From Candidatus Obscuribacteraceae bacterium (GTDB lineage Bacteria > Cyanobacteriota > Vampirovibrionia > Obscuribacterales > Obscuribacteraceae): a stretch of 64,000 nucleotides of DNA. This document shows, piece by piece, positions 1 to 64,000 of this stretch. The translations under genes and the position numbers were made by a program. The stretch's first letter is position 1; each line of letters opens with the position of its first letter. Location: the NCBI GenBank assembly GCA_044229845.1, contig JBGASG010000002.1, forward strand, positions 32,001 through 96,000, given 5' to 3'. The notes beneath the pieces are model-generated. The model searched no databases. It saw only the letters and a list, made by a program, of their open reading frames with translations, and was not told where the DNA came from.

Positions 1-1
1 G

Positions 2-808
2 ACAATTACTCCCGTTTACGATGAAGGGCGGCTGATCGGTTTCGGTAAAGTCACCAGAGATCTCAGCGAACGCAAGATTGCTGAAGAACTTAAAGAAGAG
101 CATGCACAACAGCTGATGGAGAGCAACGCAGAATTGCAGCAACTCGCCTATGTGGTATCACATGAGCTGCAGCCGCCGGTGTCAACCATCGTGCGCTACG
201 GCAATTTGCTCAATGTCCGGTACAAAGACCGCCTCGGCGAGGATGCCAACGAATTCATTGCGAAAATCTCGGTTGCCGGTCGATTGGTGGCACGTATGGT
301 CGACGACCTCTGGACGTACGCTCGCATTTCGAAACCGCACCACGCCGGCGAGCAATTCAACAGCACCAACACCGTACGTGATGCGATCGCCGAACTCGAA
401 CGCACTGACGAGTTTGCTGGTGCAATGCAGAGCGATACCATCGCTTTCGATAACACCTTGCCGGCGCTCAAGGGCGACCGTGAACAATTCGTGTTTCTGT
501 TCAAAGAATTGATTCGCAATGCATTGCGCTACCGCAGGGAGAACGCTGCGCCGCAGGTGAGTGTAACTTCTGAGCCCAAGCGCGGGGGATGGCTTTTTAC
601 CGTCAAAGACAACGGCATGGGTATCGATCCGGTATTGTTCGGTGAAGTGTTCAAGGTCTTTCACAGGCTGGAGGGCGGCCCGACTCCGGAAGCTACAGGC
701 ACCGGGCTCTCGATGTGCAAAAAGATCGTGGAGAGGCACGGCGGAGAACTGACGCTCACTTCCACACCAGGACTTGGCACAACAGTGCAATTCTGGTTGC
801 CCGCTTAA
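2..808 (+). CDS. Sensor histidine kinase, 5'-truncated by window edge (PAC + HisKA + HATPase)
   Basis: The frame is open from base 2 (TITPVYDEGRLIGFGKVTRDLSERK, PAC-like). It has H-box LAYVVSHELQPP, N-box LIRNALRY and G-boxes DNGMGI and GTGLSMCKKI. Confidence 0.92.
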   Translation, partial: TITPVYDEGRLIGFGKVTRDLSERKIAEELKEEHAQQLMESNAELQQLAYVVSHELQPPVSTIVRYGNLLNVRYKDRLGEDANEFIAKISVAGRLVARMVDDLWTYARISKPHHAGEQFNSTNTVRDAIAELERTDEFAGAMQSDTIAFDNTLPALKGDREQFVFLFKELIRNALRYRRENAAPQVSVTSEPKRGGWLFTVKDNGMGIDPVLFGEVFKVFHRLEGGPTPEATGTGLSMCKKIVERHGGELTLTSTPGLGTTVQFWLPA

Positions 809-887
809 AACGTCCAGTCCAGCTTCGATACAGGCACCTTTTGTTTTGCCGGTAGTCTAAACCAGAGCAAAGCGCAAGGAGTTTCGT

Positions 888-1316
888 ATGCAAACTGAAG
901 CAATCAAACAGCTCAACTCATTACTGGAAGGCGAAATTTCCGCCACTGAAACATACAAACAAGCAATCAACAAAGTGGATGACCCATCATTTCGCCAGGT
1001 GCTCTCTGACTGTCTGACCTGTCATGAAAACCGCTCGCGCACGCTCACTGAAGCGGTGACACAGATGGGCGGCGAACCGGCGCATGGTTCGGGCGCGTGG
1101 GGCGCATTCGCGAAGATGATGGAAGGCGGTGCCACTTTATTCGGCAACAAAGCGGCCATCGGCATTCTCGAAGAAGGCGAGGACAAAGGTCTCGATATGT
1201 ACCGCAAAGCTCTCGAGAAGGACGACCCCGCAGTGCGTCGTCTGGTCAACGAGGATCTCTTGCCGGCGCAACAGCGCACGCACGCCGCTATGAGCGCATT
1301 GAAGCACGCATCGTAA
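888..1316 (+). CDS. PA2169/DUF2383-family ferritin-like four-helix-bundle protein
   Basis: Motifs LNSLLEGE..A..TY..A, GGEP..GSGAWG and LEEGEDKGL..Y; RBS AAGGAG upstream. Confidence 0.8.
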   Translation: MQTEAIKQLNSLLEGEISATETYKQAINKVDDPSFRQVLSDCLTCHENRSRTLTEAVTQMGGEPAHGSGAWGAFAKMMEGGATLFGNKAAIGILEEGEDKGLDMYRKALEKDDPAVRRLVNEDLLPAQQRTHAAMSALKHAS

Positions 1317-1340
1317 GCGTGTACACGGCGCAGCACAGAA

Positions 1341-1372
1341 GGGCGGTGCCCAAGCGGCGCCGCCTCTTTTTT
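1341..1372 (+). terminator. Intrinsic terminator
   Basis: Stem GGGCGGTGCC/GGCGCCGCCT followed by a T6 run, just after the 888-1316 stop. Confidence 0.8.
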
Positions 1373-1420
1373 GGCGAAAAACAGGCTTGGCGCGGCTTTC
1401 GGGGACTTATTTATTAGCCC

Positions 1421-1449
1421 TTTACAGACATACGGGCGTATGGTATACT
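1421..1449 (+). promoter_or_regulatory. Sigma70-type promoter
   Basis: TTTACA, 17-bp spacer, TATACT with an extended -10 TG. Confidence 0.75.
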
Positions 1450-1455
1450 GCCCTT

Positions 1456-1547
1456 AGTTCTGGAAGGCTAACAATTTGTCCCAGTGCAGCATCGCATTGA
1501 GCGCTGCACCGACATTTAGTGCCGGAAAGATCCTGTCCCAGTTTTTT
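1456..1547 (+). ncRNA. Putative ~90-nt structured sRNA or rmuC leader
   Basis: Nested stems TTCTGG/CCGGAA, GCTAA/TTAGT, TGTC/GACA and GTGCAGC/GCTGCAC directly after the promoter, ending in a T6 run. Confidence 0.4.
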
Positions 1548-1613
1548 CAAAGCCGATAATCAGACCGCCTGTGTCGCGGTCTGCCGACTTTGCTGCGTGT
1601 GTGAGGCAATGAG

Positions 1614-3206
1614 GTGATGCACATGGACACGATGGTTATCCTATATATCGCAATCGCGCCCCTGGTTGGTGCGGCATTAGCCTGGATAATCGCCGCCCGC
1701 TTCAAAGATGGTGCCTTGCGGGCCGCCGCGGCCGAGCACCGCTCCGCCACCACCGCCAGTGCCGAACGCGCGCGCCTGTTCGAACAACAGGTTGAGTCGT
1801 TGCGTGCCACCATTATCAATCAAGAAACAGAACTTAGATGCGCTCGCGACCTGACGGTTTCGCAAGCGACACAGCTTTCTGCAGCACTCGAACGCAATAA
1901 CCGGATCGCTCAATTAGAAGATCTGGTCGCCGCCAGGGAAGTCCAACTCGGGAGTATGCAGCAAGAGAATGCCGAAGCTGGAGCCAGAATTTCCGAATTG
2001 GCGACATTGCTGGAGAGCGAGCGGCAAATTGCGCAGGAGAAACTGGCAGTGCTCGATGATGCGCAGAAAAAACTGACAGACGCCTTCAATGCGTTATCGG
2101 CGGATGCTTTGCGAAAGAACAACCAATCTTTTATAGACCTTGCCAAACAGACGATGGAACAGTTTCAGCAAGGAGCCAAGGGCGATCTGGAGGCACGACA
2201 GAAATCGATCGAAGAGATGGTGAAGCCTCTCAAAGAATCTCTGACCAATGTCGATTCCAAAATTCAAGATCTGGAGAAGTCACGGGTTGCCGCCTACAGT
2301 GGGCTGCAAGAACAAGTGAAGTCGCTTGCGATCACGCAAAACGAGCTGCATCAAGAGACGCACAAACTGGTGAAGGCGTTGCGTGCTCCCTCCGTTCGCG
2401 GCAGATGGGGCGAGATACAGTTGAGACGAGTGGTTGAAATAGCCGGCATGCTAGAGCACTGCGACTTCGTCGAGCAACAAAGCGCCGAGACCGAAGAAGG
2501 TCGGCTGCGCCCCGACATGGTCGTCAAATTGCCCAGCAACAAGAATATCGTGGTCGATTCAAAAACACCCCTGCAGGCATACTTGGATGCGCTCGAGGCA
2601 CCGGATGAGGAAACGCGCATCAAATGCCTGCGCGATCATGCCCGTCAGGTGCAGGTGCATCTCAGCAAGCTGTCTGCGAAAGCATACTGGGATCAGTTTC
2701 AACCGGCGCCGGAATTCGTAATTCTCTTTCTGCCCGGCGAAACTTTCTTCAGCGCCGCGCTCGAACAAGATCCTGAATTGATCGAAGCCGGCGTTCAGCA
2801 GCGGGTGATCATCGCCACACCGACGACATTGATTGCTCTTCTGCGAGCAGTTGCCTATGGTTGGAAGCAGGAAAAACTGGCGGAAAACGCGCAAGCGATC
2901 AGCCAGCTCGGCAAGCAGCTTTATGACCGCATTCGCGTTATGGCCAATCATTTTGCCGACGTCGGGCGCGGTCTGGACAAAACCATGACGGCTTACAACA
3001 AAACGGTCGCGTCATTTGAAAGCCGCGTCCTCGTTAGCGCCCGCAAATTCGACGAACTTGGTGCGGGCAGCGGACAGGAGATTGCGGTCATCGAGCCGGT
3101 CGAACAACCGGTGCGCCAGCTTGAACTGCGCGCCGACAACATATTCGCTCTGACAACGCTCGACGAGCCGACGCTGTCGGAACGGGCCCGCGTGGCGATA
3201 GACTGA
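1614..3206 (+). CDS. rmuC: DNA recombination protein RmuC
   Basis: N-terminal TM helix and coiled coil; motifs [35 protein letters not shown] and [10 protein letters not shown]. Confidence 0.95.
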
Positions 3207-3236
3207 GACTTTCCGACACCGGGTACATATTGGATT

Positions 3237-5426
3237 GTGCCCTCAAGAATGCCGGCAGTGGAACAGCACCCGATACGCGAGGTCGACTTCGATGCAACAG
3301 CCAGCGATCTGGATGCGCTGCAGCCGGGCACGACTTTGGACGGCAAGTATCAGATCAAGCAACTGATTGGTACCGGTGGCATGGGCTCCGTCTACCTGGC
3401 GCATCACCTGCAAATCGACAAAGACGTGGCCATCAAAGTACTGCATCCCCGATATGCGGCCGACCCGGAAGGACTGAAAAGATTCCAGCGCGAAGCCCGC
3501 ATTATCTCGGGGCTGCGTCACCGAAACATCATGCTCAACTATGCCTTCGGTCATGTGAACGGGCTGGTTTACATGACCGAATTTGTGGAAGGCAAATCGC
3601 TTGGCGCAATTGTTCGTTCCGAAGGTCCGCTGCCACCCGCTCAGGCACTGCCTTTGCTGTTGCAAATCTGCGACGCGATGACTTACGCGCACGAGCACGA
3701 CGTCTTCCACCGCGACTTAAAACCGGACAATGTCATTGTTGTCGAAACAACTCCGATCCTTATAGATTTCGGACTCGCCAAGCTCCTGGACGGAACCGAC
3801 GGGCAGCGCCTCACCCGCACCGGCGAGGTAGTCGGCGACCCGCATTACATGAGCCCGGAACAAGCGCAGGGACAACAACTCGACAAGCGGTCGGACGTCT
3901 ATTCGTTCGGTTGTCTGATGTACGAGGTTTTGACCGGCGAGCCACCGTTCGTTGCCGACTCACCAGTGGCGGTGCTGATGAAACAAATCAGCGAGCATCC
4001 AGCACCGTTTCCTGCACATTGCAAATTGCCGTCGGCTTTAGAAGCAATTGTTTTCACCGCCATGTCAAAAAATCGCGATGCGCGATTCGACTCGTTTCAG
4101 GAAGTGCGGGATATTCTGGCGCAGTTCATTGCCAATCCCGACATAAAAATCAAGCCGCCGAGCAGGCAACGCTCCGCCCTTTCAGGCGGCGTAAGCGATA
4201 GTTCGAAGCGAATTTTGATCGCGGCGGGGCTGATGCTGCTGGTAGCGACTGCCGTCGGCACCTGGTGCTTCGTCGAAAATAGCAGGCGGCAAAATGAACG
4301 CGATGCAGAACAGGCAATCGCCGAAGAGAAACTGCGCGATTTCCTCACAAATTACCATGGTCAGGATCTCGATGAGATCATCAGGCTGGGCAAAAAGTGG
4401 CACGATGCTGCGGCTGTTGCCAGGGCTCAATTTTTGCTCGCCGAATATCACTTGTCGGTGGACAACTATGTTCGAGCCATGGACACAGCAAACGACAGCC
4501 TGAATGGCGCTGCAATAACCAGGAAAGAAGCTGCGGCATTCAAGAATGTCTACGCCGAATCCGCCCGTCGATTGCATCGACTGGGCGATGCAGAACGAGT
4601 ATTCAAAGATTTGTACTTGCATCAAGCGGACGAAGTACGCTCGCCGGAAAAACAAATTCAACTGCTTCTTCGCCTGGCGGACGTCGAAGCTGATTTAGGC
4701 AAAGTAGATGAAGCCGCTCGCCTGACTCATGAAGCAGAGGATCGATACGGAAACATAATGCTGCCACGTGTGTGGCCCGGTGGCAGTCCGTCTCCAGACC
4801 AGATTCTCTTCGATCTGGCGACGCTACATGTGAAACTTCACGAATTCGATCGCGCTGAAAAGCTGATTAAAACAATGGATTTATCGTGGGTCATACAACC
4901 GTCCAGCTTGAACCCCAACGCCGAACTGAACATGAAGCTGCAGGCTGCCCGCGGCAACTACGCCGCACTGGATAACTACACGCACCAGGTGCTGAGCGCC
5001 CAAGTCGACGGCGACTCCAAGTTGCTTGCCCTTTCTGCGATATGCAATTCTCTGTCGGATGCAAAACAGTTCGACCACGCCCAGAAGGTGTTGCGAGAAA
5101 TGGGACAAATTAGCAAGTCGCTGGGCAGACCCGGACTGGATGCACCGTACGGCGCGGTCGTTAAACTGACCACGATGCATCTCGAGGAAGCGCAAGGGCA
5201 CTACGAACAGGTTGCCGCCGAAGCCACAAAACTTCTTCCCACGCTGCTGAATCATCCGTACTATGCCAAGCCGGTTTACGAATGCGTGGATTTGCTCTAC
5301 GACGCGTTGCACCACCTGGGCAGAGAATCCGAACTTGCGACGATCTACAGTCAACTGCGCGACTACCCGCATACAGGCAGATCCACGGGTGAGAACCTGC
5401 GCGGACGCCGAGCCCCAAGCAATTAG
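3237..5426 (+). CDS. Hanks-type Ser/Thr kinase with TM helix and TPR-like extracellular region
   Basis: GTGGMG, VAIK, HRDLKPDN, DFG and YMSPEQ motifs; TM segment ILIAAGLMLLVATAVGTW. Confidence 0.93.
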   Translation: MPSRMPAVEQHPIREVDFDATASDLDALQPGTTLDGKYQIKQLIGTGGMGSVYLAHHLQIDKDVAIKVLHPRYAADPEGLKRFQREARIISGLRHRNIMLNYAFGHVNGLVYMTEFVEGKSLGAIVRSEGPLPPAQALPLLLQICDAMTYAHEHDVFHRDLKPDNVIVVETTPILIDFGLAKLLDGTDGQRLTRTGEVVGDPHYMSPEQAQGQQLDKRSDVYSFGCLMYEVLTGEPPFVADSPVAVLMKQISEHPAPFPAHCKLPSALEAIVFTAMSKNRDARFDSFQEVRDILAQFIANPDIKIKPPSRQRSALSGGVSDSSKRILIAAGLMLLVATAVGTWCFVENSRRQNERDAEQAIAEEKLRDFLTNYHGQDLDEIIRLGKKWHDAAAVARAQFLLAEYHLSVDNYVRAMDTANDSLNGAAITRKEAAAFKNVYAESARRLHRLGDAERVFKDLYLHQADEVRSPEKQIQLLLRLADVEADLGKVDEAARLTHEAEDRYGNIMLPRVWPGGSPSPDQILFDLATLHVKLHEFDRAEKLIKTMDLSWVIQPSSLNPNAELNMKLQAARGNYAALDNYTHQVLSAQVDGDSKLLALSAICNSLSDAKQFDHAQKVLREMGQISKSLGRPGLDAPYGAVVKLTTMHLEEAQGHYEQVAAEATKLLPTLLNHPYYAKPVYECVDLLYDALHHLGRESELATIYSQLRDYPHTGRSTGENLRGRRAPSN

Positions 5427-5534
5427 ATCCGACCGTTGGCTCATGATTTCAATTCGTCCGCATGTGTAGGACGCATAACCGCCGGGTAAATTGGGGTATC
5501 GACTCGGCGTGCGAAATTTATGAGACATACTGCG

Positions 5535-6969
5535 ATGCCTTCCTCAGCTCAGTTGTGCTCCGGCTTTTTGTCTGCCATCACGGCGATCTGCCTGGCTTTC
5601 GTTACGTCGATTCCCGCCGCTCTGGCGCAAACCAAATCTAAGCCCACGACTGGTGTCAGCAAGTCTCCGGCCGGCTCCGTCAAGGATGTCGGCACGAATG
5701 GCTCATCAAAAGACATATATCGTGGTAATCGGCATCAGCAACTTCGCGCACCCGGAATACAACCTCAAGTACGCAGCCAAGGACGCCGAAGATTTCAAAA
5801 ACTTCTTGATCAAAGAATGCAACTTCGCGCCCGACCACGTCAAGTTTCTCAAAGATGACCGCGCCACGCGCGGCGCCATCATGGATGCATTCGGTGACAA
5901 CTGGTTGCCTCGAGTGGTAATGCCCGGCGACCTGGTGGTGATCTACATATCGACGCACGGCACGCCCGCCACGCGCGATGCCAGCGGCCGAAATTACATC
6001 GTCGCTTACGATACCGACCGCGACAAACTGTATTCGGAAGGTGTCGAGATGAACAGTCTCAACTCAGAAATCAAAACTCGCGTCAATACCGACCGCGTGC
6101 TGATCGTCATGGATACCTGCTACAGCGGTGGTGCCGTATCTGGTGCCCGCGGCGGCGAAGCGCCGGCGAACTTCGATGCCAAACAGATTGCGCAAGGCAC
6201 TGGACGACTGGTGCTCACTTCCAGCGCTCCCAACGAACGCTCGTGGGAAGGTAAGGAATATCAAAATGGTCTCTTTACGTACAACCTGATCAAAGCGTTG
6301 CGCAAAAACAACAACAAGGTCGATGTACTGACCGCCTTCGCCGACGTGCAAAAGAGCGTGAAGTGGGAGGCGCAATCCAATTTCGGTGCTCCGCAAACTC
6401 CCTCACTGGGCGGCAAATGGGAAGGCGTCAACCTCGTACTGTCGACACCGCCTTCGGAGCCGCGCTCGGTGCCCTGGTCGATGAAGGACATCCCCAATAC
6501 ATTCAAAGATTATCCGCTAGGGAACCTCGCACCCACCGCACTCTCTGAGATGGGCGTCGCGTCCATAACCGCATCGAAAGGCGACCCCGGACTGTTCCCG
6601 CGCGGCAACGAAATGGTATTGCCGCAGGGCTGCGATCGCGTGCTTTTGATCGGCGGTTGCGGTTTGACCTCCGAGCTGAACATCAAACTCGAACATCCAG
6701 CTACCAGTTTCAGCATCACACGCATCGGCGTGCTGAATGGTTCTTCACTGCCGAAGTGGCGCATGGAAGGTTACAACGCCGCCGGACAGGTAGTCGGCAC
6801 CACCGGAGACCCTAATTTCAGTTTCGACAATCAGTCGCGTTCATTCACGGTCAGCGGAACGTCCCCGATCGTGCAGGTGAAGCTGTTCTACGACAATCGC
6901 ATGAACGAAACCACTCCATGGGCGACTTATTCGACGCTGCCGATTTGCAAATTCGAACACACGCACTGA
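5535..6969 (+). CDS. Caspase-like peptidase C14 with C-terminal beta-rich domain; signal-peptide segment is in a different frame (apparent +1 frameshift near 5708-5720)
   Basis: The catalytic frame has VVIGIS, LKYAAKDA, STHG (His) and DTCYSG (Cys). The upstream frame encodes a signal peptide ending in AALA-Q. Confidence 0.85.
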
Positions 6970-6986
6970 CTAGCGGGGCGCACCAT

Positions 6987-7460
6987 TCAGCTGGTACGCG
7001 AATCTACATGATGGAGGCGCTCGATGGGCGCGCTGTTTCTTTGCCCGGCGGACGCACTTTCAGCAAGCAGAAAGTCGACATCGAAGTGGTGCGCTGCCGC
7101 CCGCTCCGGTGTAGCTTGTTTCTCCTGCCCGCCTTCACCTTGTCTTTGCCCGCGTTTTTCGATCTCTTCATTGATATCGGTGATCAGTTTGGTCACTTGC
7201 TCGGGCGTCATTTGCGATGGGTCTTCCATAGCATCCATGCGCGCGCGCAACTCTTTCTGCACTTGTTCGAGTCGCTCATTCTGTTGCTTAGTAATCATGC
7301 CTTCGGCGACCATTACCTCGCCGATCAATTTGCCCTTATAACGCGCGTCGTTTTTCTGCAGATCAAATGCTTTCTCGACCTGGTCTCGAGATGCGTAACC
7401 GAGCGCGACGGCGATGTCGCCCCAGCGCGTTCCGGGTGGATATTTTTTGGAGTCAACCAT
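6987..7460 (-). CDS. Small protein with two MshEN/T2SSE-N-like motifs
   Basis: RWGDIAVALGYASRDQVEKAFDLQ and LIGEVMVAEGMITKQQNERLEQVQ resemble RLGxxLxxxGxxxxxxLxxxLxxQ; RBS AGGAG. Confidence 0.6.
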   Translation of the reverse strand: MVDSKKYPPGTRWGDIAVALGYASRDQVEKAFDLQKNDARYKGKLIGEVMVAEGMITKQQNERLEQVQKELRARMDAMEDPSQMTPEQVTKLITDINEEIEKRGQRQGEGGQEKQATPERAAAHHFDVDFLLAESASAGQRNSAPIERLHHVDSRTS

Positions 7461-7588
7461 GATCAGCTCCTGACAGTGCTCGTCAGCGTAGCAAACGAAA
7501 CCGCCTCTAGTCGGTACTTAATTGCGCACACCTGAAACGCGCATGGGCGCTGGAGCCGTGCAAAAAATGTGACACGCTGAACTGACGA

Positions 7589-8149
7589 CTACTTCACTTT
7601 GCTGGCGGCGATAATTTGCGCGATGGTTTCTTCTGTGAGCGGGTCATCGCCCAGACCGGGGAAGCCCTGCCAGCGCACTACGTTATCGGGAGTGATGATC
7701 ATTACGTGCGGGATGCCCTTCACGCCAATCTTATCCTTCATAGCGCGCGACGTGTCGGTGCCGACGTAATAGTCCATAGGGTTGGACTTTTTGAAGGCTT
7801 TCAGAGTTTCTTCACTCTCATCCGAAAGTCCGATTACCACCAGATCGTCTTTGAATTTTTTCTGGAACCCATTCAGTTCGGGCACCAGATGTCGGCACGG
7901 TCCGCACCATGTCGCCCAGAAATCAATCAACACCACTTTGCCTTTGGTGTCCGGCGCGGGCCCGTCGATCCATTTTTCGACCTGGAGCTTGGGCGCCTGC
8001 TTGCCGCGAAAGTCATTGTCCGCATAGAGCTGCTTGCTTTTGGCCGCCGGATAGCCCGCCGACTTGTCGGCAAGCGCCATCTGTGCACCGCCCACTGCCA
8101 ACATGCAAACCAGACCGAGAGCCGAAATGCCAATCGCGCCAAATCTCAT
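7589..8149 (-). CDS. TlpA/ResA-family thiol-disulfide oxidoreductase, exported
   Basis: Signal peptide; KGKVVLIDFWATWCGPC; GIP cis-Pro motif. Confidence 0.93.
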   Translation of the reverse strand: MRFGAIGISALGLVCMLAVGGAQMALADKSAGYPAAKSKQLYADNDFRGKQAPKLQVEKWIDGPAPDTKGKVVLIDFWATWCGPCRHLVPELNGFQKKFKDDLVVIGLSDESEETLKAFKKSNPMDYYVGTDTSRAMKDKIGVKGIPHVMIITPDNVVRWQGFPGLGDDPLTEETIAQIIAASKVK

Positions 8150-8195
8150 AATTCAGTCCTCACTGACTGTGTAGCGGTATCGAAAGTGGTGCCCG

Positions 8196-8519
8196 CTAAA
8201 TGAGATGCAAAACCAGCAAGCGGGTGCCGATCTGCAGTTTGTCACCGGGCGCCATTTTGGTCAGCTTGCCTTCGAGCGCTTTGCGATTGAGCGTGCAGGA
8301 AGGAATAGTCTGAAACATGTTGACCTTGCGCGTCAGCGCCGCACCGGGAATGACCGCAGCCCAGTAGTCGTTGCCTTGCTTCTCAATGCGAACGTGCATC
8401 GGGGAGATGCCTTCCGCAGTAATGACAATATCGCAGTTTGGTCCTGACCCGATTTTGCAGGAAGGCTCGGTGATGTTGTATTGATCGCTCGACTCGGCGT
8501 CAATCAGTAGTGCAGACAT
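8196..8519 (-). CDS. Stand-alone FHA-domain protein
   Basis: IGSGPNCDIVI..EGISPMH..I and PGDKLQIG. The start was moved to the ATG at 8519 because the longer ORF overlaps the pspA-like gene. Confidence 0.75.
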   Translation of the reverse strand: MSALLIDAESSDQYNITEPSCKIGSGPNCDIVITAEGISPMHVRIEKQGNDYWAAVIPGAALTRKVNMFQTIPSCTLNRKALEGKLTKMAPGDKLQIGTRLLVLHLI

Positions 8520-8672
8520 AGGACCTCTTAGTGCGGTAACAAACCTATCTATAGAGTTTACCAGCTGGAAGCGAGGGGCGCTGAGCGGTCCCCTTGTCAT
8601 GCCGAAAGCGCTATCATGGGTGGTTAATTGACATTGGACGCCGGATGCCATGACCAGGCAAGGAGTATCGGC

Positions 8673-9485
8673 ATGCTCAACCGACTCATGAACGTAATAA
8701 AAGCCATGCTCAACAAGGGCATGCAGCAAATGGAGACGCCGGAGGTTCTCGCGGAAGAAGCGCAGGACCAGCTGGAGAAGCAGGTCAAAGAGTTGCTGCA
8801 AGCGGTGACGCAGGCGATTGCCAATGAAAAGATGCTGGAGCAGCAGATCAAGAAGAACAACGAAGATCTCGCTTCATGGGAGAAACGCGCCACGCTGGCG
8901 GTGCAACAAAACAACGACGACATCGCCAAGCAATGTCTGATGAAGAAACGAGAGCTGAACGAGCAAGCACAGATTCTGACGAAACAGCTGGAAGATCAGA
9001 AGACTACGACTGCGGCACTGCGCTCGCGCCACGCGGAGTTCGAGAGCAAGCTCAAAGAGTTCATGGTCAAGAAAGACGGCATGACCCAGCGTGCCAAAGC
9101 GGGCGATGCCATGGACAAAGCCAGCGAGATCATGTCCAACTCCGCCGGCACATCCGGCATGGGCAAGTACGAACAGAAGATTATGGAGCGGGAAGCAAAA
9201 GCTGCTGCGCTCGGTGAACTGAGCAGAACACCGGCAGAAGACAAACTGAAAGCGCTTGGCGAGAATGCGCAAGTTGAAGACGACCTGGCGGCTTTGAAAG
9301 CGCAAATGGGTCAGGTAAAGCTGGTGGTCGACAAAGAGAGCGGCGGCGCGGCGGCATCGGGAGCGTCGGGCAAAACGCAGGTTGACGCGAATGTGCCGAT
9401 GGTGCCGGATGATGACGACGACAACCTGCCCATGGTCACCGATGTCGAAGTCAAAGACGACGATGAGAAGAAAGGGAAAAAATAG
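8673..9485 (+). CDS. PspA/IM30 (Vipp1-like) family protein with acidic C-terminal extension
   Basis: MLNRLMNVIKA..N...ME.PE, coiled coil, WEKRA.LA, DDIAKQCL and VEDDLAALKAQM; RBS AAGGAG. Confidence 0.88.
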   Translation: MLNRLMNVIKAMLNKGMQQMETPEVLAEEAQDQLEKQVKELLQAVTQAIANEKMLEQQIKKNNEDLASWEKRATLAVQQNNDDIAKQCLMKKRELNEQAQILTKQLEDQKTTTAALRSRHAEFESKLKEFMVKKDGMTQRAKAGDAMDKASEIMSNSAGTSGMGKYEQKIMEREAKAAALGELSRTPAEDKLKALGENAQVEDDLAALKAQMGQVKLVVDKESGGAAASGASGKTQVDANVPMVPDDDDDNLPMVTDVEVKDDDEKKGKK

Positions 9486-10166
9486 ATGACAAAGAGACAG
9501 GTGACGCTGGCGTTTCTTGCCGCCGCCCTTGGTGGCACGTTGATGAGCGGTTTCGCAGCAGAGGCTGCGCCCAAGTCAGCCGCCAAGCCGTCCGTCAAGC
9601 CGCCACCGCCGGACTACTTCCCGTTGCGGGTCAATGACTGGTGGAAGTTTCAAACGACCACCGGCGAGGGCAAACAAAGCAACTTCACGATGAAGGTGAT
9701 CAGCGCTGAAAAGCAACCCGATCAAACCGTGATTTTCAAAGTCGACACGCAGTCGACCAAGCCCATCCACGACTGGTACACCAAACCGGCCGGGTTGGTG
9801 CTGCGGCACAAAGAGCAGTTCGGCGACGATGAGAAGATGCTCTTCAGCTATGAGCCTGTCTATTCGTATTTGAAAAATCCGCTCAGCAAAGATGATGCGT
9901 GGGAGTGGAAGGGCAAAGGCATGATGGGCGTCGACATTTCGGAAAACGCTCAGGTCACCGGACCGGAAGACATATTTGTGCCGGCCGGGAAGTTTTCGAC
10001 CATGAAGGTGACGACACAAGTCACGCAGGGCGGCGCCAACATGACCAAGACCTATTGGTTTGCCAATCACATCGGGCTGATCAAATCGGCGACGCAATCG
10101 GGACCGGTGGGTTCAGTGACCGAGCTGGTTGATTACAGTTTCAAGCCGAAGCCGAAGACCAAATAA
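9486..10166 (+). CDS. Exported beta-rich hypothetical protein
   Basis: Signal peptide; DYFPL, VPAGKF and YWFA..IGLIK motifs; abuts the pspA-like stop. Confidence 0.75.
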   Translation: MTKRQVTLAFLAAALGGTLMSGFAAEAAPKSAAKPSVKPPPPDYFPLRVNDWWKFQTTTGEGKQSNFTMKVISAEKQPDQTVIFKVDTQSTKPIHDWYTKPAGLVLRHKEQFGDDEKMLFSYEPVYSYLKNPLSKDDAWEWKGKGMMGVDISENAQVTGPEDIFVPAGKFSTMKVTTQVTQGGANMTKTYWFANHIGLIKSATQSGPVGSVTELVDYSFKPKPKTK

Positions 10167-11051
10167 ATGAGGTTCGGAGAAGCCTGGCTCCTCAACCTGC
10201 AGAAGTGGCTCGGTCGTCGACCAATCACGGGCGAAATCGACACCGCCGGCAGTGCAAAAGCAACGCGCAAAGGGAGCGCTGTCGGCGGCAGCGGCAAAGC
10301 TCGCTCGTCCGCATCGGCTGGTGCAGAGCCTGGTGAGAAACGTGAAGGGCCTCTGACAATCAAGTGCCCCAACATGCCGACAAAGAAACATATGCAGCAG
10401 CACTCTGTCTGCACATCGCGGCTTCCAGCAATCAGGGACTGCATCAATCTTATGGCAGCTATCAGGCGCGACCTGATGCTTGGTGCAATGAATGTGAATT
10501 GACGCGCCTCAAAGAAGGCGAGTGGAACGAACGCTGCGATGCTTTCGCCGGCTTCAAAATATTGTGCTGTTATTGCTATGACGACCGAATTGCGCTCAAC
10601 GACGGGCTGCAGATCAAGCTGCCGTTTCTCAAAAAATGCATCGACAGCCGCGGCTGGTGCACAGTCCAAGTACTACGGCAACGACAGAACGGTGCCGTCG
10701 GCGTTTTACACGATAGGACTGACAAGCAAATTCGATCATCCGGAGTTGTTTGTCTCTGGTCTGTCGCGCGGGCTGCTCGATCATGTGGTGGAACACTTCG
10801 TCAATCGCATCAGCACCGGTAGCCGCTTTGGCGACGGGCACAAATACTCCGACCTGGTCGGCGACACCGAGTGCTGTTTGCGCGCGGTGCGCCCGGAGCA
10901 CTTTCAACGATACATGCCCGAAGCACTGGAGATACTTGAGTCGGCGTCAACCGCCCTGCAATGCGTCTGTCCCGATGCCAAAAACAAGTATGCCTGGGAT
11001 GAAGGCTTCGCCGAAGACATGCGCAACCGGCAGCCTAATCTGTGGCAATGA
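10167..11051 (+). pseudogene. Cys-rich Zn-finger + DUF4262-like protein split over three ORFs by two compensating frameshifts
   Basis: Frame A ends ...TIKCP. Frame B continues QHADKE..C.H..PDAWCNEC..GEWN..CCYCY..RGWCTVQV. Frame A resumes P.AFYTIGL..FDHPEL.V.GL..YAWD.GF..QP.L. Confidence 0.65.
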
Positions 11052-11085
11052 TTATGCTGCCGCGATAACGCGGCTTGGCGGCCGA

Positions 11086-11467
11086 TTACGCAGCAGCCTC
11101 GGCTTGGGGCGGTGCGCTCGTGGCGAGACTTCTGAGTGCGCGCGCGGCAACATAAGGATTTTCATCGGCGGCAAGTTGCAGCAGTATCACTAATGGTGCA
11201 CCGACATCCTCAGCGATGGCATAACGGACATCGGCATTCTCATCGGTGGCAAGCCGCATGAGCATCGAATTGGTTCGCCGCGGACTGAAGGCAATACTTT
11301 GCCTGACCTCCCCCGCTTTCATCCCACGACAATTTGAAGAGGACGGGCAGCGGCGTATTGGGATGTTCGGCGACGCGGGCGCGCACACGAACATCGGACG
11401 ACTGGGCGAGTTCTTCGAGAAGAGAAGCAGTTACTTCAACGTTTCCTGCCAGCAAATAATCAAACAT
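11086..11467 (-). pseudogene. LRV/HEAT-like repeat protein, frameshifted at a G5 run (11310-11314)
   Basis: Repeats LA.S/D...VR..VA..PN.P continue across the two overlapping ORFs 11240-11467 and 11086-11394. Confidence 0.7.
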
Positions 11468-11525
11468 TTGGAGACACCTCGATCTAGCGCACCGCTACGT
11501 CATGCCCGGCGGTGCGAATGGGAAT

Positions 11526-11560
11526 TGGTTGGGCTGTTGGTTGGGCTGTTGGTTGGGCTA
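11526..11560. repeat. 12-bp tandem repeat (TTGGTTGGGCTG) x3
   Basis: Read directly. Confidence 0.85.
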
Positions 11561-11591
11561 TCGAACTGAACTAATCGAATCGGATAAATCC

Positions 11592-11620
11592 ATAGTAGAC
11601 CGGTCGGTCTAATCTGTCAA
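11592..11620 (-). promoter_or_regulatory. Sigma70 promoter with palindromic operator in the spacer
   Basis: Minus-strand TTGACA-17bp-TACTAT; inverted repeat TAGACCG-GT-CGGTCTA at 11596-11611. Confidence 0.78.
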
Positions 11621-11994
11621 CTGCCCCCTCCTGGGGGTGCCCGTTTCACGAGATTGTCACGTCTCGCATGAGACGATAAACGTCGAGAAATCGCGCCTTT
11701 TCCCTGGGCGAATTCTTTGACCACCACCCCGGTCATACGAACGACCAAATCCTCTCCGGCGCCGCACCCCTTGCGCTCTGGACGGGACGGATCCCTCCAT
11801 TCGGATCCTTAAAAAGCCTGCCCGGCGCTAGAAAAAGCGCTTTTCTGGGCATGATGACTATAACCGGTGCTTCAGTCCGTCGCTGCTTCGCTCCTCACCC
11901 CACCCTGAGCTCGACGCCGCCACGCCAGACCAGTTTTTTACTAACCAGGTCCTTTCCTTTCCGTGCGCCTAGCTATATAGAAGGATGTTTTGAG

Positions 11995-14900
11995 ATGGGT
12001 GACTCCAAGCCACAAGCTGCGGCAGATGATATTCAAACTAAGGTCAAAGCCGACACGCCGCCTGATGACGCGGTTCGGACGCAGATATCGACCGCACTTA
12101 CTACCAACAACGTGACCTCACAATCCGATTTCGCCGCCGTCAGTCAACAACTCGAGGCTAAAGGCGTGTTGCCGTCGATTTTGCTCGATGACAAAGCGCG
12201 CGGGGACCTGATTACCAAATACGGCAAAGACAACGCACTCACTAAAGAAAACCTCCAGGCTGCCGTCAACAACAAAGACGAGTCGCCGTACAACCGCTTG
12301 CTGGCGGAAAGCCTGCTGCGTCGATTTGATCTGGCTAGACAAGAAACAGGCGAGACCGGCAACCGCCTCACCCGCGACGACCTCGCGAAGTGGGCACAGA
12401 AAAACGCCACCGGCACACGCGACCACCTCACCTACGAACAGAACGCACAAACCGGCACCGAGATTGCCACCGACAAAGGCAAAGTGGTGGCAGTCACCGC
12501 CGCCGATGGCTCGGAAACCAGATTTATTCGCGACGGCAACAACAATTTAACCGGCATCGCGGGCCCGAGCGATTCGTACTCGCTGACCACCAGCAATGGT
12601 GGCTACGGGTTCATCAACGACAAGAACCATCGCTTCGGTCCAGGCAATCAGAAAGGCGATGTGATGTCCATGATCGTCACTCCACCGGGAGTCGATGATA
12701 AGACCGGCGAGTTCAAGTATGAAGTAAACCGCGGTCCAGGAACGGACAAGCTCGTCGTCACCCACAACAAAGACAATTCGGAAGTCGCCGTCGACTCGCA
12801 AGGAAGAGTGCAGAGCGTGCTCTATCCGGACGGCAGAACCATGGTGTTCGAATACGGCAGCGATCCGACTAAACCAACCAAGATTATCGAATCCAGCCCG
12901 AACCACGATAACAAGCCGATCACCTACACACCGGGCGAACCCGGCAAACCATGGACCGCAACGCCGGCTGACGGTGCTCGCCAGATAATCGATCCGGTCA
13001 TGGGCAAGGGCGCCGACGTCGGCGTGCTTACCTATAAAGATGCCGCCGGCGTCGAGCACAAACTGTCTCTCAACGGCAAAGACTCCGGAGCACCGGCGCC
13101 TGTTGAAACAGTTCCGCTGAGAGCCACCGAAGCTACAAAGATTCCGCCGGAAGGCGTTAAGCTTCCGTCGGGCGACACTATAAAAGTCACCACAGTCAAG
13201 GTCAATGGAGAAGATCAGGTCGCCACGCTGACTCGCACCAACGTCAACGGCGAAACCGAAACACTCACACGCAACGACGACGGCAGCTACAGCATTCAAC
13301 GCAAAAATAAAGATGGTGGCACTTCGAACGAGAAGGCAACCAGCCTGACAGTCAGTGCGAACGGCGAGTACTCGTACACAACAGAATCCGGCGCCATCAT
13401 CAAGCAAAGTGCCAACGGCACCAGAGAAATCACGGATTCCCAGGGCAAGGGCGGCAAGACTGTTCTGACCTTCAACGAAAAGGGCGAAGCGACCAGCATC
13501 GTTCACACCGGCAAAGGCGGACCAAGTGAAACGCTGACTCGCGGCACCAACGGCGAATGGCAGATTCAGAGCCCGACAGCCGGCGGCAAAGTCGACAACG
13601 TCAAGGTCAACGCCGACGGATCCTACAGCTACACCAAGGGCAACGGCGTCACCGTCACCCAGGAAACCACACGCAACGTCCGCGAAGAGAAAGCGGCGGA
13701 CGGCAGCTCCATTCGCACCGGCTTCGATAAGGACGGCAATCTGGAGTTCATGCAGCGCAACATCACCCTCATGGAGGGTAATCCACCCAAGGCTGCGAAC
13801 CATAACGAAGTGGTGAAGAAAGGTCCGGATGGTCAATTGATGATCGAGCGCGACGGACAGAAAGTCGACGCCAAGGACATCAAAGTCTACCCGACCGGCG
13901 GCTATGAATACACGCGCGCAGATGGTGCCCGCATCTATCAAGATGCCACCACTCGCCGCGAAACCCTGGCCGACAAGTCGGTGAGCACGTTCACAACCAA
14001 CGCCGACGGCTCGCACACCAATAAATGGGAAGGCGCCAACGGCGACACATCCACCATCAAACTCAACAAAGACGGCAATGTCGTCGGCGTCGAGAACTAC
14101 TTCAAAGAAGGAAACCGCAAAGAAACTATCGTCCTCGATGGCTCCGGCAAGCCGCAGCTGACAGTGACGGCCGACGGCAAGCCGGTGGAAGTGAAGAACT
14201 TCGCGCCCTTCCCCGATGGACGGTACATGTACGACGTGCCGATGGCCGACGGCAAGATGCGTCACATCGATCAAGAACCGAACGGGCATCGCGTCGAATT
14301 CACAACCTCCGACTACAAAGTTGTGCAGGGCGACACGCTACAGAGACTGGCGGAAAGAAACAAGGTCACGGTCGAAGATATCTTGATGGCCAACGTCGGC
14401 AATCAGGCGCTGATCGACAGACTGAAGGCTAACAACGGCGCGCTGCAACCCGGCGAAACGATTCGCATGCCCAGCGACAAGGTGGAAAGACCTGCGCGCG
14501 CCGGCGGCGCCGGCGACCTGCCCGACACGCCACTCAATCGCAAACTGGCAGAGTACGACAACCAGCCGCAAATCGACAAGCTGCAGCGCGGAGAGACGCT
14601 CTATGCATTCGCGCAGCGCCACCTCGGCAAGAATGCCACCAACAAGGAAATCTATACCTGGCTCAACGAAGTTATGAAGGCCAGCGGTTTCCCTGATGCC
14701 AAACTCGATCCCAACAAGACCAGCTACACGCCTAAAGATCTGCCGCGCGCTTGGAACAGCATTTCGTACAAAACCGAATTGCATCTCCACGGTGATGAGG
14801 CCAATCAACACCGCGAGCGCGAACGCATCGCCACCTCGATGGTACCGGATGCGGTGAGCCGCATTCCGGGCATGACCGATGAAGTTCGAGCCGACCTGAG

Positions 14901-15108
14901 TAAGAAACTCGGACACCCGGTGACAGACCGAGACATGCAGGCTCTTGTGGACAACAAGCTGATCACTGCGGAACAAAAGGCTGCCTTCGAGAAAGCTCGC
15001 GACGACGAAATCGCCGCAGCCAAAGAACAGGTGAAGAAGTACGAGCAAGCCCGCGCCGCCCGTAAAGCTGGACCGCCGGCACGTCGCGACTTCTACGGCT
15101 ACAACTAA
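11995..15108 (+). CDS. Large YD/RHS-like beta-repeat protein with C-terminal LysM and LysM-like domains
   Basis: DSQGRVQSVLYPDGRTMVFEY and many N/D.DG turns; YKVVQGDTLQRLAERNKVTVEDIL..N..LQPGETIRMP; LQRGETLYAFAQRHLG. Confidence 0.8.
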   Translation: MGDSKPQAAADDIQTKVKADTPPDDAVRTQISTALTTNNVTSQSDFAAVSQQLEAKGVLPSILLDDKARGDLITKYGKDNALTKENLQAAVNNKDESPYNRLLAESLLRRFDLARQETGETGNRLTRDDLAKWAQKNATGTRDHLTYEQNAQTGTEIATDKGKVVAVTAADGSETRFIRDGNNNLTGIAGPSDSYSLTTSNGGYGFINDKNHRFGPGNQKGDVMSMIVTPPGVDDKTGEFKYEVNRGPGTDKLVVTHNKDNSEVAVDSQGRVQSVLYPDGRTMVFEYGSDPTKPTKIIESSPNHDNKPITYTPGEPGKPWTATPADGARQIIDPVMGKGADVGVLTYKDAAGVEHKLSLNGKDSGAPAPVETVPLRATEATKIPPEGVKLPSGDTIKVTTVKVNGEDQVATLTRTNVNGETETLTRNDDGSYSIQRKNKDGGTSNEKATSLTVSANGEYSYTTESGAIIKQSANGTREITDSQGKGGKTVLTFNEKGEATSIVHTGKGGPSETLTRGTNGEWQIQSPTAGGKVDNVKVNADGSYSYTKGNGVTVTQETTRNVREEKAADGSSIRTGFDKDGNLEFMQRNITLMEGNPPKAANHNEVVKKGPDGQLMIERDGQKVDAKDIKVYPTGGYEYTRADGARIYQDATTRRETLADKSVSTFTTNADGSHTNKWEGANGDTSTIKLNKDGNVVGVENYFKEGNRKETIVLDGSGKPQLTVTADGKPVEVKNFAPFPDGRYMYDVPMADGKMRHIDQEPNGHRVEFTTSDYKVVQGDTLQRLAERNKVTVEDILMANVGNQALIDRLKANNGALQPGETIRMPSDKVERPARAGGAGDLPDTPLNRKLAEYDNQPQIDKLQRGETLYAFAQRHLGKNATNKEIYTWLNEVMKASGFPDAKLDPNKTSYTPKDLPRAWNSISYKTELHLHGDEANQHRERERIATSMVPDAVSRIPGMTDEVRADLSKKLGHPVTDRDMQALVDNKLITAEQKAAFEKARDDEIAAAKEQVKKYEQARAARKAGPPARRDFYGYN

Positions 15109-16461
15109 CTAACTGGGTTTGCCGAGTTGTTTGGCGAGCACTTCCACAGCTTTGTTCAGCTGCGCGTCTTTGCCCTCTCGGGGCGAATGCTTAACGGCCG
15201 AACCGGTGGTGTCAATCCACCACGGTCCGCGTCCGTTCTGGTAGTCGTCGTGCTTGAGCGTGACCGCATACTCGGGAACGATGCCGGTCTTATGTATATC
15301 GATGTCGGCTGGGGTCAAATAGCGCGCCACCGTGACGTTGATGCTGGACCCGTCGCCGAGCGCATTGATTGCCTGCACCAGTCCCTTGCCGAAAGACTTG
15401 GCACCGACCAGCTTGGCGCGGTGATTGTCGCGCAGGCAGCCGCTCAATATTTCGCTGGCACTCGCTGATCCTTCGTTGATGAGAATCACCAGGGGTAGTG
15501 TCACACACGGATCTTTGGGTTTGGCGATCTGCGAAATTTTGTAGTCGCCGTTGTCGACAGTGCTGACGATCACACCATGATCGATAAACATGTTTGCCAT
15601 ATTGATCGCATTGGACAGCAATCCACCAGGGTTGCCGCGCAAGTCGAGAATGACGCCTTCGGCGCCTTCGCTCTCCACCTTAGCCAACGCGGATCGCACC
15701 TCTTTGCTGGCACGTTCAGACATGAACGTGTCCAGCCTGATGTAACCAAACTTGCCGCTGTTGCCGCCGAAATTCAACACCTCGACGGTCGAGACTGCTT
15801 TGATAGCAATATCGGCTCGCGTCAGCTCTATATAATGTTTCTTCCCAGCCCGTGCATAGCTGACTTTTACGACGGTGCCCACCTCGCCGCGAATCTGTTT
15901 GACGATTTGATCGAGCGCCAGTCCTTTAATCGGTTTCCCGTCCACTTCGAGAATCTCATCGCCTGATTGAATCCCGGCTTTCTGCGCAGGACTGTCTTCG
16001 ATCGGCGCGATCACGACAATGCGCTGATCTTTAATGATGCCCAGCTGCATGCCAACGCCGGCGAGGCTGGCTTTGATGTGCGATTTCTCGTCGTCGAATG
16101 CTTCTTTGTCCAGAAAGCGTGTGTACGGATCGCCCAGGCTGGCCAGCATCGTCTGAATCGCCTTGTGCGCGTCGTCATCGGAGCGCAGCTTGTCGTCATA
16201 TCTGTGCCTCCAGCGGCTCCAGTCCTGGGACGCGGGCGGCGTACTATATGACTCCAAATAGAAGTTTTCCTTGATCAGCGTCCAGGCTCTGTCATAGACC
16301 TGCTGAGGAGTGAGGCGCTCGTCCGCAGCAGCAGCAGACTTGTCATCAGCATACGCGGACAACGCAGAAAGCGCGGGCACACCGGCGGCGGCAGCGCTGA
16401 CTGCGACAACGCCAATTACTGACGCCGCAGACATCCTTCGGGATTTCCAGAACCGTGCCAA
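15109..16461 (-). CDS. S41 carboxy-terminal processing protease (CtpA/Prc-like) with PDZ domain
   Basis: LGDPYTRFL, PDZ GVGMQL, LDLRGNPGG, SASASEI and SFGKG. Confidence 0.95.
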   Translation of the reverse strand: MARFWKSRRMSAASVIGVVAVSAAAAGVPALSALSAYADDKSAAAADERLTPQQVYDRAWTLIKENFYLESYSTPPASQDWSRWRHRYDDKLRSDDDAHKAIQTMLASLGDPYTRFLDKEAFDDEKSHIKASLAGVGMQLGIIKDQRIVVIAPIEDSPAQKAGIQSGDEILEVDGKPIKGLALDQIVKQIRGEVGTVVKVSYARAGKKHYIELTRADIAIKAVSTVEVLNFGGNSGKFGYIRLDTFMSERASKEVRSALAKVESEGAEGVILDLRGNPGGLLSNAINMANMFIDHGVIVSTVDNGDYKISQIAKPKDPCVTLPLVILINEGSASASEILSGCLRDNHRAKLVGAKSFGKGLVQAINALGDGSSINVTVARYLTPADIDIHKTGIVPEYAVTLKHDDYQNGRGPWWIDTTGSAVKHSPREGKDAQLNKAVEVLAKQLGKPS

Positions 16462-16503
16462 CCTGCCTGAGACCTCGTCGGGGCGCCGCGACGCTTGGCA
16501 ATT

Positions 16504-16794
16504 TTACCAGACCGGCGCCCCGATTGAGATCGGACTTTTCTGCGGCTCGATGCGCTCAGTGCGCCTGTACTGCCAGGTAATCTTCCAGTCGAACGAGCCT
16601 CCAACCCCGCCGGCACCGTTTGTCATGACGGAGAACGTAGTGCCACCAGGGTAGCCATTAACCTGGTCACCGCCGGCAGTGACATCGCCGAGAAACGGCG
16701 TCGGATCTGCCAGTGCGGCAAATGTCTGGCTAAGGCGTTGCCAGTATGTGCCGACGATTGAACTTTTTTCGAGCTCGCGACGTATACCGATCAT
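16504..16794 (-). CDS. Short ORF, possibly the 3' remnant of a truncated gene
   Basis: Protein-like composition; it fills the gap and ends just upstream of the S41 gene; no clear RBS. Confidence 0.3.
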   Translation of the reverse strand: MIGIRRELEKSSIVGTYWQRLSQTFAALADPTPFLGDVTAGGDQVNGYPGGTTFSVMTNGAGGVGGSFDWKITWQYRRTERIEPQKSPISIGAPVW

Positions 16795-16853
16795 CAGGTC
16801 ATCTCGAACCTGAAAGCAACATCCCCGGGTTTTTTCAGTTGGAGGACAGGTCT

Positions 16854-18368
16854 ATGCCAACCACCAGTCAAATAACACCATGGATTCCCGAAGATCAGCC
16901 CCTTGTCTTGCAAAGCGGACCGCATCTGGATCTTTCCGTTTTGTGCGACTACTTCAAAAAAGAGTACGTCGATAAGTCTCAATTCGAAGATGACAGAGAG
17001 TACAACGAACATCTATATAAGATGTCCAATCTGGTGAAACGCATGCTGAATGACAGTAGTCGCGACGAACGGCTGAAAACCGCGCGAGCGATTCTGCAGA
17101 TCGAGCCGCAGTGCGGTCTGGCATTTACTGTCCTGGCGCGCGAAGGTGCCACCAGTCACGAAGATGCCAGTAAATACTATCAGAATGCCGTCGGATTTCT
17201 GCGTCAAGAACATCTCATACGAAGCGGCGACTTCAATCCACCATCCGACACCTTTGAACCGGTCGGCGCTTTCATCCACGACGAAAAACTGGTGGCACTC
17301 GTGAGCGCTGAATGCGCCCGCTGGTTGCGCGGCGAAGGTGCGCTGTCGGAGGCACAAGCAGTGCTCAATAAAGTATCTCAACTGAGCGCTGATCCAAATG
17401 ACGCCTTCATCACTCTCTACTCCTGGCACATACAAGCAGGACGACTGAAGGAGGCGCGAGCGCTTGTCGACAGCACGCTGAGCAATCACCCCCGCTGGTA
17501 TTACTTGCACGCGTTCACCCTATATAAGGAATCAGGCAACACCGTCATTTCGCGATCGGCGATGCGTCACGCATGCCACCTCGACGATTTGATAGCGCAC
17601 GCTCTGCTGGGTGACAATCTCTTCCGCATCTCTCGCTACCGCATTGGCGCGACGGAAGAACAGTGCAACGAGGCGACGGCATTTGCAGCGGCACTGCAGG
17701 AGGTGTCGTACGCCACTCCCGGGCTGCGCCAGTTTCTCATTGATTCGGTGTGCAAAAGCGTGCCGTCGTTCGCCATCATCACTGAACTTCCTCGGCAGTC
17801 GCTGTCGGCCGCCAATTTGACAACACCCACCGACGCGATCAGGTTTAAGCGTTGGAAAGACAATCTCGAACTGGTCGACAAATGCCGAGGTCACGAGAAG
17901 CTCTGGAAGAAACATCTCAAATCCGGCATCAAAGAAGCGGAACGCTTTCCGATCGAATGCTGGGAGTTCTATGCGACCTTGCGTTTCGCTGCCATGAATC
18001 GTGACTTGAGCGGTTATTCCAAACGGGACATTCTCGATATGTGCCAACGTCGGTTGGACAAAGTCGACGGCACGCGCACTCAAAGAAACGCGGCGGTGGT
18101 CTACTTCGAATCTGCATGTCTTTTCGATCAACTTATGGAGTATGAGAAGTCCGAAGAGTTGTTTGCCAAATCAATCTCGGCACTCGACTCGCATCACATT
18201 CTGGATCCCGCTGACTCCGACCTGTTTCTCAAAAGACTGATCCTCTACAAGTGGGCCCACTCCTACACGCACAACTCGCAGAAAGTAAAGGCGGCACCAT
18301 TGTTCGATCAGGTGCGGTCGCTCGGACGCAGTTATCTCGGCGATGAGGAGCGAGAGCCGACTCTCTGA
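16854..18368 (+). CDS. TPR-like alpha-helical hypothetical protein
   Basis: RBS GGAGG before ATG 16854; TPR-like helices such as AAVVYFESACLFDQLMEYEKSEELFAKSI. Confidence 0.7.
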   Translation: MPTTSQITPWIPEDQPLVLQSGPHLDLSVLCDYFKKEYVDKSQFEDDREYNEHLYKMSNLVKRMLNDSSRDERLKTARAILQIEPQCGLAFTVLAREGATSHEDASKYYQNAVGFLRQEHLIRSGDFNPPSDTFEPVGAFIHDEKLVALVSAECARWLRGEGALSEAQAVLNKVSQLSADPNDAFITLYSWHIQAGRLKEARALVDSTLSNHPRWYYLHAFTLYKESGNTVISRSAMRHACHLDDLIAHALLGDNLFRISRYRIGATEEQCNEATAFAAALQEVSYATPGLRQFLIDSVCKSVPSFAIITELPRQSLSAANLTTPTDAIRFKRWKDNLELVDKCRGHEKLWKKHLKSGIKEAERFPIECWEFYATLRFAAMNRDLSGYSKRDILDMCQRRLDKVDGTRTQRNAAVVYFESACLFDQLMEYEKSEELFAKSISALDSHHILDPADSDLFLKRLILYKWAHSYTHNSQKVKAAPLFDQVRSLGRSYLGDEEREPTL

Positions 18369-18494
18369 GAAGTTCGGTTTCACGAATTTTCCACAGACAT
18401 GCCATAACCTACGGATACCCCACCTGCATAGTTACTACGTACGCCTGTGATTTGCTTGGCGGCCTGCACGGCGTAGATATGGTGGGGTATCCCT

Positions 18495-20558
18495 ATGGCA
18501 GAGGTAGATACCGGCTCAAGGCCGGCCGTCCACAGAGAAGATGAACGCGTCCCAACATGGAACGAGTTCCGCGACACATCTCCTGCAAAAGCATTTTTCG
18601 ATGACACCTATAATGATGCGTTCCGTGCGTTGCTGAGGATCGCGCAGTCGAACATCACCTCGTCTGTAGGAAACCTGAACGAGCTGCACATCGGCGATTT
18701 CCTCAACGCGATGGCACCGCCGCAGACAGGCGACCCGCAGCATTTCGGCAATCCTCAGCAAGAACGAGAGCCCAACGACCCGGTACGCGACGGTCGCCCG
18801 ACGCATCCGAGTGAGCCACCGACAGGTCCCGGCGACACGCAGACGAATCCGCCCGGCCCGCAGACAACTCCGCCCGATGCGCCACCCGACGCGCCCATAA
18901 AGCCACCCGTCGCAGGCGATACAAACGATCGCCCCGGAACATCGACCGATGCGCCGGGGCAACCTGGCGCCTGCACCGTTCCCTATGACGGACCTCTTGA
19001 TCTGCGTCCCGATATCCTGCTGCAACGCATGATCCAGAACAACCGCAACGCTTCCCAATCGTTTGAGTACAACATCCATTCGCAAGGGTTCATCGGCACC
19101 ACTTTTGATTGGCTCAAGAACAACCTGGGCTCCAGCGGACAAGACCGCAGTTGGTACAACCCGCTGCGCTGGTGGTCGAACATTCTCGACTACGATTCGG
19201 GTTCGGATGCAACGCGAGAGCGCATCCGGCAAGAACGCGAAGCTCTTGATCGGGCGCAAACCAATTTGCAACACTGCGATATGCCCGGTTTCCAAAGAGA
19301 GATGGAGCCGATCACGATCGTCACACCGCAAGGCTATGTCTTCTCTCGCAGCATGCAAGACGCGCAACGCTACGATCAATCTCAGCAGCGCGGTGTCGAT
19401 GTGATAACAGATCTGGCGGTCATCGGCGCCATGCTGGCAACGCGCGGAGCCGGCGGCATCCCCGGACAGATGTTGCTCGCCGCCGTCGTCAAGGGAGGGC
19501 TCAAATATCTCGATGGACGCTACTTCTCACCGTCTGATCCATTCGCTGGTGCAGCGTTGATCGGCGGCATGGGAATTGGTCGACTGGCAGGCAATGCCAT
19601 CTCCGGATTGATCGGTCGACTCGGCGGTAGCGTAGGAGCGGGTCCGACCACCACCGCCATCCTTGCCAATCTGCTTGGATTCGGAACGGAAGGCGCCGTC
19701 GCCGGCGGCACGTACAACGGTGTTTCGACTTTCGGCAGCCTGTTCTTCGACTTCCGCAACTACACACCACTGCCGGAAATATTGCAGCGCTCAGCGGCTG
19801 CCACCGTTGACGGTGCCATGTGGGGATACATGTTGGGCTTCGTCACAAGTGCCGGTCTCCAGACACTTCGTGCGTTGACTCCGAGAGGAACGCCGACCCC
19901 GTTCAACATGGAACGCCCGGTCCTCGGTCAAACTGCAACGGAAACCAACATGGAGCTGCGGCGCATCCTCGGCATCCAAGACCCGGCATTGATGCGGACC
20001 GAGCTCAATACGTTTCTTCAACGGCGTGGTATGCCACCAATCAGCGATATCGAAATCGGACAACTCGGCGCCGGCACCGCAGGCATTTACTATCCCTACT
20101 CGAACTCAGTCGGTCTTAGCCGATTCTATCGCAACGCTGAAGTCCTCGGTCACGAATTGACGCACCACGAGCAGAACTACCTGCGCTTCAGGTTGCAGGC
20201 AGATGCAATGAATCTCGGTCCGACTGCGACGCAACAGCAAATGATCGACCTGTCGAGACGGCTGGGCATCGGCGTTGACGCCATTGAAGAGATGATGCGC
20301 GCGCGCAACGGCGTGCGTATGACGCCGGCGGAAGCCGCTCGCGCTCAGAGACTTCAACTGGCTGAGGAACGATATCCGACCAACGACTGGTATGGATTCA
20401 ACCCGAGGTACTGGTGGAATTTCATGGAACGCGAGGCCCGCCGTGTCGAGCGCATCATGCGCGCCTCTGCACCATATGGCGACCTGGCTGCGCGCGCCCT
20501 GACCTTCGGCATGGTGCAACATATCCGCTGGCGCGACCGCGAAACCCCGCGGCGCTGA
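18495..20558 (+). CDS. Toxin-like protein: Pro-rich linker, Gly/Ala hydrophobic helices, C-terminal zincin metallopeptidase
   Basis: AGIYYP..N.V.L, VLGHELTHHEQ (HExxH) and Y..NFMEREAR; no signal peptide. Confidence 0.75.
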   Translation: MAEVDTGSRPAVHREDERVPTWNEFRDTSPAKAFFDDTYNDAFRALLRIAQSNITSSVGNLNELHIGDFLNAMAPPQTGDPQHFGNPQQEREPNDPVRDGRPTHPSEPPTGPGDTQTNPPGPQTTPPDAPPDAPIKPPVAGDTNDRPGTSTDAPGQPGACTVPYDGPLDLRPDILLQRMIQNNRNASQSFEYNIHSQGFIGTTFDWLKNNLGSSGQDRSWYNPLRWWSNILDYDSGSDATRERIRQEREALDRAQTNLQHCDMPGFQREMEPITIVTPQGYVFSRSMQDAQRYDQSQQRGVDVITDLAVIGAMLATRGAGGIPGQMLLAAVVKGGLKYLDGRYFSPSDPFAGAALIGGMGIGRLAGNAISGLIGRLGGSVGAGPTTTAILANLLGFGTEGAVAGGTYNGVSTFGSLFFDFRNYTPLPEILQRSAAATVDGAMWGYMLGFVTSAGLQTLRALTPRGTPTPFNMERPVLGQTATETNMELRRILGIQDPALMRTELNTFLQRRGMPPISDIEIGQLGAGTAGIYYPYSNSVGLSRFYRNAEVLGHELTHHEQNYLRFRLQADAMNLGPTATQQQMIDLSRRLGIGVDAIEEMMRARNGVRMTPAEAARAQRLQLAEERYPTNDWYGFNPRYWWNFMEREARRVERIMRASAPYGDLAARALTFGMVQHIRWRDRETPRR

Positions 20559-20649
20559 AACATACACAAATTGTTCACGAGTCTGTCCGAACTAATTCGG
20601 GTGTCTGCTGATACATTGCCGGCATTACCAGCAGTTGACTCGTTGTTTC

Positions 20650-22275
20650 ATGACTGGATTCGACCGACCAGAACCGCCTGCATCGGAAGAAACGCTTGCG
20701 CGCGACCGGCTCATGTCCGACGTGTCGGCACCGAATGCGCCGGACGCACTTAGATCCGCACCGAATGCGGTGGGTATCGAATGGAAGCTGCCGGCTCTGG
20801 AGCTTGTAGACCCCGCCGCGTGGACAGTCGCAGTAGACCTGACATCAGATTTGATTCTGCCTGACGGCACTGATGTCGGTGGGCACCACGAGTTGTCCAA
20901 GTTGGAGCAACTGGTGGAAGCGAGTAAGGGACAACCGGACGTCGCCATCGCTGTACAAGTTGCGGACAGCCGCTCCCGAGAGCAACTGCCGACCAACGGC
21001 ACGGGTCAGCAGCAAGACGTGCAACTGGACCGGTACATCATCCGCGACGGACAACTCACTAAAGTTGAAACTGTCGATTCCCAAGGGATACAAGAGAACC
21101 AGACGGGATTACTGCAATTCGCCACTCAGTTCGCGCCGTCCGATCACATCGGTCTTGTAATTCAATCACATGGAGGCGGCGCCGATGGATTGGTTGGTGG
21201 CACCGGTGCAGAAACATTGGCTCAGCTGAATGCAGCAGTCAAAACCGGACTGGGCGGCAGCGGGCACGAGCGCCTGGACTTGCTGGACTTCGATGCCTGC
21301 TCGATGGCATCTGCCGCCACCCTGGGTGCCGTCAAAGATGTCGCCGATCAAGTCGTCGCATCGAAGCTTCGAGAGCGTGCCAGCAAAAATTTCGATGGAC
21401 AGAATCTAAATGCAATCCTGACCAATCTGTTGCAAAACCCACAGCTCAGCCCGGAGGATCTGGCGAAGACATTCGTGCAGCGAGCCAACGAGGGCGTCAC
21501 ACCGGAAGTGCTCCAGGGCGATCCGTTCAAACACGCCGGCGCGGATGTTCTATCAAGCTATGACTCCAGTCAGTATGGTCAATTCAGCAACGCATTGAAT
21601 GCCCTGGGCGTGCAGCTGACACATGCCGTGACTCAGGATGCGGCCGCACGATCCGAGATCGAGCAACTGATTGACGAGACCAGCGAGCTTCCGGGTGGTC
21701 AGAACTTTCCTGAGCGACGAGACTTGAGGGAATTTGTCCAGTCGGTTAAAGCGGCCTCCGACAGCGGCGAATTGCGCGACGATGACGGAGCGATATCGCG
21801 CGCAGCCACGCAACTGCTCGATGCACAGGCAAACCTGACGGTCGACACGCAAACAGTCAACGCCGCAGGTTATGACCAACTTGGTGGCATGTATGTTTTC
21901 TTGCCGGTGCAGGCGGTCCGAGAAGGCAGCGTGGACGGTCCCGATGGGTTGCATCACCTGGAGCAAATCGCTAACAGGGAACCGCGAGATAGAAACCAGA
22001 CAGTCGAGGCGCTCGAGATTATTTCGAATGAGATTGCTGGGAAGCTTTCGGATGGCGCACTTCAACAATTCCAGCCAGTGATCGATGCTGTGAACACAAT
22101 CAAGAACGCGAAGAGCGATGCTGACTTCCGGGACGCTCTGCATGCACTGGGCACTGTGGTGAAGCCACTGCTCGCATCCGACGTCGAGCGAGAGCTGATC
22201 AACAACCTCATCCATAGAGAAGACGTTCCACAAGCTGATCAATGGAACGAATTTACGCATGTGTTTGGCGCATGA
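20650..22275 (+). CDS. Clostripain (peptidase C11)-family protease
   Basis: LVIQSHGGG (His) and LLDFDACSMAS (Cys); late GG.YVFLP and W motifs. Confidence 0.85.
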   Translation: MTGFDRPEPPASEETLARDRLMSDVSAPNAPDALRSAPNAVGIEWKLPALELVDPAAWTVAVDLTSDLILPDGTDVGGHHELSKLEQLVEASKGQPDVAIAVQVADSRSREQLPTNGTGQQQDVQLDRYIIRDGQLTKVETVDSQGIQENQTGLLQFATQFAPSDHIGLVIQSHGGGADGLVGGTGAETLAQLNAAVKTGLGGSGHERLDLLDFDACSMASAATLGAVKDVADQVVASKLRERASKNFDGQNLNAILTNLLQNPQLSPEDLAKTFVQRANEGVTPEVLQGDPFKHAGADVLSSYDSSQYGQFSNALNALGVQLTHAVTQDAAARSEIEQLIDETSELPGGQNFPERRDLREFVQSVKAASDSGELRDDDGAISRAATQLLDAQANLTVDTQTVNAAGYDQLGGMYVFLPVQAVREGSVDGPDGLHHLEQIANREPRDRNQTVEALEIISNEIAGKLSDGALQQFQPVIDAVNTIKNAKSDADFRDALHALGTVVKPLLASDVERELINNLIHREDVPQADQWNEFTHVFGA

Positions 22276-22336
22276 AACTTGCTCTACAGAAGCGCGTCTT
22301 TTGGTTTAGCGAGTATGAATAGCCGCAGGATGTGCG

Positions 22337-22957
22337 ATGCCCGTATGTAGCAAATTGATGCGTGTGTTTCTTGCCCTGATTGCTCTGCTTGCAGCGACCG
22401 CGTTGCTGCCAGTGCAACCAGGCAACGCATCGCACGCAGCCGGTGCTGCCGACGAATGGTACAGCCGGCTGCGAGTCACAAAGGTCTCGCCAGATCTGTA
22501 TTACGGACGGCAGCCCCGCGAAGAAGACTTTGCTGAGCTGAAGCGGCTAGGCATCAAAACTGTGATCAGCACGCGGTTAAATGGGCACCGATCTGATGAA
22601 GATGCCGAGCAGTGCAAACGCGTAGGTCTGCAACACGTGCATCTGCCGGTAGGTTTCTTCATTCCACCGGACCATGAAATGGCAGAGTTTCTACAGATCG
22701 TCACCGATCCCAAATATGCGCCCGTCTATATTCATTGCCAGGGTGCGTGGCACCGCGCCCCGCTGTTCGCGTGCCTCTACAGGATTAAAGTGCAAGGCTG
22801 GAGCTATGAGAGAGCCTACGCCGAACTGATTTCCTACGGACACTTCAAACCGTGGTTCTTCCGCAACCTGCAACACGGTCTGGAACTGGCGGCGGGTCGC
22901 CGAGAAGCGACACACCATCACATCGTCTCCGAAGCTTCGGCAAGAAGTGCGCAATAA
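22337..22957 (+). CDS. Exported PTP/DSP-superfamily phosphatase
   Basis: Signal peptide; LYYGRQP, LGIKTVI and PVYIHCQGAWHRA (CX5R). Confidence 0.85.
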   Translation: MPVCSKLMRVFLALIALLAATALLPVQPGNASHAAGAADEWYSRLRVTKVSPDLYYGRQPREEDFAELKRLGIKTVISTRLNGHRSDEDAEQCKRVGLQHVHLPVGFFIPPDHEMAEFLQIVTDPKYAPVYIHCQGAWHRAPLFACLYRIKVQGWSYERAYAELISYGHFKPWFFRNLQHGLELAAGRREATHHHIVSEASARSAQ

Positions 22958-23089
22958 CGCACCGACAACCCACCGGCTTATTGCTATTCTTCAAGCATCC
23001 TCCGTAACACCTTCGTCACTGCATTTTTGTGGTGTGGTATGTCGCGCGCGCCCCTAGCCGCTTACACGCCGCCTACAGGAAGCTTTACT

Positions 23090-25492
23090 ATGACTACAAA
23101 ACCGACCGACGCGCCCCTGACTGGCGGCGCGAAACAGGCCGATTCCCCTCAACTCAATCTAGTTGACCTGTCTGCGACAGCCGATAATTTAGCCCTGCCG
23201 GATGCTCCGCCCCGCGCCGCGGAATCCTCGCGGCTGATGCCCGGAGCGGACGTGGCAAGCGATGGCTCGATCACGTTCACGCCCGACACCAGCATGTCCG
23301 CAGAAAAGCCAGACAAGCCCAGAGTCGTTAAAGACGACAAGGGACACGTCACTGAAGTCAATTACCCCGACGGCTCCGCGCGTCGATTCGGCTACGCCGA
23401 CGACGGCACCGTCAATCGCGTCCAGGAGCCAGACGGTCGCGTTTTCGTGCTAAAAGACGGCAAATGGGAAGAAACCGAAAACAGCAAACATCGTCCCGGC
23501 GGGGCACCGCCTGGACAGGGCGGTCCCTCTAATAAACCGGAAAATCACGACCCGCCATTCGTCTCCATTTCAGTTGCAGACGACGGAACAGTCAGCTACA
23601 AGACGAAGGACGGGTGTGATGTCCGCGACTACCCGGACGGCTCAAGCGATACCCGCAACGAGAAATCCGGCTACATCGTGCATAAAGATACGGATAATTC
23701 AGTGGACTTTGTCATCACGGGCGCCGGCGACATGGTCATCGTACACCGCGACGCCAACGGCAGGCCCGACAAAGTCACGCTCGACATGATGCACACCTAT
23801 CATCTGGAAAACGGCAAATGGGTGACGGCCGACGGCAGTCCTGCACCAGTCAGTGAACTGGAAGTGTGGAACGACGGCACAATTACTTACGTCGACGGCG
23901 CCACTGGTGCCTGGGTCTCCAAGCGTCCTGATGGAACCAAAGCCGTCAGGCAAGGAAACGGCGATCGCATCGAAACCAACGCGCGTGGTCAGGTCGTCGA
24001 AACTCAATCCGGCAACTTTCAGATAAACAGAAAGTTCACCTATGACGACCAGGGCAACCTCACCGCCGTCATCAGCGACGACGGGTCAAAGATAGAAAAG
24101 GATGCCGACGGCAACTGGCACGACAAAGACGGCAACGAAATTGAAAACGTAACGGTAGATGCGGACGGCACCATCCACTACGTGAATGATGACGACAAGT
24201 TGGTGACGCTCAAAGTCGATGGCAGCACCACGACCACTTCGATGGACGCAGACGACATCGAAGACCTGGCGCACCAGATTGGTGTCGCCGGTGACATGCC
24301 GTCGATGCTCAAGTACCAGCAACTCGACGAAATCAAAGATCAGCTCGAAGACATGTCGCCAGCCGATCGACTGGCGCTGGAGAAAGCATACGAAGCGCGC
24401 TACGGCAGGAAACTCACCGACGACCTCAAGGAAAACTTCGGTGCAGACAACGTCGCGGATGTCGTCAAAGATCTGGAAGTCGCGCGGCTGCTCGACGACG
24501 CTCGCCAGCGCATGAGTGACTCCGAGTACCAGCAATTCGTTACTGACCTGAACAAGTTTTTGCAACGCGCCAAGACAGACGGGATCAGTGACCAGCAAAT
24601 AGGCGACACGCTCGACGCGTTCGACAAATTGTTGACCGAACCGCAAGCGAAATTAGATGCGAAGCAGCGCAAAGGACTGGCGCTACAAATGATGGGTTTC
24701 GCCGCTGACCCGAGCAGCATCGATCAAGGGAGCCACGGAACATGCGCCGCGAACGATGTGGAAGTGATCACGTGGACGCGGCATCCAGAGAATGCCGCCG
24801 GGTTGATCGCGCAAGTCGCTATCGAAGGCAAGTACACCGCCACCGATGGCCACGAGGTTATGGTGCCACCAGAGAATCTGATTCCGCAACCCGGAACCGA
24901 AGGTCGAACCAACACCGACCAGCGCATGTTTGCATCGCAGATTTTCCAGGCGACAGTACTGTGCGACATCGGTTCCCGACGCGAGCCACCGGTGTACTAC
25001 AAACAGGGACAGCCGTCACCAGGCAACAGCAACGGCGAGTACTGGGTCGATGAAAACGGCAAGGAAGTCGGGCCCTTCAAAGGACTGGTTCCGCGTGATA
25101 CCGTCGATGAATTGCTGCGACTCAACGATGATGAAGGGCAGTATTTCATTTACTCCGACTCGTGGGGAACCAGCCATGTCATCACATTCAACAGTGAAGA
25201 AGAACTGCGCGAAGAGTTGGCGGAAGCCAAGGAAGACGGACAGTTCCCGATCATCATTCACGTTTGCTCCGATGATAAGTTGTTCAATCCGTCGGCGAAG
25301 CCCGGCGATTTCAAGAAACGCGACCACGTCGTCGTAATTGATGACTACAACCCGGAGACCGGTCAAGTGAGGATCGACAACAGCTGGGGCGATGAAGATG
25401 ACAAATGGGTCGACGTAGCGGATCTATATCAAGCGACGGTTCCCTACACGCCACCACCTAAGGACCAGAACTACAATCGACCAGCCGCTTGA
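23090..25492 (+). CDS. YD-repeat protein with annexin-like helix motif and C-terminal papain-like Cys protease
   Basis: DDKGHVTEVNYPDG..RFGY; IDQGSHGTC (Cys codon 24743), DHVVVI (His 25325) and IDNSWG (Asn 25379). Confidence 0.8.
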   Translation: MTTKPTDAPLTGGAKQADSPQLNLVDLSATADNLALPDAPPRAAESSRLMPGADVASDGSITFTPDTSMSAEKPDKPRVVKDDKGHVTEVNYPDGSARRFGYADDGTVNRVQEPDGRVFVLKDGKWEETENSKHRPGGAPPGQGGPSNKPENHDPPFVSISVADDGTVSYKTKDGCDVRDYPDGSSDTRNEKSGYIVHKDTDNSVDFVITGAGDMVIVHRDANGRPDKVTLDMMHTYHLENGKWVTADGSPAPVSELEVWNDGTITYVDGATGAWVSKRPDGTKAVRQGNGDRIETNARGQVVETQSGNFQINRKFTYDDQGNLTAVISDDGSKIEKDADGNWHDKDGNEIENVTVDADGTIHYVNDDDKLVTLKVDGSTTTTSMDADDIEDLAHQIGVAGDMPSMLKYQQLDEIKDQLEDMSPADRLALEKAYEARYGRKLTDDLKENFGADNVADVVKDLEVARLLDDARQRMSDSEYQQFVTDLNKFLQRAKTDGISDQQIGDTLDAFDKLLTEPQAKLDAKQRKGLALQMMGFAADPSSIDQGSHGTCAANDVEVITWTRHPENAAGLIAQVAIEGKYTATDGHEVMVPPENLIPQPGTEGRTNTDQRMFASQIFQATVLCDIGSRREPPVYYKQGQPSPGNSNGEYWVDENGKEVGPFKGLVPRDTVDELLRLNDDEGQYFIYSDSWGTSHVITFNSEEELREELAEAKEDGQFPIIIHVCSDDKLFNPSAKPGDFKKRDHVVVIDDYNPETGQVRIDNSWGDEDDKWVDVADLYQATVPYTPPPKDQNYNRPAA

Positions 25493-25776
25493 CGGGTTCC
25501 CGCCATGAGCGGACCATCGACCGCTGGTCATGGCGTCGACTCTGGGTCTCGGGGTACCCGAACCAGATTAGTTTTCGAAGATCAGCGAAATTCGAGTTGC
25601 CAACCTATTGATTAATGCACATGTCCAAGATATCTTCTTTCAGGTATGACATGTCGGATTCCATCCCGATTACCAACCGAGCGCGGGGCGACTTCTGTCT
25701 GCCACCATACACTCTCGATGCATTCCGCCGCCGACACCGGAAAGACATCGACAGCGACTGCAACATTGAGGTGATC

Positions 25777-25974
25777 ATGGCTTGTCAAACTTGTAATGGC
25801 AGTGGACATTGTCGAACTTGTGCTGGTCAAGGCAAATTTCGCTGCAGCGCGTGCAATGGAACTGGTAAGTCGGGTGCTGAGGCATGCGCTTCCTGTGAAG
25901 GGAAAGGTAACTCTGATTGCTCCATATGTGGTGGCACTGGCACTTGTAAGGTCTGCAACGGTTCGGGCGACTAG
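25777..25974 (+). CDS. Small DnaJ-type zinc-finger-only protein (six CxxCxGxG-type motifs)
   Basis: RBS GAGGTG; 65 aa with 12 Cys. Confidence 0.85.
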   Translation: MACQTCNGSGHCRTCAGQGKFRCSACNGTGKSGAEACASCEGKGNSDCSICGGTGTCKVCNGSGD

Positions 25975-25982
25975 GAGGATAG

Positions 25983-26192
25983 ATGGCTACTTGTAATTCG
26001 TGTAACGGTTCTGGCTCCTGCCGCACTTGCGCTGGACAAGGAAGGTTCCGATGCAACAGTTGCAATGGAACTGGAAAATCGGGTGACGCTGACTGCTCTT
26101 CCTGCAATGGCGCCGGTAATTCACCTTGCAATATCTGCAATGAGAGTGGCAAATGCAGCACGTGTGAAGGCACTGGCAACGTAGGTGGTTAG
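25983..26192 (+). CDS. Small DnaJ-type zinc-finger-only protein, tandem paralog of the preceding gene
   Basis: RBS AGGAGG; same Cys spacing and shared CRTCAGQG and CNGTGKSG. Confidence 0.85.
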   Translation: MATCNSCNGSGSCRTCAGQGRFRCNSCNGTGKSGDADCSSCNGAGNSPCNICNESGKCSTCEGTGNVGG

Positions 26193-26200
26193 ATAAATCA

Positions 26201-26809
26201 ATGCAGGAACTGGAATTCATTAGACAGGTTTGTATAGGAGCTCTTGGACCGTTCGCTCAAGAGCTCTGGAAAAGAGTCTCTGGAAAGTTGGTCGATCGAG
26301 CCGAAGAAGAAATTTCAGACAAACTCATTAAACCGACAACCAAGGTTGAGAATTCGGTTGCTTCGGCCAAGGTGGCAGGCGCGGTGCAAGCTGAACTGAT
26401 GGTCGATGATCGCCACCCCAGTGACTCTGAGTGGCTATTAGCGACGGCGAAAGTTCTGAGCCCAACGTCGTGGAGAGTCCTCTTTTATCTGTACCACTCG
26501 TCATCAGCTCGAACGTGCGATGACATTCGCAAAGCTGTCTATCCCCAGATCAAAAGCCGATCAACCAACCTCATCAAAACACTTGATGCCGAATTTTCCT
26601 ACCGCCTAATGTGGCTATCCATTTTTTTCGGCCTCATCGATCGGAACGACGGTCCAGATGTCACAAACTACTCGATAACAGCGACAGGAACTTCGCTTAT
26701 TGATCGGCTTCAGCAAAAGGAACACAATGCTCTCTTCCTGGAGGAAGATTTTGCTGAACTCAAGGAAGTTGCATCTGGACTTTCAAGAAGGCGGCGCAGG
26801 GCAGATTAG
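26201..26809 (+). CDS. Hypothetical protein, possible winged-helix C-terminal half
   Basis: 202-aa ORF 8 bp downstream of the Zn-finger gene; LSPTSWRVLFYL and FGLID..YSITATG pattern. Confidence 0.6.
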   Translation: MQELEFIRQVCIGALGPFAQELWKRVSGKLVDRAEEEISDKLIKPTTKVENSVASAKVAGAVQAELMVDDRHPSDSEWLLATAKVLSPTSWRVLFYLYHSSSARTCDDIRKAVYPQIKSRSTNLIKTLDAEFSYRLMWLSIFFGLIDRNDGPDVTNYSITATGTSLIDRLQQKEHNALFLEEDFAELKEVASGLSRRRRRAD

Positions 26810-27112
26810 ACCTGCTGACCTGCCCCCATATTTAGTGCCAATCTAATTTGAGAATTCGGCATTATTCTTGACTCTTGATTCATGGTAAACCGCATGGCTG
26901 CTGCGAAAGTCAGACGGCGTCTGGAAATCCAAAACTGGCGTCGTCTAAAATTAGACTCCTCGTTCCAGCTGCTCAATTCGAGAGGTAAGGACAGGAAAGT
27001 TGCGGCGGATTTTGGACCCCATTGGAATCGCACTCGCACCAACCAATTCCGACTGCGAAATTGCACAGCAGCCTTCTCTTAGGCGCCGGATATCTTGAAC
27101 GAGCGCAATCGA

Positions 27113-27532
27113 CTATCTATCGCTCAGCCTCACAAAATCGCCCACCTCAACGCGGTCGAATTCGTTCTGAGAAACGATAATTTCCTCAGTGGTGGTTGGA
27201 TTGGCCCATCCGATGCCGATATACGGCGTCGGATGAATGACCTTTTTCCTCACTTGCGTTTCCGGCTTCCGGTCGATGCTACGCAGGGTTGCCATTTTTG
27301 ACTGAACATGAATCACCTCACCCCTACCTCGGAGCAGCTCCAACCGTCCGAGCGACTTTCTTGAGACAGGATCTACTACATCCGGTCCAATCCCGAAAAC
27401 CAAGTACTTCTGCTTCAATTTGACACCGCTTTCTTGCCCAATGTTGATTACGATTTCCTGGATGGCTCCGTCTGGCGATTGTAAAATACTAGCAACTCGC
27501 CCTTGAGCAGCATGTTCCGACTTGTCAGTCAT
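27113..27532 (-). CDS. Small beta-barrel protein, FlgT C-terminal-like
   Basis: IVINIG.ESGVK...YLVF..G..VVDP.S..SLG and V.VGD.V; the ATG overlaps the end of the upstream gene. Confidence 0.6.
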   Translation of the reverse strand: MTDKSEHAAQGRVASILQSPDGAIQEIVINIGQESGVKLKQKYLVFGIGPDVVDPVSRKSLGRLELLRGRGEVIHVQSKMATLRSIDRKPETQVRKKVIHPTPYIGIGWANPTTTEEIIVSQNEFDRVEVGDFVRLSDR

Positions 27533-28118
27533 CAGTTTCTTCTCCACTGGCTTCGATTGGCCTAGCTACTCTAGATTGACTCTCCCATATGTCGTGAGAG
27601 ATATTAGGCTTCACAACGATAGCTTCCAGCGCTTGCTTGTCATTCAACATTATCATGTCCCACGTGTTGGCCCTTTCTTGGAAGGCCACCGAAACAGTGA
27701 TTTGAATCAATCTTTCCTCCGGCTGGACGACCGAGACCCAACCGATCCCAATCTGCGTTTCAAATCGCTGCGCGTCTTTGTGAAACACGCTAACCATATC
27801 TCCCACCGAAAATAAGTCTGACTGCTCAAGCGCCAATACAAGGTAGGGAATCTTGTAGCTCTGAAGCACCCGGGGGAAGTGGCCCCTTTTAGACTCCTTT
27901 CGGGTAACCAATAGCAAATCCCAGAGGATAATTATGATACTGGTAAACCCAAAAACAAGAAAAATCGCCCCGAGGATAAGCCATCTAGCCTCAACGTGCA
28001 CCATTTTGCTCGGGTCGATAAGCATTGCCCAGAAAGCAAGTAGAAACGCCATATCGACGACAAGCGCTAGCTTGATTCTTTTGAGCGAGTCCCACAAGCT
28101 CGAAAGCAAATTCGGCAC
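27525..28118 (-). CDS. Two-TM membrane protein with C-terminal beta domain
   Basis: Two hydrophobic helices near the N-terminus; overlaps the downstream gene. Confidence 0.65.
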   Translation of the reverse strand: MPNLLSSLWDSLKRIKLALVVDMAFLLAFWAMLIDPSKMVHVEARWLILGAIFLVFGFTSIIIILWDLLLVTRKESKRGHFPRVLQSYKIPYLVLALEQSDLFSVGDMVSVFHKDAQRFETQIGIGWVSVVQPEERLIQITVSVAFQERANTWDMIMLNDKQALEAIVVKPNISHDIWESQSRVARPIEASGEETDD

Positions 28119-28153
28119 GTTCGTCTCAACAGCCTACAGTTGTGTAAGAGTCT

Positions 28154-28606
28154 TTACTGCAGCTTCGGCGGCACGGCCTTAGCAGCGAGTTCCGGGAATG
28201 GGCTGCTCGCCTTCAGTTCAGCTAAGCGGCGTTCGCCGATCTCTTGCAGAATCTTGCCTTTCTTCACGGCTTTCTGGTCGTTGGTTTTCTCGCCCAACTT
28301 GACCATCGCAACAGCCTTCAAAATCAGTCTTTGTGCGCTGGCAATATTGGATTTGTATTTCTTGCGCATGCGCTTTTCGTCATCGGTGAATTCCGGGTTG
28401 CCACCAGGCATGGCACCAAGTTGCTGCGCAGCGGTCGCGGCTCCGGGTGGTGGTGCTGCCGGATCGACGTTGCCGGGCGAGGCGCCGGCATTGCCCACGT
28501 TGATAGGCGCGGAGCCACCGAAAAAATCATTGGGGCCGGCAAATGCTGGTGCGATCGACGTCAGTGCAATAGCGGACGCGACTAGCAATTGGATTGTCGA
28601 TTTCAT
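28154..28606 (-). CDS. Exported hypothetical protein
   Basis: Signal peptide ending in AFA; RBS GGAG; basic helical C-terminus. Confidence 0.75.
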   Translation of the reverse strand: MKSTIQLLVASAIALTSIAPAFAGPNDFFGGSAPINVGNAGASPGNVDPAAPPPGAATAAQQLGAMPGGNPEFTDDEKRMRKKYKSNIASAQRLILKAVAMVKLGEKTNDQKAVKKGKILQEIGERRLAELKASSPFPELAAKAVPPKLQ

Positions 28607-28635
28607 AGTTGTCTCCGTTTCCGGTTTCGTTTGTT

Positions 28636-30219
28636 CTACTTTTTCGATGATACCGCAGTTAGTGCGGGCGGATCTTTCTTGTGAAAATCAGTGGACTGTT
28701 CGAAGGCGTGCGCTGCCTTAAGCAGCATGGCATCACTAAGTGGTGCACCTAACAACTGTAAGCCGATTGGAAGCCCGCCTTCGCCATAACCACAGGGTAA
28801 TGAGATTCCGGGTATGCCGGCCAGGTTCGCGGGTATCGTTGCAATATCGGACAGGTACATTTGCAACGGATCGTCGACCTTGGATCCGACTTCGAACGCC
28901 ACCGTGGGTGACGTTGGACACAGCAGTATATCGAACTTCTTGAATTCCAGGTCGAACTCGTTTTTAATCAGCCGGCGCACCTGCAGGGCTTTGCCGTAAA
29001 AGGCTTCGTAGTAACCCGAAGACAGCGCATAGGTGCCCAGGATTATTCTTCTCTTAACTTCAGCCCCGAAGCCTTCACGTCTCGTATTGAAGTACATCGA
29101 CAACAAATCAGGAGCATCGGTAGACCGGTGTCCGTAGCGCACACCGTCATACCGAGCCAGGTTAGCGGACGCTTCCGCAGTCGCTACCAGGTAATAGACG
29201 GGCAGCGCATGTTTCAGCATCGGCATGCTGGTTTCTTCAATGTGCGCGCCCAGTGCTGCAAATTTATCGGCTGCCGCGCGAATGGCTGTGCGCACGTCGT
29301 CGGCAATTCCTTCGCCGAGCAATTCAGAAATGATCCCGATGCGCAATGGGCTGCCGTCGGAGACGCCACATTTCGATGCGGGCAGCGAAGGCTCGTCAGC
29401 GTCAGCGTCGGCATCAGTCCCGGGTCGCCCGAGCACCGCCAGGTATTCGCCCGCATTGGTATCAGGGTAGGAAGTCGAGTCACGATGGTCATGTCCGGCG
29501 ATCACACTCAATGTGGTGGCGGTATCGCGCACGGTGCGGCCGAATGCTCCAATCTGGTCCAACGAAGAGGCATATGCCACCAGACCAAATCGGGAGACGG
29601 TGCCGTATGTCGGTTTCATCCCAACCACGCCGCAAAAAGATGCTGGTTGCCTGATACTGCCGCCGGTGTCGCTGCCTAACGCAACCACCGACTGTCCTGC
29701 CGACACGGCCGCTGCACTGCCGCCGCTGCTGCCGCCGGGGACGCGCTTCAAATTCCAGGGGTTGCGCGTTACTTTGAAGGCACTGTTCTCTGTGGACGAG
29801 CCCATCGCAAATTCATCGCAGTTCGTCTTGCCGATGATGATCGCGCCGTGCGCAGCAAGTTTCTCAGCGACTGTCGCATCGTAGGGCGGCACGAAGTTTT
29901 CCAATATCTTCGACGAGCACGTGGTCGGATAGCCTTGGACGCAGATGTTGTCCTTCAAGGCAGTCGGAATGCCGGCCAGTGCGGGCAACGACTCGACACC
30001 TTTGACCGAGGACAAAATGCGGTCTACCTCGCCGGCTTGTTTGAGAGCCAGCTCGTCGGTGACGCAGTTGAACGCCGCCAGGTCGCCATCGGTGGCGCGA
30101 ATATGATCGAGGTGCGCCTTCGTGATTTCGACGGCGCTCACTTCTTTCTTGGTCAGCATCCGATGCAGTTCGAGGACGCTGCGCCCGACTAGCGAGCGAG
30201 AGTCGCCGGAACTACTCAC
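28636..30219 (-). CDS. gatA: Asp-tRNA(Asn)/Glu-tRNA(Gln) amidotransferase subunit A
   Basis: [40 protein letters not shown] and [14 protein letters not shown]. Confidence 0.97.
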
Positions 30220-31469
30220 GGCACGTACTTCTTAAAGACGAGGCTGGCGTTGTGACCGCCGAAGCCGAAGCTGTTCGACATGACTCCGGTGACATCGACA
30301 TCGCGGCGCGCCGTATTCGGCACGTAATCGAGGTCGCACAGCTCATCAGGGTTATCCAGGTTAATCGTCGGCGGAACGGCGCGCTCGGCAATAGCCAGAC
30401 ACGAAATCGCAGCTTCGATGCCGCCGGCGGCGCCCAGCAAGTGACCGGTCATCGACTTGGTCGACGACACCGGCACCTTCGCGGCATGGTCGCCGAAGAC
30501 GCGCTTGATGGCTGCGGTTTCGGCGCGATCGCCCAGCGTGGTCGAGGTGCCGTGGGCGTTGATGTAATTGATGTCGCTGGGTTTCATACCACCGTCTTCC
30601 AGCGCGATCATCATGGAGCGCGCCGCGCCTTCACCGTCTCCGCAAGGAGCAACGATATCGTAGGCGTCGCCGGTGGCGCCGTAGCCTGCCACCTCGGCAT
30701 AAATCTTGGCTCCGCGCTTGGCGGCGAACTTGGCGTTTTCCAGCATGAGCACGGCGCCGCCTTCAGCCATGACGAAACCGTCGCGGTCTTTGTCGAAGGG
30801 ACGCGATGCCTTTTCGGGCTCGTCATTGCGGGTCGAGAGCGTGCGCGCGGCGGCGAATCCCGCCATGCACAGCGGCGTAATCGGCGCTTCGGAACCGCCG
30901 GCAAACATCACATCGGCGTCGCCGCGCTTGATGATGTTGCAGGCATCGCCTATCGAGTGCGCCGACGTGGCGCATGCGGTCACCGAACACAAGTTCGGTC
31001 CCTTGGCGTTATAGATAATCGAAACCCAGCCCGCCGCCATATTAACGATCAGCATCGGCACCGTAAATGGTGACACGCGATCCGGACCGCGCTCGAGCAT
31101 CGCCCGGTAATTCTTTTCGAAGGTGGACAATCCGCCTGCTGCCGAACCGATGACGACGCCGAAACGCTCCGGCTTCAGATCGGCTCGCGCCGCTTCCAGT
31201 CCGGAGTCTTCATATGCCAGCTTTGCTGCCGCCACCGCAAACTGAATAAAGCGGTCCTGGCGCTTCGCCGACTTCGCATCCGTATATTGCAGCGGATCGA
31301 ACTCAGTGATCTCACCGGCAATTTTGCAAGCCGACATTTCGTCGGGCTTGAGCAGTGTCACGGTGCGGATGCCGGACTTACCATTTAATAGATTCGGCCA
31401 GAAAGTATCCTTTCCGATACCTACTGACGAAAGAACACCGATACCTGTAACAACAACGCGCTCTGCCAT
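30216..31469 (-). CDS. fabF: Beta-ketoacyl-ACP synthase II
   Basis: [25 protein letters not shown] and [10 protein letters not shown]. Confidence 0.97.
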
Positions 31470-31594
31470 GTGTCTCTACGATTCTGGTCTACGATTCTGG
31501 ATACTAGCGAATCTGCGAAAAAATTACCTGATCAATCGTGTGGGCGAGACCTGCGCCTCGCCCGAACACTTTGATCAATGCTTCAGACCACGTT

Positions 31595-31834
31595 CTAGAC
31601 GTGCTGAGAGATGTACTTGACGGCTTCGCCGACTGTCGTGATCTTTTCGGCGTCTTCGTCAGGAATTTCCATTCCGAATTCTTCTTCGAGAGCCATCACG
31701 AGTTCGACGGTGTCGAGTGAGTCGGCGCCAAGGTCTTTGGTAAAGCTGGCTTCCATGGTCACTTCGTCAGCGTTCACGTTCAACTGTGCAACGGCAACCT
31801 TCTTTACTCTTTCGAAGGCTTCCTTCTCTTCCAT
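31595..31834 (-). CDS. acpP: Acyl carrier protein
   Basis: [28 protein letters not shown]. Confidence 0.98.
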
Positions 31835-32136
31835 TTACAACCTCTCCTATCAGACTCTCAAAAACCGCTTGGAGCGACCTGTTTACGACTTCTCACTCAA
31901 GAGCCACTAAGGATATCACGGTGGTTGAAGGCGGCAATTGTCAGCGGGAGGTTATGCTAACCAAGTTTGCGGGAGATGCATTTCAGACTGTCTGTTGTGC
32001 GATGAGTTCGCCCTCTCGACTCGATGAGAATGCCTTAATCATCAAGAATCATCTGGTGGGGAGCCCGGATTGCTCCTTTGTGCAAATCAACAGTTTTGTT
32101 GATCTCAAGAGAAACAGAGTACGAGGAGAGGTTCCC

Positions 32137-32829
32137 TTAGTAATTCTGTCCGCTCGGCGGTTGCAGCCTCTGCGGCTGAGCACGAAGCTGAGCGACCAGC
32201 TGCGAAATCTGCGGGTCATACTTGATGTGGAGCGCCGCCTGAAACTCGCGTATCGCCGTTTCCTGGTCGCCTTCCGCGAGAAGTTGACGGGCGTAGGCTA
32301 CACGGTGGTCGAACGAACCGATGTCGATGCCTTTGTTGCGCAGGCGCACCGTCAGCACTTTGGTGGCGAGCTCGTTTTTCGGGTCCCATTCGAGAACGCC
32401 GTCGAGAATTTTGATCGCCGCGTCGTCTGAGATCTCGCGATTGGCCAGCTCAATCGAATAGTTGTCCTCGGCTTTGTGCAGGTCGGCGTCGTAGCCGAAT
32501 TTGATAATTGCCGATCGAATGATGCTCAGCGCGTCGGAATAATTCTTCTTCTCCGCCAGTTTTTTCGCGCGGTCGAGGTACATGTCTTCGAGCTTCTTCT
32601 GCGAACGCCAGTAGCCCTTGTCGCCGGGCGAAGGCCCCGCGCCGGGCTCGTTCGTCGGGCGTCCCATCAATGAAGCCGCCGCTGCGTCAATTTCGCTGAA
32701 GCCGGCGTTGTATTGCCGGTCCTTCTTTTTCGCCGATGCGTCCCCGCCGGCACTCAACGCGGAGATGGACACCGCAAGCAATGCGACCAGCAATTTAGTT
32801 CGTCGGATCAGCTTAGTTCGTCGCATCAT
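32137..32829 (-). CDS. Exported TPR-like hypothetical protein
   Basis: Signal peptide; TPR-like helices such as AYARQLLAEGDQETAIREFQAAL. Confidence 0.7.
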   Translation of the reverse strand: MMRRTKLIRRTKLLVALLAVSISALSAGGDASAKKKDRQYNAGFSEIDAAAASLMGRPTNEPGAGPSPGDKGYWRSQKKLEDMYLDRAKKLAEKKNYSDALSIIRSAIIKFGYDADLHKAEDNYSIELANREISDDAAIKILDGVLEWDPKNELATKVLTVRLRNKGIDIGSFDHRVAYARQLLAEGDQETAIREFQAALHIKYDPQISQLVAQLRAQPQRLQPPSGQNY

Positions 32830-32963
32830 ATCGGCTCCGAAATATTCGCCCAGGCAGCTGATTGCGCAGCCATCGACGCGCACAGATAGGAGGCGACAAC
32901 CGATGTCAAAATTCGAACCAATCTCACGACGCGGATAAAACCGATTTGAATACGCTATTAGAA

Positions 32964-33755
32964 CTAGGTGTAGAGCCCACCGCTGACTTCAATTACTTGA
33001 CCGCTGATGTAGGAGCCTGCGCCGGCAAGAAACACAACAGCGGCGGCGATGTCTTCAGGAGTTCCCATGCGACCCAGCGGAACACGCGATAAGATTGCGT
33101 TAATCACATCTTCGCTGAGCGCGCGCGTCATATCGGTGTCAATGAATCCGGGAGCGACTGCATTGCAAGTGATGCCGCGCTTTGCGTATTCGATGGCGAC
33201 CGTTTTGGTGAATCCGATCAATCCGGATTTGGCGGCGGCGTAGTTGGCTTGACCGGCGTTTCCGTGAACGCCCGACGTCGAACTTATATTGATAATTCTG
33301 CCGTGGCGATTTTTTGCCATTACCTTGACAACGGGCTGCGTGACTTTGAATGCGGAGGTCAGGTTGGTGTCGATGACGGCCTGCCATTTGTCTTCGGTCA
33401 TACGCATCAATAGATCGTCGCGGGTGATACCAGCATTGTTGACCAGGATGTCAATGCGTCCAAACTTCTCGACGACCGCAGCCACCATCTTGTCGATGCT
33501 CTCGGCCTGGGTGACGTTGCACGGAACGCCGATTACCTGCCCACCCTCGGCGGCCAGTTCTTTGGCGGTGTTGGCGGTGGTTTCTTCGTTGATGTCGGAG
33601 ATGACAATCTTGGCGCCTTCCTTCAAAAGCGCGTGCGCGATTGCTCTGCCGATGCCGCGTCCGGAGCCGGTAACAATCGCTACCTGGTCTTTCAGCGACT
33701 TGCGGATTTCATGTTGGTCTTTGGCTTCCGCGCGTGTTGCTTGTTCTGTCGTCAT
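32964..33755 (-). CDS. fabG: 3-oxoacyl-ACP reductase
   Basis: TGSGRGIG, NNAGITRD, GNAGQANYAAAK and PGFIDTDMT. Confidence 0.95.
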   Translation of the reverse strand: MTTEQATRAEAKDQHEIRKSLKDQVAIVTGSGRGIGRAIAHALLKEGAKIVISDINEETTANTAKELAAEGGQVIGVPCNVTQAESIDKMVAAVVEKFGRIDILVNNAGITRDDLLMRMTEDKWQAVIDTNLTSAFKVTQPVVKVMAKNRHGRIINISSTSGVHGNAGQANYAAAKSGLIGFTKTVAIEYAKRGITCNAVAPGFIDTDMTRALSEDVINAILSRVPLGRMGTPEDIAAAVVFLAGAGSYISGQVIEVSGGLYT

Positions 33756-34424
33756 CGCTTTTCCCTACATCTGATGAATGGAACGGTGGGCGGCAAGTAT
33801 AGCAATCGCGGCGCCCTCAAAGCCGCTTGCGCAGCCAATTGTACGCAGGGTTTTACACGCCAACGCCGCGCCGCACTCTATTTCGCATCGTCCACGCAGT
33901 TCGCTTGAGAACCAACACGCGAAAAACGTTGGTTTATCGCTGCGCGTGCTTTGAGGTTTCTCGCCTCGCGGGTTGTCATGAGGCTCGACGGCGAATGCGC
34001 GAAAAACGCATTTTCTTCGCGCGATGATTTGAATTGCAAGCAACAGGTGGTGCACCGCGCAGGCACCAGTCTGCAACTACCGGCAGATCGCTGCGCGCGC
34101 ACCATCGAAGACCCGCATTGCAAGCCTGAGTTCGCAAGTCGATCACAGAGCGCGCACATTGCACTGCAAGAAACCACACAGAAATGATCGCGTTGAAGAA
34201 ACAGAAAAAGACGCCGCAAAGCTGCAAAAAATGCGTTGCAACACAAAAACTGTTTTTGGGTGATACCAAATCCGGTGAAACGCGCATATGAAGCCATTTA
34301 TGCGATGCGTCTCATAACCACTTTGTATCGAAAAGTGTCGACTTATACCATAACCTGAGATACACTTAACAGCTTTTAGCCGCCTTCAGTGGGGTAATTA
34401 CGTATCCAAATCTCATATTTCTTA

Positions 34425-34453
34425 TCGACACTTCACCGTTTCTAAATTATGTT
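34425..34453 (+). promoter_or_regulatory. Possible sigma70 promoter upstream of the structured region
   Basis: TCGACA-17bp-TATGTT in an AT-rich context. Confidence 0.45.
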
Positions 34454-34459
34454 CTTGTC

Positions 34460-35060
34460 ATTGGTAGAGGGTACGAGCATGCAACCGATAAGCGGATTCC
34501 GAGTACAACTCGGCTGACTTATCGTGGGACAGTTCACATCTACAAGCAAGCCGTTCGCCACGTAGCAGGAGGTAGCGAGCGGAGATCTTAACGCAAGCCT
34601 CAGGAGGGCGCTGCGATAAGACTTGCTGACCAGGAACAGGAAGGCACACGTTCGAGCGCATAAACAGAGCAACAGACTATGGCGGTCTGTTCCTCTAACA
34701 CGGGTTGAAGTACATCGAGCAGTTGGCGCTCGTAACTTCACCGATTCGGTTCATGCCGGCACCGCCGGCAGTGCGACTGCATCGGGGTGCATCCGCACAC
34801 CCATCGTTCAAAACGAGTAAACAGGTCAGCTCGGATCACAATCACGTCCAATAAACGAATCAGAGAACCGATTGGCGTCGGTTCCTGTTCGTCCCTGGCG
34901 TGAAAAACATAAAACAACGGATCGGCAGTTCAGCACCGGTCGGTTATGTCCGCATGGAAACAATTTATCTCGATCGTTCGCGACGTAGCAGGAGGTAGCG
35001 AACGGGTTCTGCCGCGCGCTTGTCGAAGCGCACCGCACGCAACATCATCGGGAGTGGAAT
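34460..35060 (+). ncRNA. Putative ~600-nt structured RNA or 5' leader with repeated hairpins
   Basis: About ten hairpins. A 32-nt hairpin is duplicated with only structure-compatible changes. Three CAGGAG loops and three UGGC loops; no credible ORF. Confidence 0.6.
34551..35005 (+). repeat. Dispersed 32-nt hairpin repeat at 34551-34582 and 34974-35005
   Basis: YCGTTCGCSACGTAGCAGGAGGTAGCGARCGG; 29/32 identical by manual alignment. Confidence 0.92.
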
Positions 35061-35064
35061 CACT

Positions 35065-38000
35065 ATGGGCGATCGTGGATTTGAAGGCGTAGTCAGTAAT
35101 ATTGTTCAACAACAGCAAGCTGCTGTATTCGATGTTCCGACACTGTTCGGCAATGGACCGAAAAACATTCCACAAATCGACGCACAAGTGCTCGAGAATG
35201 TAGGTCACGATTCTGTTCTTCAAAGTATGGCCAATTATCGCGTGGCGAGATTGGCGATGGTAACTGCGGATGGCGTCCGCTACTTACCTCAAGGTTTTGC
35301 AAATGCAGTTGAATATAACTTAGACCATCCCGGTGAAATGGCTCTCAAGGTTGGCGTAGCCGCGGGACTGGGACTGGCTATGCGCGCCATCCTGCCGAAG
35401 GCAGGTGCCGCTAAGGCGTTGGCGGGGACAATTATGGGCGCGTTCTTTATAAAAGATGCTGCCAAGCCGATCGTTCAAGGTTGGGCTGATGTGTGGGACA
35501 ACAAGTCGCTCGCCAATCTCGATCGCGCCGGACAGCGCATGGGTGATGGACTCGGCATGTTCGCGTTCGACAGCGCGCTGACCTTACCGGTCGGCATGCT
35601 GGCCGACAAAGCCGCCGGCATGACGCTCACCAAGACGAGCTGGGGCCGCTCGTTCGAACTGGGCAAAGAAAACTTCTACAACTCCGACGCCAGTGCGGTC
35701 GGTCGCTTCTTCAACTGGAGCACCCGCACCGCCGACAACACCAGCACTTATCTCTCGCAGCGCTTGCTGGGCAATGCGCCGCACGAAACACTGACAATAG
35801 ATCAGAAACTGGCGCTGATCGCCGATGCACAGCGCTCACATCTCACCGATGCGCAAGCCGCTCGCGCCGGCACTATAGATGATGCGTTCAAAGCGCAACT
35901 GGAAACACAGCGCCGCTACCGCATGGACATGCCCGATACCATCGAAGGATTGATGGCGGATGTTCCGGTCGGCGAACAAGCAAAGTTTGGTCTGACAAAC
36001 AAGGGGTTGGAAACACGCACCGCAACGACAGCAACTCAACTGGCCGCTGCGGAACTGGAAGCTGGTCTGGTTGCAAAACCGGGGCAGATGGGGCAAGGGC
36101 AAGGATTGTCTCCGGCGCGCTTTGTTGATGAAGGCGCAGGAACCGGTGGTGCAGGCAGGGGCACCGAGACTACTGGGGGCGATGCTCCTGGCACCGGAAC
36201 TGGCGGCAAAGGCACGCCGGTAGACAAACCGCCCGTAGTGGCAGAGCCGCAAGCTCCGCCGCTGCCGACCGGACCGAAGGTGCCGCTGGATGTGCGCGAC
36301 GTCGGCAACATGGCATCAGCCGTACGCGAACGCGCCGGTCAAGTCACCGAATCCGACATGGCAATCGCCGATCTGCGTGAGGGCTGGCAGTCGTCGATGC
36401 GCGCCACCACCCTGGAACCACCAGGACCACCGAAGCTGCCGCTGCTCGATCGCGGTCACTTCGAAAACAACAAAAATCTCATCGAGTTGGCGGATCAAAT
36501 TCGCACTCCGGAGCAGGTTAAGGAAGCCGGTTTCCTCATGGAACACTTCCGCGTCGCCAACCAGCAACTCGTCTTGAACGAGAAGTTGCCTGAGATCGTC
36601 GATCTGAACAACTACTCGCGTTCAGTCCACAACAAATTGATGGAGCTGTTGGTCAAAAATGGCGTCAAGCCGGAAGAAGTTCTGCGCGGCACCAACTCTC
36701 CGATGTTCCTGATCTTCGATTCACGCGCCGCGGGTCCCTACACCATTCCGGCGATCAAAGGCGTCACCGACACACCGGTGGTGGTGCTCCCGCGCGAATA
36801 CCAGAACATGCTGGGCGTGCACGTGGCAGGCGTCTACCCGCACGAACTGGGACACGATCTTATATATGGCGACTTGCTGCGTTTTCCAGAAACCCTGCGC
36901 AATAAAGTGCTCACCGAAGACGTTGTCTCGGCCGGCATGAAACAAGCAGGCATCCCCGACGTTCCGGTGAACGTCCCCGGTCACGGACTGATGCAAAAGA
37001 GCGAACTCTTCGTGCGCTTGCTGCAAGCTCAAGCCAATGAAAACACAGCAGATTGGTTTGGCACGGCAATCGATCCGAATACTGGTTTGTCGCTGGCGGT
37101 GCTCCTCGGCTCTCTCCGCAAACCTCTACCCGGTGCGCCGGCGGGAGCCGCGGGAGCTTTAGAAACCCGCAGCATGTACGGCAGCGAGTTTGCCGATCCG
37201 ACCAATCCGCTCGGCATCGAGCCGCACGGAATCGACAGATGGCGTCTGAAATCGACGGCACAAGTGCTGCGCGAAATGAGCGGCGGCGACAAAGCGATTC
37301 TCGAGCGCGCCACCAACATGGATCGCCTCGCAGAACAGATGGCACGCCCTGGCGAAACATACGCCTGGGCTAACATGGACAAGCCGGGTGAATACTTCGC
37401 AATTCCTCAAAAAGAGTGGGACGCGATTATTCCGGCGATTGTCAAAGCGCAACTCGATACGCCGCTTGACGCACTGAACGGACGCACGCTGCGTCAGGTA
37501 TTCCCTGACATGCGGCAGACCTTCCCGCGCGTCGATGCGCTCGCGGATCAGATGGCGGCTGCGGCTCTGGAAGGACGTCCCACTGTGATGGGCACATTCG
37601 ACAAGTCGGCGCACCGCATCGAAGATGTGTTCTCGGCTGGTCTCTCTGCCTGGGCGAAAGCCATGGAGAAAAATCCGGCGGCCGGTGAAAAAGGACACAT
37701 TGCACCCGACCAACTGATTTCGAATATCAACGCGATTTCGGAAAGTCTGCGCGCCCAATATCGCGGCGACGCGCCAATGCCGATTCCCGGCTTGACCACT
37801 CCCGGCAAGGTGGACTTCGCGACTGCATTCAAGAGACCGTCGTACTTCGTTCAGCAATATCTCGGCAAGGCAGTGGAAGCGCAGCCGCAGATTCGCGAAA
37901 CGGTCGGAAACTGGGAACCCTTCTTCACTCGCTACGTGGGCACGCAACTGGGACTGGCATTCTCAGGTGAAGATCTGCGCCGGCAGCGGGCAGCTAAATT

Positions 38001-38082
38001 CGGGTTCACGATCGACGATCACAGTGCCACCATTACGCCGCCTCCGGGCAGCGAGACGCAACCAAAGCAACGCGGTAATTGA
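35065..38082 (+). CDS. Large toxin-like protein: N-terminal hydrophobic helices, Gly/Pro linker, zincin metallopeptidase domain
   Basis: ALKVGVAAGLGLAMRAILP..AGTIMGAFF; YPHELGHDL, ANENTADWFG and EPHGIDRWR. Confidence 0.78.
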   Translation: MGDRGFEGVVSNIVQQQQAAVFDVPTLFGNGPKNIPQIDAQVLENVGHDSVLQSMANYRVARLAMVTADGVRYLPQGFANAVEYNLDHPGEMALKVGVAAGLGLAMRAILPKAGAAKALAGTIMGAFFIKDAAKPIVQGWADVWDNKSLANLDRAGQRMGDGLGMFAFDSALTLPVGMLADKAAGMTLTKTSWGRSFELGKENFYNSDASAVGRFFNWSTRTADNTSTYLSQRLLGNAPHETLTIDQKLALIADAQRSHLTDAQAARAGTIDDAFKAQLETQRRYRMDMPDTIEGLMADVPVGEQAKFGLTNKGLETRTATTATQLAAAELEAGLVAKPGQMGQGQGLSPARFVDEGAGTGGAGRGTETTGGDAPGTGTGGKGTPVDKPPVVAEPQAPPLPTGPKVPLDVRDVGNMASAVRERAGQVTESDMAIADLREGWQSSMRATTLEPPGPPKLPLLDRGHFENNKNLIELADQIRTPEQVKEAGFLMEHFRVANQQLVLNEKLPEIVDLNNYSRSVHNKLMELLVKNGVKPEEVLRGTNSPMFLIFDSRAAGPYTIPAIKGVTDTPVVVLPREYQNMLGVHVAGVYPHELGHDLIYGDLLRFPETLRNKVLTEDVVSAGMKQAGIPDVPVNVPGHGLMQKSELFVRLLQAQANENTADWFGTAIDPNTGLSLAVLLGSLRKPLPGAPAGAAGALETRSMYGSEFADPTNPLGIEPHGIDRWRLKSTAQVLREMSGGDKAILERATNMDRLAEQMARPGETYAWANMDKPGEYFAIPQKEWDAIIPAIVKAQLDTPLDALNGRTLRQVFPDMRQTFPRVDALADQMAAAALEGRPTVMGTFDKSAHRIEDVFSAGLSAWAKAMEKNPAAGEKGHIAPDQLISNINAISESLRAQYRGDAPMPIPGLTTPGKVDFATAFKRPSYFVQQYLGKAVEAQPQIRETVGNWEPFFTRYVGTQLGLAFSGEDLRRQRAAKFGFTIDDHSATITPPPGSETQPKQRGN

Positions 38083-38456
38083 TCTGATCGAATGATTGGA
38101 TCCGCGAAATCAGTCAAAAAAGGAGGTGAGAATTTAGGAGACCCGTTCCAAGCGACGATGCAACTGCGCAATTCGAGCAGTTACAGCGATCAAAAAACCG
38201 TGCACCGCGCGAAACCGCACAGCACGTAGGACAGCCCAATTAACCCTGAAAGTCCGCGGGCTACGATTAATCGAATCAATTGATTCGCAAGGGGACAAAA
38301 AAGAGCGACACATCAAGTTGAGGGAGGTGGTGACTTAACGAATCAGGACTATGTATGACCGAGTTAAACCTTCAAATGTCCATGTACGAAACAGCTTAAA
38401 TTGCGAAATGCCTCCCCGGCAAAGTAGCACGACGACAACAAACCCAAGACAATTTG

Positions 38457-38465
38457 TTATCCACA
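38457..38465 (+). promoter_or_regulatory. Perfect DnaA box next to a TTGACA hexamer
   Basis: TTATCCACA at 38457; TTGACA at 38472. Confidence 0.4.
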
Positions 38466-38504
38466 TATAGGTTGACAGTGCGCATCGCACACTCCATGTG
38501 AGAA

Positions 38505-38700
38505 ACAAAATTTCAGCGGGGCCACTTGCGAAAAGGAAGGGCAGAGGAAAGACAAAGTGTTCTGCGGACTAGAGCGTTACAACTAATTTTCACGCTTCCT
38601 AGCATGCATGTGCACTTTGAAAAATAGCAAAGGAAGGCCCCGCAAACTTTTAGGCGGATGGGCAAGCACCGGGAGATCCCCCCGGTGCTTTCCTGCTTTT
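38505..38700 (+). ncRNA. Putative rod-shaped sRNA with central bubble (6S-like topology)
   Basis: Nested pairs GCGGGGCC/GGCCCCGC, TTGC/GCAA, CAAAGTGT/GCACTTTG, CTAG/CTAG and AGCGT/ACGCT, followed by a terminator. Confidence 0.4.
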
Positions 38701-38701
38701 T
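38664..38701 (+). terminator. Intrinsic terminator-like hairpin
   Basis: AAGCACCGGG/CCCGGTGCTT with a T-rich tail. Confidence 0.7.
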
Positions 38702-38833
38702 GCGTTTCTTCCCGCGGCGCTTTGCGTTTCTTCCCGCATGCCAACAGGTTCTGCATGCGCGACTGCTACAATCTAAGGAATGGATTGGTCGCTTGGCAAT
38801 CCAAATTTTTCAGCTCCGTCAACAGGTGGACAC

Positions 38834-39643
38834 ATGATCGGTCGCACAAAGATGCAGACGATGCGGGCACTGCTTGCAGCCTCTATGATTGCGGTTTGTC
38901 TGATTGCGGGCACGCAGCAAAATTGCGCCGCCGGTGACACGACCGGGGGCGGGGGCGGCGGTGGTGGCACGGCCGGTGGCGGAAAAATCTGGGGATCCTT
39001 TGGCGCGTTGTCGGGCAAATCTTCGCCGATCGCGCCGCCGAACGCGTCAGGCGGTCCCGGAAAAATCGTCACGAGCAGAGGGCAAAAATTCCAAATCTAC
39101 AATTTCGGGCGCTTCACGTCTATCGTTACCGCCATGACGTCAAACCCCAAGTTCGCTCAGAAAGACGCAGACCAAATGTATGGTTGGGCTGCGGACATAG
39201 CAAAACAGTTTCAACTGCCACTGGTACCACAGCCGAAGCGCGGTGGTCCGCAAGGAGATTCAAAGGCAGCCAAAGATTACTGGATGAAACAGCTGCAGGA
39301 GGCGGACCCGGTCCTGGAAGCTCGCTACGGTGCAACGGAGCGCTATATCTTCGATTTGAGCATGCACGCGCATTTGCTGCAGGTCATCTACGACCCCAAA
39401 GCTCCGAAGATTCCTTTGAATGAAGCACTCAACAATCCCAAGGCTAAGTTGTCGATGACGGAATCGCTGACGCTGGTGTTCAAAGTTCACGGCGCCGAGG
39501 CGATGCCCGAGCGCATCTGGAAGCCATTCATCGACGCGGTGGATCGGCGCGCTCCGTTCTCAGAAGTAAATAAGCGACTCCAGGAAATGGATGACCAGGT
39601 TGAGGCGTGGTTTCTGCCCAAAGGTCCGGCGCCACACAATTGA
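38834..39643 (+). CDS. Exported hypothetical protein with Gly-rich linker
   Basis: Signal-like hydrophobic N-terminus, poly-Gly, helical C-terminal domain. Confidence 0.7.
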   Translation: MIGRTKMQTMRALLAASMIAVCLIAGTQQNCAAGDTTGGGGGGGGTAGGGKIWGSFGALSGKSSPIAPPNASGGPGKIVTSRGQKFQIYNFGRFTSIVTAMTSNPKFAQKDADQMYGWAADIAKQFQLPLVPQPKRGGPQGDSKAAKDYWMKQLQEADPVLEARYGATERYIFDLSMHAHLLQVIYDPKAPKIPLNEALNNPKAKLSMTESLTLVFKVHGAEAMPERIWKPFIDAVDRRAPFSEVNKRLQEMDDQVEAWFLPKGPAPHN

Positions 39644-40473
39644 ACGACGCGCGAGATGACGAATGCAATGAGCAGCTCGCCATCGCCATCGGAGCTGCGA
39701 CTTTGAACGTGCGGCGCATCCCGGCTGGGGGCGCCGGCGCGCCAGCAACGATTGTGTTTTTGCATGACTCGCTGGGATGCATCAAGTTGTGGCGCGACTT
39801 CCCTGATCGATTGTGCGCGGTCACCGGATGCAGCGGGTTGATTTACGACCGCCAGGGTTACGGCGAGTCGAGCCCGTTCACCGAAGCACGCGGATTGGAT
39901 TATCTCGAGCGGGAGGGCGATGCCCTCGTCGAGTTGTTGCGCCGCGAGGGCGAGCAGCGCAAAATCATCTTGTTTGGACATAGCGATGGCGGATCGATCG
40001 CGTTGATTGCCGCGGCTAAGTTGGGAGCAAGCACTGCGCCCGCAGTCGTTGGCGTGATTACGGAAGGGGCACATGTGTTCGTCGAGGATATCACCCTCGA
40101 CGGCATCAGGGCGGCGGTCGCGGAAAAGGCGCAGCTGGTGCCGCGGATCCACAAATACCATGGCGAGAAGTCCGAAGCCGTTTTCGATGCTTGGGCCGGC
40201 ACGTGGTTGAAGCCGGAATTTCGCGATTTCAATATGGAACATTTCCTGCCTGCCATTTCGTGCGACGTATTGGTGATTCAAGGTGAAGTGGACGAGTATG
40301 GCACCGAAGCGCAAGTCGACGCAATCATTGCCGGCGTGAGCGGAGCCCGCAAACATAAGTTGATGGTGCCCGGCGTAGGGCACACACCCCACCGCGACGC
40401 AGCCGATTTTGTGCTGGAAGCGTGCACCGACTTCATCGCTTCCGCGTCCGCTCACGCGCCCTCCAATACATAG
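39607..40473 (+). CDS. Alpha/beta hydrolase (start possibly TTG 39640)
   Basis: VFLHDSLG, YDRQGYG.S, GHSDGG nucleophile elbow, QGEVDEYG and GHTPH. Confidence 0.92.
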   Translation: MVSAQRSGATQLNDARDDECNEQLAIAIGAATLNVRRIPAGGAGAPATIVFLHDSLGCIKLWRDFPDRLCAVTGCSGLIYDRQGYGESSPFTEARGLDYLEREGDALVELLRREGEQRKIILFGHSDGGSIALIAAAKLGASTAPAVVGVITEGAHVFVEDITLDGIRAAVAEKAQLVPRIHKYHGEKSEAVFDAWAGTWLKPEFRDFNMEHFLPAISCDVLVIQGEVDEYGTEAQVDAIIAGVSGARKHKLMVPGVGHTPHRDAADFVLEACTDFIASASAHAPSNT

Positions 40474-40496
40474 GTAGAAAAGCCTCTGCAGCGCCG

Positions 40497-40580
40497 AATT
40501 TCGGTTTACCGGAAATTTGAGCTTCAGAATTCCGGCATACCGGAAATTTCGCTGTCTGAAAATCCGGTTTACCGCAGCGC
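40497..40580. promoter_or_regulatory. Three phased palindromic operators (TTCCGG-N4-CCGGAA consensus)
   Basis: Copies start at 40497, 40528 and 40560, upstream of an XRE HTH gene. Confidence 0.65.
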
Positions 40581-40689
40581 CAAGCCAATAAAAGCACTGC
40601 TTGCCGTTAGGCGTTTCAAACTCGACCGGTGCAAAATTTGCCCGCAGCTTCGAGAGGACTCAGCAGCGGCGAAATCTGCAGGTTTCATC

Positions 40690-40955
40690 ATGAAATCAGA
40701 CAACATCGCTACGATGATGAAAGAACTCCGCGAGGCTGCCGATCTAACTTTGTCCGAGCTCGCCGTAAGCACCGGACTCTCAACCAGCACCATCCACGAT
40801 ATCGAGCGCGGAAAGCACATTCCCCAGTTCGACTGGTAATAATCTGGAATGCCCTTAACTATGAATTGGTCTCCTTTCCCAGCGACGCCACTCGCTTGCT
40901 CGAACAGATCGCACGCCTTTCTCCGATTACCGAGCCGCTACGGCGCAGCCCATGA
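40690..40955 (+). CDS. XRE-family HTH regulator, apparently frameshifted near 40830-40836 (absent from ORF track)
   Basis: MKSDNIATMMKELREAADLTLSELAVSTGLSTSTIHDIERGKHIPQFD stops at 40839. The expected last helix LVIIWNALNY continues in the -1 frame. Confidence 0.75.
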
Positions 40956-41052
40956 CGCAGATCGAGCCAATGCTGAGCTTGGCGACGGACGCCGGAAGGG
41001 AACAAATGCGCCGCCCCATCAATCTCATCACTTGAGTAGTAGGAGTAGTCTT

Positions 41053-41604
41053 ATGACTGAGCGCAGCGCAGCCGGCAAGAAACAAAAACCTGCGGCCGAA
41101 GGCACCAGCAAAAAACCGAGCCCGCAACATTTCTCTAGTTGCGGTGATTGCCGGGCACACCACGCAGAACATCACACAGGACTGTTTGCTGATCTGGCAA
41201 GAAACGTCTCGTGCGCCGCCGGCAAGCCCAAGACTTTTCTGCTCGCCCTCTCGATCATAGTGGTGTGGGCTGTGACCGGCCCGCTGTTTCATTTCAATGA
41301 CACCTGGCAGCTGGTGATCAACACAGGCACCACTATTATCACGTTCTTGATGGTGTTCTTGATTCAGAACACGCAAAACCGCGAGAGCATCGCCGTGCAA
41401 TTGAAGCTGGACGAAATTATTAGATCGCTCCACGGTGCAAAAAATCAGGCAATCGCACTCGAAGAGCTATCCGAAGACGAACTCGAAGAAATCAAACGAG
41501 ACTACCTGAATGTCGCAGAGAGCGCTGACGAGACAGTCGAAGACGTCGAAGAAGTGGAAAAACGTCGCAGCACTTCCGCCAGGCGCAAGCGAAAGGCTTC
41601 GTAA
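41053..41604 (+). CDS. Low-affinity iron permease (Fet4-like) family protein
   Basis: GPLFHFNDTWQLVINTGTTIITFLMVFLIQNTQNR..LKLDEII; RBS AGGAG. Confidence 0.9.
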   Translation: MTERSAAGKKQKPAAEGTSKKPSPQHFSSCGDCRAHHAEHHTGLFADLARNVSCAAGKPKTFLLALSIIVVWAVTGPLFHFNDTWQLVINTGTTIITFLMVFLIQNTQNRESIAVQLKLDEIIRSLHGAKNQAIALEELSEDELEEIKRDYLNVAESADETVEDVEEVEKRRSTSARRKRKAS

Positions 41605-41653
41605 AGTAGCCGCTCCAACGCCATTCGGAGTCAGGATGCCATGCCACCTGAGG

Positions 41654-42553
41654 TCAGGAAGCCATCTTCCTTTCGGGCAGGAACAGAACGGGCGGCTTGC
41701 CACTTTCCAAAAACTTGATCGTTCGCTGAATGTCGTCGGCTTTCATCTGCGAGTAGCTACTCGTTGAATCTCGCTCCCGGTGCAACCAGTCGATCGTGAT
41801 GCCGTTAGTTTGATAAAACTTCAACTGCTCCTTGAGCGCCTCGATCGTTTTGGGACTGGTGATTCCAGAGGCGGTCGCCACTTCGTTAACGTGCTTTTCG
41901 TGATAGGCTTCCATACCACCGACGGTGGCACGTTGTTCCGATTTGCGCTGCGCGAGAAGCGACTCGGCAACAGCCAACTTGCGCTCACCTAGCTGATCGG
42001 AAGCATGGCGATCACCGAGCAGTTCGCGCACCATTTGGTAACGCATCAGATAATCGAGCATCGCCGGATTTTTGCCTTCACCGGCTGCATCCAACTTGCC
42101 GAGCAACTGCTCGTATTCCTTAGCAGCATTTTCCAGAAATGGCTTGTCGAGCGCAATCGTGTTCGTCTTGCCGCTGGCAAAAGCACTGATCGCCGCCTCG
42201 ATTTTCTGCGCAGTAGCCGCATCGAGATTTTGAAATGGTGCATTGCGCTTTTGCATGATCTGGTCATACGTATCGACCATGTCGAGTCCCTGGTCGAACT
42301 TGCCGTCACGAAACGCCTCGTACACTTGCGTGAGTAACTTATCGGTATAGGCAGGCGCCATCATTTCCGGAGTGATGACCTTGCGGTCGCCCTCCATCAC
42401 CGAAACATTGGGCGCCACATCCAGCGTCTGCACCGCCCGATCGCCTCGCCGATCAGGCAGGGGTGGATTCTCAGGCGTAATCGCCGCTGCCGGCACGGGT
42501 CTGACCGGCGCCTCAATGCGCTCCAATTGGGTTGGGGGCTGATCGGTCACCAC
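41654..42553 (-). CDS. Hypothetical alpha-helical protein
   Basis: 299-aa ORF with plausible composition; no recognised motif. Confidence 0.6.
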   Translation of the reverse strand: MVTDQPPTQLERIEAPVRPVPAAAITPENPPLPDRRGDRAVQTLDVAPNVSVMEGDRKVITPEMMAPAYTDKLLTQVYEAFRDGKFDQGLDMVDTYDQIMQKRNAPFQNLDAATAQKIEAAISAFASGKTNTIALDKPFLENAAKEYEQLLGKLDAAGEGKNPAMLDYLMRYQMVRELLGDRHASDQLGERKLAVAESLLAQRKSEQRATVGGMEAYHEKHVNEVATASGITSPKTIEALKEQLKFYQTNGITIDWLHRERDSTSSYSQMKADDIQRTIKFLESGKPPVLFLPERKMAS

Positions 42554-42742
42554 GCCTGGATCCTCCCGTAACTGTCCCGACTGTACCAGAGGGGGCGGGC
42601 GTTTCTAATGTGCAAATCCACAGCTGGAAAGAAACGCCCAAACTTCCGTGCCCGTCAGGATTTAAGGCGACGGGGCGTTCCAGTCGAGGGGCGAAAAACG
42701 GAGGGTCGAGGGCGGCGGGTCGGGGCATATATAGAGGATGGG

Positions 42743-42784
42743 CTCTCCACACTTTTTCCACACTTAATCCACGACAGGGCCACA
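42743..42784 (+). promoter_or_regulatory. Four 9-mers ending in CCAC(A/G) at an exact 11-bp period
   Basis: CTCTCCACA (42743), TTTTCCACA (42754), TAATCCACG (42765) and AGGGCCACA (42776). Confidence 0.55.
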
Positions 42785-42913
42785 CGTTGCGGTTATCTTG
42801 TTGCCCTGAGGAATCGACGCCTCACTCCACCCACCCCCACTCACCCAGTCACTCGCGTCCACAACCATTGACCGAAGGCATCCCGCTGCCCACCTCCTTT
42901 CGAGGCATAGTTA

Positions 42914-45900
42914 ATGAGTCACGAGAACCAGCACAAAAATCTGCCCAACGATCAAGCCAAAGAGGGCGACAAGCAACCATCCATAACCAGCGCCAAGACT
43001 GCTAACGAAAACATTACCGCCGAGCCGCAGGCACCGAGCTATGAGGCGAAGTTTCACTCATTCTCGAGCAGCAGTGATAGCACTGCCACCACCAGTGATG
43101 ACCAACCTCTCCTCGACTTGATCAAACGAGTGACCGGCGGAGGAAACAATACAGAAAGCCAGGGAAGGGCGGTTTCGGAATTCGCCATCGAAGATGCGGC
43201 ACAGGGAGTGGTGCACACCCATCGCGGCGCCGAACGTCTCGGTGCACAAGCGGAGAAGGCAGCGACCGCCGAGCCCGCGCCGCGCCAGTCATTTCTGGAT
43301 GGCTTGAAGAAAATCTTCGACCACGCCTCGTCGCCGGAAGAGCGCGAGCAGATGCAGAGCGCGTTCTCAATTGATTACATGATGCGCAAAGCAAAAGAAT
43401 TCATCGGCGATGTGCAATCTCTGATCACCGGCAAACCTGTCGCTGTGGAGAAACTGCCATACGACCCCTCTACCGGTGCCGATGTGCAACCACTGCCGTT
43501 TCGTCCGGGAGAGAAGGACTCCCAGCCGGTGCCAATGATCATTCGCGAGCGCATGTCACCCGATGAACCGGAAGCCGCTCGCAGCCTGGGAGTGCAAATC
43601 ACTGAGGCTGTGATAAACGCAGCTGGTGCGGATGCATACAATCCGAGCACCGGCACGTTGCAGAATGACGCCGGCGGCGACACCGCCGAGGACAAATCAG
43701 CAGTGCCACCACGGCCGCCTCGTCCGGGAGAGGAGGACGCTCGCCAGCGGGAAGAAATGATAATCCGCCAGCAGATGTCACCAGGTCAAACCGAATCTCT
43801 TCGACTCGGTGGGCAATTCGCTCAAGCCGCAATCGATGCCACCGGCGCAAATGCATACAATCCGAACGCCGGCACATTGCCGATTGACTCCGCGGGGCGT
43901 CCGAGCACCGCCGAGGACAGATCAACAGTGCGACCACATCCGCCTCGTCCGGGAGAGGAGGACGCTCGGCGGGAGGAAATGATCATCCGCCAGCAGATGT
44001 CACCAGGCGAATCCGAAGCCCGTAGAGTCGGCGGGCAATTCGCTCAAGCCGCAATCGATGCCACCGGTGCACGACCATTCCGTCCGGGCATCGACGACGC
44101 CAAAGTCGAGACGCTGCCGTACAAACCCGGCGACAACGACCAGCCAGTACAACAAATAATTCGCGAACAGATCTCAGCTGACTTTCATGCAATCGGAGCA
44201 CTGGGAAACTCACTATCAGATTTCATAACTCAATCAGGCGACCGGATAGCAGGCGTTGTCCAAAGTGCACTGGACTATGCTCAGGATGGACACAAGAAGG
44301 GCGACAGCGCTCCCGCGAAAACCATTCCTCCCGATGGCAGCCTCCCGCAGTACGAAGCTGCACGCGGCGTGTTCCGCGAATACCTCAAGCATGCTTACTC
44401 GGGCGAGCCGGAGCTAACACACTGCATGGTTAAAGCCGGTTTACGGGAGACCGGGAGGTATGAGAAGCTTGTCGACATTGCAGACAATAATCTTCCCAAA
44501 TCAGCAACGCAGCAGCAGCAAGAAGCTTACGTGAAAGAGATCATTCGCGTAAATGGACTTAAACCGTCAGATGGATTTGCTCCACCTGACTCGGTGCTCT
44601 TGCTGCCTGGACACGATGGGAAAGGACACATCATTGTCAGCATCGGCGGACAGACCGTCACAACGGATCAGAGTAACACACGCGTAATCGATACCGGCGG
44701 ATTCCGCACTACAACCCTCACTTCTGATGGTGAACAACACGCAGGTCCAGGTCCATCAGACGGATTTTTTGTACAGAAGGACAAAAACGGCGCGAAACAT
44801 TTTTTTGAGAGACCAGGCAGCCGCGAATTACAGACGAGCGTTGAACCACACATTCAAGAAGCACATAAGCACCTTCTCGAACTGGCTGCCAAACGGATTT
44901 CAGACCCTGAGGACAGGCTGAAGTTCGAAGTAGATATGGCAAGATTCGAACAGCGGGCCGCCGATGCTCATCTGCCACCAAATTCAGTCGTCGATACCTA
45001 CAAAAACATCGAACGACTTCTCAGCGCAGACCACGGGGCGGGACACATCAATAAGCTGGCGATGATTGACCTGGCAGAAGAAGTGATGTCTCAGGCAGCG
45101 CGACCTCGAACTATCACCCAAGGAGGATTTAAAACTTGCCACGTGACGGCTATCGAGTACCACATGTACCGCTTCGACCCTGCTGAAGCATCCAGACTCG
45201 TCGCAGACGTTGCTTTGACAGGTAGGTTCAAATCATCAGACGGGACATCAATCGATTTCAATGATGGTGGCATTCTAGCAACCAACCTGAATACCAAAGA
45301 ACAGGGCACCGCAGATGGTGAACGGACCCTGGCTACCCAACTCTTCAACGGCACCACGGTAAATCTCGTTTATCAAAAGGAAGGTGGTGAGAAGAAGTAC
45401 GGTCTTGTTACACCCAACAGAAAGGACCATGGCGACTCCGGCGAGCGCCTCTTCGAAGACGGAGTAGAAATTGATCGTGACCCCGACCTGAATGACGATC
45501 AAGTCGTGAGAGCATACCGAATCCTGACTCAGCCGATACAAAAGGCTGGCTCACCGGAACCAGAAAGTGTCTGGAACCAATTACAACGTCGTCATGCTAG
45601 CCATGAGGAAATTGTCGAAACATTGAAGAAGAGTGAGTGTGTCTACATCTGCAACGCTGACCTTGCGACTGGCGACCGCAAACTGGTTGACTTGGTTCAC
45701 AGCGAAAAAGAATTCTGCTCGCTACTTCAGTGTCTTAAAGAAGCCGGTAAGCTTCCAGTGATGCTCGGAGTTCACACAGCCATTGAGCCCTTTTATACGG
45801 ACTCAGAAGGAGAAAAGCTCGGCGGTGCCGGAGGCCCACATGTTGTGACAATCACAAATTTCCAAAACCCACCAGGACTTGTCGCCATCGACAATCAATG

Positions 45901-46324
45901 GTTCTCGATGATGGATCACACATCTACTGACATCTCGCTGCACCAACTATACCTCTCAACCCTGGAGCCAAAAACGGCCTTAAGTGAGATGCAGCAAACC
46001 GCAAGTGCCAATCGCAACCGGAACCAGATTGATACCGAACTTGAGCTTGACATAGCACGTCTACGCCGTCGGACTGAACAAACCGACGATAGTGACTATG
46101 GATGGGATGTCGCAAAACTGATGAAGGAAGCAAAGCTTCGATGGGAAGAACAGAAGAAAAGCCACACGTTCAATCCAGCAGAACAGCAAAGGGCGCTGCG
46201 CAAGTTTAAGCTGATGAGATCAAATTGGCAAAAGGATTCAGAGCGAGCATTTGGCGAGGGCGATTTGAATAACTGGGATAGGATGATGAAACATGGACGC
46301 AAATCGATAAATGATCCGCAATAA
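42914..46324 (+). CDS. Large effector-like protein: internal repeats, LysM-like domain, papain-like Cys protease
   Basis: ITQGGFKTC (Cys 45137), GPHVVTI (His 45839) and IDNQW (Asn 45893); LysM-like segment AYVKEIIRVNGL..LLLPG. Confidence 0.8.
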   Translation: MSHENQHKNLPNDQAKEGDKQPSITSAKTANENITAEPQAPSYEAKFHSFSSSSDSTATTSDDQPLLDLIKRVTGGGNNTESQGRAVSEFAIEDAAQGVVHTHRGAERLGAQAEKAATAEPAPRQSFLDGLKKIFDHASSPEEREQMQSAFSIDYMMRKAKEFIGDVQSLITGKPVAVEKLPYDPSTGADVQPLPFRPGEKDSQPVPMIIRERMSPDEPEAARSLGVQITEAVINAAGADAYNPSTGTLQNDAGGDTAEDKSAVPPRPPRPGEEDARQREEMIIRQQMSPGQTESLRLGGQFAQAAIDATGANAYNPNAGTLPIDSAGRPSTAEDRSTVRPHPPRPGEEDARREEMIIRQQMSPGESEARRVGGQFAQAAIDATGARPFRPGIDDAKVETLPYKPGDNDQPVQQIIREQISADFHAIGALGNSLSDFITQSGDRIAGVVQSALDYAQDGHKKGDSAPAKTIPPDGSLPQYEAARGVFREYLKHAYSGEPELTHCMVKAGLRETGRYEKLVDIADNNLPKSATQQQQEAYVKEIIRVNGLKPSDGFAPPDSVLLLPGHDGKGHIIVSIGGQTVTTDQSNTRVIDTGGFRTTTLTSDGEQHAGPGPSDGFFVQKDKNGAKHFFERPGSRELQTSVEPHIQEAHKHLLELAAKRISDPEDRLKFEVDMARFEQRAADAHLPPNSVVDTYKNIERLLSADHGAGHINKLAMIDLAEEVMSQAARPRTITQGGFKTCHVTAIEYHMYRFDPAEASRLVADVALTGRFKSSDGTSIDFNDGGILATNLNTKEQGTADGERTLATQLFNGTTVNLVYQKEGGEKKYGLVTPNRKDHGDSGERLFEDGVEIDRDPDLNDDQVVRAYRILTQPIQKAGSPEPESVWNQLQRRHASHEEIVETLKKSECVYICNADLATGDRKLVDLVHSEKEFCSLLQCLKEAGKLPVMLGVHTAIEPFYTDSEGEKLGGAGGPHVVTITNFQNPPGLVAIDNQWFSMMDHTSTDISLHQLYLSTLEPKTALSEMQQTASANRNRNQIDTELELDIARLRRRTEQTDDSDYGWDVAKLMKEAKLRWEEQKKSHTFNPAEQQRALRKFKLMRSNWQKDSERAFGEGDLNNWDRMMKHGRKSINDPQ
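43535..44090 (+). repeat. Intragenic ~225-bp tandem repeat, about 2.5 copies
   Basis: MIIRQQMSPG..GGQFAQAAIDATGA..YNP..GTL..TAED.S..PPRPGEEDAR is repeated at protein and DNA level. Confidence 0.88.
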
Positions 46325-47009
46325 ATTGCCCAACCTTTTAATCGTGCTCCTCGCTTCAATCCTCTTGGTCCAATGCGGAACTCAAACCGCAACCGAAAAC
46401 AAGAAAAAAGGAAAAACCCAAGAAATGCCTCTGAAGCCTGCTCTCAAACACGGCATCGCAGGAGTCGGAGCGGTGAGCCGATTTAGAGTTCCGGACAACT
46501 GGGAATTGACCCGCCACGCAGAGGACGCGCGCGGCTACGGTTACACCTGGAAGCCACTCGGGGAAAAGGACGTCTCTCTCAATGTCTCGTGGGACGGCGG
46601 TATTGTGATGCGTCCTCAGCCAATTCAAGAAATTTTGACCCAGGCTCCGCACGCGTTATCACGCGAGGAAATTGAATCAATCAGGAATCTCCTGGGAGAA
46701 AGGGCGTCTGCCGAAGCTTTCAAGGTTGAAACAGCGAAGACCGAGGATGTTTCTGGATATCGCGTTCTGCGACTATCCGGAACTTACACTGATCAAGACG
46801 TCTACGAAGACACAATTTTTGTCAACTCAGGCGGTGATTGCAGCGGCTTCCAAGAGGTTTCTTTTCTCTCGCCTGCCGCCGATGCAGCGAAGTATCGCAA
46901 AGATGCGGATCAAGCGTTCTCTACTTTGAGAATTGAAGAGAGAGTTCCTGTTCCTAAAGATCCGGCAACCGACACCGCCGATGATACCAGCTCTGATTCA
47001 CCGATATAA
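46311..47009 (+). CDS. Exported/lipoprotein-like protein with ~160-aa PsbP/Mog1-like domain; candidate immunity or partner protein
   Basis: Hydrophobic signal ending in LLVQ-C; overlaps the protease stop by 14 bp; F.VP..W, GY.Y.W.P and QEVSF..P. Confidence 0.7.
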   Translation: MIRNKLPNLLIVLLASILLVQCGTQTATENKKKGKTQEMPLKPALKHGIAGVGAVSRFRVPDNWELTRHAEDARGYGYTWKPLGEKDVSLNVSWDGGIVMRPQPIQEILTQAPHALSREEIESIRNLLGERASAEAFKVETAKTEDVSGYRVLRLSGTYTDQDVYEDTIFVNSGGDCSGFQEVSFLSPAADAAKYRKDADQAFSTLRIEERVPVPKDPATDTADDTSSDSPI

Positions 47010-47234
47010 CGGCACCACTGGCGCTACCAGTGAAGACGCCAGTTTGTTCCACTAATTCCGCCGCCTGCATCCGACTGCACATATGCGGTCTGTCCAAGCG
47101 CGCGACAGTTTCTTCGAAGCGAGTCCGACAATGCCAAGTAGAAGGAGCAAAGGCTTGCTTAACCTGCTGTCTGATGACAACGCATCACGGTATACTAGAA
47201 ATCCTGCTTTTAATTAGTTGGAGATGTGTCTGCA

Positions 47235-49829
47235 ATGGGTCGCGACGACGAGAAGCCGAGCAAGAAGAGCGACTCTTTAGTTGGCGGCTTCATGAAGAAG
47301 ACGCAGGGTTTCCTGAAGTCGGCGTTCCAGGGCGACAAGGCGGGTGGCGGCGCGGCGGCGGGGACCGGAAGCGGAGCCGCCGGTGCTTCGACAGCCGACC
47401 TCGACACAGACTCCGGCACGGGCGCCGCCCCGTCGGCAGATAGCGCGACCGCTGGAACAGTTGCGCAAGCCGAAGAAAAATCGGCATCCGGTGACAAACC
47501 GCAGAAAGGCGGTCTGTTGGGCGGCAAACTGCCCGGGCTCGGCGGCGGCAAGGACAAAGACAAGGACAAAGACAAGGACAAAGCCAGCGCCTCGGCAGAA
47601 ACGCTTGAAGACTGGGCAGGACTTCAAGAAGTCATCGATGAAAAGGTGCAAACCCAGGTTTACCAGGAGCAGTCCGAGTCTGCGTACACGGGCGAAAAGC
47701 CCCTCGCCAAGTCGTCCATCCCTCCCGGCACCTACGCAACCAAAGCCGGGGACACATTTTTATCCATCGCCGAACAACACCTCGGTCCCAAATCGAAAAA
47801 GCCCGACCGCGAGGCATACGCGCGAGAAATCCAGCTGATCAACGGATTGCCTCCGGGCAAAGAGCTGCCGCCCAGCCTGCCGCTGGTGCTGCCGGGACAC
47901 ACCAGGGATGGTGGCTTCGTGATTGCCGACGGCGCCAAAACAATCACCAAGTTCCCCAGCGGCGTCAAAGTTTTCGAAAACGAAGACGACCAGCGCAAAG
48001 GCACCCAGACTCCGGGCACAGACGGCAGCTACACCGAAGAACACACCGGTCCGGGCGCCGCCGACAACTATTTTGTTTCGAAGAACGCCGAAGGCGAGTT
48101 TCAGTATTCGGAGAAGTCCGCGAGCGAACCTTACCAACTGATTCAGGACGAAGCGGTGCAAGCCGCTCACCAGAAGTTGCGCGACCTCGCCGACAGGCAC
48201 ATCGTCGAGCAAGCCGAGAAAACCAAGTTCAACGTGGACATGGCGCGCTTCGAAGACCGGGCGACGAAACGAAACCTGGCCAACGCCGCCGTCATCGAGA
48301 CCTACAAACAGATTTCGCGCCTGCTGGAAGCTCCGGTTCCCGGCTTTGGCGATCGGGGGCTGCGCGCGCCCGTCAACAAACGGCTGCAACTGGCGCAAGA
48401 GTTGCTCGCTCAGTCGGCCGAGCCGAAGACTGTTTGTCAGGGCACTTTCAGCCGCGGTAGCCTGGCTGCCATCGAGCACCATGTCTACCTCGCCGATCCC
48501 GCGAAGATCTGCCGGTTGGTGGTCGACATCGCATTGACCGGAAAGTTCACCGCCACCGACGGCACCAGCCACACGATGTCGCCCGAGTCACTGGAGCCAC
48601 AGTCGCAGCCCAACACAGTTGAAGATGGCTTGCGTTCATTCGCCACGCAACTCTTCCAAGTTGCGATTGCCAACCTCGCGCATGAGAGCGTCGGCTTGCG
48701 CAACACGCCGCAGACCCAGGAAGGCGCCGACAAAAAATATTCCATCGAACCGCTCGATCGCTTGCTCGAACAAGACAACGGCGAGCGGCTTTACGACAAG
48801 GTCAACGGCAAGTGGGAATTGACGGGCGAATCGCCCGGGCTCGACGACGACAAGACAATCGGTTGCTACCTTCTGGTCATGGCCCGCGGCGGCGAGACCT
48901 ACAAAGCCGTCAACAGCACCGCCGAAATGATGAAGTGGTTGCCCGGTCGCACTGGCGTCGGTGTCATGATCGGACACGAAGACCACATCTTCGGATTCGG
49001 CAAATTGCTTGATACCATCAGCAGCGAACGCGACCTGATGTACAAAATCTCCGACATCTCAAAATCCAATCGCCTGCCGGTATTTATTAGAGTGCACACC
49101 GGCAACGAACCCTTCTTGTCCGAGTCGGGCAATCAAACCGCCGGCGGTGCAGGCAACTGGCACGTGCTGGCAATCACCTCATACGAACCGAGCGCTGACG
49201 GCAAGCCAGCTTCCGTCACCATCGACAATCCCTGGCGCGCACGTGCGGAACAACGCAGTGCGACTCTGACTCTGCCCGAATTGCACAAGTCCACCACCTT
49301 GCCTGAGAGAGTCGAGCCGGTATCCGGAAGCGCCGTTTCTAACCTCGGTGCAATCGAAAGCTTCACCGTCCCGGAAGGCTGGAACCTTGGGCGCCGCTCG
49401 GAGCGCGCCTACGGCTACATCTATGCATGGCAGCCGCAGGCACAGACAAACGTCTCACTCAACATCAGCTATCGCGGTCGCCCGCTTTCCGATGCCGATG
49501 CAGCCAAGTTAAAATCAACACTCTCCGGCGGACCGCGCACGCTCTCATCCCATGAAGTTCACGCTCTCAGTGGCACGGTCCGCGAACTGGCAAGCTCCTC
49601 TGCGTTCACTATCAACTCGGCCAAAGTCATCGACGTGGACGGCGTCGCAGCGCTGGAAGTCACCGGCGCATACAAAGATCAATATGTCGACAAGCACGCA
49701 CTGTTCATCAACGCCGACGGCGCCGGTCGCATTGTGCAAGAGATCTCATACATCGCACCGCGCGACAAATATGCAAACTTCGTCGCGACTGCAAAATCAG
49801 CACTGGCATCTCTAAAGCTGAAGAAGTAG
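47235..49829 (+). CDS. LysM-like + catalytically altered papain-like domain fused to the PsbP-like partner domain
   Basis: Colinear with 42914-46324 but QGTFSRG replaces QGGFKTC; WHVLAI and IDNPW are retained. The C-terminal ~160 aa align with 46311-47009. Confidence 0.8.
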   Translation: MGRDDEKPSKKSDSLVGGFMKKTQGFLKSAFQGDKAGGGAAAGTGSGAAGASTADLDTDSGTGAAPSADSATAGTVAQAEEKSASGDKPQKGGLLGGKLPGLGGGKDKDKDKDKDKASASAETLEDWAGLQEVIDEKVQTQVYQEQSESAYTGEKPLAKSSIPPGTYATKAGDTFLSIAEQHLGPKSKKPDREAYAREIQLINGLPPGKELPPSLPLVLPGHTRDGGFVIADGAKTITKFPSGVKVFENEDDQRKGTQTPGTDGSYTEEHTGPGAADNYFVSKNAEGEFQYSEKSASEPYQLIQDEAVQAAHQKLRDLADRHIVEQAEKTKFNVDMARFEDRATKRNLANAAVIETYKQISRLLEAPVPGFGDRGLRAPVNKRLQLAQELLAQSAEPKTVCQGTFSRGSLAAIEHHVYLADPAKICRLVVDIALTGKFTATDGTSHTMSPESLEPQSQPNTVEDGLRSFATQLFQVAIANLAHESVGLRNTPQTQEGADKKYSIEPLDRLLEQDNGERLYDKVNGKWELTGESPGLDDDKTIGCYLLVMARGGETYKAVNSTAEMMKWLPGRTGVGVMIGHEDHIFGFGKLLDTISSERDLMYKISDISKSNRLPVFIRVHTGNEPFLSESGNQTAGGAGNWHVLAITSYEPSADGKPASVTIDNPWRARAEQRSATLTLPELHKSTTLPERVEPVSGSAVSNLGAIESFTVPEGWNLGRRSERAYGYIYAWQPQAQTNVSLNISYRGRPLSDADAAKLKSTLSGGPRTLSSHEVHALSGTVRELASSSAFTINSAKVIDVDGVAALEVTGAYKDQYVDKHALFINADGAGRIVQEISYIAPRDKYANFVATAKSALASLKLKK

Positions 49830-49850
49830 ATTACGCCTGCGGGCTTACTG

Positions 49851-52325
49851 CTACTGCCCCGATGCAAACACATCTCCCTCACCTGTCGTTCTCGGGAACG
49901 GCACGGAACTGCGCGAGTACGAGTAGTTATTGCTTGGAACATATTTGATCAGCTTGACCGGTTCAGGAATGTTTTGCACCGTCTCGATCGCGTGGCGCAA
50001 CTTGCCTTTCGCATTGTCGGCTGCGTATAACTGCATCAATCGCACAAATTGCACGCTAACCTCATAAGAGCCATCGCTCTGCCGCACGCGCTTCTCCAGT
50101 AGTTTACGCGCGTCCGCACGCTTGCCGTGTTTCTCCAGCAGGTCGACATAGCGCAACAGCTCATCGCGATAAGACCATTCGTCCTCGGCGACCAGATCGA
50201 ACAGCCGCTTGTACGCGACAAGCGCTTCTTCGTCTCGTCCATTGTCCTGATAGCAGCAGGCCAGATCGGCTAAAGTTGACGCCAACAATACGTCATCTTT
50301 ACCCCATGCTTCCTGGCGAATTTGCAGTTCTCTCCGCAGAGGGGCAATTGCCTTCTGCCCTTCGATGCGCGTCACACGGCGCAAGCATTCCTCTTTGTAA
50401 TGGTTGTCCAGATCCGATATCGCGGAGGTAAATTGGTAAAAGTTACCAGTGGTGTCGCGATCGAAATACACGTGCGCTGCTTCTAAGTTGCCGTCCTCCA
50501 GAGCTCGACAAGCGAGCGCCACCATCGTATCGTTTTCCTCAGGCAGATATCCCAGCTTCACCAAAGTGGGAGCGAGATCATCAACTTCGGGGTTCAGCGC
50601 GCCTGCATTGCCGTAATGATAATCAGCCAACTCGAAGTAATGAAGCGCTTTCTCAGGAGGCAGCGCCTGTCCCAACTCAGTATTTGCCCGACCGGCATAA
50701 TAGCTGATCTCCTGATCATTGAAGTCCTTCAAGAAACCAGCGGCCACTTTCGCGCATTGCGCATACATTTTCTTTTCGAATAGAGTGCGCACCTTTTCAC
50801 GCGCAGCATCCTGAGGGTCAAGCAACTTTTCGGGGTCGCTCTGCTGCAACCACAGTTGAGCCATTTGCGCCACCAGCATCATTTCATATGAGCGGTAGCT
50901 GGTGCCGTGTTCATAATACTTGCTCGCCGCTTCATAGTGTTTGAGAGCCTCTTCTCTCATGGCATTGCGAGCTTTATCATTGCTGGATTCGTACACCTGA
51001 GCAGCGAGAGAATCAGCCACTTGCCAGTGCAACTCAGCTTGCAAACTGGGCGGCTTGTGGAGAGATTCGGACAGCGCGAGAGCCTGTTTCCACGCGGCGG
51101 ATTCCTCGGGGCGATGACTGCTGCCTGCCAGCTGGGCCGCATCGATCGATTTCTGCAACTGCAGTTCGCCCATGTACTTCTGACAGACCAGTCCGAGCAG
51201 AAGATACGCGCACATGCAGACAACGATCTTCTTGTCGAAGAAATCGAGAAACCTGAAAAGCAAGAGCTTCTCCGCCTTGGGCGGCAGCTTGCGCGTCACA
51301 CCGTTGCAGATGCAATCGGAAACCATGCGCAACGCATCCATCAACTCGCGCACGTTTCGAAAGCGCTTCGCCGGTTTCTTCTGCAAACACTTGATGATTA
51401 TGCAATCAAGCAACTTCAGCGCGTTATACTCCGGCGTGTCCTTGCCGTGCTGACTAGCCAGTTCGTGCAGATAGCCAGCGGACGCATGACCCGACTGATC
51501 GCCGACAAATGGCGGTCTGCCGACCAGCGATTCATACATCAGGCAACCCAGCGAATAAATATCCGAGCGTTCGCTGACGCGGTTGCGGTCGAGACACTGT
51601 TCAGGACTGAGATAAAATGCGTTTTGCACCGGGTCCGGTGGCATGCCAAAATCGATCAGCTTGACCAATTCGGCATCGGTATCTTCTTGATGAACAACAA
51701 TCACTTTGTTCGGCGAGAGGTTGCCGTGCACCAGCTGGTGCGAATGTGCTTCCCCGAGAGCTTCGCAAACCTGCATGAACACATTGAGAAACGTGGCGAT
51801 GTCCAGGCGTTTCGTGACCAGAAAAGTCTCGGCGAGGGTCTCGCCCTCGACCCAATCCTTCACCACATATGGTGCGCCGTCGTCGCCGACACCACACTCG
51901 TACACGGTGACATGGTTGACGTGAGTCAGTTCCGATGCACGTTGCGCCGCCTTCTTGATATTGCGCACCTGGGCGCTGTCGGTCAATCTGGCATTGAATA
52001 CGCGCAATGCGAAGATGCCGTCCATGCCGTCGCGTTTCGCCGCCCATGTGGTGCTGAGCGCATCGCGACACAACTCCCACACGAGCTCATAACTCCCGAA
52101 ACGCTGCACCGGCTCGCGGGCGTCACCGCAGGTTTCTTCCTGAGGCTTTCCGCCGCTTTCATGACTAACTGGTGGCGCAACCAATTTTATGGCTGCGCCG
52201 CCCGTACTTGGTTCGGGTTCGCTGTCTTCGTCGACGCTATGGAGAGATTCGCTGGGAAAACCGGTCTCGGACACCAGGGCGACACCAGGCCGCTGGTCGT
52301 GGCTTGCTCGACTTTTTCTTGTCAT
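49851..52325 (-). CDS. Ser/Thr pseudokinase with TM helix and TPR region
   Basis: Kinase-fold motifs DFG, YLSPEQ and SDIYSLG are present, but the Gly loop is lost, VAIK is FALR and HRD is HGN. Confidence 0.85.
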   Translation of the reverse strand: MTRKSRASHDQRPGVALVSETGFPSESLHSVDEDSEPEPSTGGAAIKLVAPPVSHESGGKPQEETCGDAREPVQRFGSYELVWELCRDALSTTWAAKRDGMDGIFALRVFNARLTDSAQVRNIKKAAQRASELTHVNHVTVYECGVGDDGAPYVVKDWVEGETLAETFLVTKRLDIATFLNVFMQVCEALGEAHSHQLVHGNLSPNKVIVVHQEDTDAELVKLIDFGMPPDPVQNAFYLSPEQCLDRNRVSERSDIYSLGCLMYESLVGRPPFVGDQSGHASAGYLHELASQHGKDTPEYNALKLLDCIIIKCLQKKPAKRFRNVRELMDALRMVSDCICNGVTRKLPPKAEKLLLFRFLDFFDKKIVVCMCAYLLLGLVCQKYMGELQLQKSIDAAQLAGSSHRPEESAAWKQALALSESLHKPPSLQAELHWQVADSLAAQVYESSNDKARNAMREEALKHYEAASKYYEHGTSYRSYEMMLVAQMAQLWLQQSDPEKLLDPQDAAREKVRTLFEKKMYAQCAKVAAGFLKDFNDQEISYYAGRANTELGQALPPEKALHYFELADYHYGNAGALNPEVDDLAPTLVKLGYLPEENDTMVALACRALEDGNLEAAHVYFDRDTTGNFYQFTSAISDLDNHYKEECLRRVTRIEGQKAIAPLRRELQIRQEAWGKDDVLLASTLADLACCYQDNGRDEEALVAYKRLFDLVAEDEWSYRDELLRYVDLLEKHGKRADARKLLEKRVRQSDGSYEVSVQFVRLMQLYAADNAKGKLRHAIETVQNIPEPVKLIKYVPSNNYSYSRSSVPFPRTTGEGDVFASGQ

Positions 52326-52675
52326 GTTTTGTTTGTCTACTAAGGGTGGAGGAGAGAGGAGCGAAGGCTCCGTCGTTGAATGGCGTCGAGTATATTGCCA
52401 GGTTGCCAAGGGGCAAATAGGGTTAACACTGGATTTGGACACCCCGGACCAGAACGGACGCAACTCACGCGAATAATTGATGTTTTTCGCGTGTCGTCGA
52501 TGGCGCCGAGCAGACCCACCGGGCATCCCGGAGCCTACGAGCGCCCCAGGGAAGTCTGATGAGTGATAACCGTCACCCTCGGGCACATAGTTAATATCGG
52601 CAGGATTGATTGTGCAGGCGAACACAATTAATATTGACAACTAATTCCTCACGTCATTTATGGAGCCAGACGACC

Positions 52676-53320
52676 ATGGCAGGAGCCGGGGAACAAGACA
52701 TCCCTAAACCCAGAAAAATCGGCGGCGGCGACGAAACCGGCGACGCAGCGATTAACCAGAAGGTCCAGAAGGAATCCGGCGACGCCCCTCCGGCGACGCC
52801 ACCCACCGAGGTCACCGATGCCGGTGCCAAAAACCTCGGCGCCATCACATCTCTGGACGCTCCGGCTGATTTCAAACTGACCACCAAGGTGGATACAGCC
52901 CTGGGCTACACATATATGTGGACGCCGCCCGGACGCAAGGACGTTTCCGTCAGCGTCAGCAGCCGCGCACAAGATCTGAACGCCAACGACACCAAAACAC
53001 TCAACGACATTCTCGCCAAACCAGATGGCTACGTGCTCAGTCCGCAAGAGATCCAGTCGCTGCAAGGGCTTTTGCGCGAGAAAGCGGATCCCAGCAAATT
53101 CACTACTTCGCTCGTGTACGTCCGCGAAATCGAAGGCAAGAAAGTCTTGAGCCTCGCAGGCGAATATGACAAAGAGAAAATCCACAACGAAACGCTGTAC
53201 ATCCCGGCTAACAGGTCAGGCAGCGCCATCCAGGAAGTCGCATACCAGGCTCCCATCGGAGTCAATCGCTGGGGCGACGCAGCCGGCAAGTCGATGGATT
53301 CGATCAAACTGAAGAACTGA
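52676..53320 (+). CDS. Orphan PsbP-like partner-domain protein, no signal peptide
   Basis: NLGAI, GYTYMWTP, DVSVSVS, LS..EI.SL, G..VL.L.G.Y and QEVAY.AP match the two other copies; RBS GGAG. Confidence 0.78.
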   Translation: MAGAGEQDIPKPRKIGGGDETGDAAINQKVQKESGDAPPATPPTEVTDAGAKNLGAITSLDAPADFKLTTKVDTALGYTYMWTPPGRKDVSVSVSSRAQDLNANDTKTLNDILAKPDGYVLSPQEIQSLQGLLREKADPSKFTTSLVYVREIEGKKVLSLAGEYDKEKIHNETLYIPANRSGSAIQEVAYQAPIGVNRWGDAAGKSMDSIKLKN

Positions 53321-53437
53321 AGAACTGAAGAACTGATCGCCTGCCCCAAGAGCGATGCGTCAGTTTTGATGCAGGAAACCGGTTTTTTGCTTGTGGATCC
53401 CCTCTGAAAAGCCATCTCGCAAGCAGATTTTGCCTGA

Positions 53438-53459
53438 CTTGCGTCAAATCTGACGCAAG
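53438..53459. terminator. Hairpin between convergent genes
   Basis: CTTGCGTCA-AATC-TGACGCAAG. Confidence 0.55.
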
Positions 53460-53465
53460 AGGGCG

Positions 53466-54923
53466 TTAGTCGTTGCGACGACCCAGGTCATCGACCTGGT
53501 TAGCTTGGTCTTTAGTCAGGAGCACGTACTGTTCGACGCGCAGGGCGCTGAGCGGCAATCCCAACATCGCATCGCGAGGCGGAGCATGCGGAGCGACATT
53601 CGGCGACAGCCAGTCGCCTGGCGACACCGGCTGCGGCTCAGGACTGACGAACACCCCAAGTTCCACGATGGAAGGATTCCAGACAGACTTCTCGGAGTTC
53701 CAGATCGGCTCCGCCCAGGCAAAGTTCGAACGCAGATCATTGCTGTCGACGTTGAAAAACTGAGTCGACATGCCGTACGCGCTCATCACGACCGGGTAGC
53801 TGTCGCGCTGATCTGAAGGTCGCAAATCGTAGAGGCGATTTTTGAGATTTAAGAGTGTTGTCCCAAATGCAGTCTTGCTGCCGGGAATGACGAAGAAACT
53901 GCGCACCGATTTCCGGTTGTCTCCGAATTGCAAAAGGGTCTCATCGTCCATCAACTTATTCAGCCGATCTTCGGAAATCGGCATCGGGTATGGCAACACA
54001 CTGAGTGGATTGTCGCCGGGCAACTGCGTCAGGGCCCGCTGGTAAATCACATCAGCGGCATCCTTGTGTCCATGCCGGTCCAGCGTTGCCGCCGCCATCA
54101 TTGATTCGAATTGCACATAGGGCAGATCGGGCGCACGGTACTTCGCCAGCGCAAACGCCGCCATGGCGCGCCGGTCGCGTTTCAGCGCTTCGTACAAAAC
54201 GGGATCGCCGACTTCCTGCTCGCTGACCTTCATGCGCCGCGCCCAGAAAAGCGCAATGCCATGCAGCCGCCTGGCCGTAGCGAAGTCGCCTTTCTTGAGA
54301 GCGATATCACGCATGGTGGCAACTCTGGTAGCGGCATAGCGGCGCGAAACCAGTCCTTCCATAAATGCAGTCGCCCGCACCAGGGGCGTCGGCAACAACC
54401 TGCCTTTGCGCGCCGCCGAATCCAGCGGCACCGAGGCGAGAAACGTGACCAGCAACCAGCAAAGTGGTGCCAGCCAGAGTCCGCGAATGACACGAAACTT
54501 GCGGTTAGACATCGGTGCCGGCGGAATGGCGCGATACCAGCGCGGCGCGGCAAGGTGAACCAGGAACAGCGCCAGGCAGATCAACTGGAAATAAGCCACC
54601 GCATGCAAAAACACATGCATACCGGTCAAGGGACGAAACATCGCATCGATGTAGAACACGAAGAGCGATGAGGCAAGAAACATGAAGCCGACAACCGCCG
54701 CCTTTGTGCCGCGCAACACGCGCCACCAGCGACCGCGGCGAAACTCGCCGGTGTCCATCCACACCGGTGCGATTGCCCCGGGTGAGATTGCCCCGGCTGA
54801 CGCAGCCTGTCCGGACTCAGAAGCAGGTTTCTCCAGCGCCGTAGACTCCCCCACCGGAGATGGCTCCCCCACCGGAGATGGCTCTCCGCCCGGCGCCGCA
54901 GCGGATTCCGCCTCCGCCGCCAT
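53466..54923 (-). CDS. Membrane protein (about 3 TM helices) with helical soluble domain
   Basis: Low-complexity N-terminus followed by three hydrophobic segments. Confidence 0.65.
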   Translation of the reverse strand: MAAEAESAAAPGGEPSPVGEPSPVGESTALEKPASESGQAASAGAISPGAIAPVWMDTGEFRRGRWWRVLRGTKAAVVGFMFLASSLFVFYIDAMFRPLTGMHVFLHAVAYFQLICLALFLVHLAAPRWYRAIPPAPMSNRKFRVIRGLWLAPLCWLLVTFLASVPLDSAARKGRLLPTPLVRATAFMEGLVSRRYAATRVATMRDIALKKGDFATARRLHGIALFWARRMKVSEQEVGDPVLYEALKRDRRAMAAFALAKYRAPDLPYVQFESMMAAATLDRHGHKDAADVIYQRALTQLPGDNPLSVLPYPMPISEDRLNKLMDDETLLQFGDNRKSVRSFFVIPGSKTAFGTTLLNLKNRLYDLRPSDQRDSYPVVMSAYGMSTQFFNVDSNDLRSNFAWAEPIWNSEKSVWNPSIVELGVFVSPEPQPVSPGDWLSPNVAPHAPPRDAMLGLPLSALRVEQYVLLTKDQANQVDDLGRRND

Positions 54924-55101
54924 GGTGGTCTCGGCGCAAACAAGTTGGGGATCGCGACGTTCTCGGTGTTTGAACAATTCGAATTCCTATACCTCCATGA
55001 TACCCGGACAAAAACAGCCACGGGAATAGGGTTGTCGGCGCTTTTTAATGCAGAATCTGGGTATTATGAATGGCAGACTCACCCGAGGGAGACGCTACCC
55101 C

Positions 55102-56655
55102 ATGACTCGTCTGTCCAGAATTTGGCGTGCCGCTTGCGCTTCAGCGACTGCCCTGACGGCAACCATAACGATGGCAACCCTTTTAATGATTGGGCAGTCC
55201 GCCACGCCGGGCACCGGGCAGGCGGCGTGGGCGCAGGGTGGACCGGGCGGCGGTTTCGACCCCGAATTTGGTACGACGGCTGCCGGGCGCCAGAAGAAAG
55301 CCTACGCCTACTACCAGCAAGGTCTGGAAGCTGAGCGCATCGGCGACATCCCGTCGGCGGTCGAGTTCTATAAAAAGTCCCTTGGAGTCTATCCCAAAAT
55401 CAAAGAAGTACACCACGCTCTGGCACAAGCACTCACCAAGACCGGCGATATGCAGCGCGCATTGGCTGAGTTTCGGTCGGCTTTGAACATGGACTACAAC
55501 TTCGTTCAGTGCCGCAACAACCTGGGCGCCTACTACCTGAGGCTCGACAAAACCCAGGAAGCCGAGCGCGAGTTCAAAACTTGCGTCACCATCGACCCCA
55601 AATATCCGTTCCCGTACTACAACCTGGGCAAGATCTATCACGGCAAGGGCGACCTGGAAGCCGCCATCGAAAACTTCAGAACTGCCACCAGATTGCGTCC
55701 CGATTTTGCCGAGTCATACAAAGAACTCGGGCTGTGCATCTTCGAGCGCGCCAAGCAGGGCGACATCACCACCGCCATGGAAGAGCTTCAGAAGGCATCA
55801 TCCCTGGTGCCAAAAAATCCGGTCATCCACTACTACCTGGGCATCATCTACTGCACGAAAGGCAATCTAGATGCGGGAGAAACCGAATTTCGCAAAGCCC
55901 TCATGTGCGATCCGCGATTTGCCGCTGCCCACTGGGAATTGGGCAAACTGCGCTACTTCCGCGGTGATCTCGACCGCTGCCTGATGGAAATCGGTCAGGC
56001 GGAATCTATTAATCCTACATACGGAGAAGGCAGACAATATCCCGGCATCGACCTGATCAAAGTAAAGGCATTGAAGGCGGATGCACTGGAATATCGCGGC
56101 GAGTACGTCAAGGCGTACGAGACATACGAAGAACTGTGCAAGTTGCGGAAGGGCAACGCCGCCTACCTCGAACACATGGCCTATCTGCAAAAGGAAATTC
56201 GCAAAGACCAGAAAGGAAAACGACCGAGCAAGAAGGGACCGCAGTTCGATCCCGAAGAAGTGGAAGCGCTGGTGCAGAAGGGCATCTCCGCCTACGAAGA
56301 CGGCGACCTCGATGAAGCGAAATCCAACTTCGAACAAGCGTTGCAGATGAATCCCAACTCGGCGCTTGCCACTATCAATTTGTCGTCCGTTCAAGAAGCA
56401 CAAGGCGACCTGAACAATGCGGTCGCCAGCTGCCAGAAAGCAATCACTCTCGACCCACGCTATGACGGATTGGTTTACAACCTTGGATACCTGCTTGAGA
56501 AGATGAACCTGCCCAACGACGCCGCTCAGCAATACATGCGCTATCACGAAATGGGCGGCAAGTATCCTTATGATCCGCAGCATGTCATTGAGTTACAACA
56601 AAACATAATCCGCCAGCAAAAAATCGAAGCCGACAAGAGAAAACGCGGCTTCTGA
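55102..56655 (+). CDS. Exported multi-TPR protein
   Basis: Signal peptide ending in AWA-Q; many canonical TPRs (YYNLG..Y..KGDLEAAI..F..A). Confidence 0.92.
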   Translation: MTRLSRIWRAACASATALTATITMATLLMIGQSATPGTGQAAWAQGGPGGGFDPEFGTTAAGRQKKAYAYYQQGLEAERIGDIPSAVEFYKKSLGVYPKIKEVHHALAQALTKTGDMQRALAEFRSALNMDYNFVQCRNNLGAYYLRLDKTQEAEREFKTCVTIDPKYPFPYYNLGKIYHGKGDLEAAIENFRTATRLRPDFAESYKELGLCIFERAKQGDITTAMEELQKASSLVPKNPVIHYYLGIIYCTKGNLDAGETEFRKALMCDPRFAAAHWELGKLRYFRGDLDRCLMEIGQAESINPTYGEGRQYPGIDLIKVKALKADALEYRGEYVKAYETYEELCKLRKGNAAYLEHMAYLQKEIRKDQKGKRPSKKGPQFDPEEVEALVQKGISAYEDGDLDEAKSNFEQALQMNPNSALATINLSSVQEAQGDLNNAVASCQKAITLDPRYDGLVYNLGYLLEKMNLPNDAAQQYMRYHEMGGKYPYDPQHVIELQQNIIRQQKIEADKRKRGF

Positions 56656-56714
56656 TGCTCAGATGAAACCCCTTTACAGCGCCGCATGACCCCAAGCTGA
56701 TATACTTTCGGGCC

Positions 56715-57596
56715 ATGAGCAAAGCTATCTCCACTCTTACCTTTCAGAAGTACAAAAAAGAGGGGCGCAAAATAGTCGCCCTCACCGCGTACGACTACTC
56801 GACCGCCAAGATATTAGACCGGGCGGGCGTCGACCTGATTCTGGTCGGCGACAGCCTGGCGATGGTGGCACTCGGTCACCAGACCACGCACGCGGTCACC
56901 ATGGATGAGATGGTGCACCACACCCGCGCCGTGACGCGTGGCGTGCAGACCGCATTTGTAGTGGCCGACCTGCCGTTCATGAGCTATCAGGTGGACGAAG
57001 TGCAGGCGATTACCAACGCCGGACGTTTCATCAAAGAAGCCAACGCGCATGCCGTCAAACTGGAAGGCGCCACTAAACTAAATCTGGAAGTGATCGAACG
57101 TCTGGTCGGCATGGGTGTGCCTGTAATGGGTCATCTTGGATACACGCCGCAATCTATTCACGCGCTGGGCGGCACACGCGTGCAGGGACGCAGCGCCGAA
57201 GACGCGGCGCGCCTCCTGGAAGACAGCGTGGCGCTGGAACGCGCCGGTGTTTTCAGCCTGGTGCTGGAGATGGTACCGGCTTCGGTGGCACAGCTGATCA
57301 GCGAGCGCTTGCAGATTCCCACGGTCGGTATCGGTGCCGGTGCCGGTTGCGATGGGCAGATTCTCGTCACCGACGACCTGCTCGGCAAATACACCGACTT
57401 CCAGCCGCGCTTCGTGCGCCGCTATGCCAACCTCTCGGATATCTGCACGAGCGCCATCACCAATTACGCGGAAGACGTTCGCAAAGGCGAGTTCCCGAAC
57501 GCCGCCGAGTCATTCGCATTGCCTGAAGACGAGCAAAAACGGCTCCTCGAATTGATCGGCGAAGCAGATCGCAATCACAGCGAAGTCAGCTGCTAG
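56715..57596 (+). CDS. panB: 3-methyl-2-oxobutanoate hydroxymethyltransferase
   Basis: LTAYD, LVGDSL, ADLPFMSY, AVKLEG, GHLG.TPQ and GIGAG..CDGQILV. Confidence 0.97.
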   Translation: MSKAISTLTFQKYKKEGRKIVALTAYDYSTAKILDRAGVDLILVGDSLAMVALGHQTTHAVTMDEMVHHTRAVTRGVQTAFVVADLPFMSYQVDEVQAITNAGRFIKEANAHAVKLEGATKLNLEVIERLVGMGVPVMGHLGYTPQSIHALGGTRVQGRSAEDAARLLEDSVALERAGVFSLVLEMVPASVAQLISERLQIPTVGIGAGAGCDGQILVTDDLLGKYTDFQPRFVRRYANLSDICTSAITNYAEDVRKGEFPNAAESFALPEDEQKRLLELIGEADRNHSEVSC

Positions 57597-57616
57597 AGCC
57601 AGAGCCAGAGCTAGAG

Positions 57617-58066
57617 CTATTCCGCAGCAGCCTTTTTGTCCGGCAAGATCCGACTGCCATCAGAAGAAACTTTGATGTGCGCCACGATTCTACCCTCGTG
57701 CGCAAGCGGAACCGCCCAGCAAAACTCCGGCTCGCGAAACTCGGCTCCATCCAGGACCGATAGCTGAGCCGGAATCTGCCGCAAGCGCGCTTCGATCAAA
57801 GAAACAGTCTCCTCAGAGCACCCGGCCATGGCATGCAAGCCGCGCGGCAGTACACTGCCGTCCGCTCCAAAGTGCAGCACGACAACCGGCGCACCATCCA
57901 GCATCAGCGCGCCCTTCATCTCGTGTTCGCCGCGCGGGGCAATGTGGCTCCAGACACGCCCGGGCATTAGATTTGCCAGGCAGCCGCGGCTGGTGGAGAC
58001 TGCCTTTTGCGCATGTTCGGGAGTATTGAATGCCCGCATTTCGTGCGGCGATTTATCTGGCGGCAT
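57617..58066 (-). CDS. Hypothetical protein co-transcribed with the response regulator
   Basis: Starts 3 bp after the upstream stop; 149 aa. Confidence 0.65.
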   Translation of the reverse strand: MPPDKSPHEMRAFNTPEHAQKAVSTSRGCLANLMPGRVWSHIAPRGEHEMKGALMLDGAPVVVLHFGADGSVLPRGLHAMAGCSEETVSLIEARLRQIPAQLSVLDGAEFREPEFCWAVPLAHEGRIVAHIKVSSDGSRILPDKKAAAE

Positions 58067-58069
58067 TTG

Positions 58070-59398
58070 TCAGTCCTTCAGTTCGTTCATCAGTCCATGC
58101 GATTTCAGTTTGGCGTATAACAACTGGCGATTGATCCCCAGCAGTCGTGCGGCTTCCGCCCGGCTGCCCCCGGCGGATGTGAGCGCGTGCAGCAGCAGCT
58201 GTTTCTCCAGCGCCGCCATTGAAGCGTAGTAATCCATGCCGTTGCCGTCGCCTGCCGGCGCCGAACCGCTTTCGGCACCCCGTCCACCGAAACTCAAGTC
58301 GGTTTCTTCAATGACCGCAGCGCGTGTGGTCACGCAAAGGTGATACATGAGGTTTTGCAGTTCCCAGAGATTTCCGGGCCAGGGGTAGTCGAGCAAAGCC
58401 TTGGCGGCGCCGCTGCTCAAGCGCTTGGGCGCATCCGGTTTGGCTTGCTGCAGGAAAGTTTCGGCAAGAAACAGAATGTCGCTTCCGCGTTCGCGCAGCG
58501 GCGGCAGCGAGATGCCCATTACGTTCAAGCGATAATACAGATCTTCGCGGAACCGCTTCTCCCGCACCATCGCAATCAGGTCATATTGCGTCGTGGCGAT
58601 GATGCGCGGCGGCACCATATCTGGTGACGAGGCCGGTGAACCCGCGACGGGCGCGACCGGCATCTCTTTGAGAGCTCGCACCAGCTTGGCCTGCATCTGC
58701 GCATTCAAGTCACCGATCTCATCGAGAATCACGGTTCCACAAGCGCCCGGCGCCAGCGACTGAAACGACTCGTAATCTTCAGGGATGGCCGTGCACTCGA
58801 CCACGGTGAGCGGATTGTCGCGCTGCTCGCTGTATGCATGGATGGCGCGCGCCACTGTGCTTTTGCCGGTGCCGGTCTCGCCTTGCACGAGCACCGTTGC
58901 AGCGCTCGCCGCCGCCAGACCAATCAATTTCTCGACCCGCCGCATCGCCGCACATACGCCGACGAGACGGTCATCATGCCGCTCACCGCCGCCGGATGCG
59001 GGCACGGCAGCGTCAGGTTGTTTTGGTCTGGACAGCGCCCTCTGCACAACAGCAGACAGCTCATCTAGACCGAGCGGACGAGTCAAATGATCGAATGCCC
59101 CCAATCGCATCGCCTCGATTACATCATCGCTTTTCACATCGTCGGCAGTCAGGACAACCATCGGCAGCGATGCCAGTCGAGGCTGCGATTGCAGTTCGGT
59201 CAGCGTTTCAATCAACCACTGAGATTGACTGTGGTGATCGAGAATCACGACATCGACGGTGGCGTTTCCTCCGGACACGCAAGCAATCGCCTCCTCCGCT
59301 GAGTCAGTCTCGATCACCTGGTGTTGAAGTTTTTCAATCATCTCAGAGAGAACGCCGCCGGCGGCACTCTGGTCATGAATCAGAAGAATGGTCGCCAT
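58070..59398 (-). CDS. NtrC-like response regulator (REC + AAA+ + Fis HTH) lacking GAFTGA
   Basis: GETGTGKS, ILDEIGDL, FREDLYYRLNV, WPGN..EL.N and AARLLGINR..LY.KL. Confidence 0.9.
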   Translation of the reverse strand: MATILLIHDQSAAGGVLSEMIEKLQHQVIETDSAEEAIACVSGGNATVDVVILDHHSQSQWLIETLTELQSQPRLASLPMVVLTADDVKSDDVIEAMRLGAFDHLTRPLGLDELSAVVQRALSRPKQPDAAVPASGGGERHDDRLVGVCAAMRRVEKLIGLAAASAATVLVQGETGTGKSTVARAIHAYSEQRDNPLTVVECTAIPEDYESFQSLAPGACGTVILDEIGDLNAQMQAKLVRALKEMPVAPVAGSPASSPDMVPPRIIATTQYDLIAMVREKRFREDLYYRLNVMGISLPPLRERGSDILFLAETFLQQAKPDAPKRLSSGAAKALLDYPWPGNLWELQNLMYHLCVTTRAAVIEETDLSFGGRGAESGSAPAGDGNGMDYYASMAALEKQLLLHALTSAGGSRAEAARLLGINRQLLYAKLKSHGLMNELKD

Positions 59399-59402
59399 GA
59401 TT

Positions 59403-59816
59403 TCAAAGAGATGCGTTGACGGTCGCCGGCTCCGACGCAGTCGCCGGAACTTGACAATGCGACTGCGCGTTGCTGCCGGTCGGAATGAACACGAAGAACA
59501 CAGCGCCGACCATCAATAGAAAAGCTACTAGGTAGTTCCACTGAAACTGTTGTTTGAGGTAAAGGACTGAGAAGAAACCAAACACGATGAGCGTGATCAC
59601 TTCTTGAATAATTTTCAGTTGAGCAGCTGTAAATGTATAGCTGCCAATGCGGTTGGCCGGCACCTGGAAGCAATACTCGAGAGATGCGATCAGCCAGCTG
59701 ATCAGAATCGCTTCCCAGATTGGCGATGAACGATATTTGAGATGCCCGTACCAGGCAAACGTCATAAAGATGTTGGAGATTGCCAGCAATCCAACGGTCA
59801 ATAAACCTTGCATCAA
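59403..59816 (-). CDS. DMT-family (DUF486) small membrane protein
   Basis: SNIFMTFAWYGHLK, EYCFQVPANRIG and QLKIIQEVITL. Confidence 0.92.
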   Translation of the reverse strand: MMQGLLTVGLLAISNIFMTFAWYGHLKYRSSPIWEAILISWLIASLEYCFQVPANRIGSYTFTAAQLKIIQEVITLIVFGFFSVLYLKQQFQWNYLVAFLLMVGAVFFVFIPTGSNAQSHCQVPATASEPATVNASL

Positions 59817-59922
59817 TAACCCACTCCTGGAGTGCTAAGCCCGTTTTTGTTGACAATATTATGGACCAGCGCCTGGCGCCTAAGTGGATGATTGCGCGAC
59901 AGATGTGTCCGAATTCATGACA

Positions 59923-61647
59923 CTAGCGCACAGGAACCAGCGGCAAGGTGAAGTAGAACTGCGCTCCTTTGCCCGGCTCCGACTCCGCCCAGATTCGGCC
60001 GCCGTGAAACTCCACGATCCGCTTGGCGATAGCCAGTCCCATCCCAGTGCCCGGACTTTCGCGCCGCAACTTGCGGAACATCCTGAACATGTCGTGCATC
60101 TCGACCTGCTCGAAACCGATGCCGTTATCCGAAAAACAGAACTGCCAGAAATCATCTATCTGCGTGGCCGAAACTTCCACCTGCGGAACTGCGGATGTGT
60201 TGAACTGCAGTGCGTTTGAGAGCAGTTGCCTGATCAGGGTCGCCAGTTCGCGGTTGTCGCCATGCACCGCGGGTAGTGCCTGATGAGCGATCACGGCGGA
60301 GCGCGATTTGATCACGTCGTCGAGACCGGCAACCACTTTGCCGAACAACTCCTCCATCTCCAGCGGATGAAATCGAATGTGCGGGCGGTCGATGCGAGCA
60401 TACTCCCAGAGATCGTCGACCATGCGCTCGACGGTGTTCGATGCCGTTTTTGCATCGGAGATAAACTCATCGGCGTCGGCACCGAGTTTACCGCGGTAGC
60501 GCGCCGACAGAAGACCCAACTGAGTTTTGACAATCCGCAGCGGCTCTTGCAGCTCGTGCGATACGGTGTAGGCGAGATCCATGAGTGTTTCGTTGGTCTG
60601 CTTGAGTTTCTTCTCGGCAGCATCGCGCTCTGCCAAAATCTCCTGCTCGTGCAACGAGCGACGATAGCTCTCGAAAATGCCGCTACAAGCGCGCAGCAAC
60701 TGCCGCAACGAAGCGCGCTGCTGCTCCGAATAGCCACCCTCGCGATTGGCAATGCCCATGGCGCCCACGACTTCGTCGCCGCGAAAAATCGGCAATCCCA
60801 GGAAGTTGCGCAGCGGCGGATGACCGAGCGGCCGGCGTCCGCTGCGACGCTGATCATTTTCAGGTTCGTTGGTGATCAGCGCGTCTCCGTTCAAAATCGG
60901 CCAGCCGAACAAATTGTCGAGCTGCGGGAAATCGATGTATCCCTTGGTCTCGTAATCGCCAATCACCTTTTCGTAGAGCTCGCGATTTTCAGTTTGCGAC
61001 CAGTTGAAGCCCTCATCCGCAAAGACTCTCAGCGTCACACCATGCGGACCGCCCGGCACCGTCGCCCCGACGAATCCATACTCCGATCCGGTTTCTTTGA
61101 GGGCGAGCAAAATCAACTGACTGCACGCCTCGCGAATGTTGCGTGTGGCAACGAACGCAGAAAGCACGTCGGCAACAGTCGCCATGCGGTGTTCGCTGAC
61201 TCGCAACTCAGCCGTTTTGGTTTGCACTTCATTGCCGAGCTTGAACGTTTCTACCTTGCGATCGTGTATGTCCGAACAGATGCCGAACCACTTGTAGATT
61301 TGATTTTTACGGTCGCGCAGCGGTGAGCCGCGCCCGATGAACCAGCGATATTCGCCGTCGGCGCGACGCAGACGATATTCCACCTCGTAGGGGTTGCCGG
61401 TAGCAAGCGACTCTTTCCAGCGCCGCACACTCTCGTCAAGGTCGTCAGGATGCACGACATTCTGCCAGTCCCAGCCGTTTGTCGAACCGTGCGGCAGACC
61501 GGTAAATCGATACCAGCGCTCGTTGAAATACTCGGCAAAACCGTCTGCACCGGTCACCCAGACCATGGTGGGCACAGTCTCAGCAAGCAGGCGAAAGTGC
61601 TGTTCGCTGTCGATTTCAACCTGGGTCTCAGAACTGTCGAAAAGCAC
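59923..61647 (-). CDS. PAS-GAF sensor histidine kinase
   Basis: PAS (VHPDD, EYRLRRADGEYRW), GAF (P.GHPPLRNFLGLP), SHELQEP, DNGIG and GTGMGLAI. Confidence 0.93.
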   Translation of the reverse strand: MLFDSSETQVEIDSEQHFRLLAETVPTMVWVTGADGFAEYFNERWYRFTGLPHGSTNGWDWQNVVHPDDLDESVRRWKESLATGNPYEVEYRLRRADGEYRWFIGRGSPLRDRKNQIYKWFGICSDIHDRKVETFKLGNEVQTKTAELRVSEHRMATVADVLSAFVATRNIREACSQLILLALKETGSEYGFVGATVPGGPHGVTLRVFADEGFNWSQTENRELYEKVIGDYETKGYIDFPQLDNLFGWPILNGDALITNEPENDQRRSGRRPLGHPPLRNFLGLPIFRGDEVVGAMGIANREGGYSEQQRASLRQLLRACSGIFESYRRSLHEQEILAERDAAEKKLKQTNETLMDLAYTVSHELQEPLRIVKTQLGLLSARYRGKLGADADEFISDAKTASNTVERMVDDLWEYARIDRPHIRFHPLEMEELFGKVVAGLDDVIKSRSAVIAHQALPAVHGDNRELATLIRQLLSNALQFNTSAVPQVEVSATQIDDFWQFCFSDNGIGFEQVEMHDMFRMFRKLRRESPGTGMGLAIAKRIVEFHGGRIWAESEPGKGAQFYFTLPLVPVR

Positions 61648-61767
61648 GAAACTCCGCCGCTCACTCGCGGTCTGCCGCTGCTGTTTGCAACTTGGATTCT
61701 ACGATGGAATTTTGTGCCATTGCGTCTCAAATATCAACCTCATGTGAGGATTGATATGCAGGCTAAA

Positions 61768-62040
61768 TCATCTGCTCGATGGCTGCGCGGACGGCGACGG
61801 CGCTGACGACTGCGACTGCGACTGCGACTGCGACTTCGATTTCGATTTCGATTTCGATTGCGCCTCACGCTCACGGGTCCAGCGGCTCCAGGCACTGTCT
61901 TCCTTAGCTCTCAGTGCCGCCCGCCGCGCTTCCTGCTCGTGATCGAGCAGCCCGCGCGCATAATGCCCGCCGATTGCCAGCAGCACCATCATCGCCAGAA
62001 TGGTGGCCATAAACGGAAAATGCTGTCTGAGAAACGACAT
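61768..62040 (-). CDS. Small membrane-anchored protein with SK/SQ low-complexity tail
   Basis: N-terminal TM helix; the tail is encoded by hexamer microsatellites at about 61806-61862. Confidence 0.55.
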   Translation of the reverse strand: MSFLRQHFPFMATILAMMVLLAIGGHYARGLLDHEQEARRAALRAKEDSAWSRWTREREAQSKSKSKSKSQSQSQSQSSAPSPSAQPSSR

Positions 62041-62048
62041 AATTGCCT

Positions 62049-62110
62049 GGTGGCGTATTTCGTGGCGTATTTGGTGGCGTATTTGGTGGCGTATCCGGCG
62101 TATCCGGCGG
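62049..62110. repeat. Intergenic tandem GTGGCGTAT-containing 12-mers x4, then 9-mers
   Basis: Read directly. Confidence 0.85.
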
Positions 62111-62130
62111 ACTTTCCGGCGGCTAGTTTC

Positions 62131-62391
62131 TTAGTGGCAGGTGCCGCAAGATTTGGAGACGCAACTCCCGCAACCGCTCTTACTGCCTTCAATACTGCCG
62201 CCGCCGCTCGATTTGCCGGTGCCCTGACCGTAATCAGGAGTGATACCACCGGTGCGGAAAGTGATATTCCAGATGCGGTTGATATTTTCAGTCCCGCAGT
62301 GGATGCAGCTTTGCTTGGTGCTGTCGCTCATCGAGCGCTCGACGCTGAATTCTTCTCTGCAATCGGCGCACCGATAATCATAACTAGGCAT
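62131..62391 (-). CDS. FmdB-family zinc-ribbon protein
   Basis: MPSYDYRC..C...F..C..CG and C-terminal GCGSC...SCGTCH; RBS AGGAG. Confidence 0.92.
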   Translation of the reverse strand: MPSYDYRCADCREEFSVERSMSDSTKQSCIHCGTENINRIWNITFRTGGITPDYGQGTGKSSGGGSIEGSKSGCGSCVSKSCGTCH

Positions 62392-62404
62392 GCGGATCGA
62401 ACTC

Positions 62405-63850
62405 CTAAGGTTTCGTCGCCGGCTCCGCTGTTGAGGTTGGAGCTGGCGTCACCGGCTCTGGTGCCGGCTCGGTTGTCGTGGGTGCCGATGTGGTCGGTGT
62501 ACCTGGGGGTGAACTGCTGCTGTCCGCTGGTGCGGTCGGCGTTGCAGTGGTGGTCGCAGTCCCACCTGGAGGTGTCGAACTCGATGTGCCTGGTGCGTCC
62601 TTGTTCTGTTGCTCCTTGCCCTTTTTCATCTTAAATTCCAGTTCGCCATTCAGCAATGCCCGAACGTCATTAACCATGATCACAGCCATCAAAACGAGCA
62701 GGCTGATAAATCCCCATTTGACGATCTCACCCTGGGCGCGCTCGCCCATCGGGCGTCCGCGCACCGCTTCCACAGCCATGAATGCAAGGTGACCGCCATC
62801 CAATGCCGGCCACGGCACCAGGTTGATAATCGCCAGGTCGAGGCTGATCAGCGCGGTAAACAGGAACAACCCGCGCCAATCGGATGAAAACACGTCCATG
62901 CCGAATTTAACGACGGCCATCACACCGTGCACGTCGCCGATGCCGACAGCCGGCGCGCCCGGCGCCGCGGCTTTGCCGCCCGACATGATGCCCGTGAAAA
63001 CCATGCCGAGGGCACCGATCATTTGACCGGTGAGAAACCACATCTTGTCCCACGCCATGACGGCGACTTCGAAGAAGTTGCCCTGGGGCTTGATGTATTC
63101 CGCTTCGCCGACACCGTCAAGCGCCATGCCGACCTTGCCGGCGGCGTTGGTGGTGACCGGGATGTCTATGCGCTGTTTGTTGCGAATGACATTGAGCACC
63201 ACGCGTTGATTGGCGTGATGACCGAGATAGAGAACAATCTCCTGCGACGACTTCATAGGCACACCGTCGATGGATGGCAGCTCGTCGTTGACCTTCACCC
63301 CGGCTTGCGCCGCAATTTTGTTTTCCGGCGGCAGCGCTTTCACTCCAATCGCCTGATGGTGATCGCCGATGGTGGTGAGCATGGTCAGGATGACGATGTA
63401 GGCGAAAAACACGTTCATGGCGACGCCCGCGACAGCGACCAGCGCACGTTGCCAGATGGGGAATTTCTTGAACGGCTGCAGCGGCACGCCGTAATTTTCT
63501 TCTTTGGCGTTCGACTCATCGCCCAGTTCCGGTATGGCGACGTATCCACCGAGCAGGCAGGCATGAAACCGGAATTCCGTGCCCCACTTGTGACCCATCA
63601 CCCAATATGGACCGAAAGGCAAGCCGAAACCGAACACGGGGGTCTGAAACCCGAACATGCGCGCGACACAGAAGTGACCGCACTCGTGGACGATGATCAG
63701 GGCGCTGAGGACGGCCAGCATCACGAAAATGCCGAGCGTCGATTGTGCCACGACGTTCAGCCCCCATTTGGTGATGCAGTACGCCATGCCGGAAAGCGCC
63801 AAACCGATGAACACTACCAGCATCAGGTAATTGGGTTTCTTATCGCTCAA
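62405..63850 (-). CDS. rseP: RseP-like M50 intramembrane metalloprotease with PDZ domain
   Basis: VHECGH, LGGYV, AGVAMN and NLVPWPALDGG. Confidence 0.92.
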   Translation of the reverse strand: MSDKKPNYLMLVVFIGLALSGMAYCITKWGLNVVAQSTLGIFVMLAVLSALIIVHECGHFCVARMFGFQTPVFGFGLPFGPYWVMGHKWGTEFRFHACLLGGYVAIPELGDESNAKEENYGVPLQPFKKFPIWQRALVAVAGVAMNVFFAYIVILTMLTTIGDHHQAIGVKALPPENKIAAQAGVKVNDELPSIDGVPMKSSQEIVLYLGHHANQRVVLNVIRNKQRIDIPVTTNAAGKVGMALDGVGEAEYIKPQGNFFEVAVMAWDKMWFLTGQMIGALGMVFTGIMSGGKAAAPGAPAVGIGDVHGVMAVVKFGMDVFSSDWRGLFLFTALISLDLAIINLVPWPALDGGHLAFMAVEAVRGRPMGERAQGEIVKWGFISLLVLMAVIMVNDVRALLNGELEFKMKKGKEQQNKDAPGTSSSTPPGGTATTTATPTAPADSSSSPPGTPTTSAPTTTEPAPEPVTPAPTSTAEPATKP

Positions 63851-64000
63851 GTGAACTTCCTGCCTGTAGATCTAGATATCAAGTACACCCTGGTCTGCTT
63901 GTGTCTATTGTGCCAAATTGTGGTCTGGAAAGGGTCTAAGCGTAAAGACACATTCTCTTCCGTAGGACTAAATCTGCTCGGCTTGGTTCCACTGGCGCAC

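Follow-up and report, generated by a model that had tools for sequence, protein, structure and literature searches.

A probable genus-restricted structured RNA in a sludge bacterium, possibly a long translational-control leader with exposed Shine-Dalgarno-like loops

The leader of E. coli rpoS, at ~570–600 nt, combines a stem that occludes the Shine-Dalgarno (SD) sequence with purine-rich A-R-N tracts. Strong SD-like sites that lack a start codon, and paired 5′ ends, act as stabilizers against RNase J according to two reviews (PMC3997798, PMC5737220). We analyzed a locus within a 64,000-nt stretch of DNA (the window, whose numbering is used for all unprefixed coordinates) from G000, a 5.16-Mb, 88% complete assembly of a sludge bacterium of the Obscuribacteraceae. 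An element of ~605 nt (34460–35064, + strand) is flanked there by a divergent gene for a fabG-like short-chain reductase (32964–33755, − strand), which served as a synteny anchor, and by a 1005-aa ORF (35065–38082, + strand). It is placed between a family-conserved promoter and the start codon of this ORF, and contigs from the RNA libraries of three studies cover it. We conclude that the element is a real structured RNA segment, restricted to one genus and probably transcribed, for which our searches revealed no described family. That it also serves as a lineage-specific leader governing translation and stability, with GGA/SD-like loops as binding sites for 30S subunits or for a protein other than CsrA, is a reading to which we assign a probability of about 0.5.

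A candidate promoter had been predicted ahead of the element, and its conservation confirms it. A profile of relatives and a consensus scan delineate an upstream box, a −35 element (34425–34430), a 17-nt spacer and a −10 element (34448–34453) within 34386–34459 of the + strand. Built from 15 relatives with G000 excluded, the profile finds its top genome-wide match in G000 at 34386–34461 (E 0.002; next match, 0.37) and matches 38 of the 80 ortholog loci, 15 of them by construction. We infer from the sequence that transcription starts at ~34460, which is the left border given in the original prediction. Because this family-conserved promoter sits ahead of the element, ~605 nt before the start codon, the element lies inside the 5′ UTR of the downstream gene. 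The same distance spans 26–157 nt (median 123) in 37 relatives, after one of the 38 matches was dropped because it fell inside the ORF; the first-ATG rule mis-measured at least one of these lengths. The gene's conserved promoter, the failure of our scan to find a terminator-like site on the + strand and an RNA contig that spans the leader/ORF junction favor the proposal that the element is the leader of the downstream zincin gene.

The gap from the ORF to the nearest anchor gene upstream is 1310 nt in G000. In orthologs (80 upstream stretches taken), it is 19–605 nt in 73 of the 75 measurable loci; the two remaining gaps, of 1018 and 1489 nt, both hold small ORFs, and none of the 80 stretches looks like the G000 element. 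The spacer on the fabG side (33760–34380), shorter in close relatives, contains many short palindromes. At 43 of the 80 ortholog loci, a ~340-aa gene that we take to be ADP-ribosylglycohydrolase-like stands between fabG and the large ORF (e.g., L049:1463–2521, reverse-complemented coordinates). This gene is absent at the G000 locus, and tblastn gave no convincing signal of a decayed remnant there.

A 1901-nt query, of which the element makes up 0.32, has 0.23–0.32 of its words represented in six RNA runs from the three studies. Contigs were placed on the locus for three of these runs (X15, X17 and X18), the other three having shares of 0.23–0.31, and for a DNA run (X13). A single X18 contig extends from 34468 to 35017, X17 covers 34444–35072, and X15 contributes five pieces over 34487–35343 plus one deeper in the ORF; an X15 contig of depth 2 (35008–35158) spans the ATG of the downstream ORF. 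Bins 33747–34351 are uncovered in all three RNA runs and bins 35078–36500 in X17 and X18. The DNA run covers all 30 bins, but it also breaks near 34447, RNA-library contigs reveal neither the strand nor the ends nor the level of a transcript, and such libraries may contain DNA; the missing RNA cover outside the element is a weak hint of an expression contrast. The + strand is favored by the promoter and by a change at 34867 that turns an A-U into a G-U pair.

The element folds better than its shuffles (z −5.0 on the + strand and −4.2 on the − strand with 20 shuffles; 0 of 300 shuffles with span 150). The signal is confined to 34480–34960, and none is seen at 33760–34400. Among 217 folded windows, out of 220 gene-free 600-nt upstream windows of G000, its energy gain ranks 20th, i.e. 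in the top 10% only, 43 windows with a first-pass z ≤ −3 having been folded again. Other strongly folding upstream windows lie at C18:121020–121619, whose two like loops we take to be reminiscent of tandem cobalamin riboswitches, at C13:99696–100295, at C19:479248–479847 and at C21:3070–3669, which is a repeat array; C20:111600–112900 presumably holds an ORF resembling a reverse transcriptase and, behind it, a 3′ end like that of a group II intron. An Rfam scan of the element yielded no match at gathering and one irrelevant match at E 8.5. No credible ORF had been expected either, and a hexamer model called none in the region, while 0 of 7 small ORFs tested reached a Pfam cut-off.

The predicted + strand fold begins with hairpin a (34486–34524; pair probabilities 0.94–0.99), repeat hairpin R1 (34551–34582), hairpin b (34586–34621), whose CAGGA loop carries the third AGGAGG, and a purine-rich linker with two CAGGA motifs (34631–34644; GGA unpaired 0.66 and 0.53). 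Hairpin c (34666–34696; p 0.96, and z −4.2 together with the next hairpin), a model-dependent middle hairpin whose 3′ arm has competing partners (34706–34740), two small hairpins (34784–34816) and long hairpin e (34842–34903; p 0.86–0.98) follow, and the predicted fold is completed by repeat hairpin R2 (34974–35005) and hairpin f (35006–35043). Long-range domains shift with the 3′ end folded, and domain III, the last domain and the one that pairs with the SD, does not rise above shuffles when folded alone (z −0.95). The stems CGATAAG/CTTATCG and GCGCTT/AAGCGC are present as described. TGCCGGC/GCCGGCA forms in a span-limited fold but does not exceed a pair probability of 0.5 when the full element is folded, and the proposed long-range GCTGACC/GGTCAGC pair has a pairing probability of 0.17. 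Three stems had been grouped by their UGGC loops: hairpins c and e are predicted with high probability, and the middle one forms or fails depending on the 3′ end chosen for folding. As a loop family they are weak evidence, since 237 of 300 shuffles place some 4-mer in at least three loops.

The 32-nt hairpin does occur twice, as R1 and R2, with the three differences originally noted: C to U at position 1 (C-G to U-G), C to G at the unpaired position 9, and G to A at position 29 (U-G to U-A). GTAGCAGGAGGTAGC is found at just these two sites in the whole 5.16-Mb genome. Of 20000 trials with three random substitutions in the hairpin, 2441 leave the stem intact and 208 preserve the loop as well. 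The third loop (CAGGA, 34597–34609) and CAGGAACAGGAAGG (34631–34644) are likewise where they had been placed. A variant contig from X17 (depth ~4) carries four listed changes, one of which breaks a terminal pair; hairpin b retains its stability (−15.0 versus −14.9), as do 6 of 81 alternatives. The single leader difference between G000 and its near-identical relative G001 is the A-U to G-U change at 34867, in hairpin e. Together, these changes suggest that the fold is kept; they do not amount to covariation.

GGA is not enriched in the element: its total of 13 is equalled or exceeded in 37 of the 220 upstream windows. Five copies of CAGGA and three of AGGAGG occur in no other of these windows, two of the AGGAGG copies stemming from the duplicated hairpin. 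Shuffling reaches five CAGGA in 5 of 3000 cases and three AGGAGG in 0 of 3000; some 5-mer attains five copies in 2116 of 3000 shuffles, and the motifs therefore count solely with their context. Upstream of genes in G000, AGGAGG is found in 1.6% of 2742 cases.

The ribosome-binding site of the downstream gene (35047–35058) comprises the SD GGGAG (35050–35054) and a second GGA (35056–35058). Nucleotides 34968–34974 are predicted to pair with 35047–35053 over the SD, with probabilities of 0.9–1.0 when folded with the flank of R2. The GGA of the SD is predicted to be unpaired with a probability of 0.07, and its duplex with the anti-SD of G000 to yield −7.9 kcal/mol. The corresponding predictions for the three AGGAGG loops are 0.76–1.0 and −10.8 to −11.7 kcal/mol (0.76 and −11.7 kcal/mol for R1), and no AUG, GUG or UUG follows these loops within 13 nt downstream.

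Among the sequences searched, homologs of the element are confined to near-identical ones. DNA searches of 61 relatives, 104 family genomes and 401 phylum genomes returned only G001 and short chance matches, the sole phylum match falling inside a coding region, and neither G000 nor G001 contains a second copy. A near-identical copy of the locus is present in a sequence record labelled Obscuribacterales. The hairpin pattern, with two mismatches allowed, stays at control level outside G000 and G001. Exact patterns detected one locus in genome contigs, which is near-identical to L009 with the same differences, so that the two were counted once; they detected two matches in metagenome contigs, both coding and due to chance, and in viral sequences two matches and then 80 examined out of at least 119 loci, all chance. 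No match came from a protein-guided viral scan or from phages, and plasmids gave 11 short ones (E 0.2–0.6). Three covariance models (R1–R3), built from near-identical rows, found only G000 and G001 in the 104 family genomes, plus four matches of model R1 at E 0.01–0.09; they found 0 of 150 class genomes, and their best match in 30 of the 80 ortholog loci lay inside a coding region. The top match of an Atlas search scored 0.77 and revealed no family, and a literature search, conducted largely without subscription papers and without supplements, retrieved no description of the RNA. RNase P RNA was considered and rejected as an identity: the region has no RF00010 match, and RNase P RNA is missing from G000 alongside rnpA, dnaA and yidC.

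The size of ~600 nt, the many helices and two loop families, the contigs of three studies, two of which start and stop near the element borders, and the lack of sequence likeness to relatives' leaders could also be explained by a free-standing, abundant large RNA behind the gene's promoter, be it a self-assembling ornate RNA or a sponge that takes up 30S subunits or a GGA-binding protein other than CsrA, with the ORF transcribed by read-through. We consider this unlikely, as the element lacks a terminator, uses the conserved promoter of the ORF, pairs the SD of the ORF with its final stem, has no other copy that BLAST or the three covariance models detected in 103 family genomes, and shows no loop-loop complementarity of at least 5 bases among its unpaired parts.

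Compared with the G001 contig, window positions 1–64000 show identity runs of 1.4–3.5 kb alternating with blocks of 4–20% difference, a mosaic that suggests recent recombination between G000 and G001. Since identity blocks of 1–3.5 kb are common between these genomes, the identity of the element in G000 and G001 is silent on selection, and we rejected it as a sign thereof. Non-autonomous elements of the IS200/IS605 type carry similar hairpins close to each end. An insertion that is decayed or inert, for example one of such a type, transcribed merely via the promoter and stable merely via folding, would account for the direct-repeat hairpins near both ends of our element, its occurrence in one genus among the genomes searched, its unremarkable near-identity in G001 and its top-10% fold stability. 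However, the element is single-copy in G000 and G001 with no detected partner element that has the same end hairpins, its loop is 10 nt long and purine-rich, the few observed changes retain pairing, and its SD-like loops are unique among the 220 windows. An inert insertion, which would reduce the element to a mere curiosity, is thus quite unlikely.

Most riboswitches occur across genera. The position in a 5′ leader, the SD-pairing stem and competing pairings at ~34728–34732 would suit a new metabolite or ion riboswitch in which R1 and R2 are paired aptamers and the SD stem is the expression platform, but the element has no Rfam match, was not found in other genera and consists of simple hairpins with no evident pocket, which makes this explanation very unlikely.

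The original prediction had likened the GGA loops to CsrA/RsmA sponges. This part is not supported: csrA was not found in G000 or G001, GGA density is ordinary and there is no terminator. In G000, csrA gave 0 matches at E ≤ 1 (class profile, best E 8.8) in an 88% complete assembly, and none was found in G001 (assemblies 88–89% complete). RNase P RNA, rnpA and 6S RNA have no matches in G000 or G001, nor do dnaA and yidC in G000. As rnpB, rnpA, dnaA and yidC are all without matches, a block near the origin is probably missing from the G000 assembly, and the absence of csrA is therefore not proven. Among 60 family genomes csrA was found in 5, all of them from genera in which our search did not detect the downstream gene. 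RNase J exceeds the cut-off in 5 of 5 genomes (TIGR00649 in G000), Rho was found in 0 of 5, and a search of G000 for Hfq was negative. A sponge resembling CsrB/RsmZ, or a leader under CsrA control, whose csrA is missing from the assembly is highly improbable, even though the assembly is 88% complete without a block near the origin and CAGGA in loops suits the preference of CsrA for hairpin-loop GGA described in the available text of PMC4347634.

The idea of GGA recognition survives in altered form because a tandem GGA at the ribosome site of this gene recurs family-wide. A second GGA stands 2–7 nt from another at 35 of 56 SD-bearing ortholog loci as against 66 of 559 SD-bearing G000 genes, and a looser pattern is present at 49 of 79 ortholog loci as against 2 of 56 fabG starts; both patterns were devised after the data were viewed, and kin loci are not independent. 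Tandem GGA is in the majority in 11 of 18 genera and is found at the G000 gene itself; in the closest genera, leaders are short and tandem GGA is mostly lacking (g20, 0/2; g13, 1/7). Twenty-four ortholog loci from four genera (e.g., L045:2563–2677, L048:2577–2701, L263:2753–2907) share a different conserved leader of 100–157 nt with tandem GGA before the start. In 14 of these, a covarying stem links the 5′ end to the segment ahead of the GGA pair (two-sided changes at 5 of its 11 pairs) and encloses a variable interior hairpin region. Twelve ortholog loci scanned against Rfam gave no match, and a profile of relatives' leaders did not match the G000 leader. We regard the conserved leader of the four genera as a candidate new cis-regulatory motif.

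The downstream gene encodes a family-restricted protein of 1005 aa with no Pfam family. It is matched in 85 of the 104 family genomes, its HExxH and ExxxD motifs are invariant across 43 sequences, and a diverged ortholog (P0001), located on a contig of 4976 nt, shares 74% identity. The longest alignments of a predicted model (pLDDT 84) are to the M13 peptidases Zmp1, neprilysin and PepO (169–183 residues aligned, rmsd 4.1–4.3, Z 6.2–6.5, which is under 8 and calls for caution), and Foldseek returned no match at E ≤ 0.001. The protein thus appears gluzincin-like.

Under the preferred reading, that of a translational-control and stability leader, the leader would have grown in this genus from ~30–150 nt to ~605 nt and would set protein output post-transcriptionally. 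Its last domain would pair the weak SD of the gene, and translation may be off by default for that reason. The three exposed AGGAGG loops, whose predicted strength exceeds that of the gene's own SD, would bind a GGA-recognizing partner together with two additional CAGGA motifs, either 30S subunits via the anti-SD, in a standby or STAB-SD-like manner, or a non-CsrA RNA-binding protein. The ancestral target, amplified upstream in G000, may be the GGA-GGA that recurs family-wide at the ribosome site. Stems and bound partners would block RNase J, and the leader could for this reason persist as a stable RNA. If so, a short leader has grown into a 600-nt folded RNA in one lineage while retaining its ancestral promoter, which would point to GGA-based translational control in bacteria for which searches detected no CsrA, Hfq or Rho. 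Both the tandem GGA that recurs in the family and the separate covarying leader of four genera offer a direct handle for finding the binding partner. A bolder proposal, which we hold to be unlikely, is that non-photosynthetic relatives of cyanobacteria possess large RNAs of a new class, in which several perfect SD loops hold 30S subunits or, in a lineage without CsrA, titrate a GGA-binding regulator, and which arose by 5′-leader expansion to become stable and trans-acting.

Among known systems, the E. coli rpoS leader shares with the element a length of ~600 nt, an SD-occluding stem, here predicted, and purine-rich A-R-N tracts; Hfq, however, was not found in G000, and such tracts are unexceptional there (22 of 217 windows). 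The ornate RNAs GOLLD, ROOL and OLE, as presented in the available part of PMC12286853, are similar in size and number of helices, and the element is also covered by RNA contigs; unlike them, it is a chromosomal leader rather than part of a prophage or tRNA island, and it lacks an Rfam match, to these families or to raiA. Large ornate RNAs covary extensively across homologs; the homologs found for the element are all near-identical, and no kissing loops were seen. With the sponges CsrB, CsrC and RsmZ and with CsrA-target leaders, as far as covered by the accessible text of PMC4347634, it shares hairpin-loop GGA, SD likeness and a GGA pair at the ribosome site, but CAGGA occurs five times in its 605 nt, it has no terminator and lies in a 5′ UTR, its host has no detected csrA, and its loops fail to match RUACARGGAUGU. 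STAB-SD leaders of the Bacillus hbs and cryIIIA type, judged by the available portions of PMC3997798 and PMC5737220, have in common with it a long structured 5′ UTR, a strong SD-like site without a start codon and a host with RNase J. Whereas the hbs leader measures ~180–210 nt, the element extends over 605 nt, its own SD is predicted to be paired, binding of 30S subunits is putative, and it differs from STAB-SD leaders in that hairpin loops present its three SD-like sites, a duplicated hairpin accounting for two of these.

Follow-up and report, generated by a model that had tools for sequence, protein, structure and literature searches.

Within the window, that is, the whole 64,000-nucleotide stretch of DNA that was analysed (genome G000), we find four genes, A to D, built from a protease domain, a small partner domain or both (Table 1). 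A sequence-only reading had proposed these four ORFs and a Q-x5-C/H/N-x-W triad in A, and both are present as described. Gene A has no signal peptide, and its reading frame overlaps that of B by 14 bp. The LysM domains proposed for A and C were recovered by a profile built from 10 homologous LysM stretches and searched against 4 proteins; a direct Pfam search left the LysM of A unmatched. A single contig from one DNA run, possibly the window's own source, covers positions 44038-52500 with zero differences. RNA contigs of low depth from three studies match short stretches of A, the A/B junction, C, D and the kinase gene, which cannot be read as transcription, and a promoter and terminator scan gave no signal above shuffles.

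Table 1. Genes and features of the protease/partner locus, in window coordinates.
Feature	Position	Strand	Remarks
Further protease family member	23039..25492	+	RHS repeats and intact protease; no adjoining partner
Gene A	42914..46324	+	1136 aa; hydrophilic leader, N-terminal domain, repeats, LysM, helical bundle, papain-fold protease, helical tail
N-terminal domain of A (about residues 10-175)	42941..43438	+	Common to 7 other ORFs of the same genome
Exchanged cassette (LysM, protease and tail of A, gene B)	44382..47123	+	GC 50-51% vs 58-60% in flanks
Degenerate LysM of A (residues 518-567)	44465..44614	+	Profile E 7e-8
Three-helix pre-domain and papain-fold protease of A (residues 641-1024)	44834..45985	+	Predicted from model, fold matches and conserved triad columns
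Catalytic codons of A	Cys742 45137-45139, His976 45839-45841, Asn994 45893-45895	+	
Gene B	46311..47009	+	232 aa; signal and PsbP/Mog1-fold domain
Hydrophobic signal of B	46311-46376	+	Ends at Cys22; probably a lipoprotein signal
PsbP/Mog1-fold domain of B	46455-46940	+	
Gene C	47235..49829	+	864 aa; LysM, pseudo-protease, fused partner domain
LysM of C	47730-47900	+	
Pseudo-protease of C	48138-49319	+	Gly408 (48456-48458) at the Cys position
Fused partner domain of C	49335-49826	+	
Ser/Thr kinase-TPR gene	49851..52274	-	Between C and D; ORF start possibly up to 52640
Gene D	52676..53320	+	214 aa; hydrophilic leader and partner domain (52826-53317); orphan

By predicted fold and triad, the C-terminal region of A is a papain-fold (clan CA) cysteine protease. 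Its structure model (pLDDT 91.8) aligned in a wide structure search with clan CA members at moderate Z values of 6.4-8.9, the matches spanning model residues 70-379 (Alr0975, Z 8.9 over 167 aligned residues; ComA, 8.0 over 127; calpain-1, 7.9 over 196; UfSP1, 7.8; streptopain, 7.7; staphopain C, 7.2), which bears out the fold claimed from sequence. The fold was resolved only by this search, Foldseek finding nothing for the model in PDB or viral structures. The papain fold also includes transglutaminases, amidases and phytochelatin synthase, and phytochelatin synthase is the top structure match of A. The catalytic pattern reads Q736-x5-C742, H976 and D-N994-x-W996; in the model the Cys opens helix 102-114, the His opens strand 335-344 and the Asn ends strand 349-353. 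Triad columns are at least 90% conserved across 84 sequences, and Cys and His are both kept in 112 of 114 unique protease domains; A may hydrolyse peptide bonds.

None of genes A to D has a match in Pfam, NCBIfam or PADLOC. The protease domain matches no family model of the named peptidase families C1, C2, C39, Tox-PL and Cpe1, and none of 84 protease domains matches Tox-PL in Pfam. The best matches are weak (Peptidase_C39_2, E 0.0099, in 6 of 84 family members; caricain, E 0.029), and the protease is an unnamed family of the papain fold. The protease profile shows no homology to the partner profile.

Gene B, the C-terminus of C (residues 701-864) and gene D are members of one PsbP/Mog1-fold family. 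Mutual identity is 30-33% (E <= 9e-22), seven motifs, (L/V)GA(I/V), P..(W/F).L, GY.Y.W.P, VS(L/V).(V/I)S, LS..E(I/V), G...L...G.Y and QE(V/I).(Y/F)..P, recur in all three copies, and chance similarity was rejected. The fold, likewise proposed from sequence, holds in the partner model (pLDDT 96.7), in Foldseek (E 1e-4, prob 1.00) and in a structure search that aligns CyanoP at Z 13.1 over 140 residues. Other fold matches are EagT6 (Z 11.8), DcrB (9.5) and SciW (7.3) and, among immunity proteins, TplEi (9.4), Tsi3 (7.4) and PA3488 (6.4). The likeness to PsbP is one of fold only, and a photosystem role for the partner was rejected. Membership of the Eag chaperones was also rejected: 18 partner members searched against Pfam gave no DcrB/DUF1795 match and indeed no Pfam match at all, no T6SS marker was found in 61 genomes, and there is no transmembrane client. 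From its hydrophobic signal B is probably a lipoprotein and would be exported; the public gene call (P0017) leaves the signal out by beginning B at residue 39, and orthologs P0018 and P0019 retain a hydrophobic stretch ending LLVQC. The exported partner proposed earlier is an exception within the family, with an export signal or membrane anchor in 3 of 114 partners, all of one clade.

Gene C retains H643 and N665, with Gly408 in place of the Cys. Described from sequence as a colinear paralog of A, it is colinear from LysM to protease (A 454-1064 vs C 107-732, 31% identity, E 6e-84) but lacks the first ~450 and the last ~115 residues of A. The apparently dead protease is conserved: this domain is 93% identical to that of ortholog P0083, compared with 67% for the N-terminus and 75% for the partner domain, and C and D share 99-100% identity with their counterparts in the sister genome G001. 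Decay of C was rejected, as was a sequencing error behind the lost Cys, the same residue being found in G001 and P0083. Gene D follows the kinase-TPR gene, which is on the opposite strand, so that the two are divergently oriented; no link of this kinase gene to the protease/partner module was found. The pair, the dead fusion and the orphan had been taken as three arrangements of a system. Their reading as a conserved system was rejected: the C-type fusion occurs in only 2 of 104 genomes (E <= 1e-40), and the arrangements are a local, genus-level elaboration by duplication.

Protease and partner co-occur across the order, as the sequence-only reading had anticipated: all 32 sampled genomes have the protease and 30 of them the partner (the order being assigned to Obscuribacterales via named relatives), against 0 of 118 genomes elsewhere in the class. 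One genome (G024), with 4 protease matches, gave no partner match at a threshold of 1e-5; partner matches reach 17 per genome, and the protease profile matches 2,307 protein clusters. At partner-selected loci, a same-strand protease immediately precedes 88 of 101 partner ORFs, and two partners sit behind large non-protease ORFs (L052, L103). Counted from the protease, a partner adjoins 10 of the 14 protease ORFs of this genome, 41/60 in a second sample and 7/42 in a set chosen by hand, in which solo genes are over-represented, so that in none of the three samples does a cognate gene follow essentially every intact protease. Proteases without a partner are still intact and are dispersed over the tree (20 changes vs 22 in shuffles, FastTree), with no substitute gene behind them in the hand-picked set of 42. 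In all 5 genomes tested, distant protease homologs of other classes lack a partner. Distance matrices of 84 protease-partner pairs correlate in mirror trees (r 0.74 vs at most 0.15 in 500 shuffles), and co-inheritance alone can explain both this correlation and the gene linkage. Covariation across 93 pairs (effective number 64) places A Asp963/B Arg131 at the top with z 6.3, the control maxima being 6.0 (neighbour swaps) and 5.4 (random). There are two natural protease-partner fusions, of which P0048 has an intact triad.

The locus is subject to cassette exchange. In G001, which is 97-99% identical, the C-terminal half of A together with B is replaced by a 3.3-kb divergent protease/partner cassette, itself broken, its allele decayed. 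The G000/G001 comparison is the one clear case of exchange; a third allele is 85-86% identical over the N-terminal half and 53-66% over the cassette. The N-terminal domain of A, a putative trafficking domain, occurs in 8 ORFs of G000 with differing C-terminal ends, which were identified from motifs by eye and one weak Prok-JAB match (E 0.007). Other carriers of this domain are followed by different genes, encoding membrane proteins and five kinase-like paralogs. Because the cassette is replaced in G001 and the N-terminal domain is found with other enzyme-like ends, A behaves as a polymorphic effector. Copy number varies widely among genomes. The proposed LysM-targeted system proved too narrow a description: LysM occurs in 57 of 161 representative proteins and is just one N-terminal architecture beside RHS, FHA and annexin, among others, and the partner tracks the protease domain regardless of which is present.

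We searched 61 genomes for delivery systems using one marker per system. TssC (T6SS) was found in 0/61, FlhA/SctV in 1/61, VirB4 in 2/61 and the Tad-type secretin N domain in 58/61, making Tad-type secretins the only near-universal export candidate found. VgrG and sheath were not found in G000, which is 88% complete. Among 161 carriers, none has a signal peptide and 2 have a marginal hydrophobic segment.

The explanation that best accounts for these observations, to which we give about an even chance, is an exported polymorphic protease with its cognate inhibitor. A would be a polymorphic effector in which a shared N-terminal domain and hydrophilic leader carry an exchangeable C-terminal protease cassette. 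B would be the cognate binding partner of this protease, most likely its inhibitor, guarding the producer or its kin and being inherited and swapped together with the protease. Most partners of the family, which are signal-less, would do their work in the cytoplasm, ahead of export, as staphostatins do; the local clade would have relocated its partner, with B probably a periplasmic lipoprotein where the LysM-bearing protease would act, and D remaining signal-less. In C, the conserved dead protease joined to the partner would be a binding scaffold or decoy. The polymorphism supports the effector view taken from sequence, but the many intact proteases without an adjoining partner, the partnerless distant homologs, the exceptional signal of B and the missing T6SS marker argue against a plain toxin/immunity pair. 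A bolder version, which we consider unlikely, is an order-wide effector arsenal using an undescribed signal-less route, with the unnamed papain-fold protease as its chief enzyme, the PsbP-fold partner as a co-exported or re-localised regulator instead of a classical immunity protein, and the dead fusion as a decoy or sensor for rival alleles.

It is possible, although we hold the view only tentatively, that the partner is instead an adaptor, chaperone or co-exported cofactor that helps fold, export, aim or activate an effector against non-kin bacteria or eukaryotes, useful yet dispensable. PsbP/MOG1 proteins are proposed as toxin adaptors in PMC3482391, and the partner fold is nearest to PsbP, EagT6, DcrB and SciW. 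Proteases often lack a partner, with none in the five genomes outside the order; several partners, including D, carry the hydrophilic leader of the proteases; and the intact fusion P0048 would be more readily expected of a helper than of a blocker. However, Eag-type clients are absent by the signal-peptide and hydrophobic-segment counts and TssC by the survey of 61 genomes, the three partners, of one clade, with a lipoprotein signal or membrane anchor are a poor match for a cytoplasmic chaperone, and orphans (15/114) and tandem copies (2/114) are typical of immunity genes.

We regard as improbable that the protease serves mainly as an auto-processing domain freeing other parts of large exported proteins, with the partner timing cleavage. 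Giant carriers (P0024-P0028) do have several or internal copies with further enzyme domains behind, L101 and L108 have PRTase-CE and phosphatase domains behind the protease, and papain-like domains are described in both roles in PMC3482391; yet most carriers end with this domain or with a short tail behind it (median 128 residues), and in A no recognised enzyme lies behind the protease, which is itself the exchanged part. There is also a slim chance of a regulatory or envelope-remodelling system of the cell's own, comprising protease and sensor, with C as a pseudo-enzyme receptor possibly tied to the kinase. FHA domains in some carriers would suit it, as would the persistence of C and D in G001 beside a broken A/B cassette; the protease/sensor alternative offered from sequence draws what support it has from the conservation of the dead fusion. 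Cassette exchange, low GC, allele decay in G001 and copy-number variation are instead of conflict type, the C-type fusion is rare, and no signal peptide directs A to the envelope by the Sec route.

If an exported protease and its inhibitor are indeed encoded here, Obscuribacterales, uncultured or little-studied bacteria of sludge, soil and water that are non-photosynthetic relatives of cyanobacteria, would have a large conflict arsenal, as suggested by the cluster and copy numbers above. The pair would bring in a protease family not named before and extend the uses of the PsbP/Mog1 fold to that of protease inhibitor or adaptor. It also poses a puzzle: the effectors would be signal-less, yet we did not find the usual injection-system markers in this order. 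The N-terminal domain of A could be used to list further effectors, and the allele swap and local paralogs B, C and D provide ready specificity tests.

We found no description of the protease/partner pair in the open literature; such domains could be listed in the supplements to PMC3482391 and to the Lipocone paper. In Cpe1-Cpi1, a papain-like interbacterial toxin and its immunity protein (PMC12136450), a papain-fold cysteine protease likewise ends its carrier with a small cognate gene behind, and structure 8ssm_A aligns with the protease of A at Z 7.3 over 124 residues, with no sequence match at E <= 10. Cpe1 is, however, compact, C39-like, Cys-His-Asp and delivered by T6SS or CDI, and Cpi1 is stated to have no structural homolog (PMC12136450), whereas the protease here is ~300 residues long, has a Cys-His-Asn pattern plus a Trp, follows a helical pre-domain and comes with no T6SS marker, and its partner has the PsbP fold. 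Tox-PL polymorphic toxins share with our module a common N-terminal domain, RHS, a variable C-terminal enzyme, cassette exchange, a linked partner and orphans, but the partner falls outside the Tox-PL immunity families listed in PMC3482391, none of the secretion systems listed there was found, and the partner is often missing. In staphopain-staphostatin and Bacteroides Bfp-Bfi, too, the papain-clan proteases are paralogs, and some of them have a small partner encoded alongside (2 of 4 in Bfp-Bfi; PMC2873492). Staphostatin is not among the 50 listed structure matches of the partner. The staphopain and Bfp proteases are Sec-exported zymogens; those described here have large variable N-termini and no signal peptide.

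The Eag/DUF1795 chaperones EagT6 and SciW, and DcrB, have the partner's fold and are encoded beside an effector. Eag chaperones occur in genomes with a T6SS and serve a client that carries a transmembrane segment; here the partner gene lies downstream, and there is no transmembrane client. The partner also has extra N-terminal strands and a helical insert, and the alignments with EagT6, DcrB and SciW start no earlier than residue 24-25. The effectors countered by TplEi, Tsi3 and PA3488 are T6SS lipases or a muramidase, not proteases, but these immunity proteins, at 4-12% identity, have the same fold as the partner and, per their structure titles, neutralise a cognate enzyme.

The four ORFs proposed in the sequence-only reading, A to D, were confirmed, as was the 14 bp overlap of A (1136 aa) with B (232 aa). 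A carries the papain-type triad pattern (Q736-x5-C742, H976, N994-x-W), and the protease of C (864 aa) is dead-looking as claimed, with Gly replacing Cys and with His and Asn kept. The two are paralogs (A 454-1064 aligns with C 107-732 at 31% identity, E 6e-84). The partner sequences match as well: identity is 30-33% between any two of B, D and C 701-864, and each of them has all seven partner motifs noted earlier. LysM was located at A 518-567 and C 166-222 using a profile built from 10 homologous stretches, and a kinase-TPR gene lies between C and D on the opposite strand. Pfam, NCBIfam and PADLOC gave no match for any of A, B, C or D.

Features of the window (plain coordinates) and of homologous loci (L numbers)
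Location	Feature	Remarks
11995-25492	effector-like gene cluster	
11995-15105	RHS+LysM protein	
20713-22272	clostripain-family C11 peptidase	
22358-22954	dual-specificity phosphatase	
23039-25492	RHS carrier of the protease family of A	partnerless
26201-27869	three short ORFs without Pfam match	low GC (49%); just past the partnerless protease
35020-38082	1020-aa ORF without Pfam match	hydrophobic N-terminal helices, HE-x-x-H motif; possible metallopeptidase effector
42914-46324	A	LysM, protease
43484-44071	direct repeats in A	DNA identity about 77%; just ahead of cassette edge
44382-47123	cassette	LysM, protease, tail, B
46311-47009	B	partner gene
47235-49829	C	LysM, dead protease, fused partner domain
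52676-53320	D	orphan partner
L018:4356-6976 (this genome, contig C8)	frameshift-shortened protease paralog	its partner gene intact
L052:2013-3494, L103:2-6991	large ORFs without protease match, partner directly behind	one with HE-x-x-H end domain, the other an RHS giant with unrecognised end
L101:4716-9599, L108:2509-9501	giant carriers: FHA, A-family protease, PRTase-CE	L108 additionally with dual-specificity phosphatase
L175:3000-9750 (this genome, contig C15)	three tandem genes with A N-terminal domain, JAB-like or caspase-like ends	hydrophobic membrane-protein gene after each, as in toxin-immunity pairs
L178:1263-13076 (this genome, contig C8)	2319-aa protein: A N-terminal domain, annexin repeats, kinase-like end (by eye)	next come five 322-aa kinase-like paralogs in tandem
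L195:3831-4937	Pfam ATLF-type metallopeptidase match, effector-like leader	behind a solo protease

The structure model of A 641-1024, built with an 84-sequence alignment (pLDDT 91.8), has three helices and then a core in which Cys opens a helix and His and Asn lie on neighbouring strands. Foldseek gave no match to this protease model; a wide structure search found many papain-clan structures aligning over model residues 70-379, with Z values of 8.9 for the phytochelatin synthase Alr0975, 8.0 for ComA, 7.9 for calpain-1 (196 residues aligned), 7.7 for streptopain and 7.3 for the CDI toxin 8ssm. Because these moderate matches agree with the triad, the predicted papain fold of the A C-terminal domain is a firm assignment, with putative catalysis. 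The partner model (pLDDT 96.7) bears out the PsbP/Mog1 fold previously assigned by eye, matching CyanoP (Z 13.1), EagT6 (11.8), DcrB (9.5), TplEi (9.4) and Tsi3 (7.4). This fold occurs in chaperones and immunity proteins alike and therefore cannot settle the partner's role.

This genome has 14 ORFs with the protease and 16 copies of the partner domain. Across 150 other genomes of the class, the protease was found in 32/32 and the partner in 30/32 genomes of the order Obscuribacterales, and neither in the 118 others; 53 of 59 named loci are titled Obscuribacterales, Obscuribacter or Melainabacteria. Against sequences clustered at 50% identity, the protease profile hits 2,307 clusters. Proteins carrying it are diverse (LysM in 57/161 representatives; RHS, FHA or annexin in others); no signal peptide was found in the 161, and a hydrophilic leader heads all 14 carriers here (7-23% hydrophobic residues vs a genome median of 33%). 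Distant homologs, mostly 400-500 aa and stand-alone, occur in 45/200 genomes of a phylum sample, with no partner match in five genomes tested and no partner nearby in 12 loci. L228, L231 and L233, from other classes of the phylum, hold tandem distant homologs (400-540 aa) with Ser/Thr/Pro-rich leaders and without partner genes.

Ninety loci selected for containing a partner, drawn from the best 150 of 357 matches with duplicate rows kept, include 101 partner ORFs. Of these, 88 come immediately after a protease on the same strand, 1 is a fusion and 12 are placed otherwise. Among 114 unique partners, 95 follow a protease, 2 another partner, 1 is fused, 15 are orphans and 1 is at a contig edge; two partners sit behind large ORFs without protease. 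Protease and partner distances correlate over 84 pairs (r 0.74; shuffles <=0.15), which shows co-inheritance, not binding. The converse linkage is weaker: a partner lies behind 10/14 proteases of this genome, 41/60 in protease-selected loci and 7/42 in a hand-picked set whose choice favours solo genes. Solo proteases are intact in 23/24 cases and scattered over the tree, and no substitute gene was found behind them.

In a same-genus sister genome (G001), flanks 97.5-99.3% identical to the window locus enclose 3.3 kb of other sequence in place of the cassette, containing a frameshifted protease (28-37% identity to A) and two partner genes, one fragmented and one with a hydrophobic N-terminal segment. 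Cassette GC is 50-51% (GC3 0.50-0.52) vs 58-60% (0.60-0.71) in flanking coding DNA, and identity of A to its ortholog P0001 is 85-86% ahead of the cassette and 53-66% inside. Seven further ORFs begin with the A N-terminal domain and have JAB-like, caspase-like or kinase-like ends (motifs by eye; one weak Pfam match); three of them are followed by a membrane-protein gene and one by five kinase-like paralogs.

The proteases of A and C are sisters (support 0.95), and one partner clade (0.905) unites B, the C partner domain, D, the anchored G001 partner and one more anchored orphan. Hydrophobic N-termini mark 3/114 partners, all in this clade; C is the one Cys-less protease domain in 114. C and its ortholog P0083 share 93% identity in the dead core, which rules out decay of C, with 98% in LysM, 67% in the N-terminus and 75% in the partner domain. 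A second protease-partner fusion, P0048, has an intact triad (known from protein sequence). Given the partner clade and the rarity and conservation of C, the A/B pair, the C fusion and the orphan D together are a local variation on a two-gene module that occurs across the order. The three arrangements described earlier thus exist at the locus but do not form a widespread system, the C-type fusion occurring in 2/104 genomes (E<=1e-40) plus P0083.

Secretion markers in 61 genomes comprised TssC in 0, FlhA/SctV in 1, VirB4 in 2 and a Tad-type secretin N domain in 58; the Tad link is co-occurrence only. VgrG, WXG100, VirD4 and sheath had no match in this genome (88% complete). PsbP/MOG1 beside a toxin is read as a T6SS marker in 10.1101/2025.01.14.632903, a rule that fails here. 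The sole VirB4-matching genomes (G005, G024; two cases only) are the two of the order that lack a partner match in the class sample.

In the best reading, to which we give an even chance, A would be exported as a polymorphic protease and the partner would inhibit its own protease while being dispensable, since the partner tracks the protease domain and not the N-terminus, moves with it and yields orphans. Proteases without partner and effector-like leaders on some partners speak for the main rival, a partner acting as adaptor or co-exported cofactor of the protease, which we consider possible and clearly less probable. A mainly auto-processing protease is a poorer fit and improbable, and a house-keeping sensor role also fits less well and seems equally improbable. 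By analogy, the inhibitor pair would work like known effector-partner pairs.

Family tests rejected membership of the pair in Cpe1, Tox-PL, staphostatin and Eag, and a literature search, with closed papers and supplements outside its scope, found no description of such a protease/partner pair. The exchanged A cassette behind a shared N-terminal domain has the same architecture as polymorphic toxins in PMC3482391. Cpe1-Cpi1 (PMC12136450) resembles the proposed protease with cognate inhibitor, and the Bacteroides C10 proteases, two of four with a staphostatin-like gene alongside (PMC2873492), resemble the module as proposed here, with a non-obligatory inhibitor gene.
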